Source: Bacteroidota bacterium
Lineage (GTDB): Bacteria; Bacteroidota; Bacteroidia; Flavobacteriales_F; PHOS-HE28
Length of the DNA: 64,000 nt
Assembly (NCBI GenBank): GCA_018266685.1
Contig: JAFDZY010000201.1
Span: 1,632 to 65,631, forward strand
Direction: 5' to 3'
Shown: one piece after another, positions 1 to 64,000 of the stretch
How the letters are laid out: every line of letters begins with the position of its first letter
Numbering within the stretch: the stretch's first letter is position 1
Notes under the pieces: model-generated
The model's input: the letters and a program-made list of their open reading frames with translations, nothing else
What the model was told of the DNA's origin: nothing
Databases searched by the model: none
Translations under genes and position numbers: made by a program

Positions 1-1476
1 CGCGGCGGGGAACTTGCGGTTCTCGCCGATCACCATGGCCTGTTCAATGAAGCGTGAGGCGCGCAACTTGTTCTCGATCACCTGCGGGGCCACGTACTTG
101 CCGCCGCTGGTCTTGAACATTTCCTTTTTCCGGTCGGTGATGAAGAGGAAGCCGTCCGCGTCCAATTTGCCGATGTCGCCCGTGTGGAACCAGCCTTCCG
201 CGTCCATCACTTCGGCGGTCATCTCCGGCTGGTTGTAGTAGCCCATCATCACGTTGGGCCCTTTTACGAGGATCTCGCCATCGTCCGCAATGCGCACCTG
301 TTCATCGCGGATGGGCTTGCCCACGCTGCCGAAACGGAGGCCGTTGTTGCGCGCGTCGTTCACGCTGATCACCGGGGATGTTTCCGTGAGGCCGTAACCC
401 TCCATCAGCGGAATGCCCGCAGCGTTGAAGATGCGCGCCAACCGGGGCTGCAGCGCGGCGCTGCCGCTGGCCACGCACAGCACTTCGCCGCCCAGTGCCT
501 CGCGCCATTTGCTGAACACCAGCTTGCCCACCAGGGCAAGCTGCAGCTTGTACCACAGGCCCTTGCCCTGTACTTCATAGTGCTCGCCCACGTGCAGCGA
601 AAGCAGGAAGAGCTTGCGTTTGATGCCGGTGAGCGCTTCGCCCTTGGCCAGGATGGAATCATAGATCTTTTCCAGCAGGCGCGGCACGGCGGTGAACACG
701 TGCGGGCGCACTTCCTTGATCCGCGCGCCCAGGTCTTCCAGGCTTTCCTGGAAGTGGATGTTCATGCCGGTGCATTGGTACAGGTACATCAGCATGCGCT
801 CGTAGATGTGGCAGAGCGGCAGGAAGCTGATGCAGCGCGCGCCCACGCCCACGGGCAGGCGTTCCTCGCTGGCGTGCACGTTGCTGAGGATGTTGGCGTG
901 GCTCAGCATTACACCTTTGGGCTTGCCCGTTGTGCCGCTGGTGTAGATGATGGTGGCGAGGTCGCCGCCCTTCACCTGCGCCTTGTACTGCTCCAGCAGG
1001 GCGCGCTGGCTTTTGCCCGCGCCCAGCAGCATGGTCCAGTGGGGCAGTCCGTCCAGGCGGTCGAAGGTGAAGATGTGCTTGAGCGTGGGCACGCTTGCCG
1101 CGGCAGCCTCGGCCTTGCCGTGCAGTTCGGCGTTGCTGGCAAAGAAGACGCGCACGCCGGCATGGTTCAGGATGTACGCATAGTCCTCCACGCTGCTGGT
1201 GGGGTAGATGGGCACGTTGATGGCCCCTATGCGCAGCAAGGCCTGGTCCGCAATGCACCATTCACTGCGGTTGCCGCTGGCAATGGCCACCTTGTCGCCA
1301 GGCTTGATGCCCAGTTCCATCAGGCCCATCGCCAGCTTCTCGGCGGTTTCCACCACGTCGGCGGTGCTGTAGTTGCGCCACACGCCCTGTTCCTTGGTGG
1401 CAATGCAGACCTCCTGCGGGAACTCGGCCAGTTGCCGGTCCAGCAGGTCGAACAGGCGTGTTGCGGTATTGCTCAT
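1..1476 (-). CDS. Long-chain fatty-acid--CoA ligase (AMP-dependent synthetase/ligase); the C-terminus runs off the window edge
   Basis: Absent from the ORF track because it is open at position 1. Reverse translation from the ATG at 1476-1474 gives [15 protein letters not shown]..., [20 protein letters not shown] (AMP-binding core, 901-960), GYGLTETSP and [38 protein letters not shown]. The + ORF 184..1578 is its antisense shadow. Confidence 0.9.
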
Positions 1477-1907
1477 TCCACGGCCACGTTGAAGGACAGG
1501 GTGATGGTGCGCATGTTGATCCCCTGTTTGAAGTTGAAGCGCTGCGTTACGGTGGCGCTGCGCTTTTGGTCCATGTAGAAGATCTTCTCCACGTGCTTGC
1601 TGTCCTTGTCGCGGCCGGCCTTCATGGAAATGTCCATCACCAGGTTCACGGCGGAGTCCTTCAGGCTGCTGCGCTTCACGTTCTGGGTGGTCACCTTGGC
1701 GCCCAACTTCACCACCAGGTCGCCTGCGTTCAGGATGAAGGCGTTGCCGGAGCCTTCGGCATGGTTCAGCTCGATCACCGCATCGGTGCCTTGCACTTGC
1801 TTGTCACCATCCTGGGCTTGCACGGCGGTGATGTTGATCTTGGTTTGTGCCTGGGCAAACCCAGCGGCGGCAAAGGCCAATACGGCCAAAAAAATCCGGT
1901 TTCTCAT
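1473..1907 (-). CDS. Small secreted protein, unknown function
   Basis: Internal ATG at 1907 gives 144 aa starting MRNRIFLAVLAFAAAGFAQAQ (signal peptide). The stop overlaps the ligase start (ATGA at 1473-1476). The longer 269-aa ORF in the track has an implausible N-terminal extension. Confidence 0.65.
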   Translation of the reverse strand: MRNRIFLAVLAFAAAGFAQAQTKINITAVQAQDGDKQVQGTDAVIELNHAEGSGNAFILNAGDLVVKLGAKVTTQNVKRSSLKDSAVNLVMDISMKAGRDKDSKHVEKIFYMDQKRSATVTQRFNFKQGINMRTITLSFNVAVE

Positions 1908-1967
1908 GGTGTTGGGGGGGTAATGGTGCATCTTCGCATGAAGCAACGCACAAAATAACACTTCGCG

Positions 1968-2357
1968 ATGAACAACAACTTCCGTTCCCTTTTGATCGGT
2001 GCCGGCATGGCCGTGGCCCTGCTTGCCGGATACAGCTTCAGGCCCATGCCGCAGGCCCAGGCCTACACCTACCGCCAGTTCAGCACCATCGAGAGCGTGG
2101 TGCCCGGCGGGCTTGGGCGCTCGCGCATCATCATCAGCGATGACGCAAGCCAGGAAGTGGGCAAGGACCTGATGAATTTTTACAGCCTTACGGGCATCAA
2201 CTTCAAGAACGTGGCGAACAACGACAAGCTCATCGTGGACAACATCAACCAGTACACCAACGAGGGCTGGGAGCTGTACCAAGTAACGGCGGGTGTGCAG
2301 AGCAATGATAAGACGGGCATCTTCCTGACCCGCTACCTGTTCCGCAAGCCGGCATAG
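1968..2357 (+). CDS. Hypothetical N-terminally membrane-anchored protein
   Basis: 129-aa ORF with one N-terminal hydrophobic helix (LLIGAGMAVALLAGY). GC3-rich codons. No recognisable motif. Confidence 0.55.
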   Translation: MNNNFRSLLIGAGMAVALLAGYSFRPMPQAQAYTYRQFSTIESVVPGGLGRSRIIISDDASQEVGKDLMNFYSLTGINFKNVANNDKLIVDNINQYTNEGWELYQVTAGVQSNDKTGIFLTRYLFRKPA

Positions 2358-2360
2358 CGC

Positions 2361-3053
2361 TCAGCCCAAGGATGCTTCGGCATACTTGGCGGCGTATTCC
2401 TCCAGCCGCTTGAAGCGGTACTGCATCACAAAGCGCGGATGCTCCAGCGGAATGATGCGCTGGAAGAAGCCGTGCCTGTCATTCAGCTTTTTCAGGAAAG
2501 CCAGGTTCTTGCCCGTGCCGATGCAGGCCATCACGTCCGTGCGCAGCCCTGTGGCGATGAGCTTATTGATCCAGCTGGTCACCACCGGAGTGATGGCCTC
2601 CTGAAGCTCGGAGTCGTCGTAATAGTTCAGGTTCACCGGGGTGCCCTTCGGGCCGGTGCGGGTAAACCCGAGCGGGCACAGGGCCTGTACGTAAACGCGG
2701 CTGTAAAAAGCTTCCGGCCCGCCTGCGGCCCGCACGGCGCGGTAAAAGAAATCGCTGCTGGGCTCATGCGTGCGGATGCCTTTCACGGGCAAACCCAGTT
2801 CGCTCTCGCAGCGTTTGGTGTCCGTGAAGCAGATGCCCGTAATTCCAGCGCCGAAACGGCCCGGGTTGATGCCCAACATCAGAATGCGGGGTTTGTTGTC
2901 CGCATAGAACTTCCTGTGGAATTGCGTAACCAGGTCGTGGACCTGTGCGGAATTTTCGCTGCGGAAGGGGTCCAGGACTTCAATGCCGGGCGGGAGGGAG
3001 ACATCGTTCAGGTGGAAGGCAAACACTTCCTTCAGCAGGGCCGTGGCTAACAT
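2361..3053 (-). CDS. Uracil-DNA glycosylase superfamily protein (DUF4918-like)
   Basis: ILMLGINPGRFGAGITGICFTD and HPRFVMQY resemble UDG-superfamily motifs. The start is placed at Met14 of the 243-aa ORF (MLATALLKEVF); 3092 is an alternative start. Confidence 0.6.
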   Translation of the reverse strand: MLATALLKEVFAFHLNDVSLPPGIEVLDPFRSENSAQVHDLVTQFHRKFYADNKPRILMLGINPGRFGAGITGICFTDTKRCESELGLPVKGIRTHEPSSDFFYRAVRAAGGPEAFYSRVYVQALCPLGFTRTGPKGTPVNLNYYDDSELQEAITPVVTSWINKLIATGLRTDVMACIGTGKNLAFLKKLNDRHGFFQRIIPLEHPRFVMQYRFKRLEEYAAKYAEASLG

Positions 3054-3375
3054 GGTGCAAAGTTGGAACAATGGAGCCGCCCGTTGGTTCAAGGGCTCGG
3101 GGCAAATGCATCAAAAATTCAGTGTGGCAGTGCTTCACAGCCCGTCATGTGATTCCCTTGCCCGGCCAAACTCATCAATTACGATAGTTGAAAGAGAGAC
3201 ATTGGCCAGAGCATAAGCGAAGCGGCACTCCACAAGCCGCGCTGCGGCTGAGGATCCGAAGGCCCAACACAACCCTTTGCAAACGCTTGACACCCTGCCC
3301 GCCTGCTGAGCAATCCCTGTCCAAGGGCTGCGGAATATCAGCCTAGGAAAGGCGGAAAACACGGTTCTTTGCGCC

Positions 3376-4050
3376 ATGCCCACGTTCGAGCAGTTCCGGG
3401 AGCGCATCGCCAGGTTCCGGCAGGAAGGGAGAAAGATCTTCGCGAGCACCAGTTTCCAAGGGCACAGCGTGCCCATGCTGCACATGCTTTCCCGCATCGA
3501 CCCCACGGTGCCGGTGTACTATGTGAACACGGGTTACTTGTTCCCGGAAACACTGCGGTTCCGCGATGCGCTGAAGAAGCTGCTGGGCTTGAACTTCGTG
3601 CAGTTGCGACCGTTGATCTCCAAGAGCCAGCAGCTCAATGCAGAAGGACTCCTGATGTACAGCTGGGACCCGGACCGGGACAGCTACCTGAACAAGGTGC
3701 AACCCATGGAGCGCGTGCTGGCCGAGCATGATGTGTGGATCAACGGCGTGCGCGCCGAGCAGAGCGCCACCCGCAAGGCCATGCACGTGGAGCAGCCTGC
3801 GGCATACGGGTGCTTGCGCTACCACCCCATGCTGGACTGGACCTCGAAGATGGTGCACGCCTACATCAAGGAGCACCACCTGCCGCCGCATCCCTTGGAG
3901 GCCGAAGGTTACCTGAGCATCGGCGACATGCCAAGCACCCGCAAGGCGATGGAAGGCTATGATGAGCGCACCAGCCGCTGGTACGGGCTGAAGAAAACCG
4001 AATGCGGGCTGAACACCGACCTGGGCGCAGACAAGATCAAACAACCATGA
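3376..4050 (+). CDS. cysH: Phosphoadenosine phosphosulfate (PAPS/APS) reductase
   Basis: 224 aa with a PP-loop-like STSFQGHSVPMLHML, WINGVRAEQSATR and the C-terminal ECGL motif (KKTECGLN). Confidence 0.85.
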   Translation: MPTFEQFRERIARFRQEGRKIFASTSFQGHSVPMLHMLSRIDPTVPVYYVNTGYLFPETLRFRDALKKLLGLNFVQLRPLISKSQQLNAEGLLMYSWDPDRDSYLNKVQPMERVLAEHDVWINGVRAEQSATRKAMHVEQPAAYGCLRYHPMLDWTSKMVHAYIKEHHLPPHPLEAEGYLSIGDMPSTRKAMEGYDERTSRWYGLKKTECGLNTDLGADKIKQP

Positions 4051-4964
4051 AAGTATTGGTAACTGGTGGTGCAGGCTATATCGGCGCGGAGCTTTGTGCA
4101 GGGCTGGCGCGGGATGAACGGGTGGAGGAGCTGGTGGTATACGACCTGCTGGACCGCGGCAATTTTGGCCTGTTCATGGGAGCCAGGCTGGGTGGCGCCA
4201 AAGTGCGCTTCGTGCAAGCCGACGTGCTGGATTCGCGGCGCTTGTTGCAGGAACTTGCCGGGTGCGACATGGTATACCACCTTGCGGCCAAGGTCACTAC
4301 GCCCTTTGCGGACGCGGGCTCCAGCCAGTTTGAGCAAGTGAACCACTGGGGCACGGCGGAGGTGGTGTATGCGATCGAGGAGGTGGCGCCCAAGGCGCGC
4401 GTGGTGTACCTGAGCAGTGCCTCGGTCTATGGCCAGGGCAAGGGCTCCGCCCTGGACCCGGTAAAGCCATCGCCGCGGTCCGCGTACGGCCATTCCAAGT
4501 TGCGCGGGGAGGCCCACATGGAGCGGCTGGGAGACAACCAGTCGGTGCTGGTGCTGCGCTCCGCAAACGTGTATGGGCCCGGGCGCAGCATGCGGTTTGA
4601 TGCGGTGATCAACCGCTTGTTGTTTCAGGCGCATTTTCAAGGGCGCGTAACGGTGCGCGGAAGCGGGGAGCAAAAGCGGCCGTTCATCCACGTGGATGCC
4701 GTGGTGGGCACGCTGCTGGCGGCGCTTTCGCCCGGAAGCCCCTTGGGCACCTATGACCTGGTGGAGCATTCATACTCCATTCTCCAATTGGTGGAGGCCC
4801 TGCGCGGTCATTACCCCGAGACCGAACTGCTGTTTGTGGACCAACACTTGGGGCTGATGAGCATGGAAGTGGCGCGGGATGCGCGCTTGGCAGGGCTGCA
4901 ACCACATCGCAACCGCACGCTGGAACAGGACCTGCAAGCATTTGGTGCGCAAATGGCCTGGTGA
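4047..4964 (+). CDS. NAD-dependent epimerase/dehydratase (extended SDR)
   Basis: MKVLVTGGAGYIG Rossmann motif and YGHSK (YxxxK). The start overlaps the cysH stop (ATGA at 4047-4050). Confidence 0.85.
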   Translation: MKVLVTGGAGYIGAELCAGLARDERVEELVVYDLLDRGNFGLFMGARLGGAKVRFVQADVLDSRRLLQELAGCDMVYHLAAKVTTPFADAGSSQFEQVNHWGTAEVVYAIEEVAPKARVVYLSSASVYGQGKGSALDPVKPSPRSAYGHSKLRGEAHMERLGDNQSVLVLRSANVYGPGRSMRFDAVINRLLFQAHFQGRVTVRGSGEQKRPFIHVDAVVGTLLAALSPGSPLGTYDLVEHSYSILQLVEALRGHYPETELLFVDQHLGLMSMEVARDARLAGLQPHRNRTLEQDLQAFGAQMAW

Positions 4965-5018
4965 GGCATGAACCCATTTTGCCATGTTCCTTAACTTTGA
5001 AAGCACAAGCATTGACCC

Positions 5019-5468
5019 ATGTACCACACGTTGCGCAACGCGATCTCGGCGGCCTGCCTGGCCTTGATGATCTTTCCCCTTGTTTCCTGCGGCCAAGGCA
5101 AGCCAAACCCTTGGAAGGACAGCGACCTGATGGAGCCGGCCACCCTGGCTAAAGCCATTGCGGACAGCAGCGCCAAGCAGCCCGTGATCTTTGACATTGG
5201 GCCAGTGGGTTCCATTCCGGGTTCCATCCACATCGGTCCGGGAGAGGACGCCGCCAGCCAGGACAAATTGCGTGCGGAGCTGGCCAAGCTGCCCAAGGAT
5301 GCGGAAGTGGTGATCTACTGCGGTTGCTGTCCCTTCAGCCGGTGCCCCAACGTGCGCCCGGCCTTCAACATCATGAAGGAAATGGGCTTCGCCAACGGAA
5401 AGCTGCTTGACCTGAAGGACAACCTGAAGCAGGATTGGATCGACAAGGGCTATCCCGTGGACAAATAG
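5019..5468 (+). CDS. Rhodanese-like domain lipoprotein
   Basis: Lipobox LVSCGQ after a signal peptide. Cys-rich active-site-like loop VIYCGCCPFSRCPN in a rhodanese-sized domain. Confidence 0.65.
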   Translation: MYHTLRNAISAACLALMIFPLVSCGQGKPNPWKDSDLMEPATLAKAIADSSAKQPVIFDIGPVGSIPGSIHIGPGEDAASQDKLRAELAKLPKDAEVVIYCGCCPFSRCPNVRPAFNIMKEMGFANGKLLDLKDNLKQDWIDKGYPVDK

Positions 5469-5471
5469 GCA

Positions 5472-5562
5472 CCCTACTTCGGCGCCTTCCAGTAGATCCA
5501 TGCCCCAATGATGCCAAAGATGATGTTGGGGATCCACACGGCGAGGGTGGGGTTGAAGGCGG
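5472..5562. repeat. Direct repeat copy 1 (91 bp): orphan copy of the 3' end of the lptF/G-like gene
   Basis: Character-by-character identical to 8081-8171. It would encode the same C-terminal peptide (...IIFGIIGAWIYWKAPK*) on the minus strand but has no upstream gene body. Confidence 0.95.
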
Positions 5563-5563
5563 T

Positions 5564-6520
5564 TCAGTGTTGATACACCCGGATATAGTCGATCTCCAAG
5601 GTGGCAGGGAGGTCCGGAATAGTCGCAGGTCCACCCATTGCATTGACGTATAGGCCGTCGTGGATGCCCATGCCCACAATAATGGACAACTCAGCTTCTT
5701 GGGCCGGGAAAGCTTGATTTTGAATGTAGATCCCCCCTGGGACATCACACTCCGAAACAGGACGGTTCAATAGGTCGTACATGCGGCAGGACCGATGTAC
5801 AAGGGCATCATCAATGTAGAAGTTCACAAACCACATGTCCCAATCTACTCGGTAGACGTGGAAATCATCAGACAGATCATGTAATTCCATCGTGCCTTCC
5901 TCGCTTGCATCTATTTCATCGCACGTTGAATTATATCGGTGCAAGGCGTGGTGATAATGGTTGGAAGGGTCAGCTGTGATCTCCAATATGTCAATCTCTG
6001 AGCATCCGTCATTTCCGCCGAAGAGCCAAAATGCGGGCCATAGATAGTGAGACGTGCTTTTGGGTACCTTACATCGGCACTCAAAGCGCCCCCGTCCGAA
6101 CTTGAACCGACTGTGAAGGATCCCTGACGTATAGCTTGAGGATGCTGAATACCATTGCTGAACCGGGCCTTTCCTTGCGATGATCTTAACGGTCCCATGA
6201 CCTGTCATTTGGACGTTTTCGTCCTTGTAAATCACCATATCCCGTGGCCAGCCGTGCGTTCTACTGTACAGGCAATCATCTTGGTTCCAGCAATAGGGAT
6301 AGAAGCGGAGCCACTTGTCCGTGTCTAGATCATCGCCAGTGAATTCATCGTTGAACACGAGGGTCCAATCCGGTGCTTCGCAGAAATTTCCTCCTTCCAC
6401 AGCGATGACGGGATGGCGGACTGGATCAGCGATTCCTTGAGCGCTTACTTGCAGAGCCATATTGATCACTATCGCGTACAGGGCAATTGTCCAACGCGGA
6501 TGGATCGGGCACAAGGTCAT
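5564..6520 (-). CDS. Glycoside hydrolase family 16 (beta-glucanase/laminarinase-like), secreted
   Basis: Catalytic ExDxxE motif EIDILE at 5981-5998. WPAFWL is upstream of it. Start at Met25 (MTLCPIHPRWTIALYAIVINMALQVSAQG signal). The ATGA overlap at 6517-6520 couples it to the upstream gene. AT-richer than the flanks. Confidence 0.85.
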   Translation of the reverse strand: MTLCPIHPRWTIALYAIVINMALQVSAQGIADPVRHPVIAVEGGNFCEAPDWTLVFNDEFTGDDLDTDKWLRFYPYCWNQDDCLYSRTHGWPRDMVIYKDENVQMTGHGTVKIIARKGPVQQWYSASSSYTSGILHSRFKFGRGRFECRCKVPKSTSHYLWPAFWLFGGNDGCSEIDILEITADPSNHYHHALHRYNSTCDEIDASEEGTMELHDLSDDFHVYRVDWDMWFVNFYIDDALVHRSCRMYDLLNRPVSECDVPGGIYIQNQAFPAQEAELSIIVGMGIHDGLYVNAMGGPATIPDLPATLEIDYIRVYQH

Positions 6521-7878
6521 TCCATGGAAGTTTTGTTGCGCGGATAATAGAGCAACATGAACGTTGTAATGGTCAAGAAAGGCACAAGCCATGCCAACTT
6601 TGCCCCAAACCTATCGGCCACCATAACCAACGAGGCATTGACGGCTGAATTGATCAGCATGGCACCGACCAGAAATAGGGTTAAGCTTTTTAGCAAGGAA
6701 TTACGGGCCAATGAATCCCTATTGGCTATCCATAGTAGAGATAATGCGATTGCGGAACATGCCATTACGAAGTTGAGCACTAGGTTCCATGCATTCACAG
6801 GATTACGGAATTCATCGGCATTCATTTGACGTGAATGGTCAAATGCACCAATTTCAGATGGGATGAATGCTCCAATACGTTCATGAAGCAGCGTTCCCTT
6901 GCCGAAAGCACCGTTGCCTTCGCCAATTGAGAAGTGGACCAACTGCGTCAAAGATGACTTGAACGCTGACTCAATTTGCATGGCCAATAAGCGTGGTTCT
7001 GTTAAGGAGGCCAATGTGATGTGGCCCAACTCGGTTTCCATTTGCTTGCGACTTTCGTACACCTTCAGCGGAGTGTCATCCGCCCATAGAAATGCGTCAG
7101 CACTGTGCGGTATGTTTCCCAATCGGCTGCACAGGCGATAATGCTCCGTAGGACAATGCTCTTCGAGGTATCGCTGAAGTACACCTATTTCGGCCAAGTG
7201 CGCAGCGTAGAACGAGTATTTCGATTTTGCCAAGGAAACGCCCATCGCAAGCGAACCAACAGTTGAAAGCATGATGATGGCTGCAATGGTGGTCCAGAAT
7301 GACCGTCCCCTTGTGGATTGCCGAAGCAGCAGGCGGATGATCCAAGCCAAGATCAAGAGTAGGATGGTGATAGAGATATGGGACATGTGCGTGGCAAATG
7401 CCAACAAGAACAACGAGAATAGCAGGATGCGTGTGCGCTTTGGCAGGTCTTTCGCAAACAGCAACAGGAACAACGTAATCACCAAGATCGGCGTGAATAC
7501 ATCCGTGATGATCTGTCCAATGACAAACGGAAGCCCGGATAGCAATGCGGTACAGCCAATGATCGCAGTGCGGGCCCAAACGTTGGTGCAGCCAAGGCTG
7601 CGAAGAGCCAATCCTGCTACATAAGCCAACAACATGGCTTGGGCGATTACAACCGTCCAAAGGCTCCAGCCGTTGAAACTGCACACGCGGATAAAGAGTC
7701 CGTATGTGATTGGCCGATCGATCAGTGTTTCAAGATGGAATCCGGAAACGAGGTAGGAAGAAGTGTCTGAATAGACAATAGGGTACCGGTTCCAAAGCGC
7801 TGCACTTAAGAGGCAAAGCAGGGTAATGATGCTGGCACCGGCACGTCCCAACAAACCGTTGATGCGAGTTGGATTCAT
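6517..7878 (-). CDS. Polytopic integral membrane protein (possible GT-C-like glycosyltransferase; function uncertain)
   Basis: 453 aa. About 8 hydrophobic helices in the N-terminal half, a ~190-aa soluble segment, then more helices at the C-terminus. No catalytic motif recognised. Confidence 0.7.
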   Translation of the reverse strand: MNPTRINGLLGRAGASIITLLCLLSAALWNRYPIVYSDTSSYLVSGFHLETLIDRPITYGLFIRVCSFNGWSLWTVVIAQAMLLAYVAGLALRSLGCTNVWARTAIIGCTALLSGLPFVIGQIITDVFTPILVITLFLLLFAKDLPKRTRILLFSLFLLAFATHMSHISITILLLILAWIIRLLLRQSTRGRSFWTTIAAIIMLSTVGSLAMGVSLAKSKYSFYAAHLAEIGVLQRYLEEHCPTEHYRLCSRLGNIPHSADAFLWADDTPLKVYESRKQMETELGHITLASLTEPRLLAMQIESAFKSSLTQLVHFSIGEGNGAFGKGTLLHERIGAFIPSEIGAFDHSRQMNADEFRNPVNAWNLVLNFVMACSAIALSLLWIANRDSLARNSLLKSLTLFLVGAMLINSAVNASLVMVADRFGAKLAWLVPFLTITTFMLLYYPRNKTSME

Positions 7879-8080
7879 ACTTCACTGATCAATCTTGTGG
7901 TCAACATGCCCAATTTACTGAGCCGGTGGGAAATTCGCGGTGGCTTCTGGCATTGGACCCTATGGGTTCGATAGTGCAAAGGTGCGAGGGTTGCGGCTTT
8001 GAACCTCATATTCTTGCACTCTCGAACCCCTGGCACGGCCCGCTTTTTGTTGCCATTCGAGCAAGTAAATGGCTTCAATG

Positions 8081-8171
8081 CCCTACTTCGGCGCCTTCCA
8101 GTAGATCCATGCCCCAATGATGCCAAAGATGATGTTGGGGATCCACACGGCGAGGGTGGGGTTGAAGGCGG
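8081..8171. repeat. Direct repeat copy 2 (91 bp), inside the intact 3' end of the lptF/G-like gene
   Basis: Identical to 5472-5562. It covers the stop codon (8083-8085) plus the last 28 codons. Confidence 0.95.
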
Positions 8172-9225
8172 AATTGGTGGCGGCCACGGTGGTCATCTTC
8201 ATGGTGAACACATACAGCAGGCAGAGCACCACGCCCAGAACCAAGTGTACGCCGGTGCCGCCGCGCACTTTGCGGCTCGCGATGCCCACGCCCATCAAGG
8301 TGAACACATACGTGGCAAAGGGGTAGGAGGTGCGCTGCTTCTGCTCCACTTCGTAATAAGCCACGGTACTTCCGCCGCGCGCTTTTTCGGCCTTGATGAA
8401 GGCAGCGATCTCCTTGCGGTCCATGGCTTGGGCGATGGCCAGGCGCTGGCCCAGGTCGGAAGGTTTCAGCGGGATCACTGTGTCCAGCCGCGCACCTTGG
8501 CGGATCCGTTCACGCGGCATCACTTCCGGCGTTGCGGGCAGGGGCAGGCCGGCGGCATCCATGGCCAACGGCCCGTGGTCCTCCGGGATGTAGCGGATCA
8601 TGTAATCGTACACGGCCCAAGAACCCTTGGTGCTGTCGTACATGGCACGGTCGCTGAGCAGCTTGGACCGCAGTTGTCCGTTCTCCCAGCGCTCCAAGCT
8701 GAAGCGGTAGCCGGTTTGCCGCGCCATGTCCACGGATTCAAAATAGACGATCTCGCCCGGTGCGATTTCGCGCAGCACGTTGTTCTCCTCAAGTTTGTAG
8801 GTGCTCCAGATGTGTGCCTTCTCAAAGGCAAGCCGCGTGCGGTTGGCGTGGGGCAGCAGGAATATGTTCACGTACAGCGACAGCGCGGTGAGGATGGTGG
8901 CGGCGATGAAGAACGGCTGCACGAAACGGGGGAAGCTCACGCCGCTGCTCAACATGGCGATCACCTCGCTTCGCCCCGCCAAGCGGCTGGTGAACAGCAG
9001 CACGGCGATGAAGATCAACAGCCCGCTGAAGAGGTTGCTGTAGTAGATGATGAAGTTCAAATAATAGTCCACCACGATCTCGTACACGCTGGCTGAGGTC
9101 TTGGCGAAATCCTCCGTCTTCTCGCTGATGTCGAACACCACCGCAATGGCCATGATCAACACCAGAATGAAAAAGAAGGTGCCCAGGAACTGCCGGATGA
9201 TGTAGCGGTCGAGGGTTTTTAGCAT
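8083..9225 (-). CDS. LptF/LptG family LPS export permease
   Basis: Start at MLKTLDRYIIRQFLGTFFFIL, a typical YjgP/YjgQ N-terminus. Three N-terminal and three C-terminal TM helices flank a periplasmic domain. Confidence 0.85.
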   Translation of the reverse strand: MLKTLDRYIIRQFLGTFFFILVLIMAIAVVFDISEKTEDFAKTSASVYEIVVDYYLNFIIYYSNLFSGLLIFIAVLLFTSRLAGRSEVIAMLSSGVSFPRFVQPFFIAATILTALSLYVNIFLLPHANRTRLAFEKAHIWSTYKLEENNVLREIAPGEIVYFESVDMARQTGYRFSLERWENGQLRSKLLSDRAMYDSTKGSWAVYDYMIRYIPEDHGPLAMDAAGLPLPATPEVMPRERIRQGARLDTVIPLKPSDLGQRLAIAQAMDRKEIAAFIKAEKARGGSTVAYYEVEQKQRTSYPFATYVFTLMGVGIASRKVRGGTGVHLVLGVVLCLLYVFTMKMTTVAATNSAFNPTLAVWIPNIIFGIIGAWIYWKAPK

Positions 9226-9250
9226 GGGTTGCAAAGTTCGGTACACGGAT

Positions 9251-9335
9251 GAAGTCGTGAGTCTTTTAGTCCTGAAGTCGTGAGTCCGGCTCCCGGCTCC
9301 CGACTCCAGGACTCCCGACTCCAGGACTCACGACT
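9251..9335. repeat. Intergenic mosaic of short direct and inverted repeats (GAGTC/GACTC-rich); probable hairpin downstream of tgt
   Basis: GAAGTCGTGAGTC occurs twice (9251-9263, 9274-9286). GGCTCCC occurs twice. CGACTCCAGGACTC occurs twice with period 15 (9301-9314, 9316-9329). AGTCGTGAGTCC (9276-9287) pairs with GGACTCACGACT (9324-9335). Confidence 0.6.
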
Positions 9336-9339
9336 GTAC

Positions 9340-10476
9340 TCATCCCGTTATCCTGTTCTTCAACATCGGCAACATCCGGGCCTTCCATTCACCGAATGAA
9401 CCGTCCAGGATATGCTGGCGGGCTTCTGTCATCAGCGAAACATAGAAAGCAAGGTTGTGCAAGCTGGCGATCTGCAGGCCTAGGATCTCGTTGGTGACGA
9501 AGAGGTGGCGCACGAATGCCTTGCTATACGCGCTGTCCACGAAGCTGGTGCCGTTAGTGTCCAGGGGGGAGTGGTCGCCCGCCCACACCTTGTTCTTGAT
9601 CTGCACCACGCCTTCGCGGGTAAAGAGCATGCCGTTGCGGCCGTTGCGGGTAGGCATCACGCAATCGAACATGTCCACGCCGATGGCCATGTTCTCCAGC
9701 AAGTTCCACGGGGTGCCCACGCCCATCAGGTAGCGGGGCCGGTCCTTGGGCAGGATGTCGCAACAGAGCTCGGCCATGGCGTACATCTCCTCCTCCGGCT
9801 CGCCCACGCTCAGGCCGCCGATGGCGTTGCCCCAGGTGTTCTTTTTCGCAACATATTCCGCACTGACCTTCCGCAGTTCCGGGAATGTACTGCCTTGCAC
9901 GATGGGAAAAAGCGCTTGTTCGTAGCCGTATTTGGGTTCCGTGGAGTTGAAGCGGTCCAGGCATCGGTCCAGCCAGCGGTGCGTGCGGTGCATGCTGTCC
10001 GTGGCATATTTGATGTCGCAAGGCCACGGCGTGCATTCATCAAAGGCCATGATGATGTCCGCGCCAATGGTGCGCTGGATGTCCATCACGCCTTCCGGGG
10101 TGAACAGGTGGCGGCTGCCGTCGATGTGGCTCTGGAACTTCACGCCCTCCTCGGTGATCTTGCGGATCTCGTTGAGGGAATGCACCTGGAACCCGCCGCT
10201 GTCGGTGAGGATGGGTCCGCTCCAACCGTTGAACTTGTGCAGCCCGCCAGCGTGCTCGATCACCTCCGTGCCGGGGCGTAAGTACAAGTGGTAGGTGTTG
10301 CCGAGGATGATGGAGGCCTTCACGTCCTCGCGCAGCTCGCGCATGTGTACGGCCTTCACGCCGCCCAGCGTGCCCACGGGCATAAAGATGGGCGTGGGCA
10401 CCACGCCGTGCGCGGTGTGCAGTTCGCCTGCGCGGGCCTTGCTCTTGGGGTCGGTGGTCAACAGCTTGAATTCCAT
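9340..10476 (-). CDS. tgt: Queuine tRNA-ribosyltransferase (tRNA-guanine transglycosylase)
   Basis: Internal start MEFKLLTTDPKSKARAGELHTAHGVVPTPIFMPVGT. Also LTDSGGFQV and DCVMPTRNGRNG. The 527-aa track ORF carries a spurious N-terminal extension. Confidence 0.95.
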   Translation of the reverse strand: MEFKLLTTDPKSKARAGELHTAHGVVPTPIFMPVGTLGGVKAVHMRELREDVKASIILGNTYHLYLRPGTEVIEHAGGLHKFNGWSGPILTDSGGFQVHSLNEIRKITEEGVKFQSHIDGSRHLFTPEGVMDIQRTIGADIIMAFDECTPWPCDIKYATDSMHRTHRWLDRCLDRFNSTEPKYGYEQALFPIVQGSTFPELRKVSAEYVAKKNTWGNAIGGLSVGEPEEEMYAMAELCCDILPKDRPRYLMGVGTPWNLLENMAIGVDMFDCVMPTRNGRNGMLFTREGVVQIKNKVWAGDHSPLDTNGTSFVDSAYSKAFVRHLFVTNEILGLQIASLHNLAFYVSLMTEARQHILDGSFGEWKARMLPMLKNRITG

Positions 10477-10615
10477 CGGGGCGCGAAGATCGCCTTTGGC
10501 GGGGAGCCTGGCATCCACCCCGGCGTTGTTCATAACTGCCCCTTGCCGGCAGGATTCCGCCATGGAGCTTGGATAGCTTCGCCCCGTACCATTTGCGCAA
10601 ACGCGCGGACTTGCT

Positions 10616-11719
10616 TTGATCGACACCACTGTGCTATTCCTGCTGGCCGCTGCCGTGGTAGTGCTGGCTTTCTTCCACTTGGCCATCTTCAGCCGCCTGG
10701 CCTTCCGCAGGCAGGAGGTGGAGCCGGACCGTGACCTGCCCGTGAGCGTGGTGGTGTGCGGGCGCAATGAAAGCATGGCGTTGCAGCAGCTCATTCCGCT
10801 GTTGCTGGACCAGGACCACAAGGAATTCGAACTGATCGTGGTGAACGACCGCAGCGATGACGACACGTGGGAAGTGCTCCAATGGATGAAGGCGGAGCAT
10901 CCGCGGTTGAGGCCGGTGAACATCCAGGCGGACGAGAAGTTCAGCTATGGAAAGAAGATCGCACTGGGCGTGGGCGTGCGCAGTGCCAAATATCCGAACG
11001 TGCTGGTTACCGATGCCGATTGCCTGCCGGTGGGCCGCGATTGGATCAGCGTGATGGCCGCAGGCTTTGCCGGGAAACGCCAGATCGTGATCGGCCATAG
11101 CCCTTACGAGCGCCAGCCCGGCCTTACCAACCTGTTGGAGCGCTATGACGGGTTCAGCAAGGCCGTGCAGTACATCAGCTTTGCCCAGGCCGGGCTGCCC
11201 TACATGGGCGTGGGCCGCAACATGGCCTTCACCGGCGACCTCTTCTTCGCCGCCAAGGGCCAGCACCGGCACCGCCAGTTGATGAGCGGGGACGACGACC
11301 TCTTCATCAATGAAGTGGCCCGCGCCAACAACGCGGCGGCAGTGGCCGACGGGCGCTCGTACATGACCACGCGCGCCACGCCGGACCTGGCCACATGGTT
11401 CCGCCGCAAGCGCAGGCATTACACCACCGCGCAGTTCTACCGCTTTGGGCACCAACTGTTGCTTACCCTTCTGCCTGCCGCCCGATTGGTGCTGTGGGCC
11501 ACCATCCTGTTCCTGTTCATCAGCGGACATTTCGTGCCTGCACTTGCCGGGCTGGCAATTGAACTGCTCGTGTTCCTGCCCATCGGTATGCTCGCCATGC
11601 GCAAGCTGGGCGCCGGGCGGATCATTTGGCTCAGCCTGCCCTTGGAATGGCTGTTTCTACTTTTGGATCCCTGCATTTACGTCAGCACGCTCATCATCAA
11701 GCCGCAACGATGGAAGTGA
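10616..11719 (+). CDS. Family 2 glycosyltransferase with C-terminal membrane helices
   Basis: VSVVVCGRNE, ELIVVNDRSDDDT and TDADC (DxD-like) are GT2 signatures. An N-terminal TM helix and C-terminal TM helices are present. Confidence 0.85.
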   Translation: MIDTTVLFLLAAAVVVLAFFHLAIFSRLAFRRQEVEPDRDLPVSVVVCGRNESMALQQLIPLLLDQDHKEFELIVVNDRSDDDTWEVLQWMKAEHPRLRPVNIQADEKFSYGKKIALGVGVRSAKYPNVLVTDADCLPVGRDWISVMAAGFAGKRQIVIGHSPYERQPGLTNLLERYDGFSKAVQYISFAQAGLPYMGVGRNMAFTGDLFFAAKGQHRHRQLMSGDDDLFINEVARANNAAAVADGRSYMTTRATPDLATWFRRKRRHYTTAQFYRFGHQLLLTLLPAARLVLWATILFLFISGHFVPALAGLAIELLVFLPIGMLAMRKLGAGRIIWLSLPLEWLFLLLDPCIYVSTLIIKPQRWK

Positions 11720-12321
11720 ACCAGAACCTGTCCGACAAGGCCGTCTACGACTTGGAGCTCGTACGCCGCGCGGTGGACAAAAAGGACCAGAAGGCCTACG
11801 CCGAACTGATGTCCCGCTACCGCGATTCGATCTACTTCATGCTGCTGAAGATGATCAACAACAAGGACGACGCCGACGACCTCACCATCGAAGCCTTCGG
11901 CAAGGCCTTCCACCGCCTGCACCAGTACACGCCGAACTATGCGTTCAGCACCTGGCTCTTCAAGATCGCGTCCAACAACTGCATCGATTGGATCCGCAAG
12001 CAGAAGAAAAAGAAGATGCTCAGCATCGATTCACCAATCGGCACCCAGGACGGTGATGAAATGCACATCGAACTGAAGGGGCACGGCCTGGATCCCGCCG
12101 AAAGCGTGATCAAAGACCAGAAGAGCGAGGTGATGCGCGAAGTGGTGGAGAAGCTCAAGCCGCGCTACCGCACCTTGGTGGAGCTGCGCTACTACAAGGA
12201 ATACAGCTATGAGGAGATCGCCGAGGAACTGGACCTGCCCTTGGGAACCGTGAAGGCACAGCTCTTCCGCGCACGGGAGTTCCTGGAAAACCTGTTGGAC
12301 ACGCGCAAGGACCACATCTGA
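11710..12321 (+). CDS. RNA polymerase sigma-70 family (ECF-type) sigma factor
   Basis: Start at MEVNQNLSDKAV. Region 2 is FSTWLFKIASNNCIDWIRK and region 4 is YYKEYSYEEIAEELDLPLGTVKAQLFRAR. Overlaps the GT2 gene by 10 nt. Confidence 0.85.
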   Translation: MEVNQNLSDKAVYDLELVRRAVDKKDQKAYAELMSRYRDSIYFMLLKMINNKDDADDLTIEAFGKAFHRLHQYTPNYAFSTWLFKIASNNCIDWIRKQKKKKMLSIDSPIGTQDGDEMHIELKGHGLDPAESVIKDQKSEVMREVVEKLKPRYRTLVELRYYKEYSYEEIAEELDLPLGTVKAQLFRAREFLENLLDTRKDHI

Positions 12322-12340
12322 TCTATTGACCCCCTGATCA

Positions 12341-12955
12341 ATGGAAGGCATTGATCTCGTTCTTCGCCAGTTCCCAAAGATCACGGAGCAGCAGCAGGCC
12401 CGCTTTGCCGCGCTGGGCGGCCTTTATGCGGAATGGAACGGCCGTGTCAACCTCATTTCCCGCAAGGACCTTGACCACCTTTACGAACGGCACGTGCTGC
12501 ATTCCCTCGGTATCGCCAAGGTGCATGCGTTCAAGCCCGGTTCACGAACGGTGGATGTTGGCACGGGTGGGGGATTTCCCTTGGTGCCTTTGGCGATCCT
12601 GTTCCCGGATTGCACCTTCCACGGCATCGACGGCATCGGCAAGAAGATCATGGCCGTGCAGGGCGTGATCAATGCCTTGGGCCTGGCCAACTGCACTGCG
12701 GAGCAGGTGCGCAGTGAAGACCACAAGTTGAAGTATGACATGATTGTAAGCCGTGCGGTCACCACGCTTCCGGAATTCCTGCGCATGACCAGGCACCTGG
12801 TCCCGAAGGGGCAGGGGAAACTATTCTACTTAAAGGGCGGGGAGCTTGCCGATGAACTGCGGCCTGTGCGGCAAAAGGTGCGGGTGCACGAGTTGTCGGC
12901 ATATTTCCCCGGGGAGTTCTTCGCCACGAAAAAGGTGGTGGAGGTGGAGCTATAA
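12341..12955 (+). CDS. rsmG: 16S rRNA (guanine527-N7)-methyltransferase
   Basis: 204 aa with WNGRVNLIS, RHVLHSL and VDVGTGGGFPLVPLAI (SAM site), the classic GidB layout. Confidence 0.9.
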   Translation: MEGIDLVLRQFPKITEQQQARFAALGGLYAEWNGRVNLISRKDLDHLYERHVLHSLGIAKVHAFKPGSRTVDVGTGGGFPLVPLAILFPDCTFHGIDGIGKKIMAVQGVINALGLANCTAEQVRSEDHKLKYDMIVSRAVTTLPEFLRMTRHLVPKGQGKLFYLKGGELADELRPVRQKVRVHELSAYFPGEFFATKKVVEVEL

Positions 12956-13120
12956 CCCGGAATATGCAGCAGGATGACTACTACGACCCGGAAACGCTTT
13001 GCCACAGTACGTTTCACGCATTTTCGCTCCTCACCTGGAACATGGCCCCGCCTTCGTCACGAAAATGCCTGTGGCCGTGCGTTTCCGGCTCTCGCTACGT
13101 CCCCTGCTGCATAATCCGGG
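12955..13120. other. 166-nt nested imperfect palindrome; candidate structured RNA or palindromic element
   Basis: Four nested complementary segments: 12956-12973/13103-13120 (17 of 18), 12988-12997/13079-13088 (10 bp), 13001-13007/13069-13075 (7 bp) and 13018-13026/13060-13068 (9 bp). There is a symmetric 14/14 internal loop and a 33-nt apical loop. It lies between convergent genes. Confidence 0.5.
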
Positions 13121-13162
13121 TATAAGCGCGCTCCTTGCCGATGGTCCGGGGCGGCCGCAAGC

Positions 13163-13681
13163 CTATTTCAGCTCTTCACGGCGCGCCTTCCTCCTTTCCT
13201 TTACAAGCTGCGTGTATTCCATGTCCCATTCGAGCAAATTGGTTGCCGGGTTGTAGCGGCTCCGGCCAATGGGCTCGTGGAATACTGCATCATCAGATCC
13301 CCGGAAAGGCTTGGGCAAGGTCATGTTGATCTCCATGGACATGCCCCCGTGCCAACTGGAGTCGGGTACGCTGGCTGCATCGATCTCCACCGTTTTAGTG
13401 GTCCGGTCAAACCGGGTGTAGGTTACGCGGTAGCGTGCCCCGCGGCCCAGGTAGAAGCTGTATTTCCCGTCCGCATTGGCATGAAGCTCCCTGTCCGGAA
13501 ATCCCTCCCGCATGTCCTGGATGGTGATGCGGGAATCCGGCAGGGTATCCTGGGTCTGGTCATCCGAAACGACACCGAACACATATAGGCTGGTATCCGT
13601 GCGGATAGCGATGGTGCTTTGGCCTTGGGCCGAAAAGAAAAGAACGCTTCCCAGAAAAAACGCTGTGATAAATGACTTCAT
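13163..13681 (-). CDS. Secreted hypothetical protein (carboxypeptidase-regulatory-like beta-sandwich suspected)
   Basis: 172 aa. Signal peptide MKSFITAFFLGSVLFFSAQG. GVVSDDQTQDTLPDSRITI...ANADGKYSFYL resembles CarboxypepD_reg-type folds. Confidence 0.65.
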   Translation of the reverse strand: MKSFITAFFLGSVLFFSAQGQSTIAIRTDTSLYVFGVVSDDQTQDTLPDSRITIQDMREGFPDRELHANADGKYSFYLGRGARYRVTYTRFDRTTKTVEIDAASVPDSSWHGGMSMEINMTLPKPFRGSDDAVFHEPIGRSRYNPATNLLEWDMEYTQLVKERRKARREELK

Positions 13682-13784
13682 CGCGGTGGGCGCTTACTGC
13701 GCAAGGTAGTTGGACTGTGCAAACCAGGCCATGGCCCATCACGGGTAGTTACAAACACGTGCCCTGTAATAATGGGGGCCGGGA

Positions 13785-15602
13785 TCAGGCCAGGTCCAGC
13801 TGCAACCGGCTCAAGGAACTGTACATGCCGTTCTTCGCGATCAATTCGTCATGGGTGCCACTTTCGGCCACCACGCCCTTGTCCAGCACCAAGATCTTGT
13901 CCGCATGTCGGATCGTGCTGAGCCGGTGGGCGATCACAATGCTGGTGCGGCCCTTCATCAATTCATCCAGCGCTTCCTGCACCAGGCGTTCACTTTCGCT
14001 GTCCAAGGCGCTGGTGGCCTCGTCCAGGATCAGGATGGCGGGGTCCTTCAGCACGGCGCGTGCAATGGCGATGCGCTGGCGTTGGCCGCCGCTCAACTGC
14101 ACCCCCCGTTCGCCCACCACGGTATCGTAGCCCTGCGGGAATTGGCTAATGAACGCGTGTGCATTGGCCTTGCGTGCCGCCGTTTCGATCTCTTCCTGTG
14201 CTGCTCCCGGCTTGCCGTAGGAAATGTTTTCGCGGATGGTGCCGCCGAAGAGCAGCACTTCCTGCGGCACAATGGCCATGCGGTCGCGCAGTGCGGTGAG
14301 CGGGTACTCCCGCGCATCCTTGCCGTCGATCAGCACGGCCCCGCCCACGGGGTCGTAAAAGCGGAGCACCAGCGAGGCAATGGTGCTTTTGCCCGCACCG
14401 CTGGGTCCCACCAGGGCGATGCGCTGCCCCGGTTCGGCGTTGAAGGAAACTCCGTGAAGCACGGAGAGGTCGGGCCGTGAGGCGTAATGGAAGTCCACCT
14501 GGTTGAAAACGATGCTGCCTTTCAGCGCGAGGTGGTGGTGCTTCACGCCGAGATGAACGGGTTCCGCTGTTTCATCGTGCAGGTCCATCAATCGTTCCGT
14601 GGCGCCCACGGCCTTCAGCAAGGAGGTGACCTGCTCCGGGATCCCGGCAATGCTGGCGCCGATCATGATGCTGAAAGCCACAAAGCTGGTGATCTCCCCC
14701 ATGCTCATCAGGCCTGCATCCTTCAGCAGCGCGGCGCGGTACACCACGAACACGATCACTCCGAACATGCAGAAGATCACGAAGCTGATGAAGCCGCCCC
14801 GCCACCGCAGCGCCAGGAGCGCCAGCCGCCGGGCCTCCTGCACGCTGGAGTCGTAGCGCCGGGTCTCGAAGCCCTCGTTGCTGAACGCCTTCACGCTTTG
14901 GATGCCCTGCAGGGTCTCGTCCACGATCACATTGCTATCCGCAATGCGGTCCTGCACTTGTTTGCTCAGTTTGCGGATGAAGCGGCCGAAGAATACCGCC
15001 ACCAGCATCACCACGGGCAGGGTGGCCAGCATGGTGAGCATCAGCTCGGCGCTGAGGTAGGTGAGCGCGGCAATGCACACCACGATCACCACGAATTGCC
15101 GCAGGAACTCGGCCAGCACGGTGGTAAATGCGGTTTGCAGCAACGTGACATCGGCGCTGATGCGGCTGTTCAATTCGCCCACCCGGCGCTGGGCGAAGAA
15201 GGTCATAGGCAGCCGCAGTAGGTGTGCATAGGTGTCGCGCCGCAAGTGGGTCAAGGCGTTCTCCGTTACCGAGCCGAAGGTCCAGATGCGCCAGAAACCG
15301 AAAAAGGCCTGGGCTGCAAACACCAGCAGCAGCAGTTTCAGGATGGAATGCACATTGCTCATGTCGCCTATCGGAGCCTGCCAAAAGGTGGTGGTGGCCT
15401 TGGCATCGATCAATTTGCCGATGAGCCAGGGGAAGGCCGCGCTCAGCAGGCTGGTGAGGAGCAGGCAGCCCATGCCCAGGGCGAACAGGCCACGCTGGGC
15501 GCGCATATAGCGGAACACCCGGAAGAACTTGCGCAATGCGGCCTTGGAGAGCTTGGCGGGTTTTGCTCCGTCATCCTTTGCCGCCCCTCGTCTGGATGCC
15601 AT
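13785..15602 (-). CDS. ABC transporter, fused permease/ATP-binding protein (MsbA/lipid-exporter type)
   Basis: 605 aa. Six N-terminal TM helices, Walker A GPSGAGKST, signature LSGGQRQR and Walker B ILILDEATSALD. Confidence 0.9.
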   Translation of the reverse strand: MASRRGAAKDDGAKPAKLSKAALRKFFRVFRYMRAQRGLFALGMGCLLLTSLLSAAFPWLIGKLIDAKATTTFWQAPIGDMSNVHSILKLLLLVFAAQAFFGFWRIWTFGSVTENALTHLRRDTYAHLLRLPMTFFAQRRVGELNSRISADVTLLQTAFTTVLAEFLRQFVVIVVCIAALTYLSAELMLTMLATLPVVMLVAVFFGRFIRKLSKQVQDRIADSNVIVDETLQGIQSVKAFSNEGFETRRYDSSVQEARRLALLALRWRGGFISFVIFCMFGVIVFVVYRAALLKDAGLMSMGEITSFVAFSIMIGASIAGIPEQVTSLLKAVGATERLMDLHDETAEPVHLGVKHHHLALKGSIVFNQVDFHYASRPDLSVLHGVSFNAEPGQRIALVGPSGAGKSTIASLVLRFYDPVGGAVLIDGKDAREYPLTALRDRMAIVPQEVLLFGGTIRENISYGKPGAAQEEIETAARKANAHAFISQFPQGYDTVVGERGVQLSGGQRQRIAIARAVLKDPAILILDEATSALDSESERLVQEALDELMKGRTSIVIAHRLSTIRHADKILVLDKGVVAESGTHDELIAKNGMYSSLSRLQLDLA

Positions 15603-15692
15603 GTGTTCAAATTCACCGCCAAGTTCGCCGCTGCCCGGCCTGGCATGCCCGGGATGTTGATCGTTTTGGCATTTCCCGGGTGCCGCCGTGCG

Positions 15693-16094
15693 TTAACCGT
15701 GCAACGCCACCATCTTGTCCGCGATGTGGTCGAAGAGGTTCTTCAGCGGCTTCTCCACCATCATTTTGATGATGGGGTTCAGTTCCGCCTCGAATACTTG
15801 GTAGGCGTGCGTGGAACCCCCTTCTTCCTTGAGGTGTACGTGAAGGGTGAACGGGAAGGGTGCGCGGTCGGTGCTTTTCATCCGCACCAAGGAGTTCGGT
15901 GTGCCTCCGTCCAGCGCCAGCCCGATGGTGGCCGCGCCCTGCACCTTGAATGAGCAGGACTGTCCGTCACAGGTCCAATCGTTGATGCGGTCCTGCGGCA
16001 GCAGTGGCTTGAAGTTGTGCATGTCCTGCAGGAAGCTGTACACTTCACCGGCAGGTTTGGCGATGGTCACCTGCTTGCTTTCAATGCGCGTCAT
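15693..16094 (-). CDS. SRPBCC (START/polyketide-cyclase-like) family protein
   Basis: 133 aa from the internal ATG at 16094 (MTRIESKQVTIAKPAGEVYSFLQDMHNFKPLLP). The 334-aa track ORF is an artefactual extension through pyrE antisense. Confidence 0.7.
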   Translation of the reverse strand: MTRIESKQVTIAKPAGEVYSFLQDMHNFKPLLPQDRINDWTCDGQSCSFKVQGAATIGLALDGGTPNSLVRMKSTDRAPFPFTLHVHLKEEGGSTHAYQVFEAELNPIIKMMVEKPLKNLFDHIADKMVALHG

Positions 16095-16096
16095 GT

Positions 16097-16786
16097 TCAC
16101 TTGGCCGGTTTTTCCTGCACGGCGCCGGCCGGCTTGGCACTGGCCACTTCGGGCCAATTGGCGGGGTCTTCGCGCCATTTGCGCAGGGAAGCCAGCTCCT
16201 TTTCGGTGATGTACTTGTCCGCGATGGCCTGCTCCAGCAGGATGTTGTAGTCCGTGAGGGAATGCAGCCGCACCTTGGCATTGGCAAAGGCTTCCGAGGC
16301 TACCTTCAGGCGGTAGGTGAAAATGCTGACCATGCCTTTCACCTCGCACCCTGCATCGCGCAGCGAAGCCACCGCGCCAAGGCTGCTCTTCCCGGTGCTC
16401 ACCAGGTCTTCCACCACCACCACGTTGCGGCCCTGGGTAAGGTCGCCTTCCACCATGTTCTTCATGCCATGCTCCTTGGCCGCACTGCGCACATAGATGA
16501 AGGGCAGGCCCATTTCCTGCGCCACCAGCACGCCGTGCGCAATGCCGCCCGTGGCCACGCCGGCGATCATTTCCGGTTTTCCGAACTCGCGGTTGATGGC
16601 TTCCACGAACTGTTGGCGGATGTAGGTGCGCATCACCGGGTGGCTCAGGGAGCGCCGGTTGTCGCAATAGATGGGGCTCTTCCATCCGCTCGCCCAAGTG
16701 AACGGCTTCTTGGGGTCAAGCCGCACGGCCTTGATCTTCAACAAAAATTCTGCGATCTTCAGCGCCGGATCAAGACGGGAATCCAT
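16097..16786 (-). CDS. pyrE: Orotate phosphoribosyltransferase
   Basis: Start at MDSRLDPALKIAEFLL. PRPP-binding motif VVVVEDLVSTGKS. Also WKSPIYCDNR. Confidence 0.9.
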   Translation of the reverse strand: MDSRLDPALKIAEFLLKIKAVRLDPKKPFTWASGWKSPIYCDNRRSLSHPVMRTYIRQQFVEAINREFGKPEMIAGVATGGIAHGVLVAQEMGLPFIYVRSAAKEHGMKNMVEGDLTQGRNVVVVEDLVSTGKSSLGAVASLRDAGCEVKGMVSIFTYRLKVASEAFANAKVRLHSLTDYNILLEQAIADKYITEKELASLRKWREDPANWPEVASAKPAGAVQEKPAK

Positions 16787-17420
16787 GCCGCGAAAGTATG
16801 AAGTCCACATCGACGGAAGGACATTGATCGTCGGTGAATTGCCGAAAATGAGTGCCCTGCCGTCCAACTGGCTGGCGCTCCGGGTGGAACGACCGGAAGA
16901 ATTGGGGCGCCTTGCCGACACTTTTGCGGCAAGGCCCGAGCTGGAAGGCGTGCATGCCTTTGGCTCCTCCGTTGATCAGGTCTGGGAATGGTTCAAGGAG
17001 CGCTACACGTTGGTGCATGCCGCCGGTGGTGCGGTCACGGATGCGGAAGGCCGGTTGCTCGCCATCCACCGCTTGGGCCGTTGGGACTTGCCAAAGGGCA
17101 AGGTGGAGCCGGGGGAGGCCATTGCGGATGCGGCGGTGCGTGAAGTGCGCGAGGAGTGCGGATTGAAGCAGTTGCAGATCATCAAGCCGCTGCTGGAAAC
17201 GTGGCATACGTATGAACGCAAGGGCCCAAAGTTGAAATGCACGCACTGGTTCCACATGGCGGGCGATGCCACGGAACAGTTGAAGGCCCAGGCCGAGGAG
17301 GATATTGATGCGGTGCGATGGCTGGATGCCCAAGGGCTGGCAGAGCTTCGCAGCGACACCTATGCGTCGATCTTGCAGGTGCTCAATGCCTGGGAGCAGG
17401 CACGCCACGGTCGGGCCTGA
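16785..17420 (+). CDS. NUDIX hydrolase
   Basis: Nudix box GKVEPGEAIADAAVREVREECGL. Its ATG (16785-16787) overlaps the divergent pyrE ATG (16786-16784) in the palindrome CATG. A later Met start is possible. Confidence 0.8.
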   Translation: MPRKYEVHIDGRTLIVGELPKMSALPSNWLALRVERPEELGRLADTFAARPELEGVHAFGSSVDQVWEWFKERYTLVHAAGGAVTDAEGRLLAIHRLGRWDLPKGKVEPGEAIADAAVREVREECGLKQLQIIKPLLETWHTYERKGPKLKCTHWFHMAGDATEQLKAQAEEDIDAVRWLDAQGLAELRSDTYASILQVLNAWEQARHGRA

Positions 17421-18900
17421 GCTTCCTGTCCTCGGTGTCCTTGGCCCGGATGGCGTGCAGCAGGTTCACCAAGCCTTGGCTGGGCAGCGGGCCCGGTGAG
17501 GCCGTCAGCAGGTTACCGTCCAGCATGAAAAGCACAGGTGCGTTGCGAATGCGCAGTTCATCCAGCAGGTGTTGCTGGTCCGCCGGCACATACCACGGCC
17601 AGTTTAGCTTGGGCTGCGTGCGCAACCAAGTTGCCAACTCCTTGGGTGGGCGGTCCAAGGCAATACCAATGAAATGGACCACGCTTCCGTATTCGGCCTG
17701 CAACTGCGCCAATGCGGCCAGTTCCTGCCCGCCGAATGAGTTTCCGGGCCGTGTCACCATCAGGCAGGTGCGGCCGTTAAAGAGTTTGTCCGAGGGGAGC
17801 ATTTTTCCTGCCGTGTCCAGCAAATCCACGGCGGGGAGTTCCGTCCCAACGCCCATGGCTGTGAGGTCCCACAGCATGTTGGCCGCAATTTTCCGGTGTT
17901 CCGGAAAGGCGGATTTTTCCTTGATCTGGCCAAGGATGGAAAGGATGCCGGCGCGGTCCAGTTCCTTGTTGGCTTCCTGGGCGTAGAGCCCCGTGATCAG
18001 TACCAGCTCACATAAGCGGTCGTCCTTCAGGAAATCGTTCCTTGCCAGCAAGGCTTTCAGGCTGTCCGTTCTTGCGTTCTTTATTTCCCGCTGAAACTGC
18101 ACGGTGTTGGCCCGGAACGGGAACCGTAGCAGGAAGTCTGCGAAGAAGTTGGAGAAGAAGCGCGCATACTCGGGAACGTCGTAGAGCACGGGGCGGTCCT
18201 TCAGGAACCGGTTGAAGAGCACGCGGTCATCCGTGCGTGGCCCCAAGCGCAGCCCGGCAAGGCCGTATTCCACATCGCTTTGGAACCATGGATCATCCAC
18301 GCCCGCATAAAACTTGTGCAGTTTGCGGGCGAAGGTGTCCACGCGGGCTTCGTTCCACTGCGGGGAGAGGAACAGGTCCGGGCTTTCCTTGGCTGAATCC
18401 GGTTCCATCTTGCCCTGGCCGTTCCTTGCCTTGGCCACGGCGGCCATTCCGGAATTGGGGTCCGTGGCGAGGTTTTCGGCCAGAAAGGCATCGAGGCGCA
18501 TGTTGAGGTCGCCTACCAAGGCATTCACATCCATGCGCGAGAGGCCGGGGAAAATGAGGTTCACCTTGGTGGCCCCGCTCATGGTGCGCACCTCCCCGGT
18601 GCTTGGCAAGGGCATGGTGGCGTGGTACTCGCCCGGGCGCAGGTACAGGTCGGCGGAGACTTCGTTGATGCGCAACTGCGCGCGCACGGTGCCATCCACT
18701 TCGGCCGTGAGCACGGCCTGGCCCTTCGCATCCGTGCGCCCTTGCGCAATGCGTTCAAGCCGCAGGGTGAAGGGGTCCATGTAGCGGTACAGCACAACCT
18801 CGCTGCCGGCATAGCCGGGTGCATCCAACGCAATGGTGACGGGCCCGGCGCGCAGGCCGAGCGCGATCGGAAGCAAGGCAATGAATGCTGCTGACCTCAT
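17383..18900 (-). CDS. Secreted protein with a C-terminal thioredoxin-like (TlpA-like) fold lacking the CxxC motif
   Basis: 505 aa with a signal peptide. The C-terminal segment MVTRPGNSFGGQELAALAQLQAEYG...APVLFMLDG has TlpA/AhpC-TSA topology, but NSFGG sits where WCxPC is expected. Confidence 0.7.
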   Translation of the reverse strand: MRSAAFIALLPIALGLRAGPVTIALDAPGYAGSEVVLYRYMDPFTLRLERIAQGRTDAKGQAVLTAEVDGTVRAQLRINEVSADLYLRPGEYHATMPLPSTGEVRTMSGATKVNLIFPGLSRMDVNALVGDLNMRLDAFLAENLATDPNSGMAAVAKARNGQGKMEPDSAKESPDLFLSPQWNEARVDTFARKLHKFYAGVDDPWFQSDVEYGLAGLRLGPRTDDRVLFNRFLKDRPVLYDVPEYARFFSNFFADFLLRFPFRANTVQFQREIKNARTDSLKALLARNDFLKDDRLCELVLITGLYAQEANKELDRAGILSILGQIKEKSAFPEHRKIAANMLWDLTAMGVGTELPAVDLLDTAGKMLPSDKLFNGRTCLMVTRPGNSFGGQELAALAQLQAEYGSVVHFIGIALDRPPKELATWLRTQPKLNWPWYVPADQQHLLDELRIRNAPVLFMLDGNLLTASPGPLPSQGLVNLLHAIRAKDTEDRKLRPDRGVPAPRH

Positions 18901-19376
18901 GGAAGGCGCACTGCGTCCGGTACGAACGCGGATACATCCGCCTTATTGGCGATCAGCTCGCGGACAATGGTGCTGCTGATGTGCGCATGTTCCGGCAGTG
19001 CCGGCAGGAAGATGGTCTCCACGCCGCGCAGGGCATGGTTCATCAGGGCGATGCTCCGCTCACTGCCATGGTCGGTGCTGTTGCGCAGGCCGCGCACAAT
19101 GTATTTGGCACCAAGCTCCACGCACAGGTCCGCGGTGAGGCCCTTGAAGGAAATGGCCTCCACGTTCGGCAGGTTGCTGAAGGTGCCCTTCAGCCAGGCC
19201 AGGCGCTGCTCCAGGGGAAACATGTAGCGCTTGGTGCTGTTCTCGCCGATGGCCACCACGATGCGGTCAAAGAGCGGCAGTGCACGCTGCACAATGCTGG
19301 CATGGCCGATGGTCACCGGATCGAAGGAACCGGGAAACACGGCGATGCGTTGCCCGTTGGATGCAGGGGTGTTCAT
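18897..19376 (-). CDS. coaD: Phosphopantetheine adenylyltransferase
   Basis: Internal start MNTPASNGQRIAVFPGSFDPVTIGH (PGSFDPxTxGH). ISSTIVRE near the C-terminus. Overlaps the rsmD stop by 4 nt. Confidence 0.9.
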   Translation of the reverse strand: MNTPASNGQRIAVFPGSFDPVTIGHASIVQRALPLFDRIVVAIGENSTKRYMFPLEQRLAWLKGTFSNLPNVEAISFKGLTADLCVELGAKYIVRGLRNSTDHGSERSIALMNHALRGVETIFLPALPEHAHISSTIVRELIANKADVSAFVPDAVRLP

Positions 19377-19921
19377 GGCGTTCCGGGTTTCGGGGTGAAG
19401 AAGCTGAAATGGATGTTGCTGTACTTGCGGCAAGAATCGAACCAGGGATCCGTGCCAAAGTCGATATCGCGCGGATGTTCCACGATCAACAGGCCGTTCG
19501 TGCCTAAGAGCTGCCGTTCGCGCACCAGGGCCGGAAGGTCCGAAGTGCCGGGAAGGTTGAAGGGTGGATCGGCGAAGATCACATCGAAATTGCCGTGCTG
19601 GGCGCGGAGGAATGCGAACGCATCGGATTTCACGCAATGCCAGTTCGCCAGGTTGAGGGCTGCGGCATTGCGCCGCAGATAGGCATGCAGCACGTTGTCC
19701 AGTTCCACGCTGATCACTTGTTCCGCACCGCGGCTCAGGAACTCCAGCGAGATGCCGCCCGCGCCGGCAAAGAGGTCCAGCACGCGGATGTCTTCCAGCG
19801 GTATGGAGTGCTGCAGGATGTTGAAGAGCGCCTCCTTGGTGAAATCCGTGGTGGGCCTTGCGGTGATGCCGCGTGGCGGTTCAATGCGCCGCCCCTTGAG
19901 CCGTCCGCCTATGATGCGCAT
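19373..19921 (-). CDS. rsmD: 16S rRNA (guanine966-N2)-methyltransferase
   Basis: 182 aa with MRIIGGRLKGRRI, LDLFAGAGGISLE and FADPPF. Confidence 0.9.
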   Translation of the reverse strand: MRIIGGRLKGRRIEPPRGITARPTTDFTKEALFNILQHSIPLEDIRVLDLFAGAGGISLEFLSRGAEQVISVELDNVLHAYLRRNAAALNLANWHCVKSDAFAFLRAQHGNFDVIFADPPFNLPGTSDLPALVRERQLLGTNGLLIVEHPRDIDFGTDPWFDSCRKYSNIHFSFFTPKPGTP

Positions 19922-20727
19922 GAGAACTGTTCGATCAAGCCCGTCCAGTGGTGTGCATTGGCCAGCTCCAAGCCTTCCAACGCGGTATTGCCTGCACCCG
20001 TGGCAGGAATGGGCCCGTTTGCAACATACAGGGAGAGCAGGTGCTCTTCACCCGCTGTGAGGTGCGTGCCTCCCGCCCGGATGGTGGTGTTGTCCGTGGC
20101 AAGGCCGCATTGTTCCAGGCAGAACAGGGTGTAGTAGAGCACGTCCTCGGCCACGGTGGCATGGAAGGTGTTGCTCAGCAAGAGCTTGCCCTTGTCCGCG
20201 ATGGCGATGTCCAAGCGGGTGGAGGAGCGGTGAAGCACCGCAACAGCGCCCGTGGAGCCGTGGGCCAGGGCGTGGCCCACCAACGCGCCCTGCAATGGCA
20301 GCGGGCGCGCATTCGGAAAGCGTTGCAGCAAGTTGCGCTCTGCGGCTTCGTCGTGCAGGTAGATGCACCGCGCGCCGATCACACCGATGGGTTCATCGCG
20401 GAGCAGGCCCGTGGGCACGGTGCCGTGCACCAGTTTCAAATAGCGCATTTCCGTGCCGGGTTCCAATGCGCTCTCCGGTACCAGTGTGCCTACTTCAGGC
20501 ATGGCCGTGAAGCTTACGCTGGCCGGCCGCGCAGGTACCATGGCGGGGGCAGGCAGTTCTTCCCCTGTACCGCTGGCCAAGGCCATTAATTTTCCGGATG
20601 ACCGTTCGTGCACGCACCAAGCTTGCAGGCCCGGGGCGAGCCAACAGCTCAAGTGCCAGGCATGGTCGCGGGCCGGGTCGTATTCCCGGCGGAAAGTTTC
20701 CGTGTTCATTCCAATGGCCTGCTGCAC
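19909..20727 (-). CDS. DUF3822-like protein
   Basis: 272-aa ORF directly upstream of rsmD/coaD, a position I associate with DUF3822 genes in Bacteroidota. No catalytic motif. The assignment is from memory of that gene order only. Confidence 0.5.
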   Translation of the reverse strand: MQQAIGMNTETFRREYDPARDHAWHLSCWLAPGLQAWCVHERSSGKLMALASGTGEELPAPAMVPARPASVSFTAMPEVGTLVPESALEPGTEMRYLKLVHGTVPTGLLRDEPIGVIGARCIYLHDEAAERNLLQRFPNARPLPLQGALVGHALAHGSTGAVAVLHRSSTRLDIAIADKGKLLLSNTFHATVAEDVLYYTLFCLEQCGLATDNTTIRAGGTHLTAGEEHLLSLYVANGPIPATGAGNTALEGLELANAHHWTGLIEQFSCAS

Positions 20728-20809
20728 CGGCAGGCATTCGCAAAGGAACTAATTTCCGGCCCGCGGGCCGCAAGAAACGCGGCCGAACGCCCTTCGCCAC
20801 CTTTGCGGC

Positions 20810-22258
20810 ATGCCTGCCTTTACCGACCGCCTGCTTGCACGCTTGGTGCACGTGCCCACCGAGGGCCAGCAAAAGGCGATCAATGCCTTGGAGCGTTTGC
20901 TGGCAACGGAAAAGCCCCATGCCACCCTGGTGCTCAAGGGCTATGCAGGCACCGGTAAAACCACGTTGGTAGGCGCTTTGGTGCGTGTGCAGGCCGAGGC
21001 CGGCAGGCCGGTGGTGCTGCTGGCTCCCACAGGCCGTGCGGCCAAAGTGCTCAGTGCCTACGCGGGTGCACCGGCAAGCACCATCCATCGGCGCATCTAC
21101 CGCACCGCTTCCGATGGGGACGGTGACTATGCAGGCATGTCCTTGGCGCCGAACCGCGAACGGCACGCGTTGTTCGTGGTGGATGAAGCCAGCATGATCG
21201 GTGCCGGCGGTGGCGGAGCTTTTGAACGGGACTTGCTTTCGGACCTGTTCCAATATGTGTTTTCGGCCCCCGGCAACAAGTTGTTGCTCATCGGCGACCC
21301 TGCCCAGCTGCCCCCCGTGGGCAGCGACCACAGTCCTGCGCTCGACCTCAAGGACCTCTCCGCGCGGGGATTGTTGGCCGGAACCATCGAACTCACGGAT
21401 GTGGTCCGCCAATCCGAGGCTTCCGGCATTTTGGCGAATGCCACCGCCTTGCGGGCGCTGCTCGCGCAACCGGACGGGGAGGATGCGGACGATGCCGGGC
21501 ACGAACCGGTTGTGCCGCAGTTCATCACCGGCTTTAGTGATGTGGTCCGCGTGGACGGCCACGACCTGCAGGATGCGCTGGAAGAGGCATACGCCAGGCA
21601 TGGCGATGACGAAGTGTGCTTGATCTGCAGGAGCAACAAGAGGGCCTATCAGTACAGCCAGCAAGTGCGGGCGCGCATCCATGGTTTTGAGGAGGAACTG
21701 GAGGCAAACGACCGCCTGATGGTGGTGAAGAACAACTATTTCTGGGCAGCGCGCGAGCAGGATGCCGGTTCGTTCGGCTTGATCGCCAACGGGGAACAAG
21801 TCACCGTGCGGCGCGTGCACCATACCGAGCAGAAGTACGGACTGCGGTTCGCGGACCTCACCATTGACTGGTGGGATGGCCAGGCCGATCGCGAGCTGGA
21901 AGTAAAGGTGATCTTGGACGTGCTGGGGGGCGAAGGCCCTGCGCTGCCGGGGCCGCGCATGCGGCAATTGGGGCAGGATGTGCTGGCCAACATCGTTGCG
22001 CGCACCAAAGCCGAGCGGTTCCGTGAGTTCAAGCGTGATCCCTATGTGAACGCGCTGCAAGTGAAGTATGCATACGCCGTAACCTGCCACAAGGCACAAG
22101 GCGGCCAGTGGAAAAGCGTGTTCGTGGACCAGGGCTACGTAACGGAGGAGATGATCGACCGGGAATACCTGCGCTGGCTGTACACCGCAGTTACCCGTGC
22201 CAGTGAAAAGCTTTACTTGCTCAACTTCCACCCGCGGTTCTACGGGGAGGGCGATTGA
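20810..22258 (+). CDS. RecD-like SF1 DNA helicase (AAA_30/UvrD_C-type)
   Basis: Walker A GYAGTGKTT, Walker B/motif II FVVDEASM, and a C-terminal YAVTCHKAQGGQW (SF1 motif VI-like). Confidence 0.85.
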   Translation: MPAFTDRLLARLVHVPTEGQQKAINALERLLATEKPHATLVLKGYAGTGKTTLVGALVRVQAEAGRPVVLLAPTGRAAKVLSAYAGAPASTIHRRIYRTASDGDGDYAGMSLAPNRERHALFVVDEASMIGAGGGGAFERDLLSDLFQYVFSAPGNKLLLIGDPAQLPPVGSDHSPALDLKDLSARGLLAGTIELTDVVRQSEASGILANATALRALLAQPDGEDADDAGHEPVVPQFITGFSDVVRVDGHDLQDALEEAYARHGDDEVCLICRSNKRAYQYSQQVRARIHGFEEELEANDRLMVVKNNYFWAAREQDAGSFGLIANGEQVTVRRVHHTEQKYGLRFADLTIDWWDGQADRELEVKVILDVLGGEGPALPGPRMRQLGQDVLANIVARTKAERFREFKRDPYVNALQVKYAYAVTCHKAQGGQWKSVFVDQGYVTEEMIDREYLRWLYTAVTRASEKLYLLNFHPRFYGEGD

Positions 22259-23013
22259 TCGCCGGCGGCAGCATGGAAGAACTGCAATTTCTTGATGGCA
22301 TCCGTGCTGGCCAGGCTGATCAGGTGGTCAGGTCCGGATGCTAAGGTGCCTACGTGGTATGCAGGCGCCGCCATGCGGACAAAATCCGGATGGGAGATCG
22401 CCATGGTGTTCGCAGGACTGCCCACTTCCAAGCTGTGCAGATCATCCATCAGGCCAACACCGCAGGCTTTCAGAACCGCTTCCTTGCGTGTCCATAGTTC
22501 CAGGAAGCGCCGTTTGCCATCATCCGCCCTTCGGATGCTGTCAACTTCCTTGCCGGTAAAGTAATGATCGGCCACGCGCAAATGGTCGGTATGGCGGTTC
22601 ATCGTTTCTATGTCCACCCCGATCGGCTTGTCCGCGATGGCCACCAGCACGGCATCCTTGGTGTCGCTCAGGTTAAAGTGAAAGGGGTGGTCTTTTAGAA
22701 AGGGTTTCCCGAATTCGCCTCGTTGAAGGATCAATGAAGCGGGGGGGGCACCGAGGTATTTTCCAAGCAGGGACCGCAACAATCCATGTCCCAAAATGAA
22801 TCGCTCGCGGTCATGTTCATGGAGAAAGCGTGCCGCCCTGGCTTGTTCTTCCCCATCCAAAAGCAACCGGTAATGGGCGGCGCGGTGGGCCAAGGAGAGC
22901 AGTGTGGCATACCAAAGGTGCGTTTCCCCTTTTTGCAGCATGAACGAAGGCTTTGTTGACTGGCCTACGTCCAAGGTGGTGCAGTACACCCGCAATGTCC
23001 TCATGTTGGTCAT
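22240..23013 (-). CDS. Sfp-type 4'-phosphopantetheinyl transferase
   Basis: GKPFL...FNLSDTKD, IGVDIE and WTRKEAVLKACG are PPTase motifs. It sits 10 nt downstream of the NRPS gene. An alternative start is Met25 (22941). Confidence 0.85.
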   Translation of the reverse strand: MTNMRTLRVYCTTLDVGQSTKPSFMLQKGETHLWYATLLSLAHRAAHYRLLLDGEEQARAARFLHEHDRERFILGHGLLRSLLGKYLGAPPASLILQRGEFGKPFLKDHPFHFNLSDTKDAVLVAIADKPIGVDIETMNRHTDHLRVADHYFTGKEVDSIRRADDGKRRFLELWTRKEAVLKACGVGLMDDLHSLEVGSPANTMAISHPDFVRMAAPAYHVGTLASGPDHLISLASTDAIKKLQFFHAAAGDQSPSP

Positions 23014-23023
23014 GGCCTCCGGC

Positions 23024-26000
23024 CTATCCCGCCGTTGCCTTGGCGGTGGCCTGCGCTACTACAAGGCATTGTCCCAGTTCATCCGCCAATTGCCTTACGA
23101 ACGGCTCCTTTACAATGGAATAGTGGTCCCCGTCGGTGTACCTGATCTCCACGCCCTCCTTGGCCAACTTGCCCCAGCCCATATCCTGTGTGCCGGGGCT
23201 GGTTTTGGTGCGGATCAGGGTCAAGCGGCCCGGAAACACTCCCGGCCTGTACTGCTCAATGGAAGTGCCGTACGTATCGATGATGTAGAAGTGGCGCAAC
23301 TTGCCCGGCAAGGGTTTTTTGCGGTCGTGGTAAAACTTCACCAGTTTCCGCATGATCACGCGCTTCAACGGTTCATGGATCTTCTGTTCGATCCTGATCA
23401 TCTCCACGTTTTCCTCCGGTGAATAGGTGTCGAACAAGGCGACCAGCGGTACGGATTCACCCTGAGCAACCAGTTGGCACGCCATTTCGAACGCCACGAT
23501 GCCGCCGAAGGAGTAGCCGCCGAGGAAGTAGGGTCCGCGGGGCCGTACTTGGCGGAGCTCCCGGATGTAGTGCTCCGCAATTCCTTTCGTGGTTTTGTAG
23601 GTTACCGGCAGGCCATCTTCCCCTTGGTGGAAGAAGCCGTAGAATGGCTGGCCTTCGCCCAGGTAACGCGGAATGAAGACGTTTGCTTCATCCCCGTGCA
23701 CGCAGAAGAATGGCGCCCGTTCTCCCTTGGGCTGTATGGCGGAAAGGTTCTTCAAGTTCAGTCCGGTGGCGGGGCCATGGTTCATCATGGCCGCCAACTT
23801 GGCAATGGTGGGCGATTGGAACAGCGCCTTTACGGGTAGCTTTTGGCCCAGTTCGCGTTCCACATGTGCAAGCATCTGGATGCCGATCAAGGATTGCCCG
23901 CCGATCTCGAAGAAATTGTCGTGGATGCTTACCTGTTCCAAATTGAGGAGCTTGCACCAGATCCGGGCCAGCGCGGTCTCCATTTCATTGCGCGGGGAAA
24001 CATGCTTGGTGAGCATGTGCGCTTGGCTGCGCGGCGGCTCGGGCAGGCGCTTTTTGTCCGGTTTGCCGCTAGAGTTCAAAGGCATGGATCGGATCACCAC
24101 AATGTCCGAGGGCCGCATGTGCTCCGGCAAGGCTTGGGCAAGGTGCTCTTCCACAGCCTGGCGGAAGGCCGCATTGGTGCCGGGTGCGGAAGTTTCGTCA
24201 TCCGCCACCACAGCCGGATCGGCCGGTACGGTATAGAGCACCAGGCGCTTTTCGCCGTTGCTGGAGGGTAAGGCCACCACCACCTTGTCCTTTACGGTTG
24301 CCAGGTTGTTCAGGGCTGCCTCCACTTCGCCAAGTTCCACGCGGAAGCCGCGCACCTTTACTTGGTCGTCTGTGCGTCCGGTAAATTCGAGTTCGCCTTC
24401 CTCGTTCCAAAGCACCATGTCCCCGGTCCGGTACATCATGGCACCGGGGATTTTGCTGAACGGATCGGGCAGGAAGTGCTTCGCCGTTTGCTCCGGGCGG
24501 TTCAGGTAGCCGAGGGCCACGCCGGAACCGCCGATGTACAGTTCGCCTGTCTGGCCAACGCGCACGGGGCGCCCCTTGGCATCCAGCACGTGCAGCAGGG
24601 TGTTGCCGATGGGCTTTCCTATGGGGATGGAGCCGCCTGCCCAGCTTTCATCCACCACGGGATAGGCCGTGGCCAGGATGGTGGCCTCCGTTGGGCCGTA
24701 TACGTTGATCACCACGCCGGGGCCCAGTGTCCGCAGCGCTTTGCGTACGTGCGGAACGGATATGGCATCCCCGCCGGTGATGAAGTAGCGCAGCCGTTTC
24801 AGGTCTTCCAGGTGCTCGTCCACCAGCAGTTTGAAATAGCCGCTCGCGGAGAACAGGCAGTTCACCCCTTGGTTGCGGATGGCGTTCACAAAGTCTGAAA
24901 GTGCCGGCTTTTCGGATGCGGGGAGCACCATGGTGCCGCCGGTGAGCAAGGTGCCCATCACCGTGAGCTGGCATGCATCAAAGGAGATGGAAAGGTGGAA
25001 GAGCGTGGTGAGCCCGGGCCCGAATTCCACGAAGGGCTGGTCCTTCACGATGCGCATCACCCCCCTGTGCGGTACCACGGTTCCCTTGGGTTCGCCCGTG
25101 GAGCCGGAAGTGTAGATGATGTATGCGGGGTCATCCGTGGTGCCCGCGAACCCGGGCCTGCGCACGATGCTGCCCGTGCGTTCGCCGTCAATGGCCACCA
25201 GCGTTCCGCGGAAATCGCCGAACATGTTGGACAGGCTCTTTGTGGTGAGCAGGATGCTTGCCCCGGAATCGGAAAGCAGATAGTCCAGCCGGGCCTTGGG
25301 GTAGCTGTGGTCAATGGGCAGGAATGCCCCGCCCGCCCGCACAACGGCCAGCAGCGCGGTGATCAGGTCAAAACTCGGGGCGGCGCACACGGCCACCGCC
25401 ATGCCTGGGCGCACGCCGCGATCGATCAGTTCCGCGGCCAATGCGTCCACCTGGTCGCGCAGTTCGCCGTAGGTGAGCGAGGCGTTTCCTTGCACCAAAG
25501 CCTTGTGGTCGGGATGCATCTTCGCAATGCGGTCGAACGCTGCGGGGATGGTCAACTCTTGCGGGGTTGCCGATGCGGTCCCGGTCCACTCCCTGTGGGG
25601 CAGTTCGGCCAGTTGGCGGCCCTCATGAAGCAGGTCATCAATGATGGTGGAAGGATCGGCGATGATGTGCCTGGCCATTTGCTCCAGTTCACGCATCCAG
25701 CCGCGTACCGTGTCCTCCTTGAAGAGGTCTGTATTGAAGGACCATTCCAAGGTAAGCCGGCCCTTGGAGCTGCTGGCGTTCATGGCCAATTCAAACTGCT
25801 CATACGTGCGTGGCTCACTGCGCAGGTGGTGCACAAGGCCCGGGAAGTTCACCCGGTCGTCCATCTCCATGTCCAGGTTGAAGATCACCGGCACAAGGGG
25901 CACGCGCCCGGGGTCGCGCGGAATGTTCAGCTCATGGAGGAGCGTGCTGAAGGTGAACCGCTGGTGGTCGAATGCATCGAGCAATGATTTCTTGCGCTGT

Positions 26001-27001
26001 TGCAAGTACGTGCTGAACGGCAGGTCTTCGTCGATCACCGAGCGCAGTGGGAGCAGGGCTACGCAGTGCCCCACAAGTTCCTCCATGCCCATGTCGCTTT
26101 GCCCGGCGGCCGGCATGCCCACCACGATGTCCCTTTGGCCGGTGATGCGCGCCAGCAGTACTTCATACACGGAGAGCAGGGTGGTGACGAAGCTGCTGCC
26201 GAAACGGGTTCCCAGCTTTTTCAGGCCCTCCGTGATCGCCGGGTCCAGGGCAATGTCAATGCGCTTTGCGTTCCATGTCTTTTCCAGTGGCCGGCCGTGG
26301 TCCACGGGCAGGTCGAGCACAGGGATCGGTGGCGTGAACAACTCTTTCCAGTAGGCTTTCACCTCCTTGTTCGCGTCAGATCGGTAAAAGGCGTTCAATT
26401 CCTGCGCATAAAGGCTGGCGGAAACGGCTTCCGGCAATCCGGCGTGCTCCAAGCTGCCGCCAGCGGCGTATGCCTTGCTCAGGTCGCCGATCAGGATGCT
26501 CATGGACCAGCCATCACAAGCAATGTGGTGGGCCACAATGCGCAATACATTTTTTGCGCTGCCCAGTCTGAAAAGGATGAACCGGATCAATGGCCCGTGG
26601 GCAAGGTCGAACGACGTGGCCATCAAGTCCATGCCGATCTCCTCCATCTGTTTGTTCCGTGCTTCTTCCTGAAGGGATGCCAAGTCGTGGATTTCAAGTT
26701 CCACGGGCATTTCCTGCTGCACCACCATGCGGGTGCCGGTGCTGTCGAACACCGCACGCAGGCTTTCGTGGCGTTGCACCACGGAGGCAATTGAAGCGCG
26801 CAGAATGCCGGGGTCAAGCGGGCCGTCCAGGTCAAGGCTGATGGATTCGTTGTAGGAGCATGAGGCCTCTTCGCCCACTTGGGATGCGGCCCACACCTCC
26901 CGTTGCGGCTCTGTGGTGGGTGCAGTCAACTGAATAGGCGTACCGGCGAACGGGTCATGTTCCACCGCCACCAATCGGGTCTCCTTGAAAAATTGTTCCA
27001 T
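23024..27001 (-). CDS. Non-ribosomal peptide synthetase, C-A-T-TE termination module
   Basis: 1325 aa. C domain: HHIACDG at 26510-26530. A domain: AYIIYTSGSTGEPKG at 25082-25126, YRTGD, GRTDDQVKVRGFRVELGEVE and NSSGKPDKK. T domain: FFEIGGQS, Ser1037 at 23891-23893. TE domain: GGYSFGG, Ser1164 at 23510-23512, and GDHYS. Confidence 0.95.
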   Translation of the reverse strand: MEQFFKETRLVAVEHDPFAGTPIQLTAPTTEPQREVWAASQVGEEASCSYNESISLDLDGPLDPGILRASIASVVQRHESLRAVFDSTGTRMVVQQEMPVELEIHDLASLQEEARNKQMEEIGMDLMATSFDLAHGPLIRFILFRLGSAKNVLRIVAHHIACDGWSMSILIGDLSKAYAAGGSLEHAGLPEAVSASLYAQELNAFYRSDANKEVKAYWKELFTPPIPVLDLPVDHGRPLEKTWNAKRIDIALDPAITEGLKKLGTRFGSSFVTTLLSVYEVLLARITGQRDIVVGMPAAGQSDMGMEELVGHCVALLPLRSVIDEDLPFSTYLQQRKKSLLDAFDHQRFTFSTLLHELNIPRDPGRVPLVPVIFNLDMEMDDRVNFPGLVHHLRSEPRTYEQFELAMNASSSKGRLTLEWSFNTDLFKEDTVRGWMRELEQMARHIIADPSTIIDDLLHEGRQLAELPHREWTGTASATPQELTIPAAFDRIAKMHPDHKALVQGNASLTYGELRDQVDALAAELIDRGVRPGMAVAVCAAPSFDLITALLAVVRAGGAFLPIDHSYPKARLDYLLSDSGASILLTTKSLSNMFGDFRGTLVAIDGERTGSIVRRPGFAGTTDDPAYIIYTSGSTGEPKGTVVPHRGVMRIVKDQPFVEFGPGLTTLFHLSISFDACQLTVMGTLLTGGTMVLPASEKPALSDFVNAIRNQGVNCLFSASGYFKLLVDEHLEDLKRLRYFITGGDAISVPHVRKALRTLGPGVVINVYGPTEATILATAYPVVDESWAGGSIPIGKPIGNTLLHVLDAKGRPVRVGQTGELYIGGSGVALGYLNRPEQTAKHFLPDPFSKIPGAMMYRTGDMVLWNEEGELEFTGRTDDQVKVRGFRVELGEVEAALNNLATVKDKVVVALPSSNGEKRLVLYTVPADPAVVADDETSAPGTNAAFRQAVEEHLAQALPEHMRPSDIVVIRSMPLNSSGKPDKKRLPEPPRSQAHMLTKHVSPRNEMETALARIWCKLLNLEQVSIHDNFFEIGGQSLIGIQMLAHVERELGQKLPVKALFQSPTIAKLAAMMNHGPATGLNLKNLSAIQPKGERAPFFCVHGDEANVFIPRYLGEGQPFYGFFHQGEDGLPVTYKTTKGIAEHYIRELRQVRPRGPYFLGGYSFGGIVAFEMACQLVAQGESVPLVALFDTYSPEENVEMIRIEQKIHEPLKRVIMRKLVKFYHDRKKPLPGKLRHFYIIDTYGTSIEQYRPGVFPGRLTLIRTKTSPGTQDMGWGKLAKEGVEIRYTDGDHYSIVKEPFVRQLADELGQCLVVAQATAKATAG

Positions 27002-27011
27002 GCTCGCTTCT

Positions 27012-30000
27012 TCAAAGTTCTTCTCCTTCCAACATCAGGTACTTGCCGCTGCGGGCCGGGTCCGGAACGAACCAGGCGGGATCGCCGTTGGGCATGCGGC
27101 CCATGCGTGCGCCGGGAACGGGTGCTTCCGTTGCGCGGATCACTCTTTCGCTCAGTTTTTGCGCATGCCCGTTCAACGAGTTGTTCACCACCTCGATCGG
27201 ATACGTGCGCTTCGGCATGAAGCCGGATGCGCGCAGTTCCTTGCATGTTTTCTCCAGCGTATGCAGGATGAACTCCACGTCCGCCAGGGTGTGTGCCGTG
27301 GTGAGGAAGTGCGGGAAGTCCAGCACGTGCACACCGTGGTACCGCATCAGCATGAAGAAGAGCTCGGTGTAGTGGATGCTCTCGTCGTACTTGGTCTTGA
27401 ACGCGCTGCCGAAGTTCACCCAGCGGTAGGGAAGCATGTATTGGTCGAAGAGCGCGTTTGCGCGTTCCACCATGCCCTCGGTGAGGCCGTTGAGGCGCTT
27501 CTGCAAGGTGGGGCCATCCTGCTTCATGTGCAGCAGCGAGGCTTTCATTGCCGCAAGCGTGAGCGGGTGGCGCACAAAGGTGCCGGCAAAGTAGGTGACG
27601 CCCGCTTCGGGCACGCTGCCATCGCCGAAGCGCCAGTCGCCGCCATCGAGCGCGTCCATCCACGGACGGCTGCCGATCATGGCGCCGATGGGCATGCCGC
27701 CGCCGATCACCTTGCCGTAGGTGCCGATGTCGGCTTGGATGCCGAAGAGGCCCTGCGCGCCATTTTGGTGCATGCGGAAGCCTGTGATCACTTCGTCGAA
27801 GATCAAGGCCGTGCCATGTTCCTTGGTGATCCTGCGCACTTCGCGTAAAAAATCCACCGGGCGGAATTCCATCCGGCGGCTCTGCACCGGTTCCACCAGC
27901 ACGGCGGCGGCCTCGTGGCAGCGCTGCCTGATGATCTCCAAGCTTTCTGGCGTGCCGTAGTCCAGCACCAGCATGTTGTGCACGGCCTCGGGCATGATGC
28001 CGGGCGCACCGGGGTAGCTCTTTTTGCTCTTGCTGCCGCGGATGATCACCTCGTCGTTGATGCCGTGGTAGCTGCCGCTGAAGGAGATGATCAGGCTGCG
28101 GCCCGTTACCGTGCGCGCCATGCGCATGGCACCCAGCACAGCTTCGCTGCCGGTGTTGCACACCGCTGCGCGTTCGGCACCGGTGAGCTCGCAGAGCAGG
28201 TTGCTCACTTCCGCCGCCAGCGGCGACATGGGGCCGATGCTCGCATCCTGGTCGGCTTGTTCCTGCACGGCCTTGCGGATGAAGTCGGGCATGTAGCCGA
28301 ACATCGAGCTCCCGAAGCCACTGAGGATGTCCACGTATTCATTGCCGTCGATGTCCCAGAGGCGCGCGCCCCGGCTGCGGTCCACCACCACTTGGTAGGT
28401 GAGTTCCTTGGTCTGCGGCTTGAAGCCGGTGACCACGCGCGGGTCGGCCATGTGCTCCCGGTTGGCCTGCGTGAAGGCCTTGCTCTTGGCGGTCTTCGCC
28501 GTGTAGCGCTGCACGAAGTCCTCGAACCAGGCGCGCTGTTGCGGGGTGAAGTCGTCTTCTTTTTCCTTGCTGATGCGGGCCTGGGCACCGAAGACCTTCT
28601 TCAGTTCGGGGGCATCTTCGATGGCGGAAACAGTTGTTGGTTGTTGGTTGTCCGTTGTCCGGGCACTGACAACCGACAACTGTGAACTGACAACTGAACC
28701 CACCCCATTCGCTAACAAGTGCTCCGCCAATTTCTCCAGGTTTGGCAGTTCCTCGTTCAGTTGGCGGAAACTGATCTTCACGCCGAACTTCTTGCTGAGC
28801 GAGGTGGCGACCTGCGTAAGGAAGAGCGAATCGAGGCCCATCTCCAGGAAGGTCTCCTCGTTGCTCGCTTCAGCGAGTTCCAGGCCGGAGCTTTCTTCCA
28901 GCAGGTGTTTGATTTGTGCGATCAGTTGGTCCTTGGGTGCAAGGCTGGCATCTGCCAGCCCAGTGGACGGGGTGGACACGGTGGCTTCACCGTGTCCACC
29001 CTGTCCACCTACTGCGGCTTGCAGAGCCGCAGGCTCCACCCAGTGTCGTACCCTTTCAAAAGCGTATGTCGGCAGGCTGATCCGCCTGCGCTCCTCACGC
29101 TCGTAGAATTTCTCCCAGTCGATCAGCACGCCACTCTGCCACAGGCCGCCCACGGCTTTCAGCAGCTGCGCCAGCTCGTTGCCGTTGCCTGCGTGATCGC
29201 TGAGCGAAGCCACGGCTGCTTGCTTCTTGCTGTCCGTGCTTTGCTGGCGGGCCAAGGTGGTGGCCGTGGTGCGCGGGCCCACTTCCAGCATCACCCTGTT
29301 TGCGTCGCTCCACGCGAACTTCACGGCTTGCGCAAAGCGCACCGTGGCGCGGATGTGATCGCTCCAGTATTTGGGTGAAGTGGCCTCGTCGTCCTTCAGC
29401 CATTCAGCGGTCACCGTGCTCACGATTGGGATGCGCGGTGCGTTCAGCTTCACGCTTTCGACAACCTGCTTGTACGGCGCCACCATGGCGTCCATCATCG
29501 GGCTGTGGAAAGCGTGGCTGGTCACGAGCAGCTTGCAGGTGATGCCGTCATTCTCCAATTCAGCGTGCAGCTTGGCAATGGCCTCGTGCGGACCGCTGGC
29601 CACGCACAATTGCGGGCCGTTGTTGGCCGCGATGCTGCAACCGGCGGGCAGGCGCTTCGCCACGTCCTCCTCCGCCGCGCGCACGCTGAGCATGCTGCCG
29701 CCGGGCAGTTCCTGCATCATGCGGCCGCGGTTGGCAACGAGCTTAATTGCATCTTCCAGCGAGAACACACCGGCCAGGCATGCAGCGGCGAACTCACCGA
29801 TGCTGTGGCCCATCATCGCGTCGGGCGTGATGCCCCAGTGCATCCACAGCTTCGCGAGGCTGTAGTGCATTGTGAAGAGAGAAGCCTGCGTGTAGATGGT
29901 CTGCTTCAGTTGCTCGGCGGCCTTTTCTTCTTCACCGGCTTTCGGGAAGATGATGGCCTTGAGATCGGTGCTGAACTCCTTACTGAAGAGCGCGCAGCAG

Positions 30001-33000
30001 TGATCGAAATGCTGCTTGAAGACCGGCTCACTTTCGCTGAGGTCGCGGCCCATGTTCACGTATTGTGAACCTTGGCCGGGGAACATGAACACCACGCCCG
30101 GTGCGGCCTCGTGCAACTCGCGTGTGCCGATCAGTTGTGCGTCCTTGTTCGTGATCGCGTCAATCACTTCGCTGTGGCTTCCGCCTACGATCAAGCGGCG
30201 GTGCTTGAAGGAACGGCGTCCCACCTGCAGCGTGTATGCGGCGTCGGCAAGGGAAGCATCGGGGTGCGCTGCCAGCCACTGGCGGAAATTCTCCGTCATG
30301 GCATCCAAGCTGGTCTTGCTCTTTGCGCTAAGGAAGAACACCTGCTTGCTGCGCGATGCGCCCGAAGCCGCCATGACCGGCGGTTCCGCCATGATCACGT
30401 GCGCGTTGGTACCGCCCACGCCAAAGCTGCTCACCCCCGCGATGCGCGGCCTGCTGGTGCGCGGCCAGGCGATGGTGTCCTGGGCTACTTTGAAGGGCGA
30501 GTTCGCGAAGTCGATCGCGGGGTTCGGCTTTTCGAAACCGATGCTCGCGGGGATCTGCTCTTGCTGAAGCGCCAGCGCGGTCTTGATCACGCCCGCCGCA
30601 CCCGCCGCAGCCGTAAGGTGGCCGATGTTGCTCTTGATCGATCCGATCGCGCAGAATTGTTGCGTCGACCCATGGGTCGACGGTACATCTGCGCCCGATC
30701 GGAACGCCAGCGTCAGCGCCTCCACTTCGATTGGATCTCCCAATGGCGTAGCTGTGCCGTGCGCTTCCACATACGTGATCTGATCCGGTGTAACACTGGC
30801 ATCAGCCTGGGCCATGGCGATCACCTCCGCTTGGCCGCGCACGCTGGGCGCGGTGAAGCTGGCCTTGTCGCTGCCGTCGTTGTTCAGCGCAGCGCCCTTG
30901 ATGGTGGCGTAGATGTGGTCCTTGTCGCGGATCGCATCATCCAGGCGCTTGAGCACGATGATGCCCACACCATCGCTGAAGCTGGTGCCCTTGCCTTCGG
31001 CATCGAAGGTGCGCGTGCTGCCGTCGGGGCTGTACATGCCGCCTTCGTTGTACACGATGCCGCTGTTGATCGGCGCGGTGATCGCGATGCCGCCGGCCAG
31101 CGCCATGTCGCACTCGCCGCCGCGCAGGGCATGGAAGGCCTGCGCGATGGCCACCAGCGAGGTGCTGCATGCCGTGTTCATGCTGATCGCCGGACCGCGC
31201 AGGTCGAACTCGAACGCGAGTCGCGTGGCGATGTAGTCCTTCTCGTTGGCCGTCATCACCTGGAAATCGCCGACCTGCTCGATCAGCTCGGGATGGCCGA
31301 TGACGTTGCGCGTGTAGTAGGTGTTGTTGCCCATGCCGGCATACACGCCGATGAGCCCTGCGAACTGTGCGGGGTCGTACGCGGCATCCTCCAGCGCGGC
31401 CCAGGCCGTTTCCAGGAACACGCGTTGCTGCGGGTCCATCAGCGCGGCTACCTTGGGGTTCACGCCGAAGAAGGCCGCGTCGAACTTGTCGGCATCGGTG
31501 ATCACCCCGCGCGCCTTCACGTAGTCCGGGTCGTTGCGCAGTTCGGCCGGTATGCTCGGGTCGATCTCGTCAGCGCTCCATTTGCTGATGCTGTTCTTCC
31601 TGGCCAGCAGGTTCTGCCACAGCTCTTCCAGGTTCGCCGCACCGGGGAAACGGCCGCTCATGCCGATGATGGCAATGTCACCCTTCGTGCCGCCGGACTC
31701 CCGTCCGGCTTTTCGTGCTCTCGCCATCTCGGCAGGAGACACAGCCGCTGCATCACCCTCCAAGAATGCCGCGCACGCCCTGATCGTGGGATGCTGGTAC
31801 AGTTTCACGATCGGCAGTTTCAGGCCATGGCCTTCCAATCCCGCCACGCATTGGATGCTCAGCAGCGAGTTGCCACCGAGGTCGAAGAAGTTGTCGTCGA
31901 TGCCCACGCGGTCGATGCCGAGCAGGTCGGCCCACACGTTGGCGAGCTTCTTCTGCACGGCGCTTTGCGGTGCGGCGAACACAACGTCCAATTCCGGGCG
32001 TTTTACATCCGGTGCGGGCAAGGCTTTGCGATCGATCTTGCCGCTGGGCGTGCGGGGCAGTTCCTTCACCGCCACGAAGGCCGAGGGCACCATGTAGTCA
32101 GGCAGGAGGGAAGCGAGGTGCTTGCGCAGCTCGTTCACGCTCACGTCCTGCTTCGCCACATAGTAGCCTACCAGCCGCTTCAACCCCGGACGGTCTTCCC
32201 GCACATTGGCCACGGCTTGTTCAATGGAAGCATGCTTTTCAAGCGCCACTTCCACTTCGCCGAGCTCAATGCGGTAGCCGCGCACCTTCACCTGGCCATC
32301 GATGCGGCCCTTGTAGTCGATCTCGCCGTTGGGTAGTTCGGCAGCACGGTCGCCGGTCTTGTACATACGGCCACCGGGGATGAACGGATCCGCGAGGAAG
32401 CGTTCCGCCGTAAGGTCATCGCGACTGATGTAGCCTTTCGCCACGCACGCGCCGCCGAGGTACAATTCTCCTTCCTCCCCCTTCCTCACCGGCTTCATCT
32501 GCTCATCGAGCACGTAGAGCTTCACGTTGTCAATGGCCTTGCCGATGTTGGGCAGTGCGGGCCAGGTGGAGGGGTCGCCTTTCAGTTCGAGCTCGCTCAC
32601 TACGTGGCCTTCGGTGGGGCCGTACTGGTTGCAGAAGCGCACACCGGGCAGTTGCTGGAAGAGGTTGATGATCGCCGGGGTGATCTTCAGTTGCTCGCCG
32701 CTGGTGAAGACCTCCTTCAGCGAGGAAGGCACTTCGCCGGTGCGCTCCACCGCTTCGGCGAGGTATTGCAGTGCCACGAAGGGCACAATGATGCGGTTGA
32801 TCTGCTCGGCGATGATCTTGCGCAGCAGTTGGGTGCTGTTCAAACGGTCCTCATCGGTGATCAGCACCAGCGTACCGCCTTGGGCGAAGGTGGTGAAGAT
32901 CTCCTGGAAGCTCACGTCGAAGCTGATGGGCGCGAACTGCAGGGTGCAATCGCCTTCTTTCAATACCGAAGTACGCAGCTGCCATTGGATCAAGTTCGTC

Positions 33001-33527
33001 AGCGGCCCGTGGGGCATGGCCACGCCTTTCGGGCGGCCGGTGCTTCCGCTGGTGAAGAGGACGTAGAGCAGATCAGCGGCCGTGGCAGGGCAAGGGCCGT
33101 CGAACATGGGGCCGTTATTGAGGTCGATGTCCTCGATCAGCAGCACCTTCGCCTTGGTGCCTTTGAACAAATGCTGGTGCGCCTTGCTGGTGATCACCAC
33201 CGGAGGCTTGGCATCTTCCAGCATGCCGGCGATGCGTTCGGCAGGGTAGGTGGGGTCGATGGGCACGTATGCTGCACCGGCCTGCACAATGCCGAGGACG
33301 GCGATGATGAGTTCGGGGGATCGGTCGAGGCAGAGGGCGACGGTTTTGCTGCGGTTTGCCCCTTGGGGATCGATCCGGGCAGCCAATCGGGCCGATTTTT
33401 CGGCTAACTGGGCGTAGCTGAAAACAGCGGTTCCGGCGATCAGCGCAAGGGCATCTGGCCGCTTGGTGGCAGTGTCCTCAAACAGCTTGTGGATGTTGGA
33501 GGGCGCTGCAATTCTGTTATTTGACAT
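27012..33527 (-). CDS. Hybrid NRPS-PKS: A-T-KS-AT-ACP-aminotransferase (class III PLP)
   Basis: 2171 aa. A domain aa 10-505 (LYVLFTSGSTGRPKG at 33024-33068). T domain GGNS, Ser554. KS domain aa 615-1047 (TACSTS Cys787 at 31167-31169; EAHGT; NIGH). AT domain aa 1144-1440 (GHSIG Ser1242 at 29802-29804; HAFH). ACP GLDSL, Ser1567. AMT domain aa ~1690-2100 (SGSYHG, FDEVITGFR, YGKVIGGG Lys1939 at 27711-27713). No KR, DH, ER or MT domain. Confidence 0.95.
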   Translation of the reverse strand: MSNNRIAAPSNIHKLFEDTATKRPDALALIAGTAVFSYAQLAEKSARLAARIDPQGANRSKTVALCLDRSPELIIAVLGIVQAGAAYVPIDPTYPAERIAGMLEDAKPPVVITSKAHQHLFKGTKAKVLLIEDIDLNNGPMFDGPCPATAADLLYVLFTSGSTGRPKGVAMPHGPLTNLIQWQLRTSVLKEGDCTLQFAPISFDVSFQEIFTTFAQGGTLVLITDEDRLNSTQLLRKIIAEQINRIIVPFVALQYLAEAVERTGEVPSSLKEVFTSGEQLKITPAIINLFQQLPGVRFCNQYGPTEGHVVSELELKGDPSTWPALPNIGKAIDNVKLYVLDEQMKPVRKGEEGELYLGGACVAKGYISRDDLTAERFLADPFIPGGRMYKTGDRAAELPNGEIDYKGRIDGQVKVRGYRIELGEVEVALEKHASIEQAVANVREDRPGLKRLVGYYVAKQDVSVNELRKHLASLLPDYMVPSAFVAVKELPRTPSGKIDRKALPAPDVKRPELDVVFAAPQSAVQKKLANVWADLLGIDRVGIDDNFFDLGGNSLLSIQCVAGLEGHGLKLPIVKLYQHPTIRACAAFLEGDAAAVSPAEMARARKAGRESGGTKGDIAIIGMSGRFPGAANLEELWQNLLARKNSISKWSADEIDPSIPAELRNDPDYVKARGVITDADKFDAAFFGVNPKVAALMDPQQRVFLETAWAALEDAAYDPAQFAGLIGVYAGMGNNTYYTRNVIGHPELIEQVGDFQVMTANEKDYIATRLAFEFDLRGPAISMNTACSTSLVAIAQAFHALRGGECDMALAGGIAITAPINSGIVYNEGGMYSPDGSTRTFDAEGKGTSFSDGVGIIVLKRLDDAIRDKDHIYATIKGAALNNDGSDKASFTAPSVRGQAEVIAMAQADASVTPDQITYVEAHGTATPLGDPIEVEALTLAFRSGADVPSTHGSTQQFCAIGSIKSNIGHLTAAAGAAGVIKTALALQQEQIPASIGFEKPNPAIDFANSPFKVAQDTIAWPRTSRPRIAGVSSFGVGGTNAHVIMAEPPVMAASGASRSKQVFFLSAKSKTSLDAMTENFRQWLAAHPDASLADAAYTLQVGRRSFKHRRLIVGGSHSEVIDAITNKDAQLIGTRELHEAAPGVVFMFPGQGSQYVNMGRDLSESEPVFKQHFDHCCALFSKEFSTDLKAIIFPKAGEEEKAAEQLKQTIYTQASLFTMHYSLAKLWMHWGITPDAMMGHSIGEFAAACLAGVFSLEDAIKLVANRGRMMQELPGGSMLSVRAAEEDVAKRLPAGCSIAANNGPQLCVASGPHEAIAKLHAELENDGITCKLLVTSHAFHSPMMDAMVAPYKQVVESVKLNAPRIPIVSTVTAEWLKDDEATSPKYWSDHIRATVRFAQAVKFAWSDANRVMLEVGPRTTATTLARQQSTDSKKQAAVASLSDHAGNGNELAQLLKAVGGLWQSGVLIDWEKFYEREERRRISLPTYAFERVRHWVEPAALQAAVGGQGGHGEATVSTPSTGLADASLAPKDQLIAQIKHLLEESSGLELAEASNEETFLEMGLDSLFLTQVATSLSKKFGVKISFRQLNEELPNLEKLAEHLLANGVGSVVSSQLSVVSARTTDNQQPTTVSAIEDAPELKKVFGAQARISKEKEDDFTPQQRAWFEDFVQRYTAKTAKSKAFTQANREHMADPRVVTGFKPQTKELTYQVVVDRSRGARLWDIDGNEYVDILSGFGSSMFGYMPDFIRKAVQEQADQDASIGPMSPLAAEVSNLLCELTGAERAAVCNTGSEAVLGAMRMARTVTGRSLIISFSGSYHGINDEVIIRGSKSKKSYPGAPGIMPEAVHNMLVLDYGTPESLEIIRQRCHEAAAVLVEPVQSRRMEFRPVDFLREVRRITKEHGTALIFDEVITGFRMHQNGAQGLFGIQADIGTYGKVIGGGMPIGAMIGSRPWMDALDGGDWRFGDGSVPEAGVTYFAGTFVRHPLTLAAMKASLLHMKQDGPTLQKRLNGLTEGMVERANALFDQYMLPYRWVNFGSAFKTKYDESIHYTELFFMLMRYHGVHVLDFPHFLTTAHTLADVEFILHTLEKTCKELRASGFMPKRTYPIEVVNNSLNGHAQKLSERVIRATEAPVPGARMGRMPNGDPAWFVPDPARSGKYLMLEGEEL

Positions 33528-33784
33528 GCTTGGTCAAGCCGCTGAACAGGGCTGGTTTAGGTACCATTGAACGCGGGCCGCCGGGAAAAGTTTGTGCTGG
33601 ATGAACAGCAGTTTTCAGGTGGTCGTGGCGTTGTTTCCGGAATTGGTCTTGAAATTACTGCCGTTTGCCGATTTCTCAATCAGTAGTTTTCAACCGTTGT
33701 TGATGACTTGTGCTTCAGGGAGTTAGGTAGCGGTCCAACCGTGCAGGTAATTCAATGGGCATGGAACGCGCATAAGCGGCTAAA

Positions 33785-36700
33785 TTGTACCCCCATTTTC
33801 TGATGCGCGGCCGTGATCTGCTCCTTGTGGGCCTTGTGTTTGGGTGCTTGTCCATTTCGGAACCCGGAAAGGCCCAAGCTTATGAGGCCAGTGTGCGTGC
33901 TTCGGTACAGGTGCAAACCTCGCCGCCCCGGATCACCTTGAATTGGCAGGGATTGTACAACGTTACGGGCTACCAGATCTGGCGCAAATTGAAGGGGGCC
34001 ACCAGCTGGGGCAATCCGGTGGCCAATTTGGACGCCAACGCGCTCTCTTGGACGGATGGCAATGTTCAGCCGCAGGTTTCCTACGAGTACAAGGTCCGCC
34101 GCACCACGGTGAACGTCGGTGATGGGTATTCCTACATCAACGCAGGCATTGAAGTGCCCATGGTGGAAGGCAGGGGCAAGGTGATCCTGCTCGTGGACGA
34201 TTATTTCTCATCGGCTCTTTCCAGCCAATTGGACCAGGTGAAACAGGACCTGGAAGGAGATGGCTGGACCGTGCTTCGCCATGATGTGAGCAGGAATGCG
34301 AGCGTGCCCAGCATCAAGAACATTGTGGTGAACGACTACAATGCCGATCCCGCGAACACAAAGATGGTGTTCATTCTTGGCCACGTTCCAGTGCCGTATT
34401 CCGGGAACTTGGCCCCGGACGGGCACTGGGAGCACCAGGGAGCGTGGAGCGCGGATACTTACTACGCCGATGTGGACGGCACTTGGACGGATAATTCGGT
34501 CAACGTCACGTACGCAGTTGATCCACGCAACCACAATGTGCCCGGCGATGGCAAATTCGACCAGAGCAACATTCCGAGTGCGGTGGAATTGGCGGTCGGA
34601 CGGGTGGACTTCTACAATCTCCCCGTTTTTCCGCAGAGCGAAACGGTCCTGATGGCCACCTACCTTACAAAGCTGCACAACTGGAAGGTGAGGAACTTCA
34701 CCGCAGTGGCCCGCGGCTTGGTGGACGACAATTTTGTGGGGCAGGGACCCGGATTTGCCTCCATCGGATATCGCGGTTTCAGTCCGTTGGTAGGCCAACA
34801 GAACGTTACAGACCAGGACTATTTCCCCACGCTTGTAAACCAGAGCTACTTGTGGAGCTACGGCTGTGGAGGCGGCTACTGGGATTCCGCCAATGGCGTG
34901 GGCAACTCCAATGACTTTGCCACGAAGAACGCCAAGAGTGTTTTTACCGCACTGTTCGGCAGCTCCTTCGGTGATTTTGACTGCCAGAACGATTTCATGC
35001 GGTCTGCCTTGGGGAGCGGCACCATCCTCACCAGCTTCTGGGGCGGAATACCCAACTGGTTTTTCCACCACATGGGCATGGGGGAAACCATCGGCTATGC
35101 GGTAAAGCTCACGGAGAACAACGTCAATGGACTGTACACGCCGGCCAATGATGGTGCAGGACAGGTGCACATCGCGCTGATGGGCGATCCCACCCTACGG
35201 ATGACCATGGTGGGACCACCTTCAAATGTTACCGGCAATGTCCAAGGCAACAACATCAATCTCTCCTGGACCGGCAGTTTGGACAATGTGGCCGGTTATC
35301 ATGTTTACCGCTACGTTCCCGCTACCCAATCCTGGCTTCGGGTTACCAACAGTGCCGTTTCAGGGACCTCGTTCACGGATGTCGTTTCCGGGGCAGGGGG
35401 GACCATCCGTTACATGGTGCGGGCATTGAAACTGGTTTCCACCGCGAGCGGCACCTACTACGACCTGAGCATCGGGGCCAAGGGCCAAGCGGTAGCGGGT
35501 GGTTCCGCAGTGGACTGCCTAGGGGTTCCGGGAGGCACTGCACTGGCGGGAAGCCCATGCAACGACGGAGATGCATGCACGGTAAACGATGCCTGGGATG
35601 CCTCCTGCGAATGCACCGGAACATTCCAGGACCAGGATGGAGACGGCATTTGCAATGCGCAGGACAACTGCCCCGGCGTTCCCGGGCAGATCGGGTCCGC
35701 ATGCAATGACGGGAGTGCCTGCACGATCAATGATGTGCTCAACGCGAATTGCCAGTGCACGGGCACGTTCCAGGACAATGACGGCGATGGCATCTGCAAT
35801 GCCTTGGACAACTGCCCCAATACACCGGGTTCCATCGGCTCTTCCTGTGATGACGGAGATCCCTGCACCACCGGTGACATGGTGAACGCCAACTGCCAAT
35901 GCACGGGCACGTTCCAGGACACGGATGCGGATGGCATCTGCAATGCACAGGATGGATGCCCCACCATTCCCGGAACAGTGGGAACACCCTGCGATGACGG
36001 GAGCGATTGCACTGCCAACGACGTGTTGGACAATAATTGCCAGTGCGCTGGCTCACCGCTTCCGGATGCAGATGGCGATGGCCTGTGTGATGCACACGAC
36101 AACTGCCCGAACGTGACAGGGGAGGTGGGCTGGGATTGTGATGATGGAGATCCCTGCACCGTGGAAGATGAACTGGATGCCAACTGTGTTTGCATTGGCA
36201 CTCCGGCCGGCGACCAGGACAACGACGGTATTTGTGATGCCACGGACGATTGCCCGACCATCCCCGGCCAAATTGGATCTTCCTGTGATGATGGAAGTGA
36301 ATGCACCAATAACGACGTATTGGACAGTAATTGCCAGTGCACTGGTACGCCGCTTCCGGATGCAGATGGCGATGGCTTGTGCGATGCCCAAGACAACTGC
36401 CCGAACGTGACCGGGGAGGTGGGTTGGGATTGTGATGATGGAGATCCCTGCACGGTGGAGGATGAGCTGGATGCCAACTGTGTTTGCGTTGGCACTCCGG
36501 CCGGCGACCAGGACAACGACGGTATTTGTGATGCCACCGACGATTGTCCGACGGTGCCCGGCCAAGTTGGATCCTCCTGCGATGACGGAAGCGATTGCAC
36601 GCTGAACGATGTGCTTAACGCAGCATGCCAATGCACGGGTACCTTCCAAGATACGGACAACGACGGTACCTGCGATGCGCAGGACGGCTGCCCGAACGAT

Positions 36701-38401
36701 CCGAACAAGATTGCACCGGGCAATTGCGGTTGCGGGATGCCCGAGCCTGGAACGGCATGCAACGACGGGAATCCCACAACGGTAAATGATGCCGTGGACC
36801 TGAATTGCCAATGCACGGGCGAAACGGCGGATTGCCAAGGTACACCAGACGGCCCGGCACTTCCGGGCACACCATGTGATGACCAGGATACGGCCACGTT
36901 CAATGACACCTGGTCCCCGGATTGCGTTTGCGCAGGCCAGTTGATGGACTGCACGGGTACGATCGGTGGACCGGCCCTTCCCGGAACGCCTTGTGATGAT
37001 GGGAACGCATCCACGGGGAACGATGCTTGGTCGCCTAGCTGCGAATGCATTGGCCTGACCTTGGATTGTGCGGGGGTGCCCGGGGGAACGGCCTTGCCCG
37101 GCACCATTTGCAACGATGGCAACAACAACACCTTGGGCGACACATGGACCAGCGATTGCCAATGTGTGGGCTTGCTGGTGGATTGTTTGGGAGTGCCTGG
37201 TGGAGATGCACTACCGGGTGATTCCTGCGATGATGGCAACCCGTTGACAACCGGTGACACCTGGGGTGCTGATTGTGAGTGCAACGGCAACCCCGTGGAT
37301 TGTGAGGGTACTCCCAACGGAGCGGCATTGCCCGGAACGGCATGCGATGATCAAGATCCGGCAACCGGAAATGACCTGTGGCAGCCTGATTGCACTTGTG
37401 CGGGTGAACCATTGGATTGTATGGGGGCACCGGGTGGAACTGCGCTTCCGGGCACGCCCTGCGATGACGGGGATGCCGGCACTGGCATGGACACGTGGAC
37501 AGCCACATGCACTTGCATGGGATTGCTCTTGGATTGTGAAGGAGTTCCGGGGGGGACTGCCTTGCCCGGAAGCGCTTGCAATGATGGGGATCCCGGCACG
37601 GGCAACGATGCTTGGACATTGGATTGCACATGCACAGGGCAACCATTTGACTGCCTTGGTACTGCGGGCGGAACGGCACTGCCTGGAACGGCTTGCGATG
37701 ATGGCGACATCAGCACGGGCAATGACACATGGACGACTGACTGTGTTTGCACAGGTGCTCCTTTTGATTGCCTCCAACAACCAGGGGGAACCGCATTGCC
37801 CGGTACGCCTTGCAACGATGCGGACCCGACAACGGGTAACGACACTTGGACTGTGGCCTGCATCTGTTCAGGCTTGCCGTACGACTGCGCGGGACTCGCG
37901 GGCGGAACAGCCTTTGTGGACGGATGCGGGCAATGTGCAGGCGGCAACACCGGCATCACCCCCGATCCTGATGCCGACCTGGACGGTGTATTGGATTGCC
38001 ATGACAATTGCGTGGCGGTGCCTAACAGTGAACAACAGGATTTTGATCAGGACGGCGTTGGCGACGCGTGCGACAATTGCCCGTGGACGTTCAATCCGGA
38101 CCAGGCTGATGCGGACCAGGACGGCATTGGGGATGCATGCAGCACCGTTTCCATAAACGATGTACCCGGACAAACAGGCGTCAGTTGTTATCCGAACCCA
38201 ACAAGCGGAAACCTCTACATCACCGCTTCCGGTGCAGGGGTGAAGCAGGTCTTGCTGTACGATCTCGTCGGAAAGCTCCTGCTCATCCGTCCATACAGCC
38301 ATGAATTAGACCTTGGAGGTCTTCCTTCCGGGACCTATATGCTCGAGTTAAAGGCTGCTTCCGAGGAGGTTATATCCCGCATCAGAGTAGTACGGCAGTA
38401 A
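33785..38401 (+). CDS. Giant T9SS-secreted cysteine-rich repeat protein (paralog 1)
   Basis: 1538 aa. It has a signal peptide, an Fn3-like segment and a ~340-aa gingipain-like domain. These are followed by ~30 Cys-rich units (C.DG..CT.ND.....C.C.G) interleaved with thrombospondin-type-3-like DxDxDGxCDxxDNCP motifs. The T9SS C-terminal sorting domain (CYPNPTSGNLYI...) lies at 38180-38398. Met7 (33803) is an alternative start. Confidence 0.9.
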   Translation: MYPHFLMRGRDLLLVGLVFGCLSISEPGKAQAYEASVRASVQVQTSPPRITLNWQGLYNVTGYQIWRKLKGATSWGNPVANLDANALSWTDGNVQPQVSYEYKVRRTTVNVGDGYSYINAGIEVPMVEGRGKVILLVDDYFSSALSSQLDQVKQDLEGDGWTVLRHDVSRNASVPSIKNIVVNDYNADPANTKMVFILGHVPVPYSGNLAPDGHWEHQGAWSADTYYADVDGTWTDNSVNVTYAVDPRNHNVPGDGKFDQSNIPSAVELAVGRVDFYNLPVFPQSETVLMATYLTKLHNWKVRNFTAVARGLVDDNFVGQGPGFASIGYRGFSPLVGQQNVTDQDYFPTLVNQSYLWSYGCGGGYWDSANGVGNSNDFATKNAKSVFTALFGSSFGDFDCQNDFMRSALGSGTILTSFWGGIPNWFFHHMGMGETIGYAVKLTENNVNGLYTPANDGAGQVHIALMGDPTLRMTMVGPPSNVTGNVQGNNINLSWTGSLDNVAGYHVYRYVPATQSWLRVTNSAVSGTSFTDVVSGAGGTIRYMVRALKLVSTASGTYYDLSIGAKGQAVAGGSAVDCLGVPGGTALAGSPCNDGDACTVNDAWDASCECTGTFQDQDGDGICNAQDNCPGVPGQIGSACNDGSACTINDVLNANCQCTGTFQDNDGDGICNALDNCPNTPGSIGSSCDDGDPCTTGDMVNANCQCTGTFQDTDADGICNAQDGCPTIPGTVGTPCDDGSDCTANDVLDNNCQCAGSPLPDADGDGLCDAHDNCPNVTGEVGWDCDDGDPCTVEDELDANCVCIGTPAGDQDNDGICDATDDCPTIPGQIGSSCDDGSECTNNDVLDSNCQCTGTPLPDADGDGLCDAQDNCPNVTGEVGWDCDDGDPCTVEDELDANCVCVGTPAGDQDNDGICDATDDCPTVPGQVGSSCDDGSDCTLNDVLNAACQCTGTFQDTDNDGTCDAQDGCPNDPNKIAPGNCGCGMPEPGTACNDGNPTTVNDAVDLNCQCTGETADCQGTPDGPALPGTPCDDQDTATFNDTWSPDCVCAGQLMDCTGTIGGPALPGTPCDDGNASTGNDAWSPSCECIGLTLDCAGVPGGTALPGTICNDGNNNTLGDTWTSDCQCVGLLVDCLGVPGGDALPGDSCDDGNPLTTGDTWGADCECNGNPVDCEGTPNGAALPGTACDDQDPATGNDLWQPDCTCAGEPLDCMGAPGGTALPGTPCDDGDAGTGMDTWTATCTCMGLLLDCEGVPGGTALPGSACNDGDPGTGNDAWTLDCTCTGQPFDCLGTAGGTALPGTACDDGDISTGNDTWTTDCVCTGAPFDCLQQPGGTALPGTPCNDADPTTGNDTWTVACICSGLPYDCAGLAGGTAFVDGCGQCAGGNTGITPDPDADLDGVLDCHDNCVAVPNSEQQDFDQDGVGDACDNCPWTFNPDQADADQDGIGDACSTVSINDVPGQTGVSCYPNPTSGNLYITASGAGVKQVLLYDLVGKLLLIRPYSHELDLGGLPSGTYMLELKAASEEVISRIRVVRQ
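36056..36560 (+). repeat. 294-bp in-frame tandem duplication (about 1.7 copies) inside paralog 1
   Basis: PLPDADGDGLCDA.DNCPNVTGEVGWDCDDGDPCTVEDELDANCVC.GTPAGDQDNDGICDATDDCPT.PGQ.GSSCDDGS.CT.NDVL occurs twice. The copies begin at 36056 and 36350 and have only a few substitutions. Confidence 0.85.
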
Positions 38402-38573
38402 ACCGCTGGCGGAGCGGAATGCCTGGTTGGACGGGCTGATGAAGTGATTTGTCTTATTGATGAACCATGGACGTAACCCGTGCGTTCGGGGTTGCGCTAT
38501 AAGGTCTCCTGCTCCTTTGTTTGCCGGTCCTCCCACCAAGGTCGGCGAATGGTCAGGCCAGACCAAGACCCAG

Positions 38574-41500
38574 ATGGTGAAACAGATCCTTTCCACGGTT
38601 GCCGGGATGCTCCTTTCGGCCACTTTGCTTGCACAGTCCTACTCGCAGGCGGCCTCGGTGCAGATGTCGGCCACGGTGCAAAGCAGCCCCGCACGCATCA
38701 CGGTGCAGTGGCAGCCGTATGCATCTGCTTCCAATTACACGGTCTATCGCAAGCTCAAGGATCAGCAGTCATGGGGCAGTAGTGTGGCCAGTTTGGGGGG
38801 CAGCGTCAATCAATACGTGGACAACGACGTTTCCGTGGGCGTTTATTATGAATACAAAGTGGTGCGTACGGCAGGCACAACCGGTACGGGCTACATCAGC
38901 TCAGGCATCAACCTGGACCCGGTGGAAGACCGCGGGGTAATGGTGCTCTTGGTGGACAACGACATTTCAGGCGGCTTGACCACGGAGCTGCTCCAATTGC
39001 AGGACGACCTGCAAAATGACGGGTGGCGCGTGATCCGCCATGACGTTTCGCGTTCCACGGCTGTTACGGCCATCCGCGCGCTCGTTCAAGCAGACTACAA
39101 TGCCGATCCCACCGGGGTCAAGGCGGTGTACATCATCGGCCACGTGCCCGTTCCGTACTCCGGAAACCTAAACCCTGACGGACATGGTGACCACAAGGGA
39201 GCGTGGCCCTGCGACGGCTATTACGGGGAGATGAACGGAACTTGGACCGACAACTCGGTGAACAACAGTTCCGCCCAGCAATCCCGGAACTACAATGTGC
39301 CCGGGGACGGAAAGTTTGACCAAAGCGATTATCCCAGCGCGATTGAGCTGGAAGTGGGCCGCATCGATTTCTGGAACATGGGCACGCCTTGGTATTCCTT
39401 TCCCTTCAGTGAAACGGAACTTACCCGGCGTTACCTGAACAAGGCCCATGCCTATAAGACACGCCAGTTCGTACCCCAGGTTCGCGGCATTGTCTTCGAC
39501 AATTTCCAGGATGCGCCAGATCCGTTGGCAGGCTCCGGGTACCGGTGCATTCCTGCACTGGTAGGCGCATCCAACACCACCAATTGCGATCCCGCCGGAA
39601 CGCAGTTCTCCACATTGCTGAACGGCCAGAGCTATTTGTGGACTTATGCGAGCGGCGGAGGCACATGGGTGAGCGCTTACAACGTGGGAACCAGCGATGA
39701 TTATGCAGCCACCTCCTTCGGCGGGATCTTCAACATGTCCTTCGGCAGCTATTTCGGCGATTGGGACGTCACCAACAGCTTTCTCAGGGCCACCATCGCC
39801 AGCGGCAACGCCTTGACCAACGTTTGGTCCGGTGTTCCCAATTACTGGTTCCAGCACATGGGCATGGGTGACAATGTGGGCTACAGCACATTGGTGTCCA
39901 TGAACAATACCACGCTGTATTCACCCCAGAACGGCGGATTCCAGGGCAGCCCCTATAACAGGGTGCACATGGCATTGATGGGTGACCCCAGTTTGCGCAT
40001 GACCGTAGTGCCGAGGCCTTCCAACCTGCAAGTGGGCAACAGCAACGGCTTGGCGGCATTCAGTTGGAGCGCGCCCATGGGCTCCGTGGACGGTTACCAT
40101 GTGTATGAGGTGAACCAGGCCACGGGAAGCTTGGTGAGGCTTACGCCAACGCCCGTTACCCAAACCAATTTCAGCAGTCCGGCAGTTCCGTTCGTGAACG
40201 GCAAGCGCTACATGGTGCGCGCCGTGAAATTGCAGACCACGAACACGGGCAAGTTCTATGATCTTTCGCTGGGTGTTCAAGCTACCGCTTCCGGAACGGC
40301 AACAGCGGATTGCAACGGCGTAATTGGAGGCCCTGCAGTGGTGGGCAGTTCTTGCAATGACGGAAATGCCTGCACGGTGAATGATGTACTGGACGCAAAC
40401 TGCCAATGTGCAGGGACGCCCAGTCCGGACGCGGATGGAGACGGTATTTGCAATGCCCAGGACAATTGCCCCAACGTACAAGGCCAGATCGGCTCCCCCT
40501 GCAATGACGGGAATGCCTCCACCATCAATGATGTCCTGAATTCAAACTGCCAGTGCGTAGGAACAGCGGTAACCCTGGACTGTAACAGCGTGCCCAACGG
40601 CCCCGCCATGCCGGGTACCGCGTGCAACGACAACGATCCGAACACGATCAATGATGTGCTGCAGCCGAACTGCGTGTGCGCGGGCACACCGGCGAACTTC
40701 GACTGCAACAACGTCCCGAACGGCCCTGCGCTCCCTGGAACGGCTTGCAACGACGGCAACGCAAACACCGGCAACGATACGTGGAACAGCAACTGCCAGT
40801 GCGTGGGGCAAGTGATCGACTGCAATGGCACGGCCGGAGGCAGTGCACTGCCCGGCAGCTCCTGCAACGACGGCAACGCGAACACCGGCAACGACACTTG
40901 GAACAGCAACTGCCAGTGCATAGGACAAGTGATCGACTGCAACGGCTCGGCCGGAGGCAGTGCACTGCCCGGCAGCTCCTGCAACGACGGCAACGCGAAC
41001 ACCGGCAACGACACTTGGAACAGCAATTGCCAGTGCGTGGGGCAAGTAATCGACTGCAACGGCACCGCCGGAGGCAACGCCTTGCCCGGCAGCTCCTGCA
41101 ATGATGGCAACGCGAACACCATCAACGACACGTGGAACAGCAACTGCCAGTGCGTGGGAACCGCGGTAACCTTGGACTGCAACAGTGTGCCCAACGGCCC
41201 CGCGATGCCGGGTACCGCGTGCAACGACAACGATCCGAACACGATAAATGATGTGCTGCAGCCGAACTGCGTGTGCGCGGGCACACCGGCGAACTTCGAC
41301 TGCAACAACGTCCCGAACGGCCCTGCACTCCCGGGAACGGCTTGCAATGACGGCAACGCGAACACCGGCAACGATACGTGGAACAGTAACTGCCAGTGCG
41401 TGGGGCAAGTGATCGACTGCAACGGTACGGCCGGAGGCAACGCCTTGCCCGGCAGTTCCTGCAATGATGGCAACGCGAACACCATCAACGACACGTGGAA

Positions 41501-42545
41501 CAGCAACTGCCAATGTGCTGGTGTCCCCGCGAACTATGATTGCAACAACGTTCCGAACGGCCCTGCGCTCCCTGGAACGGCCTGCAACGACGGCAACGCG
41601 AACACCGGCAACGATACGTGGAACAGCAACTGCCAGTGCGTGGGGCAGGTGATCGATTGCAACGGTACGGCAGGCGGCAATGCGCTACCCGGTACCTCCT
41701 GCAACGATGGCAACTCCGGTACCATCAACGATACTTGGAACAGCAACTGTGAGTGCACGGGCACGCCCGCCAACTACGACTGCAACAACGTGCCGAACGG
41801 CCCTGCGCTGCCAGGCACGGCGTGCAATGACGGCAACAATGCCACCATGGGCGACACTTGGACGGTTGATTGCCAATGCGTGGGCCAGCTGGTGGATTGC
41901 TTGGGCACACCGGGCGGTAGCGCGTTGCCTGGAACGCCCTGTGACGATGGGAATGTGGCCACCACCAATGACCAATATGAGGCAAACTGCGAGTGTGTCG
42001 GCATGATCGAGATGATCGACTGCAGCGGTGTTCCTGGCGGAACGGCCTCTTTGGATGATTGCGGTATCTGCTCCGGTGGGAACACGGGCATTGTGCCGAA
42101 CGTGGATGTTGACCAGGATGGCCTGGCCGCATGTGAGGACAATTGTTTGACGATCTACAATCCGGGCCAGGCTGACTTTGACGGGGACGGCATTGGGGAC
42201 GCCTGCGACAACTGTGCATGGGTGGCCAACGAAGATCAGCAGGACAGCGACCAGGATGGTGTGGGCGATGCGTGCCAAGGGGTCAACACTGGAATTGGCG
42301 AAACCGCGCCTGCGGGCGAGGGAATGGCCATCTGGCCCAATCCGGCGCGTGAGCATGTGCTTGTGCGCTGCGATACCGGCCGTGCCGCCACACTCCGGAT
42401 CTTTGAGCCGGCCGGCCGGATGGTGGGGGAGAAGGTGTTCTCCCAGCAACTGGACGTCACAGGCTTGGCCTCGGGCACGTACGTGATCGTTGCGTTGGAT
42501 GCCAACGGCAAGCAACTGGCTAGGGCACGCTTGGTGAAACTCTGA
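38574..42545 (+). CDS. Giant T9SS-secreted cysteine-rich repeat protein (paralog 2)
   Basis: Start at Met40 of the track ORF (MVKQILSTVAGMLLSATLLAQS signal peptide). Same architecture as paralog 1. T9SS CTD (IWPNPAREHVLV...TYVIVALDANGKQLARARLVKL) at about 42318-42542. Confidence 0.9.
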   Translation: MVKQILSTVAGMLLSATLLAQSYSQAASVQMSATVQSSPARITVQWQPYASASNYTVYRKLKDQQSWGSSVASLGGSVNQYVDNDVSVGVYYEYKVVRTAGTTGTGYISSGINLDPVEDRGVMVLLVDNDISGGLTTELLQLQDDLQNDGWRVIRHDVSRSTAVTAIRALVQADYNADPTGVKAVYIIGHVPVPYSGNLNPDGHGDHKGAWPCDGYYGEMNGTWTDNSVNNSSAQQSRNYNVPGDGKFDQSDYPSAIELEVGRIDFWNMGTPWYSFPFSETELTRRYLNKAHAYKTRQFVPQVRGIVFDNFQDAPDPLAGSGYRCIPALVGASNTTNCDPAGTQFSTLLNGQSYLWTYASGGGTWVSAYNVGTSDDYAATSFGGIFNMSFGSYFGDWDVTNSFLRATIASGNALTNVWSGVPNYWFQHMGMGDNVGYSTLVSMNNTTLYSPQNGGFQGSPYNRVHMALMGDPSLRMTVVPRPSNLQVGNSNGLAAFSWSAPMGSVDGYHVYEVNQATGSLVRLTPTPVTQTNFSSPAVPFVNGKRYMVRAVKLQTTNTGKFYDLSLGVQATASGTATADCNGVIGGPAVVGSSCNDGNACTVNDVLDANCQCAGTPSPDADGDGICNAQDNCPNVQGQIGSPCNDGNASTINDVLNSNCQCVGTAVTLDCNSVPNGPAMPGTACNDNDPNTINDVLQPNCVCAGTPANFDCNNVPNGPALPGTACNDGNANTGNDTWNSNCQCVGQVIDCNGTAGGSALPGSSCNDGNANTGNDTWNSNCQCIGQVIDCNGSAGGSALPGSSCNDGNANTGNDTWNSNCQCVGQVIDCNGTAGGNALPGSSCNDGNANTINDTWNSNCQCVGTAVTLDCNSVPNGPAMPGTACNDNDPNTINDVLQPNCVCAGTPANFDCNNVPNGPALPGTACNDGNANTGNDTWNSNCQCVGQVIDCNGTAGGNALPGSSCNDGNANTINDTWNSNCQCAGVPANYDCNNVPNGPALPGTACNDGNANTGNDTWNSNCQCVGQVIDCNGTAGGNALPGTSCNDGNSGTINDTWNSNCECTGTPANYDCNNVPNGPALPGTACNDGNNATMGDTWTVDCQCVGQLVDCLGTPGGSALPGTPCDDGNVATTNDQYEANCECVGMIEMIDCSGVPGGTASLDDCGICSGGNTGIVPNVDVDQDGLAACEDNCLTIYNPGQADFDGDGIGDACDNCAWVANEDQQDSDQDGVGDACQGVNTGIGETAPAGEGMAIWPNPAREHVLVRCDTGRAATLRIFEPAGRMVGEKVFSQQLDVTGLASGTYVIVALDANGKQLARARLVKL
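40557..41760 (+). repeat. Array of near-identical 99-bp (33-aa) units with a 597-bp higher-order duplication inside paralog 2
   Basis: VGTAVTLDCNSVPNGPAMPGTACNDNDPNTINDVLQPNCVCAGTPANFDCNNVPNGPALPGTACNDGNANTGNDTWNSNCQCVGQVIDCNGTAGG starts at 40557 and again at 41154 (offset 597 = 199 codons). Units of ...ALPGSSCNDGNANTGNDTWNSNCQC.GQVIDCNG... recur between them. Confidence 0.85.
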
Positions 42546-42634
42546 TCCCCGATCGTGGCAGTGGAACGAAATGTTCCTATGCCAGCCTTGGTTGAATTGT
42601 ACCGGACCAAAAGCGCCGGAACGGAAAGCCCTCC

Positions 42635-43621
42635 TTAGATGGAAAGGATCCCCAAGATCCGGAGCAGTTCGCCGTCCAATGCTTGGCGCTGGTTCAAGAG
42701 GGAACGGAACGGAATGAACACCAGTTTGCCATTCAATTGCCCAACCATTTCCCCACTGCCCCCGGATAGTAGCCGCTCCACGGCGGCCACACCGGTAATG
42801 CTGGCCAGCACACGGTCCGCCACGGAAGGATTTCCGCCGCGCTGTACATGCCCCAGCACGCTCACGCGTGTATCGTAGTGGTTATACCGCGCCTTTACCT
42901 TGCGGGCTACTTCGTAGGCGCCGCCTTGTTCGTCACCTTCCGCAACGATCACGATCACGGAAGATTTTGACCGCTCCGCATGTTCCAATGCGGTGATCAG
43001 CTCATCGATCCCTTGGGGCCGCTCCGGTACCATGATGTATTCAGCACCAGCCGCAATGCCGCAATGCAGCGCTATCGCACCGCACGTGCGCCCCATCACC
43101 TCCACAAAGAAGAGGCGGTCATGGGAAGATGCGGTATCCCTGATACGGTCAACGGCTTCCATGGCCGTGTTCGTCGCGGTGTCAAAGCCAATGGTGGCAT
43201 CGGTGCCTGGCAGGTCGTTGTCAATGGTGCCCGGAATTCCGATCACCGGAATCCCGTGTTCGGCTTGGAATACGGCCGCTCCCGCAAAGCTGCCGTCCCC
43301 TCCAATGATAACCAAGGCATCCATCCGGTGGCGGTCCATGGTGGCTTTGGAGATGGCCCTGCCTTCCGCAGTCCTGAAGGAAGCGCTCCGCGCTGAGCGC
43401 AGGATGGTGCCTCCGCGTTGAATGATGTTGCTCACATCGCGCACGTTCAATTTCCCCACTTCGTCCTTGATCAATCCTTCAAACCCTCCGTAAATGCCGC
43501 TCACCTCCACCTTGTTGAAGTGGGCGGTCCGCACCACCGCACGGATGGCCGCGTTCATTCCCGGGGCATCCCCGCCGGAAGTCAGTACGCCGATATGGGC
43601 CGGGGCAGTGGGCAAGGTCAT
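42635..43621 (-). CDS. pfkA: ATP-dependent 6-phosphofructokinase
   Basis: 328 aa with GVLTSGGDAPGMNAAIR, IGGDGS, PGTIDND and MGR.CG. Confidence 0.95.
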   Translation of the reverse strand: MTLPTAPAHIGVLTSGGDAPGMNAAIRAVVRTAHFNKVEVSGIYGGFEGLIKDEVGKLNVRDVSNIIQRGGTILRSARSASFRTAEGRAISKATMDRHRMDALVIIGGDGSFAGAAVFQAEHGIPVIGIPGTIDNDLPGTDATIGFDTATNTAMEAVDRIRDTASSHDRLFFVEVMGRTCGAIALHCGIAAGAEYIMVPERPQGIDELITALEHAERSKSSVIVIVAEGDEQGGAYEVARKVKARYNHYDTRVSVLGHVQRGGNPSVADRVLASITGVAAVERLLSGGSGEMVGQLNGKLVFIPFRSLLNQRQALDGELLRILGILSI

Positions 43622-43627
43622 GCTTGG

Positions 43628-43990
43628 TCAAGTGTTCGGCGCATCCGGGGCAGGATCAAACAAGCTGCGGAGCCGGTCCCTTACCAGCGGGTATTGCGGA
43701 CATGCCTTGTCCAACGAGCTGCCGAGCACAATGCCCAAAATGTAATAGCGGCGGTCCTGCACGGGGAATCGGCCCATCAGTTCGATCACCTCGCCGGAAT
43801 GCTCGCGCATCGCGGTGTTCAAGCAATGCCGTACCGCCAGGTCGAAGCTTCGGTTGTCGGCAGCTGGATCAATGGTGCCCATACAAGTACAGATGGCATC
43901 GGCCAGGTGGCCGGGCGGCGTGGCTTGCTGTGCACGGATGCCCGTGCCCAAGCCCAATAGCAGGATGATGGCCAGATTGAATCGAAGCAT
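43628..43990 (-). CDS. Small secreted hypothetical protein
   Basis: 120 aa from the internal ATG (MLRFNLAIILLLGLGTGIRAQQ signal peptide). The stop is 6 nt upstream of the pfkA start. Confidence 0.55.
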   Translation of the reverse strand: MLRFNLAIILLLGLGTGIRAQQATPPGHLADAICTCMGTIDPAADNRSFDLAVRHCLNTAMREHSGEVIELMGRFPVQDRRYYILGIVLGSSLDKACPQYPLVRDRLRSLFDPAPDAPNT

Positions 43991-44065
43991 GCTGGACGGG
44001 CAAAAATAATCCCAACAACAGTGCAGCCATTGCAACTGAACATGGAACGCCGGTACTTTTGTGGA

Positions 44066-44386
44066 ATGCACCGGGCTGTTTTGCGCCTGTCACCGGCATC
44101 CGTTCTCCTCGCCCTGCTCATGTTCTCCTCCTTGCCGAGAACATGGTTCCACCGCTGCGTGCATGAAACGGTTACAGGGATCGGGGATTCCCATGGTGCC
44201 GTGGTGCACAGCGATCTTCATTGCCCGGTCTGCGAAACTCCCTATCCGGTCCTTGACCGGAACGCGCAGACCTTCCTTGGGGCTTGGATGCCGTTGCTTG
44301 AAGGGCGGATAGTTGCACGGGAGCATCGGTTCCCGCTACCCGATCGGGGAGTCCCCAGCTTACGGGGTCCTCCTGTGCTCAGCTGA
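44066..44386 (+). CDS. Small Cys/His-containing exported protein upstream of the TonB-dependent receptor (tentative)
   Basis: 106 aa from MHRAVLRLSPASVLLALLMFSSLP (signal/anchor), then FHRCVHETVTGIGDSHGAVVHSDLHCPVCE. GC3-rich codons support coding. No family recognised. Confidence 0.35.
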   Translation: MHRAVLRLSPASVLLALLMFSSLPRTWFHRCVHETVTGIGDSHGAVVHSDLHCPVCETPYPVLDRNAQTFLGAWMPLLEGRIVAREHRFPLPDRGVPSLRGPPVLS

Positions 44387-44540
44387 TCGTTCCCTCCGGG
44401 ATACGAGGCTCTTTTTCTTCCCACTCCTTGTTGGGGCCGGGTTGTTCCATTTGAACATCCGGCAACTTGCTCGCAGCGGCAACGAAGGTTTTTGCCGCCC
44501 GCAACGGGAGCAACGATGGACTTTTCATTATTGGAACTGC

Positions 44541-47045
44541 ATGGACCGATCAATCAGTTTGTTTTTTGCACTTGTAGTTGCATTGCCGCCCTGGGCTGGG
44601 CCGGGCGGGCCGGCAAAGACCTCCCTTTCCGGAACGGTTTTCGAAAAGGCCAGTGGTCAGGCCATTCCGGGTGCCGAAGTGTTCTTCCCCGATCTCCAAA
44701 CAGGAACTGTCACGGACCTGGACGGACACTATGCATTGGGAAACCTTCCAATGGCCAAGCTGCTGGTGAAGGTGAGCATGATGGGATTTGCCACGATCAC
44801 GGAATCCATCGATCTGACGCAGGTCACAAAGCAGGACTTTTACCTGACCGAATCGGTAACGGAGATGCACGACGTAGTAGTAACGGGTACTTCAAAGGCC
44901 ACTGCGCTGAAACGTTCACCTGTTCCAACTACGTTGGTGGGCAGGCAATACCTGCGGGATCATGCCTTCAGCAATGCCATCGATGCATTGTCCACCGTGC
45001 CAGGAATCAGTACTGTGGGCACAGGCCCGAACATTTCGAAGCCGATCATCAGGGGGCTCGGGGGCAGCCGGGTGCTCACCCTGTTTGACGGGGTTAGGCA
45101 GGAAGGTCAGCAGTGGGGAGCGGAACATGGTGTAGAGATAGATCAGTTCTTGGTTGACCGGATTGAAGTGGTAAAAGGCCCGGCCAGCCTGATGTACGGC
45201 TCGGATGCACTGGCCGGCGTGGTGAACCTTTTGCCTGCTCCCCCCGTGGCCGCAGGGGTGCTCAAGGGCTCGGCCTTGGCCATGTATGACAGTAACAACA
45301 AAGGTTTGGCCGCTTCCGTGAACATCGACGGCAACAATGGGCGCATGGCGTATGGTGGAAGGGCCTCGGCCAAAACCGCTGCGGATTTCAAAAACCGGTA
45401 TGACGGCCGGGTGTACGGAACAAAATTCCGGGAGTTGGACCTCAACGGTTACTTGGGCGTGCATCGTGACTGGGGCTTTGCCCGTGCCGATCTGAGCCTG
45501 TATGACAACTTGCAGGAGGTTCCTGACGGAAGCAGGGACAGCCTTACGCGCGGCTTTATTTATCCAATTGATGATGAAGGATCGAAATGGGCTTCAGCCA
45601 CGGAGGAGAGCATGGGTTCCTACGCCATCGACGGCTTGCACCAGCACATCCAGTACTACCGGGCCTATGCCACGGGCAGTGTGGGCATCGGAGCTGGCAG
45701 GCTTGCAGCGAAGCTGGGGTATTCGCGCAGCATCCGGAGGGAGTTCAACCATCCGGAGCATTTCGACGTGCCGGGATTGTACCTCATTCTGGATACATGG
45801 CCCTTCGACCTGAAGTACCATTTCAAGGAAAGCAGGGGATGGGAGGCTATGGCAGGAATGAACGGCATGTTCCAACGCAATGATGCGTCCAAGGGCACTG
45901 AACTGTTGATACCGAACTATGCGGAGGCGGACATCGGCCCGTTTTTTCATGTAAAGCGGACGCTGGGAAGTGTGGATGTTTCCGGTGGCTTGCGCTACGA
46001 TGCGCGCTATTTTCGGAGCAGTGCGATGTACTCACGGAGCGACCCATCAACGGGGTTTGACATCTCCGATCAAGGAGGCACGAACGACACGGCTGCAGCA
46101 CAACGGTTCCAAGCCTTCTCCCACCAGTACGGCGGTTTTAGCGGCAGTGCAGGCATGGCGTGGGGCATAAATGAACAGTTGGTCCTGAAGGCCAACATTG
46201 GGCGGGGCTATAGGGCCCCCAATGCTGCAGAGGCCACGGCAGCCGGCATTCACCCAGGCACCGGATATGCACAACTTGGTGATTCGGACCTAAAGCCGGA
46301 AGTCAACCTGCAGGAGGACCTTGGCCTCTTCTACAACGGAACACATGTCAACGCCAGCATGGAGCTGTTCAACAACCAGGTGCACAACTTCATTTACAAC
46401 GCCGCGGTCCAAAGCACCGATGGGGGGGGGGATTCATTGATCCTGCAGGACGGCGTTGGCATTCCGGTCTTCAAGTTTCAGCAGACCACGGCCCGGTTAT
46501 ACGGCGGTGAAGCGAGCGTGGACATTCATCCACATCCCTTGGACCACTTGCATTTCCGGAACACGGTTTCACTGGTGCTTGCACAGAACAAAGGCGGAGG
46601 TGCCATCCCCGTCTCCGATGGCACCCGCTACCTGCCCATGATCCCGCCGTTGCACTTTACCAGTGAACTGCGTTATGACATTCCCAAGCGGACAGGCCGG
46701 TTCACGAACCTGTTTGTCAAGGCCGGTGTTCAAGTCATTGCCGCACAGGACCGGTATTGGGCGGCCGGTGGCACCGAAACGGCCACGCCTGGCTATACCT
46801 TGTTGGATGCCGGGCTTGGCGCGGACATATTGAGCAAACAAGGGCGCACGGTGATGACCTTGACCGTGCTCGGCACCAACTTGGCGGATATTGGTTTCCA
46901 AAGCAACATGGACCGCCTGAAGTACATGGACAACTTTCCGGTGAACGGCACTGGCCGCAGTGGGATCTACGGCATGGGCCGCAACATCACCGTAAAGCTC
47001 CTGGTTCCTTTTAATCTTGGGGAAAGGAAGCCTTCGGCGAATTGA
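44541..47045 (+). CDS. TonB-dependent outer-membrane receptor with a CarboxypepD_reg N-domain
   Basis: Start at MDRSISLFFALVVALPPWAG. LSGTVFEKASGQAIPGAEVFF...TDLDGHY is the carboxypeptidase-regulatory-like part. The plug has IRGLGGSRVLTLFDGVRQ and IEVVKGPASLMYGSDALAGVVN. A C-terminal beta-barrel follows. Confidence 0.9.
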   Translation: MDRSISLFFALVVALPPWAGPGGPAKTSLSGTVFEKASGQAIPGAEVFFPDLQTGTVTDLDGHYALGNLPMAKLLVKVSMMGFATITESIDLTQVTKQDFYLTESVTEMHDVVVTGTSKATALKRSPVPTTLVGRQYLRDHAFSNAIDALSTVPGISTVGTGPNISKPIIRGLGGSRVLTLFDGVRQEGQQWGAEHGVEIDQFLVDRIEVVKGPASLMYGSDALAGVVNLLPAPPVAAGVLKGSALAMYDSNNKGLAASVNIDGNNGRMAYGGRASAKTAADFKNRYDGRVYGTKFRELDLNGYLGVHRDWGFARADLSLYDNLQEVPDGSRDSLTRGFIYPIDDEGSKWASATEESMGSYAIDGLHQHIQYYRAYATGSVGIGAGRLAAKLGYSRSIRREFNHPEHFDVPGLYLILDTWPFDLKYHFKESRGWEAMAGMNGMFQRNDASKGTELLIPNYAEADIGPFFHVKRTLGSVDVSGGLRYDARYFRSSAMYSRSDPSTGFDISDQGGTNDTAAAQRFQAFSHQYGGFSGSAGMAWGINEQLVLKANIGRGYRAPNAAEATAAGIHPGTGYAQLGDSDLKPEVNLQEDLGLFYNGTHVNASMELFNNQVHNFIYNAAVQSTDGGGDSLILQDGVGIPVFKFQQTTARLYGGEASVDIHPHPLDHLHFRNTVSLVLAQNKGGGAIPVSDGTRYLPMIPPLHFTSELRYDIPKRTGRFTNLFVKAGVQVIAAQDRYWAAGGTETATPGYTLLDAGLGADILSKQGRTVMTLTVLGTNLADIGFQSNMDRLKYMDNFPVNGTGRSGIYGMGRNITVKLLVPFNLGERKPSAN

Positions 47046-47092
47046 AGTGCGGCCCGGCAAAAGCCACCATCGGGGCCCTGCAGGCTTCCGGC

Positions 47093-47596
47093 CTACCTGT
47101 CAAAGCTGTTCGGGAACTGCTGGCGCATTGCCCCGATGCCGTCCATCACTTTGGCCTCCTGTGCTTGTTTGAATTGGACAAGCTTCATTGCCAATGTGGG
47201 GTCGGCGGTGGCAAGGATCTGCACGGCCAACAGGCCTGCGTTGCGTGCTCCGTTCACCGCCACGGTGGCCACGGGCACTCCGGCCGGCATCTGCACAATG
47301 CTGAGCAGGGAATCCCAACCGTCGATGCTGTTGCGGCTCTTCACCGGCACTCCGATCACGGGGAGCGTGGTAAGCGCAGCCACCATGCCGGGCAAGTGTG
47401 CGGCGCCACCGGCTCCCGCAATGATGGCCTTCAGCCCGCGCCCCGCCGCACCCTTGGCATAATCCACCATGCGTTCCGGCGTGCGGTGCGCGCTCACCAC
47501 CGTTACCTCAAAGGGTACTTCAAACTCCTTCATCGTGTCCACGGCCTCGCGCATCACTTCCAAGTCGCTGCGGCTGCCCATAATGATCCCGATCAT
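47093..47596 (-). CDS. purE: 5-(carboxyamino)imidazole ribonucleotide mutase
   Basis: 167 aa with [25 protein letters not shown] and VIGVPV. Confidence 0.95.
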
Positions 47597-48753
47597 TGCG
47601 TGGATTGTGTTTTAGGATTTGATGCCGGTACCACTTTGGCATGGTCCTTTACCGCGGAAACGGCCCGGTCCACTTCGGCCGTTGTGGGCGCCAGCACAGT
47701 TACATGCCCCATTTTCCGCCCGGTGCGCGTTTCCTGCTTTCCGTACAGATGGATGAAAGTGCCGCTTTGGCGAAGAATTTCCTTGGCCCCGGCCAAATGT
47801 GGTGTGCCGGTGCCTCCTTCTCCCACCAGGTTCACCATGGCGGCCTTGCCGTGCATGCGCACATCGCCCGCAGGCCATCCCATGTATGCGCGGAGCAACT
47901 GGTCGTATTGGGAGCTGGCACAGGCTTCAATGGTATGGTGGCCGCTATTGTGCGCGCGTGGCGCGGTTTCGTTTACCAAGAGCTCGCCTTCAGGAGTGAG
48001 GAACATTTCCACGGCATAGATGCCTGGTGCACCGAATGCTTCAGCCACGCGCACCGCCAGGTTCTTTGCTTTTTCGGCGATGCTTGCATCACAGCGCGCC
48101 GGGGCAAGCAAGGTGTCCACCAGGTTCAGTGCCGGGTCGAAGACCATCTCCACGGGCTCGTATGCCGAGGAAGTGCCATCGGCACCGCGCACGGCGATCA
48201 CGGCCAGCTCTTTGGCTATGGCTACCCGCTTTTCAAGTATATAAGGGCCCTTGAACTCTTCAGGAACTACAGTGGTGGCGGCATCCACGGGCATTACGCC
48301 CTTGCCGTCATATCCGCCTGTGCACGTCTTCAGGAATGCAGGCAGGAGTTCTGCATGCTTCTGAATTGATGAAGCATTTTCCACCAATGCAAAGGGAGCC
48401 GAGGGAATGCCGTGGCTCCGGTAGAATTGCTTCTGCAAACCTTTGTCCTGGATGGTGCGCAGCACGGCAGCTGCCGGGATCACGGTCTTTCCTTGTTTTT
48501 CCAACTGTTCCAACGCTTCGGTGCTTACGTGTTCTATCTCGATGCCCACCACGTCAGCGTCCGATGCAAACTGAATTACCGTGTCCCGCTCATTGAACCG
48601 ACCTGCTTCAAAGCGCGTTGCCAAGTGTGCGCAAGGGCATTGGGGGTCCGGGTCAAGCACGTTCACCTGCACACCGTATCGAAGGGCATTTTCGATGAAC
48701 ATGCGGCCAAGTTGCCCTCCTCCCAACAAAGCGATGCGCATGGGGCGGTCCAT
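47593..48753 (-). CDS. purK: N5-carboxyaminoimidazole ribonucleotide synthase (ATP-grasp)
   Basis: 386 aa with [13 protein letters not shown] and an ATP-grasp core ([21 protein letters not shown]). 4-nt overlap with purE. Confidence 0.9.
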
Positions 48754-48789
48754 GGCGCGAAGATACCGGCGGAGAAATGCACGGATCGC

Positions 48790-49395
48790 CTAACGACGCC
48801 TGCGGTGGCTGGAAAACTGGGAGAACCGGTGCCCCACGGCAAGCTGAAGGGTCCTGTTGGCAGGGAAGAACACGTCGTCGTCCTTCAGGGTGTTCATGAG
48901 CCCGTTGTAGTACCGCAAGGTGATGTCCAACCCGGCGGACGTGCCGATCCCTGCGCCGATGTTCATTCCCATGTCCAAGGTGTTCAACTCGTTGGAAATG
49001 TCATGGTCCTCGCTGGAACTGGCGAACATGAGGTAGCCGCCCTGAAAACCGGTCTGTATGTTGATGGACCTGTTGATGAAGAACTTCAAGCTCACGGGCA
49101 TCACCGCGCTAAAGCTGTTCACCGTGGTGCGGCCGCCGTCCGGAAGGTCTTTCGCCATGCCTTGCATGGAGACCAGCAGGTCCGGTTGGATCTCTACGCG
49201 GTTTCCCACCCAAATGGGAGCGTAAAACCCAAGTACAAAGCCGGGCACGGGGCGGAACTTGGCACCTGCGCACTGCCATGTGGCAACCTGCGGCCCGCCC
49301 ATAAAGCCCACACCGGAGCGGGACGGCCTTTGCGCCTGAACCAAAAGTGGACAAGTGAACAGCAGTGCCAGGGCAGGTAACAGTCGGAAGTTCAT
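48790..49395 (-). CDS. Outer-membrane beta-barrel protein (porin/OmpA-beta-barrel-like family)
   Basis: 201 aa with a signal peptide MNFRLLPALALLFTCPLLVQAQ and alternating beta-strand pattern. The aromatic residue sits just before a basic C-terminal tail (...VGHRFSQF SSHRRRR). Confidence 0.65.
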   Translation of the reverse strand: MNFRLLPALALLFTCPLLVQAQRPSRSGVGFMGGPQVATWQCAGAKFRPVPGFVLGFYAPIWVGNRVEIQPDLLVSMQGMAKDLPDGGRTTVNSFSAVMPVSLKFFINRSINIQTGFQGGYLMFASSSEDHDISNELNTLDMGMNIGAGIGTSAGLDITLRYYNGLMNTLKDDDVFFPANRTLQLAVGHRFSQFSSHRRRR

Positions 49396-49524
49396 CTTTC
49401 TTCGGGATGCTAGGCGTTTTACGCATGGCCGTGCCGCAAGGTTTCCCGAGGTGCGGAAAAAATGAATAAATATGAAAAAGCTGCAAAGCCAACGTACTGC
49501 CAGCTTCAGGCAGTGGAAGCTTAC

Positions 49525-51180
49525 TTATTTCCCGGCCACGAAAAAGCGGCTGGTAAAGCGGGATCCGTCCAAGTTCAATATCAGTTGGTAAACGCCCGGG
49601 GCCAGATGACCGGTGGGAATGTCCGCTTGGGATGCGTCTGGCACGAAGCTTTCCAAGCTACGGCCGGAAGCATCCACCACCATGGCATGCCGCTCCTTGG
49701 CCGTGAAGCCCCATTCCAACAGCACATGGTCTTGGAAAGTGCTTAGCTGCATACTGCGCCCTTGCGCCGCATCAATGGATGCCGGGCTGTTGATCACGAT
49801 GCCGTAGTCCTCTGTTTCCCCCCAAGTATAGTTCGCGCAAGGGTCGGGGTCCAGCGGCTCACCATCGGCAGGATATACCACGCGGGCCCTGAGCACTGTA
49901 TTGCCCGGTACCGCATTGCCCGGAACCGTGAACGTGAATGAACTGACCTCAAAAGGTGCGGAAGTGGTGGCGTTGCCGAGCAATTCCGAAGCTTCCAGGT
50001 TTCCGTTCTGGTTGAAATCGATCCATGCGGCAACCAGGTCTTGTTCATATTCGCCGCTGGTTACTTGCACAGTGTAGGAATTATTGCGGTCCAGGTTGGT
50101 GCTAAAGGCCGTGTAATCGTTGTACGTGGGGCCTTCCGTGGATCCTGTGCCGGTGTGGTTGATGCTGCCAAGCACCACGCCATCAACAAAGTCGCCCCCG
50201 GAAGTGCCTTGTGCCGATGTGGGAATGCAAAGCGTGGAACCTCCCCCTCCCTGGCAGGCGTTGGACGTAAGCAGTTGTGACCTTACGCCGTTCAGCACAC
50301 CGGTCATGACCGCGGCTTGGCCATTGGTGAACATCATGGTGCAGTTGCTGTAGTCCATGAAATTCTCGTACTGGGTCAGCGTATTGCACTTCATCAAGCT
50401 GGTATTGGAGCAGCTGTACGTGGGGCTGTTGGTTGCCGGTGTGTCGCTGATTCCGTCGCCTGGGGAGCAGTTGCCGTCGCCCCAAGGGTGGTCCAACCCG
50501 AGGTAGTGGCCTACTTCGTGCGTTGCGGTGCGGTCGCCAAGGCCCGTGCCGTATGAGCGGTCGAGCACCAGGCCGTCGATGGGGCTTCCCACCATGCCTC
50601 CGTACGGCAGATAGGCATATCCTGCGGTGACCAGACCGCCTGAGGCCCCGCTGGAAATGTCACAGATCCAGATGTTGAGGTATTTGTTGGTGTTCCATGC
50701 CGAGCTGCCGTATGGCGGATACTTCATGTCATCGGTTTCGCTGTCCGGGTCGAACCAAGTTTTGGTGGTTTGCTGCCGGACGATGCCGGTGGTTGCGCTT
50801 CCGTCGGGGGCTACAGTGGCCAGGCAGAAATCAATGTTGGCATTCGCCCGCAGCGGTGCGAAGACCGGCCGCACGTTGCCGTAGTCCGAATTCAGGGCCT
50901 GGTAGTCATCGTTCATCTGGTCAAGGATGTTGGTAATGACCAGGTCGGGTACATTTTCCGCTGCCGTGTTCCACACCACGTGCACCACAACGGGTATGGT
51001 CAATGTGCCGCCGCCGCGGATGCCTTGTGATTCGAGCAAAGCGGCTTCCTGCGCAAGGTCCACATGCTTGCCGTGCTGTTGCAGCCACCGTTCCGTGAGG
51101 GTATGGGAAAGGCAATGGTCCTGGGCAATGCCGGCCCATGGGAAAGCAACGGCCAACAGCAGGGTAGAAATGAGCTTCAT
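49525..51180 (-). CDS. Secreted M43 (pappalysin/ulilysin-like) zinc metalloprotease with GEVED-like and T9SS C-terminal domains
   Basis: Signal peptide. Metzincin motif HEVGHYLGLDHPW. GETEDYGIVI is GEVED-like. The C-terminal ~75 aa (…GVYQLILNLDGSRFTSRFFVAGK) look like a T9SS sorting domain. Confidence 0.85.
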   Translation of the reverse strand: MKLISTLLLAVAFPWAGIAQDHCLSHTLTERWLQQHGKHVDLAQEAALLESQGIRGGGTLTIPVVVHVVWNTAAENVPDLVITNILDQMNDDYQALNSDYGNVRPVFAPLRANANIDFCLATVAPDGSATTGIVRQQTTKTWFDPDSETDDMKYPPYGSSAWNTNKYLNIWICDISSGASGGLVTAGYAYLPYGGMVGSPIDGLVLDRSYGTGLGDRTATHEVGHYLGLDHPWGDGNCSPGDGISDTPATNSPTYSCSNTSLMKCNTLTQYENFMDYSNCTMMFTNGQAAVMTGVLNGVRSQLLTSNACQGGGGSTLCIPTSAQGTSGGDFVDGVVLGSINHTGTGSTEGPTYNDYTAFSTNLDRNNSYTVQVTSGEYEQDLVAAWIDFNQNGNLEASELLGNATTSAPFEVSSFTFTVPGNAVPGNTVLRARVVYPADGEPLDPDPCANYTWGETEDYGIVINSPASIDAAQGRSMQLSTFQDHVLLEWGFTAKERHAMVVDASGRSLESFVPDASQADIPTGHLAPGVYQLILNLDGSRFTSRFFVAGK

Positions 51181-51222
51181 TATGCGAAAATAGCAAGTTG
51201 GTGAAGTGGAGAGAGCCTGGGA

Positions 51223-51879
51223 TCAATGGCTCAATTCCCGGATGGCGGCAGCGGGATCGGCGGTTCCGAATACGCTGTTGCCGGCAACCAGCACATCCGC
51301 GCCATGGTCAACAAGTTCAGTTGCGTTTTCCAGGGAAACGCCGCCATCCACTTCAATGAGCAATGAGGCACCTCGCAATTCACGCAGTTCGCGCAGCCGA
51401 TCCAGTTTGCGGTAGGTGCCTTGGATGAAGCGCTGGCCGCCGAAGCCGGGGTTCACGCTCATCAGGCACACCTGGTCGATGTCCTCCACGATGTCCTCCA
51501 GCAAATGGACGGGTGTGTGGGGATTGATCGCCACCCCGGCCTTCATGCCCGCCGCCTTGATTGCCTGTATGGTGCGGTGGAGGTGCGTGCATGCTTCGTA
51601 ATGAACGGAGAGCCTTTCGGCTCCCGAATCGCGGAAGGCATTGATGTAGCGGTCCGGGTCCATGATCATCAGGTGGACATCGAAGACCTTTTTGGACAGC
51701 GGGCGAATGGCCTTGATCACTGGCGGCCCAAAGCTGATGTTGGGTACGAACATGCCGTCCATCACATCCAGGTGGAGCCAAGGTGCGGGGCTGGCATCCA
51801 CCAGGGCCACGGCCTGTTCCAGGCGGGCGAAATCGGCGGAAAGCAACGAAGGGGCAATGAGGTGTGCCATGCCCCGCAA
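51223..51879 (-). CDS. rpe: Ribulose-phosphate 3-epimerase
   Basis: IAPSLLSADFARL, HLDVMDGMFVPN, VNPGFGGQ and EVDGG. Met4 (51870) is an alternative start. Confidence 0.95.
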   Translation of the reverse strand: MRGMAHLIAPSLLSADFARLEQAVALVDASPAPWLHLDVMDGMFVPNISFGPPVIKAIRPLSKKVFDVHLMIMDPDRYINAFRDSGAERLSVHYEACTHLHRTIQAIKAAGMKAGVAINPHTPVHLLEDIVEDIDQVCLMSVNPGFGGQRFIQGTYRKLDRLRELRELRGASLLIEVDGGVSLENATELVDHGADVLVAGNSVFGTADPAAAIRELSH

Positions 51880-51939
51880 AGGTAGGAACGGACAAGGCCG
51901 CCTTTCGGGGCGGCCTTGCGCAGAATGTTCAGGAGCGGT

Positions 51940-52818
51940 TCAATCATGCAGGTAGGTGCGCAGAGCCTTGCCGCGCCCCGCCTGCTTTAGCCGGCGGATG
52001 GCCTTCTCCTTGATCTGGCGCACACGCTCACGCGTCAGGTCGAACTTGCGGCCGATCTCTTCCAAGGTGTGGGGTTGGTTCCCGGCCAGGCCAAAATAGA
52101 GTCGGATCACGTCGCCTTCCCTTCCTGAAAGGGATTCCAGGGAGCGTTCGATCTCCAGGCGCAGACTGTCCGACAGGAGGGCTTCCATGGGGTTGGGCAG
52201 GTCGTCATTGCGCATCAGGTCGTGCATGGTGCCGCTGTCGCCATCGTCGCGCAGCGGGGCATCCATGCTCACGTGGCGGCCCGTGTTGCTCATGCTGGTT
52301 TTCACCTCTTCCAGGGTCATCTCCAACGTTTCCGCCAGTTCTGCCGCGGTGGGCGGCCGTTCGTGCTCTTGTTCCAGGCGCGCGAAGGCCTTATTGATCT
52401 TGTTGATGGAGCCGATCTTGTTCAACGGCAAGCGAACAATGCGGGCCTGCTCGGCCAAGCTTTGCAGGATCTGCTGCCTGATCCACCACACGGCGTAGCT
52501 GATGAATTTGAAGCCGCGCGTTTCATCAAAGCGGCCTGCGGCCTTGATCAAACCGAGGTTGCCTTCGCTGATCAAGTCCGGCAGGGTGAGGCCTTGGCCC
52601 TGGTACTGCTTGGCCACGGAAACCACGAACCGCAGGTTGGCTTTGCACAGCGTTTCCAAGGCATCATTGTCGCCTTGGCGGATCCTGCGCGCCAGTTCCA
52701 CTTCCTCCTGGGCGGTGATCAGTTTCACCTTGCCGATCTCGGTGAGGTATTTGTCCAGCGACGGAGTGTCGCGGTTGGTGACCTGCTTGGAGATCTTGAG
52801 TTGTCGCATTCTTGCCAT
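51940..52818 (-). CDS. rpoD: Primary RNA polymerase sigma factor (Bacteroidota short SigA type)
   Basis: 292 aa from the internal [15 protein letters not shown]. Region 2 is [35 protein letters not shown] and region 4 is [23 protein letters not shown]. The track ORF is extended spuriously to 52980. Confidence 0.9.
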
Positions 52819-52976
52819 AGTGCCCGGAGCGTTGGAATCTGTTGATCGGAGCGGTTCAACGCCGGAGCGTGCGGTGTGGTTACGCCAACCGGGGAATGGT
52901 GTGGCTGGGGGCGGGAATGCGTCAAGGGCCGCACCTTGCGGCGCGGCCCTTGTTGGTTCGGCAATGGTCGGGAAGG

Positions 52977-55202
52977 TCAATTATCCCGGCGTGGTCCACG
53001 CTCGCGGTGGTCGCGGCGGGGCCGGTCACGGCGTTCACGTCCTTCGCCTTCGAAAGCCGGTTCGCGCTCCACATAGCCTTCGGGCTTCGGCAGCAGCACC
53101 TTGCGGCTCAGCTTCAGCTTGCCGGTGCGCGGGTCCTTGCCCACCACTTGGAATTCGATCACCTCACCCTCCTTCAGCACATCCTCCACGCGCTCAATGC
53201 GCTTCCAGTCCAGCTCGCTCACGTGCAGCAGGCCGTCGGTACCGGGGAAGATCTCCACGAATGCACCGTAGGGCATGATGGTCTTCACCTTGCCCTTGTA
53301 GGTTACGCCCAATTCGGCGGTGGGAGGGAAGGCGATAGCCTTCACGCGGGCCAAGGCGGCGTCGATGCCGGCCTTGTTCTCGCTCATGATCTGCACATGG
53401 CCCACGCCTTCGATCTCCTCGAGTACGATGGTGGTGTTGGTCTCTGCCTGGATTTCCTGGATCACGCGACCGCCGGGGCCGATCACCGGCCCGATGCTTT
53501 CCTTGGGGATCTCAATGGCCACGATGCGCGGAGCATGCTCCTTGTAGTCGCTGCGGGGCTTGTCCAGGGTCTTCATCATTTCGCCCAGGATGTGCAGGCG
53601 GCCCTTGCGGGCCTGCTCCAGGGCTTGGCCCAGCACTTCGTAGCTCAGGCCGTCCACCTTCAGGTCCATCTGCGTGGCGGTGATGCCCTTGGAGGTGCCG
53701 GTCACCTTGAAGTCCATGTCGCCCAAGTGGTCTTCATCGCCAAGGATGTCGCTGAGGATGGCATACTTGCCGTCGGGGTCGCTGATCATGCCCATGGCGA
53801 TGCCGCTCACGGGAGCCTTGATCTGAATGCCGCCGTCCATCAGCGCAAGGGTGCCGGAGCACACCGTGGCCATTGAGCTGGAGCCGTTGCTCTCCAGGAT
53901 GTCGCAGTTCAGGCGCATGGTGTACGGGTTCTCGAGGGCGCTGGGCAGCACGGGCTTCAGTGCGCGGAAGGCCAGGTTTCCATGGCCGATCTCGCGGCGC
54001 CCGGGGCCGCGGATGGGGCGGGTTTCACCGGTGCTGAAGGGCGGGAAGTTGTAGTGGAGCATGAAACGGTCGCTGCGCTTCACCACGGCGGTGTCCACGG
54101 TTTGCTCGTCCATCTTGGAGCCGAGGGTGAGCAGATTGATGGCTTGGGTTTCACCACGGGTGAAGATGGCGCTGCCGTGGGTGCCGGGCAGCACGTCCAC
54201 CTCGCTCCAAATGGGGCGGATCTCATCAGTCCTGCGGCCATCCAAGCGGATGCCCTTTTCCAGCACTACGCGGCGTACGGCGGCCTTCTGGGATTTTTTG
54301 AAGTAGCGGTCCAGCATGGCCTTCTTGGCCTTCTGCTCATCAGTGAGCGTGGAAAGGAAGTCCTCCTTCACTTTCCCGAAGGCAGCGCTGCGCTCTTCCT
54401 TGCTGCTGGGGTGCACGGCGATGTCGTAGTACTTCTGGAAGGTGGCATTGTAGATGGCCTTCTGCAGGTCGGCGTCGTTCTCCTCGTGGTTGTAGGTACG
54501 CTTGGTGAGGCTCTTGGGCACCAGCGCGGCCATTTCGTTGATGGCCTTGCACTGGTCCTTGATGCTGTCGTGGGCCAGCTTGATGGCCTCGATCATTTCG
54601 GCTTCGGTCACTTCAAGCATTTCACCCTCCACCATCAGGATGTCCTTGTCGGTGCCGGCCACGATCAGGTCGATGTCGGAACCTTCCATCTGGGCGTAGG
54701 TGGGGTTGATGGTCCAGGTGCCCTTGTTGCGGATCACGCGCACTTCGCTCACCGGCCCGTTGAAGGGGATGTCGCTTACGGCGATGGCTGCGGAAGCGGC
54801 TAGGCAGGCCAGGGAATCCGCGGGATTCTCCTTGTCTGAGCTCATCATGGTGACCTGCACCTGCGTGTCGCCGTGGAAATCGTCGTTGAAGAGCGGGCGC
54901 AGGGCGCGGTCCACCAGGCGGCTCACGAGGATCTCACCGTCATGGGGCCTGTTCTCGCGCTTGAAGAAGCCGCCGGGGAAGCGGCCTGCGGCACTGAATT
55001 TTTCGCGGTACTCCACCTGGAGGGGGAGGAAGTCGATGCCTTCGCGGGCATCCTTGCTGGCCACCACGGTGGCCAATACGATGGTGTCGCCCAGGCGAAC
55101 GGTCACTGCACCGTCGGCCTGTTTGGCCAAGATGCCCGTCTCCAGGCTGATGGTCCTGCCATCACGCAGGGTGATGGTCTTTTGTATTCCTGTTGGTTTC
55201 AT
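52977..55202 (-). CDS. pnp: Polyribonucleotide nucleotidyltransferase (PNPase)
   Basis: 741 aa with two RNase PH domains, KH and S1 ([19 protein letters not shown]), and an Arg/Glu-rich C-terminal tail. Confidence 0.95.
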
Positions 55203-55282
55203 CTGCTTTCCGGCACGCCTTTCGTGCCTTTGTTTTTGATTGGTTTTCTCTTTGGTGGCCGGTGCAGGCCCGGCGGTAAATG

Positions 55283-55314
55283 GAAAGGGCGACCGTTCCT
55301 ACGATCGCCCTTTC
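55283..55314 (-). terminator. Stem-loop between rpsO and pnp (intrinsic terminator/attenuator-like)
   Basis: GAAAGGGCGA (55283-55292) pairs with TCGCCCTTTC (55305-55314) across a 12-nt loop. On the minus strand it is followed by CCATTT. Its position matches the classical rpsO-pnp processing/termination hairpin. Confidence 0.5.
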
Positions 55315-55363
55315 GTTGGTCAATGGATCGCGCGTGTTCCGGCCATGGTGGCCTGCGCGGCGC

Positions 55364-55633
55364 TCACTTGCGGAGGCCGAGCTTCGCGATGATCGCGCGG
55401 TAGCGCTCGATCTCGTGGTTCTTCAGGTAGCTGAGCAATTGCTTGCGCTTGCCCACCAGGTCCAGCAGTGCGCCTTCGGTGCGGTGGTCCTTCTTGTTGG
55501 TTTTCAAGTGCTCGGTGAGGTGCTCAATGCGCTGGGTGAACAGGGCGATCTGCCCTTCGGCGCTGCCTGTGTTGGTGGCGCTGCCCCCATGGGTCTTGAA
55601 GATTTCCTGCTTGGCCTCTTTCGTTGCGATCAT
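55364..55633 (-). CDS. rpsO: 30S ribosomal protein S15
   Basis: 89 aa from the internal ATG: [71 protein letters not shown]. Confidence 0.95.
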
Positions 55634-55794
55634 GGTCGTTGTTTCTGCCTCATTTTCAGCCGCCCCTTTGGCGGTTGAGGGCGCGAATGTACGCCTTTTT
55701 CTTTGCTCACCGTTCAATTCTTCGCATTGCGGGTGGTTCCCACCCAAGTTGTCAAGGCTTCGGGGGCTATTCAAGTTGGGAAAGCCTTCACGGC

Positions 55795-56640
55795 TTAGGA
55801 CCGGAACATGGTGGCAAACTGCGACAGTTTGGTCCTCAGGTCCTTGCGTTCCACAATGAGGTCCAAGAAACCATGTTCCAGCACGAATTCGCTGGTTTGG
55901 AAGCCTTCCGGCAGGTCGTGCCCGATGGTTTCGCGCACCACCCGGGGGCCTGCAAATGCGACCAGGGCCTTGGGTTCGGCGATGTTGATGTCGCCCAGCA
56001 TGGCGAAGCTGGCGGTGACGCCGCCGGTGGTGGGGTCGGTGAGCACGCTGATGAAGGGCACGCGCTTCTGGGCCATCAGGCTGAGCTTGGCGCTTGTTTT
56101 GGCCATCTGCATCAGGCTGAACCCGGCTTCCATCATGCGTGCACCGCCGCTCTTGCTGATGATGACCAAGGGGCATTTGCGCCGCATGGCGGCATCAGCT
56201 GCCATGGCGATTTTTTCGCCCACCACGCTCCCCATGCTTCCGCCGATGAAGCGGAAGTCCATGCAGGCGATCACCACCGGTTGCTTGTCCAATTTGCCTT
56301 CGGCGGCACGCAGGGCATCATTGAGCCCGGTGTTTTTCCGTGTTTGCACCAGGCGTTCCGTGTATTTCTTGGTGTCCTGGAACTTCAGCGGGTCGCCAGC
56401 CACGAGCTTGGCACCGATCTCCTTGAACTTGCCATCGTCAAAAAGGATGCTGAAGTACTCCGCGCTGCCGATCCGTTCGTGGTACTGGCATTTGGCGCAC
56501 ACCCACAGGTTTTTGGCGTGGTCGTCCGAAGTGACGATCTCCGAGCACTCCGGGCATTTGTACCAGAGCCCTTCCGGGGTCTCCTTTTTATCCTCGGTGG
56601 AGGTGGTGATGCCTTCCTTGACGCGTGTGAACCAACCCAT
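55795..56640 (-). CDS. accD: Acetyl-CoA carboxylase carboxyltransferase beta subunit
   Basis: 281 aa with an N-terminal zinc ribbon CPECSEIV...CAKCQYH, plus FIGGSMG and SGGARMQE-like SGGARMME. Confidence 0.95.
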
Positions 56641-56754
56641 TGTTGCGGTGTCGAAGAAACGAAGATACGTTGCGCGGCAGTTGGACGGTGGCAGCTGGCA
56701 GGGCAGCTCATTTCAGCTTGTTCCCGGCAACAAACTGATAATGCCCGGCCCGGT

Positions 56755-57825
56755 TTATGCGATTGTGATTCCCTTGTCCAAGTACACGTCCTGGATGGCG
56801 TTGAGCAGTTGCACGCCCTCCTTCATGGGGCGTTGGAAAGCCTTGCGGCCACTGATGAGGCCCTGGCCCCCGGCACGCTTGTTCACCACGGCGGTCTTCA
56901 CGGCTTCGGCCAGGTCGCTGGCACCGCTGCTGGCCCCTCCGCTGTTGATCAGGCCAATGCGGCCCATGTAGCAGTTGGCCACTTGGTAGCGGCACAGGTC
57001 GATGGGGTGGTCCGTGGTGAGGTCGCTGTATACCTTCTTGTGCGTTTTGCCGTAGCCTTTTATGGCGTTGTAGCCACCGTTGGTTTCGGGCAGCTTCTGC
57101 TTGATGATGTCGGCCTGTATGGTGACGCCCAAGTGGTTGGCCTGGCCGGTGAGGTCGGCGGCCGTGTGGTAATCATGGCCGTCCACCTTAAAGCCCGGGT
57201 TGCGCAGGTAGCACCAGAGGATGGTGGCCATGCCCAGCTCATGGGCATATTGGAATGCTTGGGCCACCTCGGTGATCTGCCGGGTACTTTCCTCGCTGCC
57301 GAAGTAGATGGTGGCACCCACAGCTACCGCGCCCATGTCCCACGCGCTTTCCACGGTGCCGAACATCACCTGGTCGAATTTGTTCGGCAGGGTCATCAGT
57401 TCGTTGTGGTTGATCTTCACGATGAAGGGGATCTTGTGGGCGTACTTGCGCGCCACGCTGCCCAGCACGCCGTAGGTGGAGGCCACGGCATTGCAGCCGC
57501 CTTCCATGGCGAGTTCCACGATCTTGTCACCGTCGAAATAAATGGGGTTGGGCGCGAAGCTGGCCCCGGCGCTGTGCTCAATGCCTTGGTCCACCGGCAG
57601 GATGCTCATGTAGCCTGTGTTGGCCAACCTTCCGTTGCCGTACAGTGCCTGGATGCTGCGCATCACTTGCGGCGAACGGTTGCTGAGGCCGAAGCAACGG
57701 TCCGTGAAATCAGGGCCCGGCAGGTTCAACTGGTCCTTTTTGATGGTGGTGCAGGTGTGGCTCAGCAGCGATTTGGCATCGCTGCCCAGTAACTCGGTCA
57801 ATTTTCCTGTTTTTAGGGTTGTCAT
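56755..57825 (-). CDS. Class I fructose-bisphosphate aldolase (FbaB/DhnA type)
   Basis: 356 aa from the internal [34 protein letters not shown] and GRKAFQRP are typical of the DeoC/FbaB class I family. Confidence 0.85.
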
Positions 57826-58119
57826 ATCGCGGTCAGGTAGGTATTGGGCCGCGAAGTTAGCCCCTGAACAGGTGCCGGGAATGAGCGGAAGAGGCGAGGG
57901 CATCTAATTCTTCCGATTGATCACATCAATAGTAACAAGCAGGCCCGAACGGCCATTGCTTTGGTCGGTCGACCTTGCGCCCAAGATAGACGACACGATC
58001 GGGATATGCGAGAGGCCATTGATCCGGTTGGGATGCAGGTTCCGAGAGAGCTATGGATACTGATGCATCATCAGGAGGACGGAAACATTGCTGCGTTACA
58101 TTAACACTGCTATCACTTA

Positions 58120-58257
58120 ATGATAGACGACATCCGCCCAACGTGGTTGTACCTTCGCCATACGGGAAATGTTAACATGGGCAGCATGCTACAACTCTCT
58201 CTTGAAGTGCTTCAGCCGATGGCGGAATTTGATATCATGGCCAATCGCTCCACCTAA
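58120..58257 (+). CDS. Tentative 45-aa small ORF abutting the nucleotidyltransferase gene
   Basis: MIDDIRPTWLYLRHTGNVNMGSMLQLSLEVLQPMAEFDIMANRST. An internal in-frame ATG at 58177 would give 26 aa. The stop TAA (58255-58257) shares one nucleotide with the ATG at 58257 (TAATG). No homology evidence. Confidence 0.2.
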   Translation: MIDDIRPTWLYLRHTGNVNMGSMLQLSLEVLQPMAEFDIMANRST

Positions 58258-59831
58258 TGAATGATGTCCCTTTGGAATCAAGGCCTCGCGATTCCGTCGT
58301 CATCAGAACGACGATTTCATTCCTCGCGAGGATGGAACTCAATATCGAAGGTGTAGCCTTGATGGGAAGCCGGGCAAAGAATCAAGCGCATGAGCACTCA
58401 GATTACGATCTTCTTGTACTTTCCAATTCAACTAGAACCTTACACATCGAGGATGTGATGCTCAATGGCCATAAAGTTCAACTATTCATACTCCCGCTGA
58501 AATGCATCGACACATTCCTGGTTCTAAACACAGTCGCGGGCACTGGCACATTGGCTTCTACTTTTGATCCTATCGATATTTTTCAAGGGGTTTCGATATT
58601 CGCAAGAATAAAATCCAATCTAAATACAAACTTGCAAACGATGGGAAAAATGGAGATTGAATCCGTTAATCGAAACGTCAACAGACTTCGCAATCGTGTC
58701 TCGAATTTGGTCAAGGACTTGAATAATACGACCAATGCGGATGAAGACTCGTATACTGGTGCTGAGCTATTCAAGGCCGCCGGGCAATTCCTTCTCGCTA
58801 AGAAATCCCCCTTCTTTATGCGGATCGGAAAGCATTTGCATAAAGAGTTGATTAAGTTCTACCCAAAACATACGGTGAAGGAATTAACTGAAGCATACAG
58901 CAGATCAGTGGTAAAGGGGGACTATTCGGATTTTTCGACATATTGCAAGGATATCGTGCTTGATGGCCATTTATTGCGATTTTCATCTTCTTCGAATTCC
59001 TGTTTCGAGTTGAAGGCAAGTCTTGGATGCCATATTGTGTTCATCAATTCTTACAGCAGGAAAATTACTACCCTCATGTACTCCATTCTCAAAAATAACC
59101 GGCCACAGTTAATTCTGAACCAAGAACGCGACCTACTCCATGTAGGAGTGTATTTCATTGTGGATATCAAAGATTTCAGTGATTTTCTCGTTGATTTCAA
59201 GAATCTTTCGTTGTCCCGAAGTGAGTCAAATTCCATTACGTTGAACTATCAACTTGATTACTTTCTGCTTCAGCGTTTCAAGAAGTATGACCATGACGGA
59301 TTACTTGTAAACTTGTCGAAGTATGTCATGGACAATGAAATGCAGAGAGACCTGATCATGAATTCGGTTCTTGATTGGATTCTGAATGCTGGGATTTCAA
59401 TCTTCGGCAGGGAGGAATATATGGACTATGTAAAAATATGTTGTGGGATGTATGCCTCCTCAATGACTCATGAACCGAACGAATTCGATCTCAATCGCAT
59501 CTCCGAGCGGAATGAACTTCTGAACCGTGACCTTGAGAAACTGGATCTATCATCGATTACCGAGCGATATCGGGAGGTCTTGAGCAAATGGAGTTGCCGG
59601 GACTTGGCGAACGGAGATATGAGGAAGGCCATCGTGGAGTCATATCGGATAACGTTGCCTTCAACGGAGTATCATTCGGTCTTTGAGAAGAACCCCGCCT
59701 CATTCAGTAATTTCTACCACCTGTTCGAATCGGTCTTCAATGCCACCTTATTGACCTATCGAGACAGAGGTCTGATCTACCATTCATTGATGAGCGTCCT
59801 GTGCCCAAGAGGTGGATTGCAAAGGAGATGA
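58257..59831 (+). CDS. Pol-beta superfamily (minimal) nucleotidyltransferase domain protein with a long unassigned C-terminal region
   Basis: 524 aa. The NTase signature LMGSRAKNQAHEHSDYDLLVL (G37-S38, D49, D51; nt 58365-58409) is followed by IEDVMLNGHKVQLFIL. The remaining ~400 aa are helical-looking and unassigned. This is the most AT-rich gene in the window. Confidence 0.8.
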   Translation: MNDVPLESRPRDSVVIRTTISFLARMELNIEGVALMGSRAKNQAHEHSDYDLLVLSNSTRTLHIEDVMLNGHKVQLFILPLKCIDTFLVLNTVAGTGTLASTFDPIDIFQGVSIFARIKSNLNTNLQTMGKMEIESVNRNVNRLRNRVSNLVKDLNNTTNADEDSYTGAELFKAAGQFLLAKKSPFFMRIGKHLHKELIKFYPKHTVKELTEAYSRSVVKGDYSDFSTYCKDIVLDGHLLRFSSSSNSCFELKASLGCHIVFINSYSRKITTLMYSILKNNRPQLILNQERDLLHVGVYFIVDIKDFSDFLVDFKNLSLSRSESNSITLNYQLDYFLLQRFKKYDHDGLLVNLSKYVMDNEMQRDLIMNSVLDWILNAGISIFGREEYMDYVKICCGMYASSMTHEPNEFDLNRISERNELLNRDLEKLDLSSITERYREVLSKWSCRDLANGDMRKAIVESYRITLPSTEYHSVFEKNPASFSNFYHLFESVFNATLLTYRDRGLIYHSLMSVLCPRGGLQRR

Positions 59832-59906
59832 TCACCGCACCGTTTCACGCGGCAGACCTGTAACGGGATATGTGATAGCGGAGGACATCGACCTATTATT
59901 GCAAAT

Positions 59907-60461
59907 GTGGCCATGCCGCCTCTGCCTTGGAAGGTCTGTAACTGTAATAGCCACAACCCTGAAACAAACGTTTTGGAAACATCAGAATATGACACTCTTA
60001 GGGACGGTCTGCATCCTTTCGAGGATGGGGCCGGATTTCCGACTGCCAGACAAGAGAACACGCACGATTGTGGATATGCTTGCGTGCATATCCTTGCTGC
60101 CTATCATGGTTTGGTAGGGATTGAATGCCCTTCGCTACCGGAAACCCACCTCTCTATAAAAGACATCATGACGTTCGCAGCGAAAGTTGGTTTCGCCACC
60201 CACGCATTTCGTACATCCTACAGTTGGCTCCGGGAGAAAGTACCGCCCCCTTACATTGTACACTGGAAAGGGGAACACTTCGTCGTCGTATACCGGATCG
60301 ACCACTCACTGGTCAGCATATCCGACCCATCTACAGGCGTATTGCGGGAAATGACGAAACAGGAGTTCGTGCGAGGTTGGCTGGGACACATAAATGGACC
60401 CGGCTCATGGAAACGCGGCGTGGTCGTGTTCTTGGAAAAGAAAGCCTCCAATGCTCAGTGA
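59907..60461 (+). CDS. Stand-alone peptidase C39-like (papain-fold, bacteriocin-processing type) protein
   Basis: 184 aa. QENTHDCGYACVHILAAYHG holds Gln49 and Cys55 (60069-60071). IVHWKGEHFVVVYRIDHSLVSISDP holds His124 and Asp140. There is no ABC transporter TMD or NBD. Confidence 0.8.
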   Translation: MAMPPLPWKVCNCNSHNPETNVLETSEYDTLRDGLHPFEDGAGFPTARQENTHDCGYACVHILAAYHGLVGIECPSLPETHLSIKDIMTFAAKVGFATHAFRTSYSWLREKVPPPYIVHWKGEHFVVVYRIDHSLVSISDPSTGVLREMTKQEFVRGWLGHINGPGSWKRGVVVFLEKKASNAQ

Positions 60462-61710
60462 ACTGTCCGGCACCGTAATGCGCATCTTCCATGCGCAGTT
60501 GGAGGCCTGTGAAGCCATGTGCTTCGCTGCGGATGAAAGTGGCAAAGCGATATCCGTCCTGATCGTGGACAGCACATACAGCTCTACCCCCAAGGTGGAA
60601 TACATGGAGCATGAGGGGCACAGCTATGAGGTCCTCTCCGTGACGGACCTCAGGATGATGTTCCGCCTTGACCATATCGAGGTCTTCGCCGGTTTTCTCA
60701 AGCGTTGTGTCGTTCTGAAAGATGAATATCAGGACCTATTCGATACAAAACGGACCTTCGGTACCATCGTTCATTCGGAGCTGAGCGGAATTGCGGACCG
60801 GCCAACTGGTGCCGGACCGGCAGCGGGAGGCCGAACCGGCCACATGTCATCAAATCATCGCAGTGGCTACTTCTCTTCAATCACCGGACCCGATGCGGCC
60901 ACTCTCGCGGACAATGCAGGCTATAGAGTCCTTTGCACGGGCATTCCTCAGATACACCGGTTCATCCGGAGACAATGCTTTGGCCTGCTCGAAGAGTTGA
61001 AGGATGTGACCCGAAGCATGGAGTTTGCATTCTACAGGAACAGCAGGCAGCCACAAAGTGTTTTCTCCATTGAACTCTTGGGCATCGACCACCTCAACAA
61101 GGCCGAGTTCGAGAAACGGCTGTCGCTCTTTTGTGCGCAGAGGAACCGGTATCCTGGCCCTGTCAACTTCCGACTCTTCAGCAGCAATTTCGGCACTGAA
61201 GCGCGAGCCGCATTCGCGATCGCAGTAAGCCGCGGAATCCTCACTGAGTTCTACCCGAAAACGACCAGCTCACAAGGCTTCACCACTGCGATAACGCCTC
61301 ATGTGGTGGCCCTACTCCTTCTGATCCTGAAAAGCGATGACCTTGGAACGGCGATGCCCACGATCGACAAGCTTGTACATGACCAGCTTCATCGCATCTT
61401 GAGAGACCAACGATCACCGGGAGAGATAACCAGCCAGGAGAAGATAGCCTATCAGCTGGACCTCCATACGGACACACAGGTCATAACGCATAAGGCCGGG
61501 ATCATGGGACAGATGGGCCATGGGCTAAGGTTCAGGAATAAGGCCATTTATGAGGACGGAATTTTCCAGGCATTCCGGCGTTGGTTGGGAACGGCCCGGC
61601 CTTCGGTGAGTGAGGCAACCGGGCTACTATTCGACTCCTTCTGCGTTTCCCCGCACCGCAGCTACTACTTCCTGAGATCGGTACAAGCGCTGTTGAATGA
61701 AAAGGGTTGA
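60451..61710 (+). CDS. Hypothetical protein, 419 aa, no recognisable motif
   Basis: Start at MLSELSGTVMRIF, overlapping the C39 gene by 11 nt. Its end overlaps the next gene by 14 nt. Coding is supported by operon compaction only. Confidence 0.65.
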   Translation: MLSELSGTVMRIFHAQLEACEAMCFAADESGKAISVLIVDSTYSSTPKVEYMEHEGHSYEVLSVTDLRMMFRLDHIEVFAGFLKRCVVLKDEYQDLFDTKRTFGTIVHSELSGIADRPTGAGPAAGGRTGHMSSNHRSGYFSSITGPDAATLADNAGYRVLCTGIPQIHRFIRRQCFGLLEELKDVTRSMEFAFYRNSRQPQSVFSIELLGIDHLNKAEFEKRLSLFCAQRNRYPGPVNFRLFSSNFGTEARAAFAIAVSRGILTEFYPKTTSSQGFTTAITPHVVALLLLILKSDDLGTAMPTIDKLVHDQLHRILRDQRSPGEITSQEKIAYQLDLHTDTQVITHKAGIMGQMGHGLRFRNKAIYEDGIFQAFRRWLGTARPSVSEATGLLFDSFCVSPHRSYYFLRSVQALLNEKG

Positions 61711-62779
61711 CATCCATACGCTCTTCTGGTACTGCGAGAACTCACCGATGTGCGTTCAGAAGCATCCGTTCGCGGACCTGTACATCTTCGGGTATTATCG
61801 GGACTCAACGAAATACAACTACTACCGTTGGGATGTGACGAACTCAATCTGTAGGGGATTGATCACCGATCTGGAAGGGAATATAGTGCAACGCCCCTTC
61901 GCAAAGTTCTGGACCTTCAAGCAGTATCTGGCCCAAGACCTTCTTCTCCTGAGTGAGGGCCAGACCAAGATTATCGACTCCCCGGTTCGGGCCATGCACG
62001 AGAAGGTGGATGGAACGATGGGGGTGCTTTATTGGGTGGATGACGTGCCGTACATAGCTGCACAGCGTTCATTCACCAATGCGAAAGCGCTGAAGGGTAC
62101 GCAGATCCTGCATACAAAGTATGCCCACCTCTTTCATCGGTTCGACCGGTCCCTTACCTACATTTTCGAGATCATCTACAAGGAAACAGCCATCCTCGTG
62201 GAGTATGACATGGATGAAGAACTGGTTCTGATCGGCATGGTCGAGACCACATCAGGCCACTCGCTTTCACTGGAAAGCTGCACACTGGGCTTCAGAACGG
62301 CCCGCATACTCACACCTCAATACGGGGCATATGCGAATGACCTTGGTAAACTGGAATCGCTGGACCTCCCGAACGCAGAAGGGTTCGTGGTCACCTACGA
62401 GGACGAAAGCCGCGTGAAGGTCAAATTCCCCACGTTCAGGAAAGCCCATGCCGGCTTCGCCAGACTTCTGGCCTGCCGGAGGGCATTGGCACTTGCCGAG
62501 CACGCCATGTTCCCCGAAGGTGTACGATCACATTTCCTAGGAACAGAAGTAAACACATGGTCTGAGCAGGAGTTCCATGATGCCATGGCACGCTCAAGGC
62601 CGATCCAACACATGGTCGGCTTTGACTATTGGATGGAGTACTGGCATACGTGGCAAAAGAAGGACAACGACATTCCAAGGTTCGACGAGCTTGTCGGTAG
62701 CGCATTTAACTTGGAGCAACGGTTGCAGGAGGAACACGTGCATGACACACAAACGTGGAAATGGAAACTGCTGAGATAG
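61697..62779 (+). CDS. ATP-dependent RNA ligase, T4 Rnl1/Trl1-ligase-like (covalent nucleotidyltransferase superfamily)
   Basis: 360 aa. Motif I HEKVDGT (Lys103 at 62003-62005), motif III YIFEIIY, motif IV AEGFVVTY and motif V RVKVKF. Upstream is CRGLITDLEGNIVQRPFAKFW. Met18 (61748) is an alternative start. Confidence 0.8.
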   Translation: MKRVDIHTLFWYCENSPMCVQKHPFADLYIFGYYRDSTKYNYYRWDVTNSICRGLITDLEGNIVQRPFAKFWTFKQYLAQDLLLLSEGQTKIIDSPVRAMHEKVDGTMGVLYWVDDVPYIAAQRSFTNAKALKGTQILHTKYAHLFHRFDRSLTYIFEIIYKETAILVEYDMDEELVLIGMVETTSGHSLSLESCTLGFRTARILTPQYGAYANDLGKLESLDLPNAEGFVVTYEDESRVKVKFPTFRKAHAGFARLLACRRALALAEHAMFPEGVRSHFLGTEVNTWSEQEFHDAMARSRPIQHMVGFDYWMEYWHTWQKKDNDIPRFDELVGSAFNLEQRLQEEHVHDTQTWKWKLLR

Positions 62780-63915
62780 CGATCTCCTGCGGGGTGGTAC
62801 TCCTCCACCGGGACAAGATCCTGCTCGTGAAGCACACCAGTGCATACGGAGGGGGCTACTCGATTCCAAAGGGGAAACTGGAGGAAGGCGAGACCATCCG
62901 CGCTTGTGCCCTGCGCGAGTTCATCGAGGAAACGGGTGTCATCCTTCAGGACAAGGACCTTTCACGTTTCCCCGAAGTGCTGCACATCATGGACCGGGAG
63001 GGGCGTGTGGTGAAAAGGGTGTACTATTTCATTGCTCGCGTGGACCTGGAAGCCCTGCTCAAGCATGGAGCCATAACAGCCAACAGGGATGTCCAAGAGA
63101 TTGATAGCATCCGATTGGTCACGTTCGAGCAAGGGGAGGCTCTGCTCCCCCATTCACAGCTTTCGGTCCTTCACCATATCGGCCACCGCTTCTCGCCCAA
63201 GGAGCTATTGTTCCTCCTTAAGTCGAAATTCATTACCCGGAACCTTGACCTGGAAACTGGCTTATATATCTACAACTACTCGAAACGCTGCAAGGAGACC
63301 AACTACTGGAACTATACTACACTGAGTTGCCGCGGCTTGGTCCTTGACCGGAACTTCAACGTGGTCGCACGGCCATTCAAGAAGTTTTTTGAGTGGCGCC
63401 AGCTACTTCCGGAACTACAGAGCTATCTCTTGTCCATCCGGCCCAAACTTTCGGTCAGGTCATACGAGAAGATAGACGGGACCTTGATCCTGCTGTTCAA
63501 TTATCAGGGACGTTGGATCCTTACCACTAGGAGGCGCTTCGACCTCATCCAGTCACATCATGCACGGATCTTGTTCAATCGACAATTGAGCAGACCACTA
63601 TCAGCCTTGGACCCGAACCTGACATATCTATTCGAAAGCACGGTGCACTACGACTATAATGTGATAGCCTATCCTATAGAGCAATTGGTCCTAGTGTGTG
63701 CGGTAAGAACAGCCAGCGTAGAGACTTACTTTCCTGAAAGGCTCCAATGCTCATTCGAGTCAGCCATTCGCATTACTGAACCAAACTTGGATATCAAGCC
63801 AAGCAGTAATGGCAAGGAAGGACAGGTACTTTATCTAGACAACCAATACATGATCAAGGCGAAGACGGACTGGTACGTGGAGGCTCGACAGAAAATCACT
63901 AACTACGGTTCATAG
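62755..63915 (+). CDS. NUDIX hydrolase fused to a second Rnl1-like RNA ligase domain
   Basis: 386 aa. A perfect Nudix box GKLEEGETIRACALREFIEETGV lies at 62872-62940. It is followed by CRGLVLDRNFNVVARPFKKFF, motif I YEKIDGT (Lys239 at 63469-63471), YLFESTV, KEGQVLYL and MIKAKT. Confidence 0.85.
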   Translation: MEMETAEIAISCGVVLLHRDKILLVKHTSAYGGGYSIPKGKLEEGETIRACALREFIEETGVILQDKDLSRFPEVLHIMDREGRVVKRVYYFIARVDLEALLKHGAITANRDVQEIDSIRLVTFEQGEALLPHSQLSVLHHIGHRFSPKELLFLLKSKFITRNLDLETGLYIYNYSKRCKETNYWNYTTLSCRGLVLDRNFNVVARPFKKFFEWRQLLPELQSYLLSIRPKLSVRSYEKIDGTLILLFNYQGRWILTTRRRFDLIQSHHARILFNRQLSRPLSALDPNLTYLFESTVHYDYNVIAYPIEQLVLVCAVRTASVETYFPERLQCSFESAIRITEPNLDIKPSSNGKEGQVLYLDNQYMIKAKTDWYVEARQKITNYGS

Positions 63916-64000
63916 GTTCATCACCATCTTGATAGATCGTGTTTGCCGCAGTCTGCTCATTCCAAGCGTTCAATCAAGCAGCCAGGCAATGTAATGTCTA

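Follow-up and report, generated by a model that had tools for sequence, protein, structure and literature searches.

The closest described counterparts of the gene cassette presented here are MycA and ItuA, from the mycosubtilin and iturin assembly lines of Bacillus. MycA is primed with a fatty acid by an acyl ligase and carries its C-A-T module in cis, and further steps lead to a lipoheptapeptide. According to a study on MycA, its aminotransferase domain (AMT) transfers an amine from glutamine to the ACP-bound beta-ketothioester (PMC3870968). A KS-AT-ACP-AMT block followed by C-A-T is common to MycA, ItuA and our cassette. In McyE and NdaF (microcystin, nodularin) and in microginin-type modules, a class-III aminotransferase after KS-AT-ACP gives rise to a beta-amino acid. 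A PKS-AMT architecture string of this kind appears in PMC9783101. Compared by description, they share with the cassette the in-line aminotransferase after KS-AT-ACP, but they are embedded in long polyketide lines that also contain domains for reduction and methylation, and are neither primed by an amino acid nor organized as a minimal line of two proteins.

Three other systems resemble the cassette in part, again judged by description. Fungal SwnK, involved in swainsonine synthesis, has the architecture A-T-KS-AT-KR-ACP-R, and its A domain loads an imino acid that is extended with one malonate. This imino-acid loading and single malonate extension on one hybrid protein would be shared with our cassette, but SwnK has a KR where the cassette has the AMT, releases its product reductively, lacks a second NRPS module and is fungal. 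In detoxinine (detoxins, rimosamides) and dolaproine (dolastatin 10) the carboxyl group of proline is extended with a C2 unit, and a ketoreductase acts on it. Proline plus a C2 unit is also what we propose here, but detoxinine and dolaproine are 3-hydroxy compounds with an acylated ring nitrogen, whereas the cassette would give a 3-amino compound with a free ring NH. Finally, in biotin synthesis BioF and BioA convert an alpha-amino ketone into a vicinal diamine (KAPA to DAPA) with a class-III aminotransferase; these are free-standing enzymes that handle free acids without carrier proteins, so that the likeness is only conceptual.

The cassette is located in a 64,000-nucleotide stretch of DNA, in the following referred to as the window, from an uncultured wastewater Flavobacteriales bacterium. 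It comprises three open reading frames (ORFs), all on the minus strand, as are all domain coordinates given below. Based on ORFs, Pfam and translations, P1 (27012-33527, 2171 aa) is a hybrid NRPS-PKS with the order A-T-KS-AT-ACP-AMT, and P2 (23024-27001, 1325 aa) is an NRPS module with the order C-A-T-TE. P3 (22240-23013, 257 aa; ORF and Pfam) is a Sfp/HetI-type 4'-phosphopantetheinyl transferase (PPTase). The colinear succession of A, carrier, KS, AT, carrier, C, A, carrier and TE families makes this a type I modular hybrid NRPS-PKS. The genes are separated by 10 nt each (27002-27011 and 23014-23023). An earlier note on this DNA had described three co-directional genes with this spacing and domain order, devoid of KR, DH, ER and MT domains and of tailoring, transporter or regulator genes in the operon. 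The ORF coordinates agree exactly with this description, as do the Pfam families, which include no KR, DH, ER or MT family in the trio, and none of the three kinds of accessory gene was found among the ORFs and Pfam families of the locus. The window also contained no NRPS gene at the locus beyond P1 and P2. On the 3' side the trio is followed by a convergent RecD-like helicase gene (20810-22258, plus strand), and then by DUF3822, RsmD-like and CoaD-like genes, whereas on the 5' side there is a divergent gene for a giant T9SS cargo protein. Since the flanks of the trio in relatives are unrelated housekeeping genes, tailoring genes are absent there as well. None of the curated NCBIfam equivalogs scored above its own cut-off for the cassette proteins, and a literature search yielded no description of such a cassette. 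The cassette is real, intact and orphan, and relies on textbook enzymology in a form that is new in being primed by an amino acid.

Pfam recognizes in P1 AMP-binding, PP-binding, the N- and C-terminal ketoacyl-synthase domains, Acyl_transf_1, a second PP-binding domain and Aminotran_3. The adenylation domain A1 (32037-33482, residues 16-497) is followed by the peptidyl carrier T1 (31761-31949, residues 527-589), with Ser554 in the motif GGNSLLS, and by the ketosynthase (30534-31679, residues 617-998), with Cys787, His923 and His970. The acyltransferase (29208-30092, residues 1146-1440) contains Ser1242 in GHSIGE. Its HAFH motif (residues 1338-1341), which we take to be a marker for malonyl-CoA, had been pointed out before and is conserved among 42 P1 sequences. 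The ACP corresponds to the second PP-binding stretch (28698-28910, approximately residues 1540-1610; Ser1567 in GLDSL), and the protein is completed by the PLP-dependent AMT (27213-28571, residues 1653-2105; Aminotran_3), with Lys1939 in TYGKVIGGG. All the catalytic residues that the earlier note had called intact, i.e., the carrier serines, the KS Cys/His/His, the AT GHSIG, the C-domain HHxxxDG and the TE GxSxG, were found in the translations, and all 42 P1 and 31 P2 sequences compared, including those of the window, retain them. The same note had considered that the KS or AMT might be inactive due to missing residues; in both domains they are present and conserved.

The AMT is a class-III PLP aminotransferase fused behind the ACP. 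Among solved structures its best match is the AMT of MycA (6kfu/6kfm, E-value 4e-124; the 453 matched residues include the PLP lysine motif), far ahead of the best glutamate-1-semialdehyde (GSA) aminomutase match (3bs8, 2e-49). The lysine motif TYGKVIGGG is conserved in 42/42 P1 sequences. The AMT is thus nearer to the MycA enzyme than to the GSA aminomutases, and this close relationship with MycA is in line with the predicted conversion of a beta-keto group into an amine. An identity of P1 as an iturin-family subunit A was rejected, both because there is no fatty-acyl-AMP ligase and the loader has Asp235, Lys517 and a proline-type pocket, and because P1 stops after the AMT and is followed by one module and a TE on P2. 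In other words, compared to MycA, the line is primed by an amino-acid A domain, is split after the AMT, adds a single residue and is ended by a TE.

P2 contains the Pfam families Condensation, AMP-binding, PP-binding and Thioesterase. The C domain (25634-26929, residues 25-456; Pfam), with HHIACDG at residues 158-164, has the PCP-C didomain of TycC as its best solved match (2jgp, E-value 5e-53). The pocket of the adenylation domain (24062-25537, residues 489-980) reads DALFIGVILK and is of the aliphatic type, unlike the Val-type code that is usual in the family, and its nearest single-stretch solved pocket is that of SrfA-C (5e-34). The carrier T2 (23786-23974, residues 1010-1072) has Ser1037 in GGQSL, and the thioesterase (23042-23734, about residues 1090-1320) has Ser1164 in GYSFGG and only distant solved relatives (best E-value 3e-14). 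In P3, Pfam detects ACPS and AASDHPPT_N, and the match to the HetI model of NCBIfam stays below the cut-off of that model.

From this domain content we infer the following pathway. P3 would add phosphopantetheine arms to the three carrier domains, after which A1 would load L-proline or a close analogue onto T1 and the AT would place malonyl on the ACP. Decarboxylative condensation by the KS would yield 3-oxo-3-(pyrrolidin-2-yl)propanoyl-S-ACP, the 3-keto group of which could be converted into an amine by the in-line PLP aminotransferase in a MycA-like manner. The expected result is a 3,4-diamino acyl unit in which the ring nitrogen serves as the 4-amino group. With its N-terminal DPF motif, P2 would probably dock onto the C-terminal tail of P1; it would load an aliphatic residue of the Leu, Ile or Val type, and amide formation would be catalysed by its C domain. 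The addition of a second amino acid and release by a TE, as put forward earlier, agree with the C-A-T-TE domains of P2. Taken together, the trio is likely to be a complete self-priming line that joins an L-Pro-type starter, an aminated C2 unit and an aliphatic residue into a diamino pseudo-dipeptide or lactam. Hydrolysis by the TE would liberate the linear form, and attack by an amine would give the lactam. Cyclization, either by attack of the 3-amino group to a seven-membered 1,4-diazepane-2,5-dione or by the ring nitrogen to an eight-membered lactam, is possible but somewhat doubtful: by domain logic two free amines would be able to reach the terminal thioester, and a lactam had also been suggested in the earlier note, but the TE sequence does not tell the two release modes apart and its solved relatives are distant. 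We know of no natural product with a 1,4-diazepane-2,5-dione or eight-membered lactam ring of this type.

The loader had been expected to select an amino acid rather than a fatty acid, which is supported by Asp235 in FDVS, Lys517 in PSGKIDRK and a Pro-type pocket. To read the codes, conserved motifs served as anchors and the domains were aligned to GrsB1 and TycB1, rather than being passed to a trained predictor, and the substrates assigned to the codes are presumptive. The A1 pocket, DVQIFSQVVK, is invariant in 42/42 P1 sequences. The nearest solved pockets, aligned without gaps, are those of the proline-activating GrsB1 (8p5o, 4e-33) and TycB1 (9bfd_B, 3e-32), with the next match at 5e-27. 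Among 26 relatives that are more distant but share the architecture, 11 have the code DVQFIAHV[VI]K or DVQYIAHV[VA]K, presumably the canonical proline codes, and another 11 keep the DVQ start and the V[VI]K end. Judging from these comparisons, A1 probably belongs to the proline-activating type. The code of the window matches the DVQxxAHVVK-type proline code at 6/10 positions and differs at four (I278, F299, S301 and Q322), and therefore a proline analogue or other substrate is conceivable. A related imino or amino acid as starter, such as pipecolate, hydroxy- or methyl-proline, or azetidine carboxylate, used by the same assembly line, is nevertheless unlikely. The invariant code does depart at four positions from DVQFIAHVVK, the code of distant relatives, and at two of these the residue has become polar (S301 and Q322), but the intermediates DVQFIAQVVK, DVQFMAQVVK and DVQFISQVVK bridge both codes in relatives with the same architecture, and both closest solved pockets activate proline.

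Searching 131 species genomes of one uncultured Flavobacteriales family revealed the P1 aminotransferase region in 116 of them, and family loci with readable flanks always show the same housekeeping neighbourhood. Distant Bacteroidia also carry the trio or the pair, with the trio adjacent in 12/16 loci and the PPTase as third gene in all 12 of these trios; the remaining four genomes contain a P2-like C-A-T-TE gene elsewhere. The cassette is therefore not rare, but near-universal and syntenic in a whole bacterial family and recurrent across Bacteroidia. For P1, pN was 0.07-0.17 versus a pS of 0.34-0.59, similar to PNPase, and this excess of pS over pN supports that P1 function is under selection. 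P2 evolves much faster than P1, varies in amino-acid specificity and module number, and is a divergent allele in the window. This near-universal presence in the family and housekeeping-like constraint could also be expected if the product were a building block placed on a lipid, glycan or other cell-surface polymer instead of a free metabolite. We consider this very unlikely, as the line is terminated by a TE, and neither in the family nor in the distant relatives is a transferase, glycosyltransferase or lipid gene conserved beside the trio.

P1 ends with the tail motif PPVPGARLGR..G.PAWFVPDP.RPGKYL (27030-27125, residues about 2135-2166), a candidate docking element, and P2 starts with VAVEHDPFAG (26942-26971, residues 11-20), its candidate partner. 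In 31 aligned P1 tails the A, G, G, W and G columns are invariant, and the same type of tail ends 69/149 representative AMT-bearing proteins. Among P2 heads, P17 and F18 are invariant in 26/26. In the fused forms examined, tail and head are jointly present or jointly absent, and judged by their sequences they look like a docking pair. That P1 releases its own product by attack of the pyrrolidine nitrogen on the ACP thioester, giving 1-aminopyrrolizidin-3-one and leaving P2 a separate or later role, is extremely unlikely: five-membered lactam closure by a free-NH prolyl beta-keto or beta-amino thioester is easy by established chemistry and would bypass P2, and P1 is not beside P2 in 4/16 distant genomes, but those four hold a P2-like gene elsewhere, P2 opens with an ordinary elongation-type C domain, and the motifs in the tail of P1 and the head of P2 are conserved together.

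If the line indeed makes the diamino pseudo-dipeptide or lactam proposed above, it would be a very small biosynthetic system of about 11.3 kb that has its own PPTase and needs no tailoring genes. The predicted vicinal-diamine pseudo-dipeptide is of a kind for which no description was found in the literature search, and the small, self-contained cassette is therefore a cheap target for heterologous expression. A near-universal distribution in a family is unusual for NRPS-PKS, and the presence in 116/131 genomes together with PNPase-like constraint suggests that the product is of importance in the everyday life of its carriers. A further-reaching and quite unlikely reading is that it is an indispensable metabolite of this family of wastewater and freshwater Flavobacteriales rather than an occasional antibiotic, with an invariant vicinal-diamine head made by P1 (ring nitrogen and 3-amino group), an exchangeable tail made by P2, and an undescribed docking pair in between. 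The tail added by P2 would then differ from species to species (Val, Gly, Thr, Asn or aliphatic; one or two modules), a pattern that would fit a species-specific signal or a metal-binding molecule, the latter because the predicted product offers an ethylenediamine-type donor set plus an amide and a carboxylate. The combination of a frozen P1, an exchangeable P2 and a motif pair at the junction would amount to natural module swapping, and could inform engineering. These questions are testable, since a P1 homologue is present in cultured bacteria, namely Echinicola arenosa CAU 1574 and an Algoriphagus sp. RNA-labelled public sequencing runs contained the cassette only as short contigs, for which DNA carry-over is possible. 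Carriers are common in metagenomes from activated sludge, wastewater, wetland, aquaculture and soil.

The cassette comprises three ORFs on the minus strand, P1 (27012-33527, 2171 aa), P2 (23024-27001, 1325 aa), and P3 (22240-23013, 257 aa), and according to the ORF calls the gaps between P1 and P2 and between P2 and P3 are 10 nt each. Pfam assigned AMP-binding, PP-binding, ketosynthase, acyltransferase, PP-binding, and class-III aminotransferase (AMT) domains to P1, condensation, AMP-binding, PP-binding, and thioesterase domains to P2, and an ACPS/AASDHPPT-type phosphopantetheinyl transferase to P3. There were no reducing or methylating domains among the Pfam matches of the three proteins. The earlier note had described a minimal three-gene hybrid NRPS-PKS cluster with all catalytic motifs in place, and this interpretation was correct: the cluster exists as described and is intact, and every one of the motifs was found in the P1 and P2 translations and is kept in 42 P1 and 31 P2 sequences, the window counted.

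The neighbors of the trio in the window are non-biosynthetic genes by Pfam. Downstream lies a convergent RecD-like helicase gene, followed by genes for DUF3822, an RsmD-like methyltransferase, and a CoaD-like cytidylyltransferase. Upstream, two divergent genes on the plus strand (33785-38401 and 38457-42545) code for giant proteins of 1538 and 1362 aa with thrombospondin type-3 repeats and a T9SS C-terminal sorting domain. These giants occupy the same position in most family loci. For a 505-aa minus-strand ORF without a Pfam family (17383-18900), 36 of 80 loci have a counterpart in the corresponding place, with about 45% identity, and a stand-alone AMP-binding enzyme, cut by the window start (1-1476, minus strand), is located 21 kb away from the trio. 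A search with Rfam at the gathering threshold gave no matches across the 64-kb window. A transcript search returned three RNA-labelled public runs with short contigs on the stretch, with exact matches to P1 and P2 of 157-342 bases; two of these runs were flagged as probably DNA, and RNA libraries can contain DNA, so this result is neutral with respect to transcription.

The distribution of the cassette was examined with residues 1640-2171 of P1, the aminotransferase region, as query. Over 120 clusters of relatives were found, 80-92% identical and with the same set of domains, and the organism labels on these clusters, where given, were all Flavobacteriales or Bacteroidetes MAGs. In contigs from one genome per species, 127 stretches code for a relative of this region. 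In a survey centered on G001, the genome that carries the closest locus (L066), the P1 region was found at E <= 1e-100 in 116 of the 131 genomes of its GTDB family, against 121 of 131 for the control gene PNPase. Allowing for the incompleteness of these MAGs, nearly every genome of the family thus has the gene set. The order T9SS giant, P1, P2, P3, and convergent RecD was seen in 35 of the 40 loci of at least 20 kb, most of which continue to DUF3822, RsmD, and CoaD where they are long enough. Four of the remaining five lack a match to P3 or RecD, and the fifth, L049, lacks the neighbors except for a weak P2 match. The P1 homologue of L049 (76% identity) is located on a 2.5 Mb contig labelled as a Gemmatimonadaceae MAG, so that either the bin carries a wrong label or the gene has left the family by transfer.

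The gene set also occurs beyond the family. An evenly drawn, class-wide sample of 401 genomes gave 33 matches, comprising 13 from the family, 3 weak ones, and 17 others, including G308, an unpublished genome. These 17 show 53-60% identity, with frames of 2119-2299 aa. The loci of all but G308 were inspected, and 12 of these 16 distant loci contain the P1-P2-PPTase trio between unrelated housekeeping genes, with a P2 of about 1340 aa and in one case 1736 aa. In the other four distant Bacteroidia genomes (loci L084, L086, L088, and L089 in G340, G396, G201, and G239), P1 stands alone between housekeeping genes, and a P2-like C-A-T-TE gene is found elsewhere, in one case about 31 kb off on the contig that carries P1. 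A P1 homologue is also encoded by named organisms in culture, namely Echinicola arenosa CAU 1574 and an Algoriphagus sp. (WP_439489747.1). The window stretch itself was present at >=95% of sampled words in 17 DNA runs from 7 studies, or 6 studies after removal of the possible source, and the habitats were activated sludge, wastewater, wetland, aquaculture, and soil. The family may be PHOS-HE28 of GTDB; in the available part of PMC10681181, the one paper found to mention that name, it appears in tabulated cluster counts per bin and nothing more.

To read the pocket of the P1 loading A domain, ten residues were anchored on the core motifs, using GrsA numbering, and the register was checked against solved domains in an HMMER alignment free of gaps. 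The resulting code, DVQIFSQVVK, was identical in 42 of 42 sequences. In a PDB search limited to the pocket region, the top two matches were the proline-activating GrsB module 1 (8p5o, 4e-33) and TycB module 1 (9bfd_B, 3e-32), followed by a third match at 5e-27. Among 26 proteins that share this architecture but are more distant, 11 have DVQFIAHV[VI]K or DVQYIAHV[VA]K, which we take to be the canonical proline codes, and another 11 have intermediate codes such as DVQFIAQVVK, DVQFMAQVVK, and DVQFISQVVK. The code deviates in the other four: three have DAMIIAMVCK or DAMNIAMVCK, and one has DLTFMGHIGK. The proline-activating nearest solved pockets, together with the proline and intermediate codes in relatives, thus argue that the predicted P1 starter is of the proline type, and the family-specific changes I278, F299, S301, and Q322 may shift it to an analogue.

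The P1 acyltransferase carries GHSIGE and HAFH, the latter presumably a marker for malonyl, and the best match among the small NCBIfam families was FabD, under the cut-off. The region after the ACP matched the solved AMT of the mycosubtilin synthase MycA (6kfu, 6kfm) at 4e-124 over 453 residues, with the lysine motif within the match, compared to 2e-49 for the best glutamate-1-semialdehyde aminomutase. According to PMC3870968, the MycA AMT transfers an amine from glutamine to the ACP-bound beta-ketothioester.

The nearest solved relative of the P2 condensation domain is the TycC PCP-C didomain (2jgp, 5e-53), and the domain is of the ordinary elongation type. The P2 A domain has the pocket DALFIGVILK, in which the specificity positions are all aliphatic, and its nearest single-stretch solved pocket is that of the leucine-activating SrfA-C (5e-34). 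The predicted specificity is of the Leu/Ile/Val type and no finer. The GxSxG serine of the P2 thioesterase is present, and the solved relatives are too distant to indicate the release mode.

In its logic, the cassette resembles the iturin-family synthetases, whose first subunit has KS-AT-ACP-AMT and then C-A-T, but that family's fatty-acyl ligase, its cis fusion, and its long peptide are all missing here, and for this reason the cassette is not a member of the iturin family. Assembly lines that join an imino acid and malonate and use a ketoreductase (SwnK, detoxinine, dolaproine) are likely analogues. No NCBIfam equivalog scored above its own cut-off. The enzymology of the cassette is known. 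Searches of the non-subscription literature gave no description of a two-protein line primed by an amino acid, of its product, or of an AMT-tail docking pair.

Such a pair is suggested by the two protein ends. P1 ends in a C-terminal tail (27030-27125, minus strand) with the consensus PPVPGARLGR..G.PAWFVPDP.RPGKYL, of which five columns are invariant in an alignment of 31 tails from the family and distant relatives, and P2 starts with an N-terminal motif, V[DE][FY][DN]PF (26942-26971, minus strand), whose Pro and Phe are conserved in all 26 sequences aligned. A tail of the P1 type forms the end of 69 of 149 representative AMT-bearing proteins. In eight longer proteins in which the AMT and C domains are fused, tail and head adjoin in two (P0126 and P0164), neither is present in five, and one has a degenerate tail alone. 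The AMT tail and the C-domain head are possibly an undescribed docking pair, a candidate based on sequence conservation. The word 'aminotransferase' is absent from the available part of a 2021 docking-domain review (PMC9113145).

P1 and P2 differ in how they have evolved. Identity per residue to the window was 82% for P1, even across its domains, 47% for P2, and 42% for P3, and the median pairwise identities of P1 (83%) and P2 (57%) were uncorrelated (r = -0.04). In distant family members the P1 AMT region is 80-84% identical, versus 73-78% for PNPase. Relative to the genomes of loci L066 and L007, pN was 0.065 and 0.115 for P1 and 0.028 and 0.158 for PNPase, and pS was 0.34 and 0.49 for P1 and 0.31 and 0.44 for PNPase. 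The pS values of the two genes are thus similar, and P1 behaves like a housekeeping gene. The flanking genes have a higher pS (about 0.6) than P1 (0.34-0.59). Gene flow was considered as the cause and dropped for P1 as a whole, as the pS of PNPase is equally low (0.31-0.44); for the same reason, a low pS is normal for a strongly constrained gene with high GC3 (0.81 and 0.84).

The pairwise identities of P1 and P2 showed no correlation with those of the flanking RecD in Mantel tests with 20 taxa (r 0.14, p 0.17 and r 0.17, p 0.13, respectively), and much of this mismatch is due to short internal branches in the trees. Within the window's clade, P2 is largely vertical, with the exception of the window and L010, another relative locus. 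The P2 code varies within the family: 18 of 31 sequences have DALWLGGTFK, presumably a valine code, one has DILQLGMIWK, which we assume to stand for glycine, and there are several aliphatic variants besides. Among 12 distant P2 codes, eight are Gly-type, one each is Thr-type, Asn-type, and Val-type, and one has no assignment. In one family member, L072, the usual single module is replaced by a two-module P2 of 2363 aa, C-A-T-C-A-T-TE (11631-18722, plus strand of that locus), the predicted product of which should carry two added residues.

In a comparison with the closest relative, L066, in 60-residue windows, P1 was 90-98% identical in most windows and the middle of P3 71-80%, and P2 was 25-61% identical throughout, which marks the window P2 as a distinct allele. 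In the P2 tree, it joins only L010, on a long stem (0.73), and seven of the other members of the window's RecD clade form a separate clade. We read this as a probable replacement of the whole P2 gene, including its specificity, or as very rapid change.

Apart from the cassette, the end of the window differs in composition, with a G+C content of 0.44 at 58-60 kb and 0.52-0.54 from there to the window end, compared to about 0.60 elsewhere. This part (58001-64000) may be an acquired island. By Pfam, it codes for a Pol-beta-type nucleotidyltransferase (58257-59831) and a fusion of NUDIX and T4-type RNA ligase (62755-63915), and it also holds two ORFs without Pfam matches.

Follow-up and report, generated by a model that had tools for sequence, protein, structure and literature searches.

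Paired nucleotidyltransferase-type and RNA-ligase-type genes in an accessory island of an uncultured Flavobacteriales bacterium, probably serving double-glycine-leader effectors

Why should a C39 peptidase be encoded together with a Pol-beta-superfamily nucleotidyltransferase (NTase), an RNA ligase and a second ligase fused to a Nudix domain? These genes stand at the end of the window, the whole 64,000-nucleotide stretch of DNA from an uncultured Flavobacteriales bacterium that was analysed here, and the original prediction read them as a conflict module, either anti-phage or for RNA damage and repair, with the peptidase as an odd addition. The conflict reading is in general supported. However, the five genes (g1-g5) are half of a larger 9.2-kb island, and the interpretation therefore needs changing. 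They are neither an RlaP-type RNA-repair module nor a known anti-phage system, and probably form the enzyme operon of an accessory island for double-glycine-leader antibacterial effectors (bacteriocin-like polymorphic toxins), as a reduced, transporter-less version of an effector maturation/export cassette that is apparently undescribed so far.

Extent of the island and its two operons

The island covers about positions 57,805-67,013 in window coordinates, the part past the window end having been read on identical metagenome contigs; the right border, which had been predicted to lie outside the window, is thereby placed at about 67,013. In sibling Flavobacteriales genomes the site is empty, with BamA and the aldolase 125 bp apart, and blastn of four such loci (L069, L071, L077 and L078) against locus L001 (window position = L001 + 55,996) gave a break at L001 1808, so that similarity to the siblings ends at about 57,804, and a resumption at 11018. 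The empty sites bear out the predicted island context and indicate that the island is horizontally acquired and strain-variable. From about 57.9 kb on, the GC content drops to 0.40-0.55, compared with 0.57-0.65 for the backbone. Exact copies of g4, with identical layout, occur on more than 20 independent contigs, the data for this clade being metagenome assemblies throughout.

The five same-strand ORFs in this AT-richer stretch were confirmed (Table 1), with a gap of about 80 nt between g1 and g2 and stop/start overlaps of 11 nt (g2/g3), 14 nt (g3/g4) and 19-25 nt (g4/g5) among the last four. The 45-aa ORF upstream of g1, probably not a gene, has no family match, and tblastn found no homolog in the g1-ortholog loci L007, L011 and L012, although L011 starts inside the g1 ortholog and lacks the region 5' of it.

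Table 1. Features of the island in window coordinates; positions above 64,000 lie beyond the window.
Feature	Position	Strand	Basis or remark
Island left edge and non-coding leader 5' of g1	57805..58256	.	blastn break against empty-site loci; start of GC drop
45-aa ORF, probably not a gene	58120..58257	+	stop overlaps g1 start (TAATG); called by gene finders on identical contigs
g1, active KNTase-type Pol-beta-superfamily nucleotidyltransferase, 524 aa	58257..59831	+	Pfam, ortholog alignment, AF2/Foldseek, hhalign
g2, stand-alone C39 cysteine peptidase	59913..60461 (alternative start 59907)	+	Pfam Peptidase_C39, motifs
g3, 419-aa orphan, probable dead NTase-fold protein	60451..61710	+	AF2 model, Foldseek, position of X
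g4, Rnl1 (T4 gp63)-family ATP-dependent ligase/adenylyltransferase, 360 aa	61697..62779	+	PHROG 562, TIGR02308, motifs
g5, Nudix hydrolase fused to second Rnl1-family adenylyltransferase domain	62761..63915 (alternative start 62755)	+	Pfam NUDIX, RNA_lig_T4_1
114-aa multi-pass membrane protein, 3' end inside window	63970..64000 (L001 7974-8318)	-	last gene of second operon
133-aa membrane protein	64,396-64,797		second operon
274-aa double-glycine-leader cargo	64,739-65,563		second operon
261-aa repeat protein	65,563-66,348		second operon
GNAT	66,446-66,910		second operon

Beyond position 64,000, where the original prediction had suggested looking for an end-healing enzyme or a nuclease, a second operon was found, convergent with g1-g5 and encoding a GNAT, a repeat protein, a cargo protein and two small membrane proteins, the 114-aa one being a candidate immunity protein. 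No ABC, HlyD or TolC gene lies within the 9.2-kb island, and no C39::ABC exporter (PCAT) is encoded anywhere in the window. As predicted, the enzyme-operon genes gave no match to a named defence system in PADLOC, and no publication describing such a gene combination was found in the literature searched.

The enzymes of the g1-g5 operon

The predicted catalytic motifs of g1, g2, g4 and g5 are intact. Both Polbeta (29 bits) and NTP_transf_2 (26 bits) of Pfam match g1 over cutoff, limited to residues 19-65, and an alignment of three orthologous sequences shows no variation at G37, S38, D49 and D51; a C-terminal extension of roughly 280 aa is also present. The g1 profile aligns with the NTases of PCAT-type cassettes (hhalign prob 98.2%, E 4e-14). 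Confidence in the AF2 models is low to moderate for both g1 (pLDDT 62) and g3 (pLDDT 58); the g1 model matches 3c18 (5.7e-6), ANT(4') (2e-5) and HalB (1.6e-4).

The original prediction had called g3 a large unknown protein, and no family was indeed found for it in Pfam, NCBIfam, PADLOC or PHROGs, its relatives being rare (12 clusters among 5.8e9 proteins, 2 representatives among 1.84e9); it nevertheless appears to be a degenerate NTase. The top nine Foldseek matches of its model, in which the N-terminal 100 residues have pLDDT 65-84, are all KNTase-type NTases (E about 1e-2, prob 1.0), and the catalytic positions hold AA instead of GS and S-V-L instead of DxD. The related cassettes encode a protein, here called X, that is clearly paralogous to their NTase (prob 98.5%) and inactive. 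The hhalign match of g3 to the Bacteroidales X is marginal (E 1.4e-3, prob 17%), so that sequence homology is not significant; from its model and position, g3 is probably the catalytically dead NTase-fold partner of g1, taking the place of X in the canonical cassette. The closest structural relatives of g1 and g3 are the small-molecule O-adenylyltransferases ANT(4'), LinB and AadA, and the oligo-dA synthase HalB.

The peptidase g2 matches Peptidase_C39 of Pfam (1e-19) with the motifs QxxxxDCG, HFVVV and SDP; Q49 and C55 were read from the translation, and H124 and D140 are assigned by the motifs HFVVV and SDP alone, their positions not being counted. It is 37-38% identical to the N-terminal C39 domain of cassette PCATs (L014-L016).

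The ligase g4 has no Pfam match, while its ortholog in L022 matches PF09511 (48.5 bits); g4 itself matches PHROG 562 (T4 gp63/Rnl1) at 7e-28 and TIGR02308 at 1e-4. K103xDG (KVDG), E228-G-x-V and K241-x-K243 are invariant in 10 orthologs, which are 32-37% identical between clades, and g4 carries a C-terminal domain of its own. In g5, Pfam NUDIX (5e-16) is followed by RNA_lig_T4_1 (4e-9), the match to PHROG 562 is 1e-33, and the family profile matches T4 Rnl1 (2c5u) at 1e-17 over residues 32-256. Its catalytic lysine (KIDG) is K237 in the 384-aa form and K239 in the 386-aa form, its Nudix box is intact (GKLEEGETIRACALREFIEETG), and Nudix box, KxDG, EGxV and KxK are invariant across 11 family members. 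Both ligases score far under the NCBIfam equivalog cutoff (22-25 bits against 242).

Related cassettes and their cargo

A co-occurrence check showed the homologs co-localised in unrelated Bacteroidota, as expected of one cassette. The canonical form, found in Flavobacteriales and Bacteroidales, consists of NTase, PCAT, HlyD, X, Rnl1-type ligase, Nudix::Rnl1 ligase, TolC and at least one cargo gene. Nudix::ligase homologs of 30-37% identity (in Flavobacterium, three Chryseobacterium species, Prevotellaceae, Bacteroidaceae and Bacteroidales MAGs) all lie inside NTase-PCAT-(HlyD)-X-Rnl-Nudix::Rnl operons; the order NTase, PCAT, X, Rnl1 ligase, Nudix::Rnl1 ligase was kept in 11/11 more distant loci, and HlyD and TolC were present in 9 of the 10 loci analysed. 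In four Bacteroidales-type loci the TolC gene follows directly 3' of the fusion. Full-length Nudix::ligase fusions were found only in Bacteroidota and only inside cassettes.

The cargo proteins are acidic, 237-398 aa long, and share the leader consensus '…L(E/K)ELxxxxPx(L/I)(D/E)…K(L/I)(L/I)GG'. The 274-aa protein of the island has this conserved double-glycine leader (…KLLGG), the aligned N-termini of its family ending in (L/I)LGG. A leader HMM matched N-termini in 15/16 cassette loci (268 kb) and in 0/42 non-cassette ligase loci (553 kb); restricted to loci outside the model-building set the count is 9/10. One cassette locus, L020, has no cargo gene within 21 kb. The cargo C-termini are variable (31-32% identity in L007, L009 and L012, where the ligases are 62-67% identical), and several are peptidase-like, with HExxH motifs (HEYGH in one member of the 274-aa family) and one Peptidase_C39_2 domain; most have no family above threshold. 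Such cargo is the expected C39 substrate. With a leader-bearing cargo gene just past the window, the C39 peptidase is not the odd extra it had seemed; most relatives have a bacteriocin-type ABC exporter that begins with the C39 domain and is accompanied by HlyD and TolC.

Possible functions and relation to known systems

If the island serves effector export, g2 would cut the 274-aa cargo after Gly-Gly and the small membrane proteins would be immunity factors, while the two paralog pairs, g1 with its dead partner g3 and g4 with g5, could provide a putative ATP/NTP-dependent step in cargo maturation or release. Why an export system should always carry two RNA-ligase-type enzymes, a Nudix hydrolase and an NTase pair seems not to have been described. 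Our preferred guess, a tentative one that we hold to be less likely than not, is that the KNTase-type NTase might O-nucleotidylate the cargo or its leader, and that the Nudix and ligase domains might process or extend the phosphodiester-linked group. A precedent for linking an oligonucleotide to a protein is MntA, which shows that NTases of this kind are able to poly-AMPylate a tyrosine residue.

RNA repair or producer protection is an unlikely explanation, in which NTase, Rnl1 and Nudix::Rnl1 would mend tRNA or rRNA cut by ribotoxins of competitors or by phage-triggered nucleases, the bacteriocin exporter being co-transcribed merely as a shared warfare need. The T4 Rnl1 family, to which both ligases belong, is known to act in tRNA repair, the pairing of NTase and ligase is a recognised RNA-repair theme (RlaP; PMC12776372), and the Nudix domain, with RNA pyrophosphohydrolase YtkD as weak best NCBIfam match, could convert 5'-ppp to ligatable 5'-p ends. 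However, an end-healing kinase, phosphatase or cyclic-phosphodiesterase and a nuclease are missing from 16/16 cassette loci, no RNA gene was found in the extended island or any related cassette, and g1 has no match to PF10127 (RlaP). The cargo domains are moreover peptidase-like rather than RNase-like, the T4 Rnl1 C-terminal tRNA-binding domain is unmatched in both ligases, full-length fusions were found only in cassettes, and in two bacterial orders the ligase genes, with overlapping frames, are flanked by PCAT/HlyD on one side and by TolC on the other.

We regard as improbable that the NTase pair, Nudix and ligases serve the biosynthesis of a small molecule containing nucleotides, or of an oligonucleotide, exported via the same ABC exporter or kept as an intracellular signal, with the leader proteins as independent co-cargo. 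The structural relatives of g1 and g3 named above fit such a product, and each of the four enzyme types works on nucleotide phosphoanhydride or phosphodiester bonds; yet the cassette has no further conserved biosynthetic genes, the window lineage retained the enzymes and the C39 peptidase and lost the exporter, and PCATs are known to export peptides and proteins. A chance juxtaposition of an unrelated bacteriocin locus and nucleotide-enzyme operon co-travelling on mobile DNA is very improbable: although conflict genes are often pooled in accessory islands and the window lineage has cargo and enzymes in separate convergent units, the interleaved order (NTase 5' of PCAT; X and ligases between HlyD and TolC) is shared by Flavobacteriales and Bacteroidales whose proteins are 30-37% identical, leader-bearing cargo is present in 15/16 cassette loci against 0/42 others, and the linkage outlasts rearrangement, the same genes being linked at 47-56% g3 identity even with the NTase relocated to the opposite end (L012).

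The export reading has its nearest parallel in PCAT double-glycine bacteriocin systems with HlyD/TolC (colicin V CvaAB-TolC, ComAB, PCAT1), with which the island shares the Q/C/H/D catalytic set and the Gly-Gly-ending cargo leader, and the canonical relatives also the full C39::ABC exporter, HlyD-like and TolC/OEP genes. In contrast, the C39 peptidase of the island stands alone, the cassette cargo is a sizeable protein rather than a small peptide, and the constant NTase, pseudo-NTase, Rnl1-type ligase and Nudix::Rnl1 have no counterpart in PCAT systems described in the literature searched. T4 RNA ligase 1 (gp63) shares adenylyltransferase motifs I, IV and V with the cassette ligases, whereas the cassette has no Pnkp partner and holds two paralogs, one Nudix-fused, inside a secretion operon. 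To our knowledge, the characterised Rnl1-family enzymes all act on RNA.

Polymorphic toxin systems (Zhang et al. 2012, PMC3482391) likewise combine a constant N-terminal trafficking part with a C-terminal domain that varies (HExxH, C39-like papain fold) and with small, variable neighbouring genes that may encode immunity proteins. The available part of that paper describes Tox-PL-C39 toxin domains and mentions neither RNA ligase nor Nudix; the trafficking signal of the cassette is a double-glycine leader, and its toxin and immunity roles are putative. RlaP operons likewise encode a Pol-beta-superfamily NTase near RNA ligases, but g1, at roughly 500 aa, is of the KNTase type and is partnered by an inactive paralog, and the cassette ligase is Rnl1-type, whereas RtcB is the ligase of the RlaP operons that have been characterised to date (PMC12776372).

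The MntA-HepT (MNT-HEPN) type VII toxin-antitoxin differs in size, the cassette protein being four to five times larger, in its HEPN partner, which is missing here, and in family score (NF047752, 24 against a cutoff of 60). The minimal NTase fold with a helical domain is shared by MntA, ANT(4') and the cassette NTases, and PDB entry 7aer is among the matches of the g3 model, as is the related entry 7ae9 among those of g1.

Extent and gene layout of the island

All five plus-strand open reading frames of the original prediction are present at their positions (Table), and the stop/start overlaps between g2 and g3, g3 and g4, and g4 and g5 are borne out; g1 and g2 are separated by about 80 nt. 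The AT-richer character of this region is likewise seen, the GC content being 0.57-0.65 in the backbone (pnp-accD-aldolase) and dropping to 0.40-0.55 from ~57.9 kb. Most of the predicted domains were recovered, with a Pol-beta NTase motif in g1 (residues 19-65 only), a C39 peptidase domain in g2 and NUDIX and RNA_lig_T4_1 domains in g5. For g4, which has no Pfam match (its ortholog in locus L022 scores 48.5 bits), the call as a ligase stands as an Rnl1-type assignment by TIGR02308, PHROG 562 and motifs, and g3, described as an unknown, has no family match. A scan for sigma-70 promoters and terminators gave results at chance level. A 45-aa open reading frame (58120-58257, +), whose TAA overlaps the ATG of g1, is called by gene finders on all identical contigs; it has no homolog by tblastn in related loci with g1 orthologs and no GG motif, is probably spurious, and was rejected as a RiPP precursor on these grounds.

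Features of the island in window coordinates; positions beyond 64,000 are window-equivalent
Feature	Position	Strand	Remarks
g1, Pol-beta NTase	58257-59831	+	524 aa
g2, stand-alone C39 peptidase	59907 (GTG) or 59913 (ATG) to 60461	+	182-184 aa
g3	60451-61710	+	419 aa
g4, predicted Rnl1-type ligase	61697-62779	+	360 aa
g5, predicted Nudix::Rnl1 ligase	62755 (GTG) or 62761 (ATG) to 63915	+	gene callers start at ATG 62761
Two multi-pass membrane proteins		-	133 and 114 aa; the 114-aa one is clipped by the window because its gene ends at 63,970
274-aa cargo	64,739-65,563 (L001 8743-9567)	-	double-glycine leader
261-aa protein	65,563-66,348 (L001 9567-10352)	-	two repeats, ~125 aa each
GNAT acetyltransferase	66,446-66,910 (L001 10450-10914)	-	Acetyltransf_1 8e-7

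The right boundary lies outside the window, as had been proposed, the island ending at ~67,013. The whole is a 9,209-bp insertion (window ~57,805-67,013; positions 1809-11017 of L001, the contig that extends the window, to which 55,996 is added for window coordinates), because 125 bp separate BamA from the aldolase in sibling MAGs of the Flavobacteriales, GCA_018267065.1 and GCA_039810745.1 among them (L069 7688-7812; also L071, L074, L077 and L078). The host itself is an uncultured member of the Flavobacteriales. Siblings are here genomes with an identical S15 protein, and the identity of the flank DNA is 84-88%. Past the island the GC content is again that of the backbone, with BamA and then a SpoU methylase. 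Sequences identical to g4 were recovered from more than 20 independent contigs, among them the NCBI MAG GCA_018267115.1. The extended island holds no integrase, phage structural genes, tRNA, flanking repeats or Rfam match above noise, and in phage and plasmid records no Nudix::ligase fusion was found at a coverage of at least 80%, only generic RNA-ligase domains; an origin as prophage or plasmid cargo was rejected on the absence of the fusion from these records and of structural and integrase genes from the island.

The cargo operon and the C39 peptidase

The genes that follow g5 form a minus-strand operon convergent with it, in the order GNAT, 261 aa, 274 aa, 133 aa and 114 aa. At the GNAT gene the automatic calls on most contigs prefer a plus-strand 117-aa open reading frame (L001 10640-10993). 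The 274-aa protein has the N-terminus MGEGEKSNLEELKNNFPTLDNVSAGKLLGG, a leader common to its homologs in five related loci. Past the leader the sequences diverge, and the mature cargo is 31-32% identical where neighbouring genes are 60-67% identical (ligases 62-67%). Between the leader and the variable C-terminal domain, which in L017 contains HEYGH, lies a low-complexity stretch rich in Gly, Asp and Trp. The mature cargo is acidic with almost no Lys or Arg (0-3% in the window clade, i.e. the close relatives with g3 homologs), and is encoded in the same operon that the GNAT acetyltransferase heads. From its sequence architecture the 274-aa protein is classed as a double-glycine-leader, bacteriocin-like or polymorphic effector. 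It resembles polymorphic toxins in its constant N-terminal leader and variable C-termini, which include HExxH motifs and, in one case, Peptidase_C39_2 above cutoff; Tox-PL-C39 is among the known polymorphic-toxin domains in PMC3482391. The cargo proteins differ from RiPP precursors in that they are not short but have 237-398 aa with globular C-terminal domains.

A leader HMM finds starts of the type MKKLNLKELELxLPxIDxxxxKI(I/L)LGG in 15 of the 16 loci with a cassette; the 42 other ligase loci gave no such start. On loci left out of model building it succeeds in 9 of 10. No cargo gene was found within 21 kb of the cassette in locus L020.

The 133- and 114-aa membrane proteins, encoded downstream of the cargo and variable between loci, are plausible candidates for immunity factors, and the cargo would be an antibacterial effector against which they protect. 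The 261-aa protein, an internal duplication translationally coupled to the cargo gene and 51-71% conserved in the window clade, has no family and no PDB sequence match, only a borderline 22-residue match to DUF6324, and was not found in the more distant cassettes described below. In L017 (51% g5 identity) a SIR2_2-domain protein (4023-4904, -) is encoded just upstream of the 261-aa homolog, and a GNAT-like gene directly follows the Nudix::ligase gene. In L016 (577-3468, -) a 188-aa LRR protein, which is a candidate for immunity, is encoded between two paralogous cargo genes with HExxH motifs and leaders of identical type; these genes lie immediately upstream of the NTase gene and divergent from it.

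Export of double-glycine-leader proteins by C39/PCAT machinery, PCAT being a C39::ABC exporter, is textbook biology. The island resembles such systems in having a Gly-Gly-leader cargo and a C39 protein, g2 (PF03412, 1e-19), with the catalytic Gln, Cys, His and Asp, of which Q49 and C55 were located by counting along the translation and H124 and D140 identified by motif only (HFVVV, SDP). It differs in that g2 is unfused, its stop codon being overlapped by g3, and in that genes for ABC, HlyD and OEP (TolC) proteins are absent from the 9.2-kb island, whereas all distant loci have a fused C39::ABC. By sequence, g2 would remove the leader of the cargo after Gly-Gly. The only PCAT-like sequence in the window is an ABC exporter (13797-15269, -) with 30% identity to residues 244-732 of the cassette PCAT; it is without a C39 domain, and no evidence ties it to the island.

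Nucleotide enzymes in a conserved export cassette

Every contig with a member of the g3 family keeps the order C39-g3-Rnl-Nudix::Rnl, and in the window clade, which is known from metagenomes, the convergent cargo operon follows the fusion wherever the contig extends past it. On L007, L008 and L012, which reach furthest, a long NTase gene lies beyond the cargo operon on the opposite strand. A search with the Nudix::ligase fusion in one genome-collection scan revealed a second tier of loci at 30-37% identity, in the Flavobacteriales Flavobacterium oreochromis, F. ardleyense, Chryseobacterium pennae, C. contaminans and C. lathyri and in MAGs labelled Prevotellaceae, Bacteroidaceae, Bacteroidales and 'Lachnospiraceae'. 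All have the same order: NTase (~480-540 aa), C39::ABC (~735-750 aa), a protein X (~410-530 aa), Rnl and Nudix::Rnl. Of the ten loci analysed, nine have both an HlyD-like gene after the exporter gene and a TolC/OEP gene, and L016 has neither. In four Bacteroidales-type loci TolC is directly 3' of the fusion, and in L022 and L024 the cargo gene comes after TolC; the ligase genes are therefore part of a type I secretion operon. In the 42 other loci there are stand-alone ligase homologs only, with no long NTase, C39/PCAT or X nearby and a small MNT-like open reading frame in one. The cassette genes thus stay linked in unrelated Bacteroidota loci, as the original prediction required, and its view that the system is undescribed agrees with a literature search that gave no paper combining these components (the survey of Burroughs & Aravind lay outside that search). 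On this comparative evidence the cassette is real, conserved and, as far as the literature was searched, undescribed.

By profile and motifs, g4 and g5 are assigned to the Rnl1 (T4 RnlA/gp63) family as predicted ligases. The match of g5 to PF09511 is 37.1 bits (cutoff 28.3), a profile of the g5 family matches T4 Rnl1 (2c5u) at 1e-17, PHROG 562 is matched by g4 at 7e-28 and by g5 at 1e-33, and TIGR02308 matches g4 at 1e-4. The motif I lysine, K103 in KVDG of g4 and K237 in KIDG of g5 (384-aa form), is invariant in the respective family alignments. The same holds for motifs IV and V, with E228-G-F-V and K241-V-K243 in 10 orthologs of g4 and E353-G-x-V356 and K366-x-K368 in 11 members of the g5 family, and every catalytic residue of both ligases and the Nudix box is kept across clades. 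Equivalence to T4 RnlA itself was not found, the scores being 21.6 and 25.2 bits against the TIGR02308 cutoff of 242; the alignments to T4 Rnl1 end near residue 256 of 374 and cover the adenylyltransferase domain only, the C-terminal tRNA-specificity domain being unmatched. To our knowledge, no roles have been described for Rnl1-type RNA ligases besides RNA repair or splicing and their use as laboratory reagents.

The NTase g1 is orthologous to those of the PCAT-type cassettes (hhalign probability 98.2%), and its AF2 model (pLDDT 62) matches two-domain enzymes of the kanamycin-NTase type (3c18, ANT(4'), HalB, LinB and AadA). X of the PCAT-type cassettes is paralogous to this NTase over its full length (probability 98.5%, E 2e-15), but its GS and DxD motifs have been lost. 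The position of X is here occupied by g3, which has AA in place of GS and S-V-L in place of DxD. In the AF2 model of g3, as in that of g1 of low to moderate confidence overall, the confident N-terminal 100 residues give as top nine Foldseek matches the same NTases as g1 (E ~1e-2). By sequence, g3 matches the Bacteroidales X marginally (E 1.4e-3) and the Flavobacteriales X not significantly, and both BLASTP and hhalign against g1 were empty. A sequence-based assignment as g1 paralog was rejected, and together the marginal match to the Bacteroidales X and the predicted fold suggest that g3 is probably a pseudo-NTase. Its family is tiny: it forms 12 clusters in a set of 5.8 billion proteins, and when 1.84 billion representatives were searched exhaustively with its HMM, two matched, both from the family itself. 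PDB sequence searches gave nothing for g3 or g4. It was also observed that g3 diverges faster than the adjoining ligase and peptidase genes; in L007 and L009 the identity to the window is 47% for g3, 44% for g1, 57-58% for g2, 63% for g4 and 67% for g5.

Possible role of the nucleotide enzymes

The pairs g1/g3 and g4/g5 may be seen as two paralog pairs providing a nucleotide-dependent step tied to maturation or release of the cargo. The window lineage has lost ABC, HlyD and TolC and kept the peptidase and four nucleotide enzymes, which argues that these enzymes serve the cargo and not the transporter. Our preferred mechanism, which we put forward tentatively, is O-nucleotidylation of the cargo or its leader followed by processing by the Nudix and ligase enzymes. 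The kanamycin-NTase-type enzyme with its dead paralog would O-nucleotidylate either the effector that carries the double-glycine leader or that leader itself. The group would then be processed or extended by the Nudix::Rnl1 and Rnl1 ligases to give a phosphodiester-linked nucleotide or oligonucleotide adduct, on which export, activation or delivery of the toxin would depend. MntA, which poly-AMPylates a tyrosine, provides a precedent for an oligonucleotide linked to a protein. The full claim, that enzymes of the RNA-ligase superfamily act in protein maturation by extending an O-nucleotidylated effector or leader to an adduct needed by the toxin, must be regarded as rather doubtful; if true, type I secretion would be coupled to post-translational modification of a previously unknown kind.

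The main rival is that the ligases are co-transcribed for RNA repair or protection of the producer, in keeping with the known roles of their family. This we regard as unlikely. As a route of RNA repair the set would be incomplete: neither a kinase, phosphatase or cyclic phosphodiesterase nor a nuclease or RNA gene is present in any of the cassettes, and the island DNA beyond 64,000, where an end-healing enzyme or nuclease had been sought, has none. RNA repair as immunity to the island's own toxin was rejected because the cargo C-termini vary and resemble peptidases while the ligases stay constant. The anti-phage and RNA-repair readings of the original prediction are neither of them demonstrated. 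As to the latter, g1 was rejected as a member of RlaP because it has no match to PF10127, Pfam at E <= 0.1 giving only PF18765, PF01909 and PF04439. It also differs from MntA of the MNT-HEPN type VII system, with 24 bits against the NF047752 cutoff of 60 and no HEPN protein in the island. A known anti-phage system was rejected, PADLOC-DB 2.0 recognising no named system and giving only domain-level noise (PDC-S09 and PDC-M05A for the NTase motif, PDC-S07 for Nudix) and no match for g2, g3 or g4. The label of a conflict module stands, with conflict now read as inter-bacterial effector secretion.

On either reading, an effector-export operon of two Bacteroidota orders has as obligatory and, as predicted from their motifs, catalytically conserved parts two ligases, a Nudix hydrolase and a pair of NTases, one active and one inactive. 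Either covalent nucleotidyltransferases would have an unrecognised role in the maturation of secreted proteins, or RNA end-joining would be tightly wired into bacterial warfare in an undescribed way. The system is directly testable since cultured strains of F. ardleyense, F. oreochromis, C. lathyri, C. contaminans and C. pennae hold the full cassette. It also defines a new leader family and a group of Lys/Arg-poor acidic predicted effectors that could be mined as antibacterial proteins. Downstream of the F. oreochromis cassette, at a distance of ~5 kb, there is a large NRPS gene (L014 16763-21284, +), with small phage-like genes (DUF5675, DUF6943) between the two.
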